Positions 1-26,032 are shown, numbered from the stretch's first letter. The stretch is DNA of 26,032 nt from a virus (IMGVR_UViG_3300042380_000133:1-26032), one strand, 5' to 3'. Program-made: numbers and translations. The notes: generated by a model not told the origin, from the sequence alone.

Positions 1-3000
1 GCGTTCACCGGAGCGAACGCAGGGTTCCCGAGGCCCGTGGTCACGAACCGGAACGCATTGTTCGTAAACCGCAGGGTTTCCTCGAACGCGGTGAGGCTCG
101 GATCCGGGGTGCTGATCGCATCCGCGAGCCTGCGGTTGTTGATGCGGATGATCACGAGGCTTCCATGCTCGTAGTCATGGCCGTTGATCGTGATCGGCGC
201 GTCCACATAGACGCCGAAGTTCCGTGGGTCGCTCGTCCAGTTTGGATCGAGAACCTCCTGAACCTCCTCGCGCAGGCGGATGCGGCCTCCGCCCGGAGCC
301 ATCCCGTACACGGGTCTGACCTGACGGACCATCGGACGAACGACCTCCGCCATGCCGGGATCGTTCACCATCAGCGTCAGGCGCAGGAACCTCTGCGCGA
401 CCTCGTTGCGAGCCACGCGCGAGATCGTGTCCTCGTGGACCATCCCGACCTGCGAGGTGACTCCCTCGGCCATGCTACGCCGACCAAGACGGTTCGGCAT
501 TCCACGGCCCTGCGTCGAGAGGCCACGGCCGAACACCTCTCCGGAGTCCCAGTCCTCGAAGTTCTCATCGAACGGACGGCCCGGAGCGCCTCGAAGCGGA
601 ACATAGTGCGAGTACCGCGTCGTGAGCGTGTTGTACATCTCGTGCGTGATGAGACCAGAATCGCGCCGCAGGAGCAGGCCAGCGCGCAGCATCTGTCGCC
701 AGTCATCCGCGATGCGGTTCATGGTCGCAAACTGCCCCGACGCGAGATGGCGGGAAATCACGGTGTTCGCATCAGCCGTCGTCATTCCGGTGCCGCCGTC
801 AGGCATCGCCGGGTTGATCGTCGCGATGTACGCATTGCCGCCATTGATCGCGTGTTGCGCGATCAGGAACTCGTCCATGTCCTCCATCTCGATGCCGTTC
901 TCGGCCATGTCTCGGAGGATCGAGGAGTACTCGAACTCGGCCTGACGCTGCACGGCGCCGAGACGCCCGGTCAGCGTACGCACGCCGAGATACGGGTTCG
1001 CCATGTCGGGCAACGCAAGACCGCTCGCGCGCTCGAACTGCTCGCCGTACCTGCGCAACTCGTCGTACTTGTCGATGCGGTTGAGAACGAACTCGTCGCG
1101 CACCCCTTGGACGCCCTCGCGCATTGACATCATCGCCGGGACATTGTCCGACCAGATGTGCGAGTACGCGGTGACAACGGCAGGCGGCTCGATGCGCAGC
1201 GATGCGAGGATGTCCATGTTCTTGGTGTCGAACCCGACATCGGTCGCAGACGCCGACTTCACCTGACCAGCCTTCCAGATGATCAGGCTGCTGTTGTCCC
1301 CGACCAGCGCCTTCTGAGCCTCCATGATCTCCCGGTCAGATGCTCCTTCGTTGACTGCTTTCCATTGCCAATACGACGCCATGCGATTCTGTCGATCGTT
1401 GTTCCATTGACGCTGTTCTTCAGAGAACCTCCCTTCCGAAACTGGATCGAACAAGATTTTTCCGTACTCCTCTCTCGGCACCATGAACGGGGACGCCGTG
1501 CGTCCTTCCGCAAAGTTCTGGTATCGGATCGAATCGAATCCGAGGCTCTCGATGAACTCTCGAAGCATGGTTATGCGGATTGCCGGGAAGTCCCGATTCC
1601 TTGGATTGACGCCCCCATACCCCGTTCCCGCGAATACAGGATTGGCGACACCAGCCAACCCATCCTCGACCAAGGTAGGAATGTGGATGCCTTCGACATC
1701 GACCTCCTCGTACATGCGAGTGAGGAACTCGGTGGCTGAATCTCGATCGGTGTGGCCGAAGCGGATCATCGCATTGACGATCTGCTCCAGATACCAAGTT
1801 GTCTTGTCATCGATCTCCATCGGCTTGGACGAACGCACATAGCACGGGAACATCACGCGAGGCGTCGTCTCCGCCGGGTAAAGTTCGGGACTGACGAATG
1901 TACTTGCCTGATGGAAGTTCCCGCAATGCCATCCGAACTGGGATGAGGACTTCTGGTTCGGGTCTGGCCTCGTGTACTCGTGGAGAGTTCCGTGCCACCA
2001 GATGTCATTGGGCTGAATGCCGTTCAGAGCGTTGTCCTTATCCCAGTACTTGACGAAGTTCGGGTGCGACGGCTTGGCCCATTGCCCCCTTACCATGCGC
2101 TTCCATGCCTCGTGGATCTCGTCGTGGTTCGTCGGCGCGACATTGCGAGCCGCAAACAACCGAAGCATGTCAACACGGTGTCGAAGCCACGGCTTCTCAG
2201 CAAGGACGCGGCTGATCGTTTCCTCTTCAGTCTCTCCCCGAGTCACAAGAGATGGTCTTCCAACGATCTTGAGAACCGTCTTGTACGCATTGGTGAACGC
2301 GAGCGGATCTTCCCGCAGGCTCATCATCGTTCCGGAAGAGAACTGCTGCGCGAACTTCTCGATCGCGTCGAGGCCATTCTGTCCGACGAGAGCGTCCTGC
2401 GTCCACGGAGTCTTTCGCTCCTGTCCCGTGCTGCTGTCCTTCGTGACTGAGAACTTCACGGACTTGGGCGCTGGAAGTTTGGCGGCCTTCGCACGGGCCT
2501 TCTCCTTCGCGTTGAACTCGGCAGCGTAATCAAAATCTACCACGCTTGTGATGAACTCGGCGTACCTCTTAGGCTCGAAGCGATAGGTCTTGTCCTTCAC
2601 CGTGTATCGGTACTCCGGCTTCAACCTGCCGGATTCGTCACGCACATACCCGTACTCGGAACCGTACATGTATGTGTCGTATCGGCCTTCCTTCGCGAAG
2701 ATGTCTGCGATCTGCGACTGGCCGTTGTTGATCATCTCGATCAGGCCGTCGAGCGTCTTGTGGGACGCCTCCTGACCGGACGCACCGACCCAGTTCATCC
2801 AATGCTCGAGTCCGTGGCTGATGTACTTGAGGATGTCCGGGCGCTTCTTTGCGAGCGCCGAGAACACATCCGCCGGGTTGATGGTGTTCTCCGCAGCCTC
2901 GTACAGGGCAAGGCCACGGACGCCGTTGAACAGCGTGGCAAGGCCAGCGATCTTGATCGGGACGATCTCGATGCTCGACTTCGCCCACCTCTTGATCGCG

Positions 3001-6000
3001 GCATTCAGGATCGCCAGACGCTTCTTCTTGTCGTCGATCTGCTCCAGATCCGGAATCGGGATGTCGGCATTCTCCTGCTCGATCAGACGCTGGCGGATCT
3101 CCGCTGGAACCTTCGTGTCCTTCTTGATCTTCCTGATCACCGATGCCTTGCGCTTCGCCTCGGCAGTCGCTGCTGCAAACTCGGCGGCAGCGGCCTCCGG
3201 ATCCTTCGCCAGAAGGTTCTTGACGGAGGCTTCCGCCTTCGCCTGCTCCTGCTCGTAGTACGCTTCGTATTCCTCGCGGCTCGACAGGTCGGTTGGGAAC
3301 TGCGCCGGAATGTAAGTCTCACCAACGACCTGACCTTCACGGAGAATCTCGTAGCCGCTCGTAAACCCGTCGTAGATGTTCGGGATTCGTCCGTCTCGGT
3401 TGTAGTGATCGTTGATGCGCACACGGTCGTTGACCGAGATGTCGTCCTTTCCAGCGACGAGAGCAGCAAATCCGACTACCTTGTTGTCGATGCCGAGCGA
3501 GCCTCCGAGCGCGTTGAAGATCCGGCGGAGCGCACGGCCAGTCACCTTCGGATCCGCCATTGCATTGTGGAAATGTTGGAGTCCGGACAGCGTGACGCCG
3601 CCAACAGTCACGACGCGCGAGATGTTCGCGAGGAAGTTGCGCCCGAACGCATTCGCGTTGTGCTTTGCACCGCTTCCCGGAGATCCGTTCTTCTCGGAGA
3701 GTTCACCAGTCTCAGGATTGATGAGCGCATCGATGTCCACGAACGCAAGTTCCTCGAACATCTCGCTGACCCAGTTCTCCCACTCCTTGTTGTGTACGGT
3801 GGTGGACCACGCACCGCTCATCGCGATGTCCACGAAGTACCCGAGTCCGCGCCCCGACTTGTTCGTGTAGTTCACAAGATCGAGGAACAGGCTTTCCTGA
3901 ATCTGCGGCGACACGCCGCGACTCATGAATCCCCACATCGCGAGCGCGACGGTGTGCTTTGGGAGAGCCTTTCCAGCCGCATACAGGGCGCGGAGTTTCG
4001 CAGCCATCTCCATGCCGTGAATGGCTTCATCGACCATCTTTCCGGTCAGTCGTCCGCCATCCTCGATGAGCGACAGGTCTCGCTTCATGCGCTCGAACCC
4101 GTTCCTCACGGACTCGATGAATGCGGTCGGCAGTAGAGGGATGGTCCGGCTGCCGAAGAGATCGACGAAGAACCTCGATGCCGACTCGACGCTCTCGAAC
4201 GGCTTGGGGTGCCGTTCCAGAATCGCGTCGAGCGCATTGACACTCGCGCCGTAGTTGTCCTTGTTGGTCTTTGCCGGGATCTTCGCGCCGGGTTCGATGT
4301 TCTGGATGTTCCCGTCGTACCGCTGGTTCAGGCGGGCGTCGAGTCCGTTGGCGTTTCGGGCTGCGCGGTCGGCAAGACGGCGGACGAGTTCATCGACGAC
4401 CGTGGCCGCTTCCGAGCCAGCGACTTCTCCGACCCATCCTTCGATGTTGATGTCGAAACCTTCGTCTCGGTATTCCTCGACGACGACGGCAGCAGCGTCG
4501 ATCCAAGGACTCCACGCAGCCACGATGGATTCTGCGTCCAAGACCTTCCGTACTTTGCCATTTCGGCTTCGCTTTCTTCCCAAGACATCGGCGTCTCCAA
4601 TCTTCGAGTAGGTCGATCGGACCTTCGCTTCCTCGATCACCAGACCATGCTTCTTCGCGATGTCCGATGCCGCGCGCACGAACTGCGCCTTAGTCACCGG
4701 ATTGTTCGGTCGGTTCGTGAAGACCGAAACGACGCCTGCATTTCCGGGGATCTCTGATGCGCCTCCGAGGCCAAACCCGGCATCGGAGAGTACTTCCGCC
4801 AGCACCTTCTGGTCAAGCGCGGACCCGTCTTCCTTGAGGAATGCAACGGCGTGGCCCTGCTCTGCACGAGCGGTGCCTTCGGTTGCCTCGCTGGTGACGA
4901 TAACAGCCTCTTGCAGCAGCAGCGATCCGATGAGATTCGCGACCTGCACGGACTGCTCGTGCGAGAGGCCCGGAATCTCGATGCGCATGGTGCGCTCGGT
5001 GACCCCGTTGTAGTTTCCGAGAACCGTCTTGATGTTCTTCGACGCGAGCGGAGAGATGCCCGGAATCGTGTCGAGAAGCGACACGACCTTCAGCGCAAAC
5101 TCCTTGCTTGTGGCCGTGTCGAGGATGCGCTCGTGAGCGCGCTGATACGCCTTGTCCTGCGAGAAATCCGGATCGTTGGACACGGATCCGACGATGATGT
5201 TCGGATTGATCATCGGTGCCGCAGTAGGCGCCGTGCTGACGGAGATCGCCGGAGCCGCCCCGGTTTGCGCAACCTTGCGAACGATCTTGCCTCGCTTCTC
5301 GGCAGCCTTCTTCTGAGCGGCAGCCTTCTCGCGCGCGATCTTCGCTTCCTGACGACGCTGCGCTGCGCTGGTCTTCCGCGCCTTCTGAGCCGGAGTCTCG
5401 GCGCGCTGCGAATACATCATTCGATTGTCGGATGCGCTTGGGTTGGCGTTGAAGTACCCCTTGACCTGATTCGGATCAAAGGCAACCCAAAAATCTCCGC
5501 GAGAACGGCCAATCGCGTCGTATCCGTTTTCACCCTTTACATGCACTCCATCGAATCCGGCATCGCGAAGCGCCTGATGGACTGCGGGATTGATGTCGCC
5601 ATATTCGTCCTGCTGAAAATCGTTGAACTCCTTGCCAAGGACATCGAGCGCCTTTCGGATGTACTGCTCTCCAATCCCGGCATCAACCACGAGCGGGTTC
5701 TTGATGTTGGCGACAAGAGGTATGACCTTTGAACCAAACCCCTCGCCCGCATACCTCCCGGCTCTGCCGTAATCCGTCGCAAGGTAGATACCCGGTCCAT
5801 ACGATCCACCCTCAGATGCCCTAAATGTGTCGAAGTCAGCGTCCGTCCCGTGGTACATGGGAATCAGGGATCCTGATTCATCAACAACCGTCGAACCACG
5901 GCTCCAGACCTTCATTGCCGGAGCCATGTCTTCCTGCGCCACAGGTCGCAGCGACATCTGCGCCTGATCTCCTTCGCGCTGCGAGTACAGGGACAGCAGT

Positions 6001-9000
6001 TCGTCGGGCATCGCAAGCGGCTTCTGTGGGCCAAAGTTCTTGCCATCCTTGAACCCGGCAAGCCACTTCTTGTACCGAGGATCGCGCTCGCCCCAGACAG
6101 ACCCGTCAGGGTTGCGCCGATTCGGACCGTAGTTCACCCACGAGTTCTGGGCGCGCGTCTCGGTACCCATCGCCCTGCGGGCGAGCGGCGAGAACATCAC
6201 GGCATGGCTGCGGTAAGCGCCCTCCTCGCCGCGAGGCCCGAACTGGTAGCCCTCCGATGCATGGCCGAAGATGTCATGCACCGCACGGAAGATGTCGTTG
6301 ACCGTCTGCGTGTACGGATCACCGTTCGAGTCATCGACCGTTCCGCCAGCCTCTTGCAGCAGCGGGTTGCGCTGAAGAAGTTCCTGCATGGCAGCAGGGT
6401 CGGAACCGAACGACGACGACTCCTCGGGATTGACGCTCTTGTAGTAGAAGATGCGCTTGTTCTTGCGCACATCATCGACCATGTCGGCGCTGTTGGCGTA
6501 CGGCTCGCCCTTCCCGGCCCACGGGATCATCTCGTAGCCCTGCTCGCGGAGGAACTCGTACTGATCCACGGTCTCCTGCGCGAACTGGTCGTAGGCGCGC
6601 AGCATCTCCGGGTCTTCGTAGTTGGCCGGGGTGTTCTCCAGCCAGTCAGCGACCTTCTTGGCAAACTCCTCGTCGATCTGCGGGTAGGTGTCCTCGATGC
6701 GCTGCTCAGGCTCGATGCCACGCGAGCGCATGAACTCGTTGCGCAGGGACCGAATGTCCTCGTTCGGAGCCTGTCGGCCCGGACGATCCGGCAGCGAGTA
6801 CGAAATCTCCTCTTCCGGAGTCTGGTACAGAGACCGGGCGCGCTCGATGCGCGCGACGGTGCCGAGATCGACTGGCTCGGTCGGCGCCTCTCCCCTGATG
6901 ATCGCCATCGCCTGCTGTGCGTTGCGCTGGCGTCGGGCCGTGTCCTCGATCTGCTGCGCAGTCTCCGAGACAGGCTGGGCTGCGGGCTGGGCCACATCGC
7001 GCATCTGCTCCGGGATCTGACGCCGTCCGAGCGGGGCGCGCTGCGGAGCGGTGACGCCGGAACTGACCTGCGCAAGGGTGCTGGTCAGGTACGGAACGAC
7101 CTCGGCGAGTGCGCCAAGTGCGCTGGCAGCAAGTCCAGACGCCTGCGGATCTGCGGTCATCGACTCGATCGTGCTGATCGCATTCGAGATCTTGCGCTTG
7201 TCGTCGTCTCCGCCGACTGGAGCGACAGGGATGCCGCCCGCGCCATCGCGAAGAGACGGGGAGACACCGCCAGCGGGAGGAGCCGGAGGGGCCGGAGGAG
7301 TAGAAACGCCCGTCGATGGTGTTGCGGACGGGGCGGGTGCAGTCGCAACGCCTGCCTGTTGCATGGTGGCGCGCGCGGCCTCCTTGCGCGCGATCTCGTC
7401 CATGTCCTTCTTCACGGACTCCGAGACTCGGTCGGAGAACCGACGATGGATCTTGATCTCCTCCTCGCGAACTCCGCGCAGCCGCTGCTGAATCTCGTAC
7501 AGCGCCTGCTGCGCCTCAGGACCAGCGAAGCCGTTGCGAACGAGGACATTCGCCATCCACCGAGTGAACGAACGCAGCGACCTTTCCTGCGCGTCCTTGT
7601 AGATGCCGTCCCATTCGGCAGCCATCTGGGTGGCTTGGCCCATAGCACGGTTCGCCGTGGTCGTGACGCTCTCTTCCGAGAACCTGCGGACCTGCGACCG
7701 CGCGGCGTCGTAGCCTCCGGCCTGCTCGACCTGCTGCTGCTGCTCGGTGGTCGCCACGCCAGCCAGAAGCGCGTTCGCAGCCTCGTGAAGGCCACGGTAG
7801 TACGCGATCACCTGCGCGTCGTTCATTCCTTCCAGAGCGGTGATCCCGTTCGCAGCGCCGAACCTGCGCATGTACGACGCGCCTCCGCGCATCGCATACA
7901 CGGGATCGATCTGGAGGAGTCTGGCGAGGAACCGCGCTCCGGCCGGAGAACGGGAGAGTGTGCGGTGGCGCGTCTCGTGCATGGAGATCGCGAACGCGCT
8001 GCGCGCGGTCATCGCCGTGCCGTTCTCGCGCACGAGGAACACGCCGTCCGGAGACGCCTGCGAGACATACGCTCCGTCCATCATCGGAGCCTTCTCGATC
8101 GTCTTGACGGTTCCGTCCTTCTGCTTGATCGAGAACACGACCTTGCCATCGAGGATCGTCGCCTGCTGCCCAGTCGAGCGAATCAGGTTCCGCTCTCCGT
8201 CTGACATGGCATCGGAGGCGACCTCCGAAAGGCTGACCGTGACGCGGACATCGCCGTTCGTCGCGTCACCGATCTCGTCCTTCGTGAGATACGGCGACGA
8301 GAACGGGTCGCTCTTCTTCCCAGACCGGGCCGCCCCTGCTTGGATATCCGTCCGCAGGGCGCGGATTCCACGGGACTTCTGGCCTCGCGGAAGCGCCTTC
8401 TGCTCCTTCAACGGCTTCCCGGCAGCGACAGCGTCTGCGTCCATCTGGCGCCGCAACTGGGCCTCGATGTCCGCAAACCGCTCGCGAGAGCCGTCGTTCA
8501 CGATGCTCAGGGTGAGTCCACGGCGGCGAGCCGTTTCGCGGATCTCCGGCTCCGCTGCCGTCATGTCGGACGGGTTGCTGTACGGGTAGTACTCGACGAT
8601 CTGGCCTGCGGCATTCTTCAGGACGGCCATTCCGGCAAGCAGGTTCCCGGAGTTGTTGAACGGAGAACCGACGAGGGCCGAGATCTCGCCTTGGTTGATC
8701 GAGTCCTCGGCCTGCTGGACCGCTCCCACCGGAGCGTAGACGCGCTTTCCGTTGACGACGCCGATGTGCTTCGTCGAGATTCCGACACGCTCCATGCGCT
8801 CCTTGACCTCCGGGGTCAAGGTCACATCGACATCGGCCTGATCGACGAACATCACCATGCGGTTGCCGTTCGCCATCTCCTCGACATGGGCCATCGCCAT
8901 GACCGAGCCGCGCGTAGGCATCGCGTTGCGCTGCCACGCTTCCGTGGCGTTTCTGGTGACGGTTGTTCCGCTCGTCTGCACCGACTGCGAGAGCAGGCGC

Positions 9001-10538
9001 TGCTTGGCGTCCGACTCCTGCGCCATCATCATGGCCTCGGTGACGAACCCGGTTCCGCGCATCACCTCGGCGCGGTCTCGCAGGAATCGCGCCGCCTTCG
9101 GAACGGAGCCAACAGCCTGAACGCCGCCTCCCATGAGGATTCCCGCGTACGAGCCGACCTTGAACGAATGGCGGACATTGTCTGCGAGATACAGCCCAGT
9201 CGGTCCGGCCTCGGCGTCGAAGAACTTGCTGTCAACGGTCCAGAAGTCGTTGTTGCGCTCGAACCACCAGTTCTTTCCGTATTCGACTCCCTCGGCCACC
9301 TGAGTTCCGACCAGAGCGCCAACCTCTTCCGCGCCTTCAGTCAGTCCTCCGCCGACGACGGCCGTCGCTCCCTTTGCGACACCGAGCAGGCCACGGCGTC
9401 GGTTCATGCTGTCGGCAAGGCCGTTCAGCAGGTCGCGAACACTCTGGGGTCCGCGCCGGATCTTGGCGTTGCCCTTGCCGAGTCCGAACTTGATCAAGCC
9501 GACCTGCGCCGTGTCGCCCGCAAACTCGGAACCGACCTCGAATGCGGCGTGGATTCCTCCCCATGTTTCCAGTTCGCCGAGCGTGGGGACGGGAGGAGGC
9601 TCGATGCCGAGTTGCTCTGCAAGAGCCGCCTGCTCCTCGTAGATGCTGTAACGCTCCTGCTTGGCGCTTCCGTATGCGCTGATTCCAAACGGTGCCATTG
9701 CGACCGCTCGCACAGCCTTGTTCGGTGCAAGCATCGACGGGACGCTCATCGGAATCGATGCGAGCGCCTGACCGACATTTCCAGCCTCCTCTGTGAGGAT
9801 TGCTCCAGCACGGACTCCGGCAATGTCGATCGCCGGAGGACCGACACGCTCGGATGCCATCACGGGCTTGCCAACCGGGCCAGCAATCTCTTCCGCGTAA
9901 CCCGGAGAGATTCCCTCTCCTGTGGTCATATACCGAGCAAACTCGGCGCCCTTCTGCTGTGCCTGCTTCATTCCGGCCATCTGCTGCATGACGCGCGCAG
10001 ACCCGCCTTCGGAATCCCACATCGCGCCGTTCGGGCCATAGGTGTCCCACAGAGAGTATCCGCCAGCGGCAAGAGACCCAGCCATACCTTCGAGGCCGAC
10101 GAGTGCGTTGCCGAGGAACGAATCAATCACAGGCTTGGCAACGCCACGGTCCTGTGCCTGCTTCCACTCGTCCCACTTGATGGGCTTCAGACCCTTGGTG
10201 AACTGGTCCGCTCGAAGGCGCGCAAACTCGTCGGCATTGACACGGTCCTGCTCGTCTCCACCGTGATCCAACTGGTATGCGCCGCCGAGACTGGCAGCAT
10301 CGGCTTCGTTCTCAATGAAGCGGACGCCCTTCATACCCTTAGCCAGAATGCCCTTCAGGCTCATCTGGTACGCATAGTCCCATGCGCGGTCAGTCGCTCC
10401 GTCAGAAGCAGAAGAGATCGCATCCGATGCTTCCTGCGAATCGAGACGGATGCCACGGCTGAGAAGATCGGACTTGGCCCGATCGATCTCCTGCTGGCGA
10501 AACTGCTCGATGTTCGTGATGGGAGGCGTATTCATCAT
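1..10538 (-). CDS. Giant large-polyvalent-type protein, putative virion internal/ejection protein, at least 3512 aa, 3' end outside the window. Zincin HExxH, HDxxGH domain, two ART-like domains, HhH glycosylase-like domain, LPD38-type C-terminal module
   Basis: ATGATG at 10538 preceded by GAGGA (10541-10545), next to the upstream gene's TGA. No ORF-track entry terminates in this frame between 1 and 10538, and the segments I translated by hand are open (MMNTPPITNIEQFRQQ...FTNNAFRFVTTGLGNPAFAPVN). Motifs: HETRH 7965-7979, HDIFGH 6261-6278, MYHGT 5844-5858, LGIDNKVVGFAALVAGKDDISVNDR 3423-3497, WWHGT 1986-2000, YVPLRG near 590-607. It is the last and largest gene after the nozzle and small ejection genes. 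Confidence 0.9.
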   Translation of the reverse strand, partial: MMNTPPITNIEQFRQQEIDRAKSDLLSRGIRLDSQEASDAISSASDGATDRAWDYAYQMSLKGILAKGMKGVRFIENEADAASLGGAYQLDHGGDEQDRVNADEFARLRADQFTKGLKPIKWDEWKQAQDRGVAKPVIDSFLGNALVGLEGMAGSLAAGGYSLWDTYGPNGAMWDSEGGSARVMQQMAGMKQAQQKGAEFARYMTTGEGISPGYAEEIAGPVGKPVMASERVGPPAIDIAGVRAGAILTEEAGNVGQALASIPMSVPSMLAPNKAVRAVAMAPFGISAYGSAKQERYSIYEEQAALAEQLGIEPPPVPTLGELETWGGIHAAFEVGSEFAGDTAQVGLIKFGLGKGNAKIRRGPQSVRDLLNGLADSMNRRRGLLGVAKGATAVVGGGLTEGAEEVGALVGTQVAEGVEYGKNWWFERNNDFWTVDSKFFDAEAGPTGLYLADNVRHSFKVGSYAGILMGGGVQAVGSVPKAARFLRDRAEVMRGTGFVTEAMMMAQESDAKQRLLSQSVQTSGTTVTRNATEAWQRNAMPTRGSVMAMAHVEEMANGNRMVMFVDQADVDVTLTPEVKERMERVGISTKHIGVVNGKRVYAPVGAVQQAEDSINQGEISALVGSPFNNSGNLLAGMAVLKNAAGQIVEYYPYSNPSDMTAAEPEIRETARRRGLTLSIVNDGSRERFADIEAQLRRQMDADAVAAGKPLKEQKALPRGQKSRGIRALRTDIQAGAARSGKKSDPFSSPYLTKDEIGDATNGDVRVTVSLSEVASDAMSDGERNLIRSTGQQATILDGKVVFSIKQKDGTVKTIEKAPMMDGAYVSQASPDGVFLVRENGTAMTARSAFAISMHETRHRTLSRSPAGARFLARLLQIDPVYAMRGGASYMRRFGAANGITALEGMNDAQVIAYYRGLHEAANALLAGVATTEQQQQVEQAGGYDAARSQVRRFSEESVTTTANRAMGQATQMAAEWDGIYKDAQERSLRSFTRWMANVLVRNGFAGPEAQQALYEIQQRLRGVREEEIKIHRRFSDRVSESVKKDMDEIARKEAARATMQQAGVATAPAPSATPSTGVSTPPAPPAPPAGGVSPSLRDGAGGIPVAPVGGDDDKRKISNAISTIESMTADPQASGLAASALGALAEVVPYLTSTLAQVSSGVTAPQRAPLGRRQIPEQMRDVAQPAAQPVSETAQQIEDTARRQRNAQQAMAIIRGEAPTEPVDLGTVARIERARSLYQTPEEEISYSLPDRPGRQAPNEDIRSLRNEFMRSRGIEPEQRIEDTYPQIDEEFAKKVADWLENTPANYEDPEMLRAYDQFAQETVDQYEFLREQGYEMIPWAGKGEPYANSADMVDDVRKNKRIFYYKSVNPEESSSFGSDPAAMQELLQRNPLLQEAGGTVDDSNGDPYTQTVNDIFRAVHDIFGHASEGYQFGPRGEEGAYRSHAVMFSPLARRAMGTETRAQNSWVNYGPNRRNPDGSVWGERDPRYKKWLAGFKDGKNFGPQKPLAMPDELLSLYSQREGDQAQMSLRPVAQEDMAPAMKVWSRGSTVVDESGSLIPMYHGTDADFDTFRASEGGSYGPGIYLATDYGRAGRYAGEGFGSKVIPLVANIKNPLVVDAGIGEQYIRKALDVLGKEFNDFQQDEYGDINPAVHQALRDAGFDGVHVKGENGYDAIGRSRGDFWVAFDPNQVKGYFNANPSASDNRMMYSQRAETPAQKARKTSAAQRRQEAKIAREKAAAQKKAAEKRGKIVRKVAQTGAAPAISVSTAPTAAPMINPNIIVGSVSNDPDFSQDKAYQRAHERILDTATSKEFALKVVSLLDTIPGISPLASKNIKTVLGNYNGVTERTMRIEIPGLSHEQSVQVANLIGSLLLQEAVIVTSEATEGTARAEQGHAVAFLKEDGSALDQKVLAEVLSDAGFGLGGASEIPGNAGVVSVFTNRPNNPVTKAQFVRAASDIAKKHGLVIEEAKVRSTYSKIGDADVLGRKRSRNGKVRKVLDAESIVAAWSPWIDAAAVVVEEYRDEGFDINIEGWVGEVAGSEAATVVDELVRRLADRAARNANGLDARLNQRYDGNIQNIEPGAKIPAKTNKDNYGASVNALDAILERHPKPFESVESASRFFVDLFGSRTIPLLPTAFIESVRNGFERMKRDLSLIEDGGRLTGKMVDEAIHGMEMAAKLRALYAAGKALPKHTVALAMWGFMSRGVSPQIQESLFLDLVNYTNKSGRGLGYFVDIAMSGAWSTTVHNKEWENWVSEMFEELAFVDIDALINPETGELSEKNGSPGSGAKHNANAFGRNFLANISRVVTVGGVTLSGLQHFHNAMADPKVTGRALRRIFNALGGSLGIDNKVVGFAALVAGKDDISVNDRVRINDHYNRDGRIPNIYDGFTSGYEILREGQVVGETYIPAQFPTDLSSREEYEAYYEQEQAKAEASVKNLLAKDPEAAAAEFAAATAEAKRKASVIRKIKKDTKVPAEIRQRLIEQENADIPIPDLEQIDDKKKRLAILNAAIKRWAKSSIEIVPIKIAGLATLFNGVRGLALYEAAENTINPADVFSALAKKRPDILKYISHGLEHWMNWVGASGQEASHKTLDGLIEMINNGQSQIADIFAKEGRYDTYMYGSEYGYVRDESGRLKPEYRYTVKDKTYRFEPKRYAEFITSVVDFDYAAEFNAKEKARAKAAKLPAPKSVKFSVTKDSSTGQERKTPWTQDALVGQNGLDAIEKFAQQFSSGTMMSLREDPLAFTNAYKTVLKIVGRPSLVTRGETEEETISRVLAEKPWLRHRVDMLRLFAARNVAPTNHDEIHEAWKRMVRGQWAKPSHPNFVKYWDKDNALNGIQPNDIWWHGTLHEYTRPDPNQKSSSQFGWHCGNFHQASTFVSPELYPAETTPRVMFPCYVRSSKPMEIDDKTTWYLEQIVNAMIRFGHTDRDSATEFLTRMYEEVDVEGIHIPTLVEDGLAGVANPVFAGTGYGGVNPRNRDFPAIRITMLREFIESLGFDSIRYQNFAEGRTASPFMVPREEYGKILFDPVSEGRFSEEQRQWNNDRQNRMASYWQWKAVNEGASDREIMEAQKALVGDNSSLIIWKAGQVKSASATDVGFDTKNMDILASLRIEPPAVVTAYSHIWSDNVPAMMSMREGVQGVRDEFVLNRIDKYDELRRYGEQFERASGLALPDMANPYLGVRTLTGRLGAVQRQAEFEYSSILRDMAENGIEMEDMDEFLIAQHAINGGNAYIATINPAMPDGGTGMTTADANTVISRHLASGQFATMNRIADDWRQMLRAGLLLRRDSGLITHEMYNTLTTRYSHYVPLRGAPGRPFDENFEDWDSGEVFGRGLSTQGRGMPNRLGRRSMAEGVTSQVGMVHEDTISRVARNEVAQRFLRLTLMVNDPGMAEVVRPMVRQVRPVYGMAPGGGRIRLREEVQEVLDPNWTSDPRNFGVYVDAPITINGHDYEHGSLVIIRINNRRLADAISTPDPSLTAFEETLRFTNNAFRFVTTGLGNPAFAPVN
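1194..2070 (-). other. ADP-ribosyltransferase-like domain 2 within the giant ORF (ART-PolyVal-like)
   Basis: DIWWHGT...QFGWHCGNFHQA...VMFPCYVRSSKPMEI...LGFDSIRYQNFAEG...SSLIIWKAGQVKSAS...GFDTKNMDILASLR follows the HGT / P.YL...P / G.D.I.Y.N..E / ..F.P.QIKS motif series of polyvalent-protein ARTs. Confidence 0.7.
2330..4300 (-). other. HhH-GPD DNA glycosylase-like domain within the giant ORF (boundaries approximate)
   Basis: LGIDNKVVGFAALVAGKDDISVNDR has the HhH hairpin with Lys (3480-3482) and Asp (3426-3428) 18 residues apart, as in E. coli EndoIII K120/D138. Upstream WGFMSRGVSPQIQESLFLD and downstream GLEHWMNWV helices. Confidence 0.55.
5403..5925 (-). other. ADP-ribosyltransferase-like domain 1 within the giant ORF (ART-PolyVal-like)
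   Basis: STVVDESGSLIPMYHGTDADFDTF...GSYGPGIYLATD...AGRYA...KVIPLVANIKNPL...LRDAGFDGV...FWVAFDPNQVKGYFN...DNRMMYSQR is a close match to the typical ART-PolyVal signature. Confidence 0.85.
5995..6760 (-). other. Uncharacterised putative metal-binding domain (HDxxGH...GEE) within the giant ORF
   Basis: VNDIFRAVHDIFGHASEGYQFGPRGEEGAYRSHAVMFSPLARRAMGTETRAQNSWVNYGP...FGPQK: motif-dense globular segment bounded by linker motifs. Confidence 0.55.
7640..8250 (-). other. Zincin-like metallopeptidase domain (HExxH) within the giant ORF
   Basis: Beta-strand-like DGAYVS...GVFLVREN, then AFAISMHETRH (HExxH at 7965-7979), and a downstream FSEESV (EE at 7671-7676) that could supply the third ligand. Confidence 0.6.
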
Positions 10539-10543
10539 GTTCC

Positions 10544-11749
10544 TCAGATGTCTTCCAGACCGGACGGTGCGGGGACTGCGGTCGGCTGCGCGGCCTGCGG
10601 CTGCATGGGCTGCGCCTGCTGCGCCGATGCATTTGCGGCGTTGGACATGACCAACTGCTGCATCATCATGTCAATGCTCTGCGGGCTGGAGTAGTCCCAT
10701 TTCAGGGCGCGGGACGCCCAAGCATCCAGACGAGTCAGGTACTCGCGGAACTTGGCGACCTCGGCGGGGTTGACCTTGACCTGCGCGTTCGGGTTGAACG
10801 CCGGAGGATCCTGCCACGAGACGCTCTCGGGCCAGACGCCGCTGTAGGCCGCGAGGTGCCGGAGCATGTCGAACTGCGAGAGCGGGCCGATGTCGGCTCC
10901 CTGCATGGCCGTGATGTCGAGGAACCCAACAGGCTGGCCGTTGATCTCCGGAGACGCCTTGAACCCCTTCGGGGGCATCAGCGATCGGTAGTTCTGCAAG
11001 GCGTATGCAGAGACCTTCTTGCGCTGATCCGGATCCTTCGACAGTTCAGACACGCGCTTCTGGATGGGCGTGGTCTTAATCGGATCTCCGTATCCGTTCG
11101 GGTTCGGCTCGTATACCGTCGATTCCAGCATCGACTCGACGGACGAGACCGCAGAGTCTTGCAACAGCGATCCGAGCCTGTTCGACTGGGACCGACCGTT
11201 GTCCTTCGCCATCGATGCCAGCAGGTCCGATGTCTCGCGCATCGCAAGACCGGGATCGGTGTCGGCGATGGTCATCAGCAGATTGCCAAGTTGCGGAGGA
11301 ACGCTCGGCGCCGACGCAAGAATCCGCTGGATTCCCTGCTTCGCGCGGTCGCGCTCGATGTCGAACATCATCTGCTGCTTGACCTGCTCGCGCGTACGGT
11401 TGCGCTGCGTCAGCAGGGCCATCCATTGATCGTGGCGGATCGGTACATCGGCGCCGTTGATCTTGATAGCCGGGGTGCCGTCCTCGAAGAACCCGAGATC
11501 GAAGGTCTCCATGCCGACAGGATCACCGTCCACGATCCCCGACATCGTGAGATCGAAGTCGTTGACATTGGACGCTCGCCCCTTCGAGTCATTGGCAAGG
11601 CGCCTCGCGAACGCCTCGGCATCGGACATCTGGGACGAGACATTGGCCGGGGAAGGACCGCTGGGCTGCTGGGGTATGTACGACCCTCCGGATACAGCCT
11701 CTGCGGAAACAGGCTCTGGAACCTGCTGCTCGGTCGTCCCGTCGATCAT
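10544..11749 (-). CDS. Putative internal virion/ejection protein, 401 aa
   Basis: ATGA overlap with the upstream gene. Helical Gln/Met-rich protein with Pro/Gln-rich termini, directly before the giant ORF. Function inferred from synteny only. Confidence 0.6.
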   Translation of the reverse strand: MIDGTTEQQVPEPVSAEAVSGGSYIPQQPSGPSPANVSSQMSDAEAFARRLANDSKGRASNVNDFDLTMSGIVDGDPVGMETFDLGFFEDGTPAIKINGADVPIRHDQWMALLTQRNRTREQVKQQMMFDIERDRAKQGIQRILASAPSVPPQLGNLLMTIADTDPGLAMRETSDLLASMAKDNGRSQSNRLGSLLQDSAVSSVESMLESTVYEPNPNGYGDPIKTTPIQKRVSELSKDPDQRKKVSAYALQNYRSLMPPKGFKASPEINGQPVGFLDITAMQGADIGPLSQFDMLRHLAAYSGVWPESVSWQDPPAFNPNAQVKVNPAEVAKFREYLTRLDAWASRALKWDYSSPQSIDMMMQQLVMSNAANASAQQAQPMQPQAAQPTAVPAPSGLEDI

Positions 11750-12444
11750 CGCCCACTCTCCTCTGAGTCATACCAAGTCTGCGTGTAGCGATCAAAGTTT
11801 CTGCCCGTGCGCTTTGCCTTCTTCGGCTGCTGTTCCTTGAACGACGGGTCTACCTTCCCCATCGGCGTGTATTCGGTCGGCTGTCCGCGATACGGATCGG
11901 CAACATCGAACTCCTCGCGGTCAAGCGCCGGATCCGGAGCGTCATCGTACACATTGACAGGAGACCTTCCGCTCGTTGTCTCGACATACTTGCCGAGGGT
12001 CTTCCACCAGTCCTGTTGCCAAGGCGACTCGGAAACAGCCTTGGCATCACGCATGGCGTCGGCAATCGACTTGAACTGACCACGGCTTTCCTTCTCGCGA
12101 GCCTGCTGGCGCTTGTAGAGCGTCTCCTCGGTTTCGAGTTGCTGCTCGGACTCGGCCTTGCGCTCGCGCTCCCTCATCGCCTCGATGCGCCCCTCGCGGT
12201 CCTTCATGGACTGTTCGGCGCGCTCCTCGCGGTCGGCCAGCGCCTTCTCGGCACGGTCCAAATCCTCAAGACGCTGCTTGCGCTCTTCGGCTCGCATGTC
12301 GCGGGTCATGCCGCTCGCGATCGTCGCCTCCAACGCAGCACCAGCGCCAGCGAACGGATTGTTCGGGTCGTACGCTTGGAAGCCGCGACCGATTCCGAGT
12401 CCGATGTCGCGGAGTTGGTCGCGTGAGAAAAGTGGCTTATCCAT
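11746..12444 (-). CDS. Putative internal virion/ejection protein, coiled coil, 232 aa
   Basis: N-terminal Gly-rich segment (DIGLGIGRGF...NPFAGAGAAL) followed by an E/R/K-rich coiled coil. Overlaps both neighbours; syntenic with podovirus ejection genes. Confidence 0.6.
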   Translation of the reverse strand: MDKPLFSRDQLRDIGLGIGRGFQAYDPNNPFAGAGAALEATIASGMTRDMRAEERKQRLEDLDRAEKALADREERAEQSMKDREGRIEAMRERERKAESEQQLETEETLYKRQQAREKESRGQFKSIADAMRDAKAVSESPWQQDWWKTLGKYVETTSGRSPVNVYDDAPDPALDREEFDVADPYRGQPTEYTPMGKVDPSFKEQQPKKAKRTGRNFDRYTQTWYDSEESGR

Positions 12445-13393
12445 AGTTCATCCCGTAGTTGAGGAACGATCCCTGTCCTCCGAAGTACTGCTGCGCTGCT
12501 CCGGCATATGAACCGGGCGCAGCCATTTGCGATGCCGGGTTGACATTCTGCATGGAACTCATTGCGCCAGTTCCCGCACCAGCCGCAGCACCTCCGAGTC
12601 CGGCACCGAGGAACGCTCCGCCGATGGAACCCATCGCGCTTCCCGCAGCGTTCAGGCCAGCACCCGCAAGTTGAGCCGCCTGACCTTGGAACTGCACGGC
12701 AGCCGAGACGCCCTGACCGCGCAGGCCAAACTCCGCAGCAATTCCCTGCTGTCGGTACATCGCAAGGTTCGTCGAGTAGGTCTGGTACATGTTCGACAGC
12801 GTGTTCGCCTGCTGCTGGCTGAGAGCAGACAGACCGGAACCCATCTGTGTCGAAAGCGTGGACATGCCAGCGGCGCGCTGCGCTTCGAGATTCGAGAGTC
12901 CCGCTGCATACTGCTCGCGGATCGCGCCTTCCTGAAGAGCGCCTTGAATCCCGATGCCCTCGACGCGGGCAGCACCGAAAGAAGACTGGCCGAGTCCGGT
13001 GAACGCATTGCGGGCAGTCGCGGCCTGCTGCTGGCGAGCGACGGTCTGGCGCAGCATCGCGATGCTCGATTCACGGCCAGTCCGGTACTCGCCAAGAGCG
13101 CGCTCCATCCCCGTCGCGTACTCGGATCGAGCCTGCTCGAAGTACCGAGAGAAGTCCTCGCGAGTGCGAGCCATCTCCTCGCGGTACAGCGCCATGTTCT
13201 TGTCGCGGTCTTCCTTGAACTTGCCCATCGCGCCACGGAATCTGGTCTTGTATTGACCAGCGAGATCCTCGAACTCGGCAAGTGCAACCTGACCAGCCTG
13301 CTCAAGAGCAGAGCGTCGCGCCTTTGAACCAATAGCGGACGCCGTAGCGCCTGCTCCGATGAGACCGATTCCGATTGCGGCGAATACTGCCAT
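12437..13393 (-). CDS. Putative DNA ejection/pilot protein (positional analogue of P22 gp7 / T7 gp14), 318 aa
   Basis: Hydrophobic Gly/Ala-rich N-terminus (MAVFAAIGIGLIGAGATASAIG), central Gln/Ala coiled coil with ARNAFTGLGQSSFG, Gly-rich hydrophobic C-terminal segment. TAATG coupling to the nozzle gene. Confidence 0.7.
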   Translation of the reverse strand: MAVFAAIGIGLIGAGATASAIGSKARRSALEQAGQVALAEFEDLAGQYKTRFRGAMGKFKEDRDKNMALYREEMARTREDFSRYFEQARSEYATGMERALGEYRTGRESSIAMLRQTVARQQQAATARNAFTGLGQSSFGAARVEGIGIQGALQEGAIREQYAAGLSNLEAQRAAGMSTLSTQMGSGLSALSQQQANTLSNMYQTYSTNLAMYRQQGIAAEFGLRGQGVSAAVQFQGQAAQLAGAGLNAAGSAMGSIGGAFLGAGLGGAAAGAGTGAMSSMQNVNPASQMAAPGSYAGAAQQYFGGQGSFLNYGMNYG

Positions 13394-15663
13394 TACGAAC
13401 CTCCCCTACTCTTGCCGACCTGAGCAAGCACCGCAGACATCCGCTCGACGGACCAAGGACGGCCATCTGCGGCGACCGTCATAAACATGGCCTCTGACCT
13501 GATCCTGCACCGCTTTGCGTTGTTGCGGCCCGGATCGAGTTGGCCGATCTCGAACACCTGCGATGTCGGGAACGACGCGCCAGAGATGTTCGCATTGTCC
13601 GGATCTCGGCCAATCGGGTTCTGGATGTTGCTGACCATCAGGCTGTTCAGCCCGTCCTCGTCGGCGACGACCTGCTTGTACTCGACCTCGTAGACCGTGG
13701 GGCCAGTACTGATGATCCGCTCGATCGTCCAAGCATCCGGAGTCAGCGCGGTGTCGTACCGGATGATGAAGTCTCCCGGTCCGTCGTACACGCGGGACGA
13801 GCCGCTGGCGAAGATGTCGTTCTGCTGGTATTCGCCGAACGGACGGATCGCAAACCGACCATCGATCCTGTTTGTTGGCGAGGAAGACGACGCTCCGCCT
13901 CCGTCATACAGAGGACTCGCCGGAGCAAGTTGCGCGCTTCCGCAGGCGATCTCGATGGCATTGATGTTGATCGCGTACAAGGCATCGGTCTGAAGACCTA
14001 CGGCCGACTGGGCCGTTTCTCCGGTCGAGACAATGATGACGGGCTTCTGGCTGTAGTCGGTGTACGGAAACTCGTACTTGTCATCCGCCATGTCCACGCG
14101 GATCTCGTTCAGCATGAGCCTGTACGGCAGAGGAGCGATGAACGGGCCGACCGTGAGGCTGGAGCGGACAAACTGCGCCCGCTGCTTCTCCTCGGTCATC
14201 TCCTCCTCGTTCGTCCAGCCATCGATGCCGACAGGAATGGCACGATCAAGGATGGATATCGACTGGAGTCCGCCCATGAATAGCCGCCCGCTGGCCGTAC
14301 GGCTCGGACCCGTGTACACGGCGGTTGTCGGCGCGTAGCAGAGCGGATCGCTGAACCTCTGGGGCCAGAACGAGTTTGTCTTCCCGTCGTAGTACAGGTG
14401 GACGCTTGCCTCTTCGATTCCTGACACCGAGAGAAAGATCCAAACACCTTCGCGATCTGGATCCCAGCAAAGGCACGGGAAGATCGACCCTGTGGACTGC
14501 CCGCCAATAAGCGCCGAAACGGTTCCTGCAACTTCGATGGATTCCGGGATGGACTCGACAATGGATCCCTGATCGACGATCTCTGTCGGAGATCCGCTTC
14601 CGGATCCCACTCCACGCAGAGTTCCTCCGGCCAAGATTCCGGATCCTCCGGTGGCAGGTGTGCCGAAGTCAAGCCGAAGGAAGAACGAGTCGAGTTTCCC
14701 TGCGGAGATCCGGTTTGCGCGGTTGAAGTTGAAGTCGTTGGCCTGCAAGTAGTACAAGCCGTCGTTCGCCAGTATGTACGCGCTCTTCTCCTGACCAAAG
14801 CACCATGCGCGCCTTCCGGCGATGCCGATGCTGTTGGTCAGGCTGACCATCTGCACCTCTCCGCCGCTCGTTTCGAACAGCGGATCTCCGGTGAGGAACG
14901 CAAACGAGTTCGTGCAGGCGAACATCAGCCCGCTCTGCGCGAACGGGAAGATCGCAACGATCGGGTCACCAAGCGTTCCGTACTCCGCCGATACGGCTGC
15001 ACCAACTGCTCCGATGACTTCAGATGCATCCCACCCGTCATTGCCTGAACCTGTCGCTGCAACCAAGTCCGGGGCGCAGGCATACCACACATTCGGAGTC
15101 TGCTTGAACCCGCTGAGAACGACGCGGGCGCCCCATCGGCAGATCAGGGTTGCACGGTTTCCGCTTGGGCTGGATGCCGGATCAAGGTGATACGGACCCT
15201 TGTGCGTTCCTGTAGGACTTCCCCAGATGCTCGCTCCTGTCGTCGTGTCCGTCAGAAGCACCTTGACATACGAGATGCCATCCACGAAGTAGAAGTACTC
15301 GTTGAACTGGACACCCTCGACAAGGCCAGTCGTCGCAAGCAGCGCGGAAGACTGTCCGGGATACAGGTTCGCCGTTGCAGGGAGCGACGAGTTCGGATCG
15401 CTCCAGTACACCTTGCCGCCGCGCACGAAGATGATGCGCTCGACGAGCGTTCCTCCGATGTACGCGCGGAATGTGTCCATGAACTGGACATCGCCGAGGT
15501 TGTACTGAAGGATCCCGTTCCTAGTTCCGATCCTCGTCCGTCCGTTCCACACATCGGACGGCATCACATTCAGGCAGGACAGCGTCGTTCCGGGCGGCAC
15601 CTGACTGAAGGCGCTCTGCTCGACGAACCCGCCGAATGGAAGTTGGATCTGGATGTGCGTCAT
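13393..15663 (-). CDS. Tail nozzle / packaged-DNA stabilisation protein (P22 gp10 / T7 gp12-like), about 756 aa
   Basis: Start moved to ATG 15663 (ATGA overlap with the fibre stop). N-terminal LPFGG...P......CLNV...RIGTRNG pattern, beta-rich repeats (GDPIVAIFPF; NSIGIAGRRAWC; AYILANDGLYYL), size and position fit a podovirus nozzle. Confidence 0.75.
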   Translation of the reverse strand: MTHIQIQLPFGGFVEQSAFSQVPPGTTLSCLNVMPSDVWNGRTRIGTRNGILQYNLGDVQFMDTFRAYIGGTLVERIIFVRGGKVYWSDPNSSLPATANLYPGQSSALLATTGLVEGVQFNEYFYFVDGISYVKVLLTDTTTGASIWGSPTGTHKGPYHLDPASSPSGNRATLICRWGARVVLSGFKQTPNVWYACAPDLVAATGSGNDGWDASEVIGAVGAAVSAEYGTLGDPIVAIFPFAQSGLMFACTNSFAFLTGDPLFETSGGEVQMVSLTNSIGIAGRRAWCFGQEKSAYILANDGLYYLQANDFNFNRANRISAGKLDSFFLRLDFGTPATGGSGILAGGTLRGVGSGSGSPTEIVDQGSIVESIPESIEVAGTVSALIGGQSTGSIFPCLCWDPDREGVWIFLSVSGIEEASVHLYYDGKTNSFWPQRFSDPLCYAPTTAVYTGPSRTASGRLFMGGLQSISILDRAIPVGIDGWTNEEEMTEEKQRAQFVRSSLTVGPFIAPLPYRLMLNEIRVDMADDKYEFPYTDYSQKPVIIVSTGETAQSAVGLQTDALYAININAIEIACGSAQLAPASPLYDGGGASSSSPTNRIDGRFAIRPFGEYQQNDIFASGSSRVYDGPGDFIIRYDTALTPDAWTIERIISTGPTVYEVEYKQVVADEDGLNSLMVSNIQNPIGRDPDNANISGASFPTSQVFEIGQLDPGRNNAKRCRIRSEAMFMTVAADGRPWSVERMSAVLAQVGKSRGGS

Positions 15664-16874
15664 CCGATTCGAGCCATGATCCACACATGCCTAGTCGTTT
15701 CCTGTGCGCTGCCGAGGATGTCGTTGCCAGAATCATTGCCAACAGCGGCGCTGCACGGGTTTGCCTGATTGAACAACTTGATCTGGAACAGCCCGTTGGC
15801 GGTGTTGAACATGAACACCACTCCAATCCAAAGACCATTGTCAGGCCACAGACGAGGAGCCACGCTCCCAGACCCGAACCTCGTGTTCCATTGAATCGCT
15901 GCTGCGGCATCAAAGGTAGTGACCGGAGACGGAGCCGTTCCTGCCTGATTACCGAACGAGAGCAACGGCCTGCTTTGACTCGGATATGCGAATGGAGATA
16001 CAGGCTGGTATCCGAACAACTGTGCAAGCGGGATTGCGTCAAGGGCTTCAAGAGCATCCTTGACATCCTTGATGTTGTTCGTCCCGAGATCCACATTGCC
16101 GCTGAAGTTGGCTCCGCTGTGGAACACGGCGAAGTTCTGGGGAACAACGGCCGTCGAGTCCAAAGTCAGTTGCGCCGTGCCTCCAGCCGTGAACGCGATC
16201 TTGTCTGCGGCTGGAAAGTAGACTCCCGTATTGGTGTCTCCGGTAGTCGTGATGATCGGAGCAGACACCGTTCCCGCCTGCACGGTCACGATGTCGGCAT
16301 TTGCGTTTCCGAGAATCGTCGGTCCGTTGATGGTCGTTGTTCCATCCACGACAAGCGCGCTTGCCCCGGTGTCCTTGAGCGTAAGGCTCTTTGCCGTGAG
16401 TTCGACGCCTTCCGTTGCGCTCACGCCCCAGACATTCTGGGCGACCCAAGCCCGCCAAGTCCCGCTGTCGTACATGCGCGAATACGACTTCTGAGGCTGG
16501 GTTCCATCGCTGTCTGTCCAGAGGTTCTGAAGAACCTGATTGGATGCGAACTCCAGCACCAGCATGTTGAGTCCGCCATCGGCGGTCTTGATGTCGATGG
16601 GCGCAGACGGAGCATTGCTGATGCCAGCGATCCCGCTCCATCTGTAGACGCCTTGAACTCGGTTCGTCGCATCATTCAGGTCCGTCGCCGGGGATGAGAA
16701 GACCGGAAGAGTCCCGCCAAGGAACCGAAGGCTGGTCCAGATCGTCGATCCATCTCCGATCTTGATCTGGTTCAAGGTCGTGTCGATGCCGATCTCGCCT
16801 TCGGCAAGCGTGGCTACCGGGGCTGTTGCCCAGTTTGCACTCGTGTCTCGACGGATCTGGATCTTCGCGGTCAT
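15660..16874 (-). CDS. Tail fibre / receptor-binding protein with Mtd_N-like N-terminal domain, about 404 aa
   Basis: Start ATG 16874 (ATGA overlap). MTAKIQIRRDTSANW...LAEGEIGIDTTLNQIKIGDG is the Mtd_N / hyaluronidase N-terminal signature. Then a knob-like segment (DLND...GVYRW...SNAP...YSRMYDSGTWRAW) and a fibre motif (GTVSAPIITTTGDTNTGVYFPAADKIAF). Confidence 0.85.
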   Translation of the reverse strand: MTAKIQIRRDTSANWATAPVATLAEGEIGIDTTLNQIKIGDGSTIWTSLRFLGGTLPVFSSPATDLNDATNRVQGVYRWSGIAGISNAPSAPIDIKTADGGLNMLVLEFASNQVLQNLWTDSDGTQPQKSYSRMYDSGTWRAWVAQNVWGVSATEGVELTAKSLTLKDTGASALVVDGTTTINGPTILGNANADIVTVQAGTVSAPIITTTGDTNTGVYFPAADKIAFTAGGTAQLTLDSTAVVPQNFAVFHSGANFSGNVDLGTNNIKDVKDALEALDAIPLAQLFGYQPVSPFAYPSQSRPLLSFGNQAGTAPSPVTTFDAAAAIQWNTRFGSGSVAPRLWPDNGLWIGVVFMFNTANGLFQIKLFNQANPCSAAVGNDSGNDILGSAQETTRHVWIMARIG

Positions 16875-17119
16875 TCGTGCGGCCCTTCGACAAAGGAGGG
16901 TGGAACCATGTACCACCCCTCCGGGATCTCAACCTCGTTCGGCGTCAGACGCCACTCGTTCTCGATCAGCGTGTACACCCGGCCCCTGAACGACGGACCC
17001 GCCCGAACCGGGTCGGTCTCGCGGATCAGCACCGCGCGACCGCAGCCACTCGCGCACCCGAGAACCAGCGCGAGAAAGCCGCCCATCGTCGCCATCAGGA
17101 TCGACCGCCACGGAACCAC
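16871..17119 (-). CDS. Putative o-spanin (Rz1-like lipoprotein), 74-82 aa
   Basis: VVPWRSILMATMGGFLALVLGCASGC|GRAVLIRETDPV: hydrophobic signal with lipobox-like ASGC, Pro-rich mature part, overlapping the preceding ORF in another frame. Start is uncertain (GTG 17119 or ATG 17095). Confidence 0.6.
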   Translation of the reverse strand: MVPWRSILMATMGGFLALVLGCASGCGRAVLIRETDPVRAGPSFRGRVYTLIENEWRLTPNEVEIPEGWYMVPPSFVEGPHE

Positions 17120-17186
17120 GCTCGATGCGATTCTCAAGCCACGAGAACAGCGCGAGAGCAATCTGGGCGACGATCCGTTCGAGCAT
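16929..17186 (-). CDS. Putative i-spanin (Rz-like), 85 aa
   Basis: GGAGG RBS before ATG 17186. N-terminal hydrophobic helix MLERIVAQIALALFSWL. Follows the holin and overlaps the lipoprotein ORF. Confidence 0.5.
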   Translation of the reverse strand: MLERIVAQIALALFSWLENRIERGSVAVDPDGDDGRLSRAGSRVREWLRSRGADPRDRPGSGGSVVQGPGVHADRERVASDAERG

Positions 17187-17220
17187 GATGCCTCCGGGTA
17201 CCAGTCGTCGTATCCGTCGT

Positions 17221-17430
17221 TCACTTCGCTCCGGCCTTCTCGCTCGACACCTTGTTGTCGCGGGCGGCGAGCAGACCAAACCCGGCGATCACGGATGCGA
17301 CCACGGCAGTCCAGTCGGCGACGGTCAGCGGATCGTTGTCGAAGGTCGCCGACAGAGCGCCGCCGACAGCGACGAGGATGGCGCCGATTCCGGCAACGGT
17401 GGTGCGCCACGACGGGGTGAACTCAGTCAT
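17221..17430 (-). CDS. Putative holin, 2 TM helices, 69 aa
   Basis: MTEFTPSWRTTVAGIGAILVAVGGALSATFD...WTAVVASVIAGFGLLAARDNKVSSEKAGAK: two hydrophobic helices, SWRTT..G and ARD motifs, charged tail. AGGAG upstream of ATG 17430. Confidence 0.7.
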   Translation of the reverse strand: MTEFTPSWRTTVAGIGAILVAVGGALSATFDNDPLTVADWTAVVASVIAGFGLLAARDNKVSSEKAGAK

Positions 17431-17674
17431 GCTTCTGCTCCTTGTTGTTTCGCTCCAGCACGGCCAACTGAAGGCTGATGTTGTGGAGCGAGTTGCGGAT
17501 CTCGTGGATGTGACGGTCGTGCTTGTGCAGGATCTCGTCTGTGCGTTTGCCATCGCCCTCAAGGCGCTGCTCGATCTTCGACAGCCTGTTCGAGATCCCG
17601 AACAGCACGGCGAACAGCGGGCCGAGCATTACGGTGAGCGGAACAGCGACGGCGAGCAGGTTCTCGATGGTCAT
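17423..17674 (-). CDS. Small membrane-anchored coiled-coil protein (holin/antiholin-like), 83 aa
   Basis: Start ATG 17674 (ATGA overlap with the adaptor stop). One N-terminal TM helix, then coiled coil (LSKIEQRLE...LAVLE). Confidence 0.6.
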   Translation of the reverse strand: MTIENLLAVAVPLTVMLGPLFAVLFGISNRLSKIEQRLEGDGKRTDEILHKHDRHIHEIRNSLHNISLQLAVLERNNKEQKHD

Positions 17675-18456
17675 GGCGACGGGGGAAGCGTGAACTCTCG
17701 GCGGTAGCGCGTCGGGTTGTCCACGAAAGACCCGCTGCGCTGTGACGGCAGTCGTCCGAGGTCGCGCTGCTGCAAGCCGTCCTTGATTGCAGCGGCGTTC
17801 CAGATTGGTCCATTGTCGATCTCGACGAGCCGCGCCGCAAGACCCTCGTCCTCGTACGCCATCGCGAATGCGCGGCAGTACGCGATCAGGAGAGCCTCGC
17901 AGTATGGCGGGATCGCGATGAGGTAGTCGCTCGAAGTGATCGAGCCGGACTCGCCAGACACCGGATCCCATCCGGCGCGGTACCGGATGATGATCGCGTC
18001 CGAAGTGGTCGCGCGCGGCGTCGGGTAGAGTTCGAGCCGTGTCGCCGGGAGTCCTGTCCCCGGCGTCAGCGGCGTCGTCGTCGATCCGACCATCCAAGGC
18101 CGGGAGAGCGCGGCGTAATACACGCCGTCGCTGAGTGCCGGGGCCATGCTCGCCCGCAGCAGTTCGATCTGATCCGGGGTCGTCATCTCGATGCGCCAGC
18201 CGAGTCCGGCCTTCGCGACGAGGCTGACGATCTCCTCCGCATTGTCAGGCAGCGGCGCCCAGTCCTGATTCGCCGTCAACTGCACGGGGCGAGCGGTCCG
18301 CTCGCGGAAGCGCCATTGACGGGAGAAGAGGTACTGCCCAGCCTGATTGACGACCTCGGCGACTCGCTGTTCCTGCGAGACACCGCTCACGATCGACGGT
18401 TGGCCGCCGAGCGCGAGGAGGATGTGCTGCTTGAGCGTCCCGTATTTGAGTGCCAT
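17671..18456 (-). CDS. Head-to-tail adaptor protein, 261 aa
   Basis: YGTLKQHI...VAEVVNQAGQYL...WRFRE...LTANQDWAPLP...LELYPTP...IRY...IPP..EALLIAY pattern of podovirus adaptor proteins. Follows the capsid and decoration genes. Confidence 0.8.
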   Translation of the reverse strand: MALKYGTLKQHILLALGGQPSIVSGVSQEQRVAEVVNQAGQYLFSRQWRFRERTARPVQLTANQDWAPLPDNAEEIVSLVAKAGLGWRIEMTTPDQIELLRASMAPALSDGVYYAALSRPWMVGSTTTPLTPGTGLPATRLELYPTPRATTSDAIIIRYRAGWDPVSGESGSITSSDYLIAIPPYCEALLIAYCRAFAMAYEDEGLAARLVEIDNGPIWNAAAIKDGLQQRDLGRLPSQRSGSFVDNPTRYRREFTLPPSP

Positions 18457-18461
18457 GCAAG

Positions 18462-18491
18462 CGGGTGGCCGTGGTTCCCCACGGCCACCCG
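18462..18491 (-). terminator. 13-bp perfect GC-rich hairpin after the capsid/decoration genes (terminator, attenuator or mRNA stabiliser)
   Basis: cgggtggccgtgg (18462-18474) / ccacggccacccg (18479-18491), with a GGAA tetraloop on the minus strand. U-tract is weak (CTTGC), ending 5 nt before the adaptor ATG. Confidence 0.6.
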
Positions 18492-18510
18492 GTAGAAGTT
18501 GTCGCGTTCA

Positions 18511-19011
18511 TCACGCAGCCGACGAGCCGAACTGATAGCCGTTGAACAGCACCTTGATCAGCACCGCGCTGTCTGCCGCCTGCGCCGCGAGTGCCACGGC
18601 GACGACCGGATTTGCACCGCTCGAAGCCTTGACGAGATCGGCACTCGCTCCGGGGATGAGACCATCACCAGCCGCGACATCGGTCGTTCCTTCGACATAA
18701 GCCGAAACCACGCCGTGGACGCAGACCTTGCACCGGGCGCCAGCAGCAGCACCCTCGGTGACGACGCCCCAGATTCCGCACTCCTTGCCGTTGCTGACTG
18801 CCGTTCCGAGGATGACGACATTGAAGGGACACTTCTTGTTGTCGTAGTCCTCCAGAGCGGATGACAGCGTGTAGGTCGAGTTGGAAGAGGTAAGATCGAA
18901 CTGCACGATGTCGCCAACGGCGACGGCAACAGCCGCGATCGGGGTGACGATGATCGTCGCGGGTTCGATTGCCGCGAGATTTCCAGTTGACTTGAGAAGA
19001 CCGGGAATCAT
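18511..19011 (-). CDS. Capsid decoration/cement protein (DUF2190-like), 166 aa
   Basis: Directly after the major capsid gene with an AAAGGAGG RBS. Ala/Gly/Val-rich with AVAVGDIVQF, WGVVTEGAAAGARCKVCVHG, VAAGDGL, VVAVALAA motifs. Confidence 0.7.
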   Translation of the reverse strand: MIPGLLKSTGNLAAIEPATIIVTPIAAVAVAVGDIVQFDLTSSNSTYTLSSALEDYDNKKCPFNVVILGTAVSNGKECGIWGVVTEGAAAGARCKVCVHGVVSAYVEGTTDVAAGDGLIPGASADLVKASSGANPVVAVALAAQAADSAVLIKVLFNGYQFGSSAA

Positions 19012-19032
19012 GTGGTTGTCCCTCCTTTGGGA

Positions 19033-20358
19033 TCACGAGCAGTTGATGGGAGCCACGACGCCGTGACGCTGGCGGCTGTTGCAGAACAGGTTCGACCAGC
19101 AGTCCACGGGCTGCACATAGGTGAACGGCTGGTTCGGGTGACGGAGAACCTCATGCTGCTTGAAGTAGCGGCGAGCATGGAAGATCGGCGTCAGGTAGTT
19201 TCCGTTCACGAAGTAGTAGCGGGGAGCCTTCACGATGGTGTTGGCGCCGCTTTCCGTTCCGAAGTACCCGAATGCGCCGTCAGCGACCGCGCGTCCGTTG
19301 TAACCAGAGAGATCCTGCGTGACCGTCGTGGAATGCGCCGGGTAGATTGCGGCAGAATCGAGATCGGAGCAGTAGGTGACATCGACACCCGCGTACGACG
19401 GGCTGCTGTACGAGGCATCCTGATACGACACAAGCGTGTCGTTCGAGAGACGGAGCGCATTCCGGTAGTTCTGGACGCCCTGACGCGAGGTCAGGATCAT
19501 CTGGCGGTTGAGCGTGTCGTTCTCGAAGTACTGCTGACGGGTCGATGGCGCCTCGTACTTCAGGCGCATGAACATGACATCCATCGCGTTGAACAGGTTG
19601 CCGACATTCGCGGTGGTGGCGCCGTCCTGCGAGTAGACCGTGTTGGTGCTGAGGCTGCGCTCGGTGACCGCGCCCCATTGGGCATTGGTCGGATTGAGCG
19701 CGTTCGGCTGGCAGTCGTACAACTCGACGAGGTTCGTCCAGCGGTTCTCCGTGAACGGAGAGATGCGCATGATGGTCGAAGCGGTGTTGCTCGCGCTGGT
19801 GTACGGAGCCATGCCGCGACGGCCGAGGGAGTTCGAGAACCCCTTGGCGACCTCGGTGATGAAGTAAGGAAGGGAGTACGGCAACTTGCCGCTCTCGTCC
19901 TCCATGCCGGAGACGCTGGGGACAGCCCACAGGTCTTCCTCGAAGCCGTTGAGCATCGAGGTCCACATGCGCTGCTCCTTGATGCGCTTCAGTCGCTTGT
20001 AGGCGACCTTGGTCGAGGCGGCCGTCTCGCCGCTGTTGAGTTCGACCTCGGCATCGGTCCACGACATGTGGTCGATGTGGAAGCGCCACGGGCAGCGGAT
20101 GTAGTCCGTCACCTGCGGGTTGCGCCAGACGAAGGTGTCGTTGGGCTGGTAGTGGTCGTAGGTGCGCGAGTCATCGAACATGATGACATCGCGGATCTCG
20201 GTGCCACCCTGAATGGTCTGCTCGCTGGTCTTGCCCTTGAGGAGCCGGGAAAACGCGTAGGTGTTCTTGACTGCTTCGTTGATGACCTGATCCGCCGAAG
20301 TGAGGTAGGCAGGACCAGTCGCGGTCATGAAGTCGTTGAAAGTCTGGATCGAAGGCAT
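19033..20358 (-). CDS. Major capsid protein (HK97 fold), 441 aa
   Basis: AGGAGG RBS, strongly biased codons, position between scaffold and decoration genes. Motifs IQGGTEIRDVIMF, RRGM...IMRISP..ENRWTN, YAGVDVTYCSDL, YYFVNGNYL, NLFCNSRQRHGVV. Confidence 0.9.
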   Translation of the reverse strand: MPSIQTFNDFMTATGPAYLTSADQVINEAVKNTYAFSRLLKGKTSEQTIQGGTEIRDVIMFDDSRTYDHYQPNDTFVWRNPQVTDYIRCPWRFHIDHMSWTDAEVELNSGETAASTKVAYKRLKRIKEQRMWTSMLNGFEEDLWAVPSVSGMEDESGKLPYSLPYFITEVAKGFSNSLGRRGMAPYTSASNTASTIMRISPFTENRWTNLVELYDCQPNALNPTNAQWGAVTERSLSTNTVYSQDGATTANVGNLFNAMDVMFMRLKYEAPSTRQQYFENDTLNRQMILTSRQGVQNYRNALRLSNDTLVSYQDASYSSPSYAGVDVTYCSDLDSAAIYPAHSTTVTQDLSGYNGRAVADGAFGYFGTESGANTIVKAPRYYFVNGNYLTPIFHARRYFKQHEVLRHPNQPFTYVQPVDCWSNLFCNSRQRHGVVAPINCS

Positions 20359-20371
20359 GATGCCCTCCTAT

Positions 20372-21247
20372 TCATCGGGTTGCGATGCGGAACGCATCCT
20401 GACGGGTTCCGCCGGACAGCAGGATGTCGAGTACGGCGTCCTCGCGGTCGATCTCGCGGACCGGACGCATCGGCTGCTTGCCGATCGTCGGCCGCGCGAT
20501 GTTGCGCGGATCTGCCTTCTTCGTTTCGCCTGCATGGCGGCGGAAAGCCTCGCGGAAGATGCTCTCCACGGAGTCGAATGATCCGGGATTCTCCCGGCCG
20601 ATAGCGGCTGCCTCGGCAACGACATCGTCGAACGACGGTGCGCGCTGCCCGTATTCAGCCGCGATCCGCGTATAGGCCATCTCGCTCTTGTGCCGCGTCT
20701 CGATGTCGCGCGTCTTCTCGTCGAACTCTGCGCGCAATCGGTCCGCAAGCGAGCGAATCGGCTTCACCGCGTCGTCGCCGAAGATCTCGCCGAACTCGGA
20801 CAGCGGATCCGCATCGGATTCGCCATCCTCCGTGTTGGCAGACGCCTTCGGAGACGAGTTCGGTGCCTCGGTGGCCTTCGCTTCCGCGTTGGCCTTCTTG
20901 GAACCGAACGAATCCACATCGGCCTGACGCTTCGCCGCCTTCAAGCCCCACTCCTTCACCTTGGAAGGGTCTGACTTGATCGACTCGATGATGTCGGCCG
21001 GGACGCCGTCACGCTGCAATGCCTTCAGCGCCCGATCGAAGTCGGGATCTGGAGCAGCGGGAGCCTGCGTCCGAACTGGCTGCTGTGGAGCAGCCTTGTC
21101 TTCCCCAAGAAGCCTGTCGAGAACCGCGTCCTCGTTCGCGGAGTTGTCCATTTCCGGCGGCAGAACCGCAGAAACGGCTTCCTGAACGGGAGTTGCGTTC
21201 ACAACCTCGCTGGTCGGGGCAGATGGATTGATCTCGGGTTCTGGCAT
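20372..21247 (-). CDS. Capsid scaffolding protein, about 291 aa
   Basis: Start moved to ATG 21247 (AAGGA upstream). Acidic, Pro-rich N-terminus and helical body, immediately upstream of the major capsid gene. Confidence 0.7.
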   Translation of the reverse strand: MPEPEINPSAPTSEVVNATPVQEAVSAVLPPEMDNSANEDAVLDRLLGEDKAAPQQPVRTQAPAAPDPDFDRALKALQRDGVPADIIESIKSDPSKVKEWGLKAAKRQADVDSFGSKKANAEAKATEAPNSSPKASANTEDGESDADPLSEFGEIFGDDAVKPIRSLADRLRAEFDEKTRDIETRHKSEMAYTRIAAEYGQRAPSFDDVVAEAAAIGRENPGSFDSVESIFREAFRRHAGETKKADPRNIARPTIGKQPMRPVREIDREDAVLDILLSGGTRQDAFRIATR

Positions 21248-21248
21248 T

Positions 21249-21542
21249 TCAGTCCTTCTCGAATCCATGCTGCGCCATGATGTTCCGTTCATGGCGCTTC
21301 GACATGACGACAGGCTTCCCGTCGCGTGTGGTCGAGCATCCCGGCAGCCGACGCGGAAGTGCGTTGCTCACATAGGGATACTGCGACCTGTTCGTCGCCG
21401 GATCGACCTGCATCGACGATGCGATGCGGATCAGTTGCTTGCCGTCGTGATCGATAATACTGCCGATGGCTGGCGCTTCGCGCATCGACATGGAGATTTC
21501 AACCACATTTCCGTCTTTGTCGAGGAACTCGTAGATCATCAC
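21249..21542 (-). CDS. Small FmdB-like protein with degenerate zinc ribbon, 97 aa
   Basis: MIYEF...GNVVEISMSMREAP resembles the FmdB MP.YEY.C..CG..FE....M motif but lacks the cysteines. Sits between portal and scaffold; GTGA overlap with the portal stop. Confidence 0.55.
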   Translation of the reverse strand: MMIYEFLDKDGNVVEISMSMREAPAIGSIIDHDGKQLIRIASSMQVDPATNRSQYPYVSNALPRRLPGCSTTRDGKPVVMSKRHERNIMAQHGFEKD

Positions 21543-23317
21543 ATGGCCCTGTTGGCTGCGGTCTGGAGTCCGGCGAGGCTCGATGCCGGAATCGGGTTGG
21601 GTTCGCCCATCGCGTTCGGAGGACGGCCGCCCTGCTGCGGGAGTCCGCCCATGCCGCCGCCCTGCGACTGGGCAGCAGCGGCCTGCTGGATGGCGCCCAT
21701 GTCGATCATGTCGGCAAGGTGCGGGATGTTCAGCGCGTCACCAACGACGGAGAGGATCTCTCGCCACTTGATGAACGGCATCGCCATCATGCCCTGAGCC
21801 ACACTTGTGGTGATCTGGAGCATCTCCATCGCGCGCTTCTGGAGGAGCGCCTCGGAGACACGCTCCATTGAGTACGCATCGACGCCGACTTCGAGATCCT
21901 CCCAGCCGGATGCGCGGACGCCTCCGACGAAGAGTGGATTTGACTCAAGAAGCATCTCGACGCCTTCCCGGCCAAGGGGCAGGACGATGCGATCGTCGTG
22001 CCACATGTACCAGCAGACCGAGCGCGCGAGGTCATCGACCGACTCTTGGAACTGGCGCTTCAGGTGTGCCATGCGCATGGTCGCGCTGGACTCGGCGACA
22101 GCGACCTCGGTGGCCGTGGCAGCGCCGCTGATGTTGCCGCGCATGGCGTCGTGGATGCCCGAGACGCGATCGAGGCGGTCCTGCGCGATCTGCGAGTACT
22201 GCACCTGCTGCTGGGTGATTCCGCCGACCTCAAGGTTGACGACACGGTCCTTGTCGAGGCTCTCCGAAAGGACGATGTAGTCGTGCGGCTTGTCCTTGAT
22301 GTCCTGCGCTAGTTTCGCGTTGCGCGCGTCCACCATGACGAGGCGCTTGTACGCGGCCGCGCTCGACCGGACGCTCGTCAGGTGCGAGTTGAGGTCGTCG
22401 ATCTGGGACTGGATCGCCATCAGCGGGGACAGCGGGTACGGGTCGTCCGGGACCGTGTACACGCCGAAGACGGTGTACGGGCCGCTTCGAGGTCCGAAGT
22501 ACGGGATCGGTCGCCGGATGTACCCGTCGTACTTGCTGGACTTGGAGCGACCCTTCACGAAGGTGAAGATCGTGCCGTTCACGAGGCCGGGTCCGGCCAG
22601 TTCGTCGAACATCTCGGCTGCCGACTGATCCGCCTCCGGCACCCAAACCTCGTAGACGGCGAACTCCTTGCGCTCCTCGATGTCGCGGCCGTTGTCGTCG
22701 CGGACCTCGTTGAGGTCGGTGCCGGACGGGATCGACTCGATGGCCTCGCGGTCCCAAGTGTCGTCCAACTCGGCCTTCGCGAGGAGGTCTTCCTTGTCGA
22801 TCGCGTAGCAATGGCCCATGTACCGGGAGTCCTCGATGTTGCTCGCGGCCGGGTCCATGAAGAACCGCTCGGGCGACAGCCTGTACACGCGCGGAAGGTA
22901 CGGCTCCTTGCCGTCGATGCGGCGCGACTCTGGCCGTGGCTCGCTCGCCGTGATCGCAACGCCGTACGCGAACATCATGTCCACCGCGATGCGCTCAAGG
23001 GTCCGGCGCAACTTGGTGATGCGCGACCATCGGTTGACCGCGATCTGGAGCCGCTTGCCGATCATCAGGTCGAGCATCGGGTCTGCGAGCCTGATCCGGA
23101 ACTTCGGCGTGTCGTGGATGATTCGCGGAAGCACCAGCGACACATACTCGTGGCCGAAGTTCTCCGGGTCGTCGATGTACGCATCGTTGCGGTCCTCCCG
23201 GAACGACGGTCCGTGGTACTTCTCGACCATCGTGCGCAGCGACGAGAGATGCACATCGCGGAAGCGCTCCGCGCTCTCGACCTCGCGACGAATCGAATCG
23301 AACGACATGTCGAGCAT
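21539..23317 (-). CDS. Portal protein (P22-like), 592 aa
   Basis: Motifs VYRLSPERFFMDPAA, AVYEVW, IQSQIDDLN, LDRVSGIHDAMRG...ATATEV and a Gln/Gly/Met-rich tail. Located between terminase and scaffold/capsid genes. Confidence 0.9.
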   Translation of the reverse strand: MLDMSFDSIRREVESAERFRDVHLSSLRTMVEKYHGPSFREDRNDAYIDDPENFGHEYVSLVLPRIIHDTPKFRIRLADPMLDLMIGKRLQIAVNRWSRITKLRRTLERIAVDMMFAYGVAITASEPRPESRRIDGKEPYLPRVYRLSPERFFMDPAASNIEDSRYMGHCYAIDKEDLLAKAELDDTWDREAIESIPSGTDLNEVRDDNGRDIEERKEFAVYEVWVPEADQSAAEMFDELAGPGLVNGTIFTFVKGRSKSSKYDGYIRRPIPYFGPRSGPYTVFGVYTVPDDPYPLSPLMAIQSQIDDLNSHLTSVRSSAAAYKRLVMVDARNAKLAQDIKDKPHDYIVLSESLDKDRVVNLEVGGITQQQVQYSQIAQDRLDRVSGIHDAMRGNISGAATATEVAVAESSATMRMAHLKRQFQESVDDLARSVCWYMWHDDRIVLPLGREGVEMLLESNPLFVGGVRASGWEDLEVGVDAYSMERVSEALLQKRAMEMLQITTSVAQGMMAMPFIKWREILSVVGDALNIPHLADMIDMGAIQQAAAAQSQGGGMGGLPQQGGRPPNAMGEPNPIPASSLAGLQTAANRAM

Positions 23318-23320
23318 GGA

Positions 23321-23416
23321 TCAGCCCTTCTTCCGAGGCTTCGGTGCTGGCTTCTTCTTGGCGGACTGTTTCCCGTGGAACACGCGCTGCTTCTGGCTCG
23401 AAACGACTCGCGGCAT
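23321..23416 (-). CDS. Tiny basic peptide, 31 aa (MPRVVSSQKQRVFHGKQSAKKKPAPKPRKKG)
   Basis: TGATG coupling to the upstream ORF; fills the gap to the portal start. Below the ORF-track cutoff. Confidence 0.5.
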   Translation of the reverse strand: MPRVVSSQKQRVFHGKQSAKKKPAPKPRKKG

Positions 23417-23547
23417 CACCGCCGTCCCTTCTTCGCGGCCTTCTTGGGCAGCGACTTCATGTTTGGAGTCTCCTTCGCCCACCGCTTCGCCGTCTTCGGC
23501 ATGGTGGAGAACATGTACTTCTGCTGGGCCTTCGACTTGAACGGCAT
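23416..23547 (-). CDS. Small basic protein, 43 aa (MPFKSKAQQKYMFSTMPKTAKRWAKETPNMKSLPKKAAKKGRR)
   Basis: TGATG coupling to the HNH stop. The MPFKS.AQ...M....P..AKRW pattern is one I recall from small phage proteins. Confidence 0.7.
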   Translation of the reverse strand: MPFKSKAQQKYMFSTMPKTAKRWAKETPNMKSLPKKAAKKGRR

Positions 23548-23768
23548 CACTTCTTGCTCCGGTTGACGGACTTGTGGACCACGCGCAGGTTCGACCTTCG
23601 GTTGTCGCGCGGATTTCCGTTCACATGGTCGATGTCATTGCCGTCGCCCTTGCGGACGCGGCCATTGCGCTCGGCCTCGCGGCGGACACGGTTCCTCGAC
23701 GCGCGGTCCTTCTTCGACGCGGTCGATGACTGGAACTTCGCGTACTCGCGCTTGTAGTCACGGGGCAT
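23547..23768 (-). CDS. Minimal HNH endonuclease-like protein, 73 aa
   Basis: MPRDYKREY...RVRKGDGNDIDHVNGNPRDNRRSNLRVVHKSVNRS: DH...N...N HNH motif. AAGGAG upstream of ATG 23768. Confidence 0.8.
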   Translation of the reverse strand: MPRDYKREYAKFQSSTASKKDRASRNRVRREAERNGRVRKGDGNDIDHVNGNPRDNRRSNLRVVHKSVNRSKK

Positions 23769-24036
23769 TGGCAGGCTCCTTGAAGCAATCCCAGCCGAGT
23801 TGCCTAGCCACGCCTCGCGGATCGTCATACGACTGAGCGCACACAAGACGCCGCGCCTCGTCGCGCTCGGCGGTCAGGCGTTCGATCTCCTTCAACGCAA
23901 ACTCAATCGCAAGATGACCATCCTTGAATGGAGTACCGACGCTATCTGCTTCTGACTGATCTCCTCCGTAATCCATGATTTCCATGTAACGATTGCCAAG
24001 TTCAGACGCGATCTGCTTGCATATTTCGATGGTCAC
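23758..24036 (-). CDS. Hypothetical protein, 92 aa, paralogue 2 (EIERL.AERDEARR...GWDCF)
   Basis: GTGA-coupled start with GGAGGA upstream; C-terminal half paralogous to the ORF at 24033-24281. Confidence 0.7.
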   Translation of the reverse strand: MTIEICKQIASELGNRYMEIMDYGGDQSEADSVGTPFKDGHLAIEFALKEIERLTAERDEARRLVCAQSYDDPRGVARQLGWDCFKEPANAP

Positions 24037-24159
24037 TTGCCGTCCTCCCTGAAGCAGTCCCAGCCGCGCTCCCGCGCATACTCATTCGCGGTCTGCGCTC
24101 CAAGACAAACGCTAGGACGCAGACACGACACCTCACGCCGCGCCTCGTCGCGCTCGGCG
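23848..24159. repeat. 25-bp perfect direct repeat at 23848-23872 and 24135-24159
   Basis: acgccgcgcctcgtcgcgctcggcg occurs at both positions, encoding the AERDEARR core. A companion 16/17-bp repeat tgaagca(a/g)tcccagccg lies at 23781-23797 and 24050-24066. Confidence 0.9.
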
Positions 24160-24281
24160 CGCAGCCGCTCGATCTCGTCGGCGGCATCGCGTAGTTCAGG
24201 AAGCAACTCGACGGGGTACGGTCGGTCACGCTTGGATATTTCCTTACGCAGCCGCGTCACGATGTCATCAGGAGCGGTCAC
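24033..24281 (-). CDS. Hypothetical protein, 82 aa, paralogue 1 (DDIVTRLR...AADEIERLRAERDEARR...GWDCF)
   Basis: Start moved to GTG 24281 (GTGA overlap with the upstream stop). DIV.RLR...AADEIERLR is a motif I recall from small phage proteins. Confidence 0.7.
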   Translation of the reverse strand: MTAPDDIVTRLRKEISKRDRPYPVELLPELRDAADEIERLRAERDEARREVSCLRPSVCLGAQTANEYARERGWDCFREDGK

Positions 24282-24415
24282 TTCTTCCGCCCCCAGTTGG
24301 ACTTCATCTGCGAGTACGCCTTGTCGCTGACCGTGGTCTTCGACTTCGGGCGCGATGTCCCTGCGGCCTTGCGCTTGTTGATGTTGTGGAGCAAGCCCTT
24401 CTTCGCCACGCTCAT
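24278..24415 (-). CDS. Small basic protein, about 45 aa (MSVAKKGLLHNINKRKAAGTSRPKSKTTVSDKAYSQMKSNWGRKK)
   Basis: ATGA overlap with the HTH gene stop. KKGL..NIN.RK.AGTSRPKSK.T.S.KAY..MK resembles a recurrent small phage protein type. Confidence 0.65.
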   Translation of the reverse strand: MSVAKKGLLHNINKRKAAGTSRPKSKTTVSDKAYSQMKSNWGRKK

Positions 24416-24606
24416 CCATCCTTTCGGCATGTCGCTTCCTTCGGGTATCCGTGCCTCTGCATGAACTCCACGAGGTCGGCCTCCATGATGCGCCGATGCA
24501 GGCTGCCGGGAAGGCGGCAGCACCGCAACTTGCCCCGGTCGCACAGGCGCATCACATACTCCGGCGAGCATCCGATGCGCTTCGCCGCCTGCCCCGTCGT
24601 GAGCAT
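24412..24606 (-). CDS. Excisionase/HTH_17 (MerR-like) DNA-binding protein, about 64 aa
   Basis: MLTTGQAAKRIGCSPEYVMRLCDRGKLRCCRLPGSLHRRIMEADLVEFM is a typical HTH_17 pattern. An alternative start is at 24627. Confidence 0.8.
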   Translation of the reverse strand: MLTTGQAAKRIGCSPEYVMRLCDRGKLRCCRLPGSLHRRIMEADLVEFMQRHGYPKEATCRKDG

Positions 24607-24614
24607 CCTGCGAC

Positions 24615-24866
24615 TCAGCACTTCCATTTGCGGAGAGCCTTGTTGATTCGCGAGTTCGGATCGCGGGCAGTCTTCGCGCTCGTCAACTTCTTCTTCATGC
24701 CGCTCATCCGGGCGCAGAACGAGTCGCGACGGCTACCACCCTCCGGCTGCGGACGCTTGAGGTCGCCTCCGGTCGCGCGGTTGTACGCGCGCCGTCCCTC
24801 CTCGCTGAGTCCGCCGCTCGGGTTCTTGTGCCGCGACTTGAAGTCGAACCGCTTACGAGCAGCCAC
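24615..24866 (-). CDS. Conserved basic phage protein (DUF6321-like, from memory), about 83 aa
   Basis: KNPSGGLSEEGRRAYNRATGGDLKRP...RRDSFCARMSGMKKKLTSAKTARDPNSRINKALRKWKC. The SFCARM...W.C signature is recognisable; start is GTG 24866 or 24875. Confidence 0.75.
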   Translation of the reverse strand: MAARKRFDFKSRHKNPSGGLSEEGRRAYNRATGGDLKRPQPEGGSRRDSFCARMSGMKKKLTSAKTARDPNSRINKALRKWKC

Positions 24867-24897
24867 ACTTGCCACCCTTCTTGGGACGCTTCTTCAT
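24853..24897 (-). CDS. Possible 14-aa basic peptide MKKRPKKGGKCGCS
   Basis: ATGA overlap with the upstream stop, same AAG/GGC codon style as its neighbours, and it bridges into the next gene start. Confidence 0.35.
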   Translation of the reverse strand: MKKRPKKGGKCGCS

Positions 24898-25064
24898 CGG
24901 TAGCCGCCCTTCTTGCCGCCACCCTTCGCGCCACCCTTGCCGCCACCCTTCGCGCCGCCCTTCGCGCCGCCGTTGCCCTTGCGGGATCCAGCAGCGCCAG
25001 CGCCACGGGCCATCATGTCGAACGCATTGCCACGCATGGGCTTCTTCTTGCCGTAGTTCATCAT
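24894..25064 (-). CDS. Gly/Lys-rich basic peptide, 56 aa (MMNYGKKKPMRGNAFDMMARGAGAAGSRKGNGGAKGGAKGGGKGGAKGGGKKGGYR)
   Basis: ATGA overlap with the terminase stop and GAGGTG RBS. Degenerate 12-bp tandem repeats (about 24903-24980) encode KGG(A/G) units. Confidence 0.7.
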   Translation of the reverse strand: MMNYGKKKPMRGNAFDMMARGAGAAGSRKGNGGAKGGAKGGGKGGAKGGGKKGGYR

Positions 25065-26032
25065 CGGAACACCTCGTCGTGCCGCAACAGGACGCCGAGC
25101 GCCGTCTCAGGCAGGGCAGGCTCCGGACGCTCCGGTCCTACACCCTCCTCGCACAGCATCAACGCTCCTGCGCAGGCAATCACACGGTCGCCGTGGGACT
25201 CGCGCGCTCCGGACGACATGTCGCGAACGCTCGCCGCCTCGATCGATCCGTCCTCAAGGATCACATAATCCAACATCTCCCGCAAGGTTTCCTCGCTGGG
25301 AATCCGAACATTCCCCTGACTGATCGACCGGGACAGGTTCCCCAGCAGCGTCCGCTTCGCCCGCCTGCTGCTGTTCCATCCGATGCGCACCGTCAGGCGC
25401 TCCGTCGTCGTACCAACCATCCGCTGGCGGTACACCGACGAGTACCCGATCCGCTGGAAGTCGTGGTGCATCGCCGCACCGGGACCGTTCACCTCCCACC
25501 CGATCAGGGGAAGACGCCGCCCTCGGTACACCGTCATCGCCACCTCCACCATCTCCTGCGCCAAGTCGTGCGGCGGCACATTCGGATCCGCAAACTCCGC
25601 CACCACCTCGCGAGTCTCCGCGTCCATCACGCACACCGCAGCATTCGCAGACCCCGTCCCGTACGACGGATCCGCAAACAGCACATACTCCCGGTCCACA
25701 TCCCCGTGCCGGAACACCCGCCAGCGACCATTCGGGTCCGCCACGAACCGACCGCGCAGCAACTCGCAACGCTCACCCGGCATCGCGTACTCGTTCATGT
25801 GCGCCGTCACCACACCCGGCGTGAAGAAGTTCGAACCGCTGCCGACCTCCGTCGCAAACACATTCTGCGCCATGTCCACCGTGTCGCGGCGCCTCATCTG
25901 CTCGCCAAGCCACGGCGTCCACACATACTCAGATCCCGCCGTACCCGTCACCCGGCCGTCCACATCCACCCGAGTCTCCGCACCCATCCCCTTCAGCGGA
26001 TGCTCCGTGTACAGCAACTCCACTAGCCTCGG
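25061..26032 (-). CDS. terL: Terminase large subunit, C-terminal RNase H-like nuclease domain (5' partial)
   Basis: Frame is open to the right edge (PRLVELLYTEHP...). Nuclease motifs YVLFADPSYGTGS, IGWEVNGPG, GWNSSRRAK, SHGDRVIA. Upstream of the portal gene. Confidence 0.9.
   Translation of the reverse strand, partial: PRLVELLYTEHPLKGMGAETRVDVDGRVTGTAGSEYVWTPWLGEQMRRRDTVDMAQNVFATEVGSGSNFFTPGVVTAHMNEYAMPGERCELLRGRFVADPNGRWRVFRHGDVDREYVLFADPSYGTGSANAAVCVMDAETREVVAEFADPNVPPHDLAQEMVEVAMTVYRGRRLPLIGWEVNGPGAAMHHDFQRIGYSSVYRQRMVGTTTERLTVRIGWNSSRRAKRTLLGNLSRSISQGNVRIPSEETLREMLDYVILEDGSIEAASVRDMSSGARESHGDRVIACAGALMLCEEGVGPERPEPALPETALGVLLRHDEVFR

Follow-up and report, generated by a model that had tools for sequence, protein, structure and literature searches.

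Junction tags, exchangeable modules and a predicted Ogg2-fold glycosylase-like domain in a giant LPD38-type polyvalent protein encoded on a podovirus contig

Polyvalent proteins that carry several enzymes were described by Iyer et al. (2017, PMC5512222), who predicted their injection into the host and their processing by a zincin. The injected, zincin-processed multi-enzyme protein is therefore an already published model. As outlined there, these proteins combine unrelated enzyme domains in one chain, among them ART-PolyVal, a zincin-like domain and LPD38, and are encoded beside virion genes; the protein reported here shares all of these traits. Term searches of the main text of that paper gave no DNA glycosylase cargo and no mention of a linker or lyase, and we saw no cleavage motif in it; in the main text of PMC9503650, term searches found neither the tag reported below nor the glycosylase family nor a SAM lyase in such proteins. 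In our literature search, no paper turned up that reports motifs at module junctions of polyvalent proteins or assigns them a glycosylase or a SAM lyase; supplements may hold them under LPD names.

The closest system with virion data is the giant protein of phage phi24B. According to bioRxiv 10.64898/2026.04.10.717836, a protein with the domains LPD5, LPD1, MuF-C and LPD38 is present in phi24B virions (proteomics) and is proposed to be an ejection protein. Its injection is likewise a proposal of that preprint, as is the substrate of its metallopeptidase, which is suggested to be peptidoglycan and not the protein itself. We found the same four domains in phi24B vb_24B_48 and take it and gp47 of the preprint to be one protein (2,807 vs 2,811 aa).

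The window analysed here is an entire contig of 26,032 nucleotides (IMGVR_UViG_3300042380_000133:1-26032), a linear virus record with an estimated completeness of 63% (roughly one third of the genome lies outside it). A gene for a giant LPD38-type polyvalent protein occupies positions 3..10538 of the minus strand. Its 3,512 codons are open with zero stops and run off the contig end, in agreement with the original prediction of an uninterrupted minus-strand frame of at least 3512 codons. The same prediction regarded the gene as hidden; its stop does lie outside the window, but the frame was listed as '3open' and had escaped notice merely through the contig end. This is an ordinary gene truncated by assembly and not a cryptic one. 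The predicted motifs were all recovered in place: LTEGAEE at about residue 400, HETRH at 854-858, a Pro/Ala linker at about 1065-1100, HDIFGH at 1421-1426, YHGT at 1562, K2353/D2371, WWHG at 2847, YVPLRG at 3312, LGRRS at 3351 and NPAFAPVN at 3505-3512. Long antisense frames (e.g. 8340-10694 on the plus strand) were interpreted as shadow frames of GC-rich coding sequence.

Two ATG codons follow a GAGGA just past the upstream stop, and the second (10535), at which the closest relative P0002 begins, is probably the true start. P0002 (4,039 aa) is 94% identical, aligns across all 3,512 residues and continues for a further 517 aa, which run into LPD38 (Pfam E 5e-38). Judged from this near-identical protein, about 517 aa are missing here and the full-length product would comprise about 4,030 residues. 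The homologue search returned 31 matches in 2,261 candidates, 24 of which form the family: 21 members have 3,794-4,111 aa, 3 are partial, and LPD38 is present in 24/24. When the family alignment was used to look for relatives or a host in GTDB genomes, 49 pattern matches were obtained and 0 were confirmed.

The giant gene closes a podovirus virion operon (Pfam, PHROG), as expected from the original prediction of a podovirus ejection-protein locus. The operon lies on the minus strand (13393..23317) and was assigned by Pfam and PHROG matches, except for scaffold and nozzle, which were placed by position and size. It comprises the portal (21539-23317), a probable scaffold (20372-21292), the major capsid protein (19033-20358), the cement protein (18511-19011), an SU10-type adaptor (17671-18456), a fibre (15660-16916) and a probable nozzle of 763 aa (13393-15684). 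Three small genes on the same strand (10544..13393; 401, 232 and 318 aa), immediately upstream of the giant gene and without a Pfam or PHROG family match, may by their position encode small ejection proteins. A terminase fragment also lies upstream on the strand of the giant gene. The interval between terminase and portal (23547-24875) contains an HNH_3 match (23547-23846), an excisionase-like HTH_17 (24412-24627), a DUF6321 protein (24615-24875) and other short basic frames. In five relatives, the genes past the giant gene mostly face it, as read from translations; we presume that they serve replication and recombination. This convergent arm consists of small genes, some of them common among the relatives and unannotated (examples are L010:23325-23894, L005:24881-25936 and L010:26770-27771).

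The two ends of the protein are conserved regions. The N-terminal region (aa 1-530; 8949..10538, minus strand) is Gly/Ala-rich and partly hydrophobic, carries LTEGAEE and is 30-60% conserved within the family. It had no match in Pfam or PHROG and may be part of a conduit or anchor. At the other end, residues 3148-3512 (3..1097, minus strand) form the start of a conserved C-terminal module (YVPL ... NPAF) leading toward LPD38. This module matches phrog_616 and phrog_14770 (E ~1e-21) and was found in 331 of 50,697 cultured-phage records. The C-terminal region is also 28% identical to phi24B vb_24B_48 over ~770 aa (E 6e-66). Both proteins are encoded by the last gene of a podovirus virion operon and share LPD38, HExxH motifs and tag-like sequences at joints (YSR in phi24B). 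The cargo differs, being LPD5, LPD1 and MuF-C in phi24B, and a search of the phi24B giant protein detected no ART, glycosylase, HDxxGH or SAM-lyase-like domain. Since the phi24B homologue was found in virions, the protein is very likely packaged in the head and, by analogy, delivered to the cell before the DNA enters, in which case the conserved N- and C-terminal regions would act as the ejection scaffold.

Between these ends, several biochemically unrelated domains share one chain: two ARTs, an HhH fold, a zincin motif and an HDxxGH domain. Together with LPD38 in the relatives and ART-PolyVal, this bears out the earlier assignment to the large polyvalent proteins. Judged from its sequence, the giant protein is an LPD38-type polyvalent (ejection) protein of the kind described in 2017. 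The SAM-lyase-like domain, the junction tag and a swappable slot, all described below, were not part of the original prediction.

The zincin-like domain (aa 745-1055; 7374..8306, minus strand) was recognised by its motif, H854-E855-x-x-H858 with E956. All four residues, which represent an HExxH helix and a downstream Glu after a beta-sheet, are kept in 22/22 covering sequences. Profile comparison was weak (hhalign 50%, P 1.6e-4; the profile is partly circular, being made of polyvalent zincins selected by HExxH), and Pfam and PDB sequence searches gave no match. The predicted zincin thus stands on an invariant motif, while its profile support is poor. The HDxxGH...GEE domain (aa 1250-1520; 5979..6791, minus strand; phrog_3170) was also confirmed as real and conserved, being kept in 24/24 covering sequences and among the best-conserved parts of the protein; the searches gave it no named family. 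PDB profile and Pfam searches returned no named match, and the ESM Atlas yielded just unnamed viral clusters. A zincin variant was considered, but hhalign showed no detectable tie to zincins (P 0.26-0.28).

HDxxGH domains occur in 213 cultured-phage records. The domain is fused to DUF7178 in gp205 of Rhodococcus phage E3 (annotated as a structural protein) and in P0026, has a DUF7178 gene as its neighbour in Gordonia phage Skog and stands immediately before the Ogg2-fold domain in L022. Loci that combine HDxxGH with a glycosylase-like domain were seen in unrelated phages (L109:2413-4989; L108:249-3378; P0026; L022:6966-10265). The HDxxGH domain may work together with glycosylase-like domains on nucleotides or nucleic acid. 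The cultured Microcystis phage Mel-JY33 encodes a giant protein annotated as 'lysin' (L111:4848-16633) that has an HDxxGH domain and a zincin; in it an L-[FYE]-Q tag occurs five times, twice just ahead of HDxxGH and zincin.

Both predicted ARTs were recovered. ART-1 (aa 1553-1699; 5442..5882, minus strand) is an ART-PolyVal domain (Pfam E 2e-22) with the motifs YHGT, GIYL and FDG. ART-2 (aa 2846-3097; 1248..2003, minus strand) has the ART-PolyVal fold with two large inserts, because of which Pfam misses it; it was identified against a profile of ARTs outside the family (hhalign 98.9%, E 1.5e-17) and by hmmsearch (3e-11). It keeps H2849 and D3002, and His2871 replaces the usual Tyr of the clade. 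By analogy with T4 Alt, the two ARTs would likely ADP-ribosylate host macromolecules. ART-1 occupies a slot between the tags at 1529 and 1710. An ART fills this slot in 10/24 relatives, and three unrelated small modules fill it in the other 14 (7, 6 and 1). In P0025 (residues 1421-1916; L011), the slot combines an ART with another zincin-like domain of the HExxH type, the second in the protein, and a tag bounds each of the two.

Downstream of the slot, residues 1775-1990 (4569..5216, minus strand) comprise two putative ferredoxin-like subdomains, the first of which is SAM-lyase-like (G1841, aromatic residue 1843, E1848, Q1876). The invariant Gly, Glu and Gln were each present in 40/40 distinct segments, which had been gathered with a profile of themselves. 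PF23780 was the top Pfam match in 1/7 segments (E 0.0056, 17 bits vs a cut-off of 28) and was weak in P0141; comparison with the T3 family gave P 0.04-0.4 in hhalign. A Foldseek search of the PDB with the model returned nothing at E <=0.001, the ESM Atlas had no usable match for the region, and neither wide VIA fold search placed a SAM lyase in its top 50 (the single-domain model was cut short and lacked some strands). A search for shorter proteins carrying the aa 1770-2060 region gave nothing useful. The SAM-lyase-like assignment falls below every threshold.

Known phage SAM lyases, namely T3 gp0.3, Svi3-3 (PMC7877911) and the SAM-AMP lyases (bioRxiv 10.1101/2025.04.28.651013), are described as stand-alone trimers. 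The likeness to them consists of the three strictly conserved residues Gly, Glu and Gln and of a G-x-aromatic on a predicted ferredoxin-like hairpin-helix-strand unit. In contrast to the described lyases, the hairpin is shorter here (7 residues from G to E vs 13 in Svi3-3), the unit is fused to a second ferredoxin-like unit and to the glycosylase, and the scores stay under significance. The SAM-lyase-like domain was also seen in large phage proteins outside the family (P0110, P0112, P0117, P0119, P0128, P0181-P0186), so it too appears to be a mobile cassette. It is possible, though doubtful, that this domain would drain SAM and thereby blunt restriction-modification or BREX.

The largest module is a predicted Ogg2-fold HhH glycosylase-like domain (aa 2070-2735; 2334..4331, minus strand) with K2353, D2371, H2579, W2583 and H2593. 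The HhH glycosylase-like fold around K2353/D2371 had been foreseen, and structure comparison of the model confirms it; the closest folds to the model are 8-oxoG glycosylases. The catalytic Lys and Asp are in register with Ogg2, the stacking Trp is kept, and the HhH hairpin G-I-D-N-K and the D-R are in register with the Ogg2 DNA-binding motif. In 146 domain carriers, K2353 and H2593 are conserved in 146/146 and D2371 in 145/146. A variable insert of 75-146 aa (aa ~2395-2530; window 2949-3356) is specific to this family and absent from compact relatives. Direct searches were below significance or empty: hhalign against the Ogg2 profile gave P 0.21, PF22175 (Ogg2) had no match in the contig, Foldseek against the PDB found nothing at E <=0.001 with the model, and 32 members searched against Pfam and NCBIfam gave nothing useful. 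Nor did anything useful come from PDB searches with profiles of the family, the glycosylase, the SAM-lyase-like domain, HDxxGH and the zincin. The glycosylase domain had no match in the 50,697 phage records, which bears out the original remark that this domain combination is not known from any characterised phage.

Compared with Ogg2 (3N0U, 3FHG, 3FHF, 3KNT), the domain is ~11% identical, twice the size and embedded in a phage polyprotein without a PF22175 match. Ogg2 ends in a free C-terminal lysine, whose carboxylate senses the N7-H of 8-oxoG (review PMC3397491). The internal H2593 is the residue that aligns here with position 207 in each of the four Ogg2 chains, and the next tag lies 147 aa beyond. 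By spacing, Ogg2 D194 would correspond to H2579. The glycosylase family comprises 471 clusters at 50% identity. The same domain is found in smaller frames of ~750-800 aa (L026, L027, L029, L030, L033, L038, L042, L046, L059, L064, L065, L073), which are the easiest members to express. In L104, L105 and L106 it sits on contigs from metagenome bins of Lentisphaeraceae, Opitutae and Acidimicrobiia; these contigs are probably viral sequences that were swept into the bins, and they do not identify the host of this phage.

The modules are joined by a short recurrent motif. Eight [MAYFP]-S-[LMQ]-R/P junction tags were identified (1125..7256, minus strand), with Ser residues at aa 1095, 1248, 1519, 1529, 1710, 2740, 3113 and 3138 (nt 7254, 6795, 5982, 5952, 5409, 2319, 1200 and 1125). 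The pattern [MAYF]S[LQMI]R, picked after inspecting the data, occurs 6 times in P0001 vs a shuffle mean of 0.64. For cross-validation, a matrix trained on the joints at 2740, 3113 and 3138 was scanned over the first 2,700 residues of 25 sequences. Among the top-5 hits, 87/125 fell at 1095, 1248, 1519/1529 and 1710, 13 at 1850 and 25 were scattered; the 13 at 1850 lie inside the SAM-lyase-like hairpin and not at a joint. There is no tag between the SAM-lyase-like and glycosylase domains, and two tag pairs have spacings of only 10 and 25 aa. The unrelated modules of the slot are mostly bounded by tags. The chain is thus modular, with tags in the linkers and modules exchanged between tags. An origin as a DNA repeat or recombination site was rejected, as the codons differ, and a prohead-protease site is unlikely given the absence of tags in scaffold, capsid and portal. 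The eleven other window proteins scanned for the tag scored 6.3 or less.

Similar flanks were observed outside the family. In 29 ART cassettes, each representing one cluster and drawn from 40, the two flanks resembled each other more inside one protein than across proteins (p = 5e-5) and more than random windows did (p = 5e-5, whether or not one duplicated case was included). They fell into two classes, F/Y/M-S-x-R/K/P and L/F-x-Q. Tag occurrence was then related to the zincin motif in the 92/146 glycosylase carriers with enough flank. With the tag pattern chosen post hoc and kinship uncorrected, an upstream tag was present in 23/45 carriers with the motif vs 8/47 without (Fisher's test, p = 8e-4) and a downstream tag in 20/45 vs 10/47 (p = 0.026, likewise uncorrected), over a background of 0.15-0.17 per 65-aa window; the carriers without a zincin may be fragments. 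Among three cultured phages, a tag excess was seen in phi24B (6 vs 2.1 expected, three of its joints bearing YSR, at 1462, 1693 and 1894) and in Vibrio 1.205.O (5 vs 2.05). No such excess was present in Ruegeria phage 45A6 (2 vs 2.2), although its protein carries a zincin motif. In an unbiased k-mer count of 65 unrelated large proteins, tag-like repeats (FSPK, FSRA, YSRG, FSRR, FSIK) ranked near or at the top in a minority only; the tag is accordingly degenerate and not shared by all such proteins.

On balance, we read the whole as a polyprotein of an uncultured podovirus that is likely packaged and ejected and is probably cut at its tags, which would free the enzyme modules, the predicted base-excising glycosylase among them. 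That the tags are cut sites is the more probable part of this reading; that the zincin-like domain cuts them in cis is somewhat favoured. Cutting would yield pieces of ~117, 16, 31, 20, 112 and 43 kDa and, from P0002, 98 kDa. Release by the protein's own peptidase, as originally suggested, gains indirect support from the junction tag. The main alternative is a protein packaged and injected whole, whose tags are docking or hand-over signals (portal, chaperone or channel threading) and whose zincin targets the cell wall or a host protein. Precedent exists in N4 vRNAP, ArdC and TraC1, which are transferred uncut although they bear a zincin (Iyer et al. 2017, PMC5512222), and in the preference of the phi24B preprint for peptidoglycan as substrate (bioRxiv 10.64898/2026.04.10.717836); tag pairs 10 and 25 aa apart also exceed what cutting needs. 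Against it, tag enrichment follows the zincin motif, cassettes bear the tag of their own protein at both ends, and scaffold, capsid and portal have none; we consider whole transfer unlikely. Cutting by another protease, either a host enzyme or the product of a phage gene outside the 63%-complete contig, with the zincin as an effector, is very unlikely. The function of the zincin is indeed putative and roughly one third of the genome falls outside the contig, but tag and zincin co-occur, and no tag is found in scaffold, capsid and portal, the expected targets of a head-maturation protease.

The function of the glycosylase-like domain was weighed in the same way. Going by the modelled fold, it would very probably flip out and excise a base using K2353/D2371, and it could nick the abasic site. 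Since the position of the 8-oxoG sensor of Ogg2 is an internal His here, we tentatively favour as its substrate a non-canonical purine that occurs in the DNA of the host or of a competitor. The domain might instead be a repair enzyme that removes oxidised or ring-opened purines, accrued as damage in water, from the packaged genome before replication. Its nearest folds are 8-oxoG glycosylases, Lys/Asp and the stacking Trp are retained, and delivery alongside the DNA would suit repair. This role nevertheless appears rather unlikely: Ogg2 recognises 8-oxoG through its free C-terminal carboxylate (PMC3397491), the aligned position here is the internal H2593, invariant in 146/146 carriers, and Ogg2 D194 would correspond by spacing to H2579. 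Moreover, 8-oxoG repair is usually already provided by the host. That the HhH fold instead serves as an N-glycosidase of nucleotides or RNA, or as a base-transfer enzyme with incoming phage DNA as the target of modification, is quite improbable, as Ogg2 scores about 5 Z units higher and the G-I-D-N-K hairpin and D-R match the register of the Ogg2 DNA-binding motif.

An excising role for the phage domain has a functional counterpart in defence. Dag1 and Dag2 are described as HhH defence glycosylases with Lys, Asp and a stacking Trp that destroy 7-deazaguanine DNA (bioRxiv 10.1101/2025.10.29.685425). By that description they are host-encoded, stand-alone and antiviral, and their likeness to the phage domain is a functional analogy only.

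The known positions of the junction tag and its YSR counterpart in phi24B, with virion proteomics, make the zincin-cutting prediction of 2017 directly testable. Members of the glycosylase family are numerous, yet neither Pfam nor NCBIfam has a model for them and the cultured phages searched lack them; their active site is invariant and their base pocket altered. A new base-specific DNA enzyme could well be found in this family, possibly one of use in mapping modified bases. In the most far-reaching scenario, which we regard as speculative and improbable as a whole, uncultured phages would widely inject a self-processing polyprotein in which an in-cis zincin reads a protein-specific junction code. 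One common cargo would be a new Ogg2-fold glycosylase family with a His/His base pocket, which would remove a modified purine from the DNA of the host or of rival phages and is fused here to what would be the first virion-delivered SAM lyase. If true, a particle-delivered SAM lyase would disarm restriction ahead of any phage gene expression, and the glycosylase cargo would be a viral mirror of the Dag defence glycosylases.
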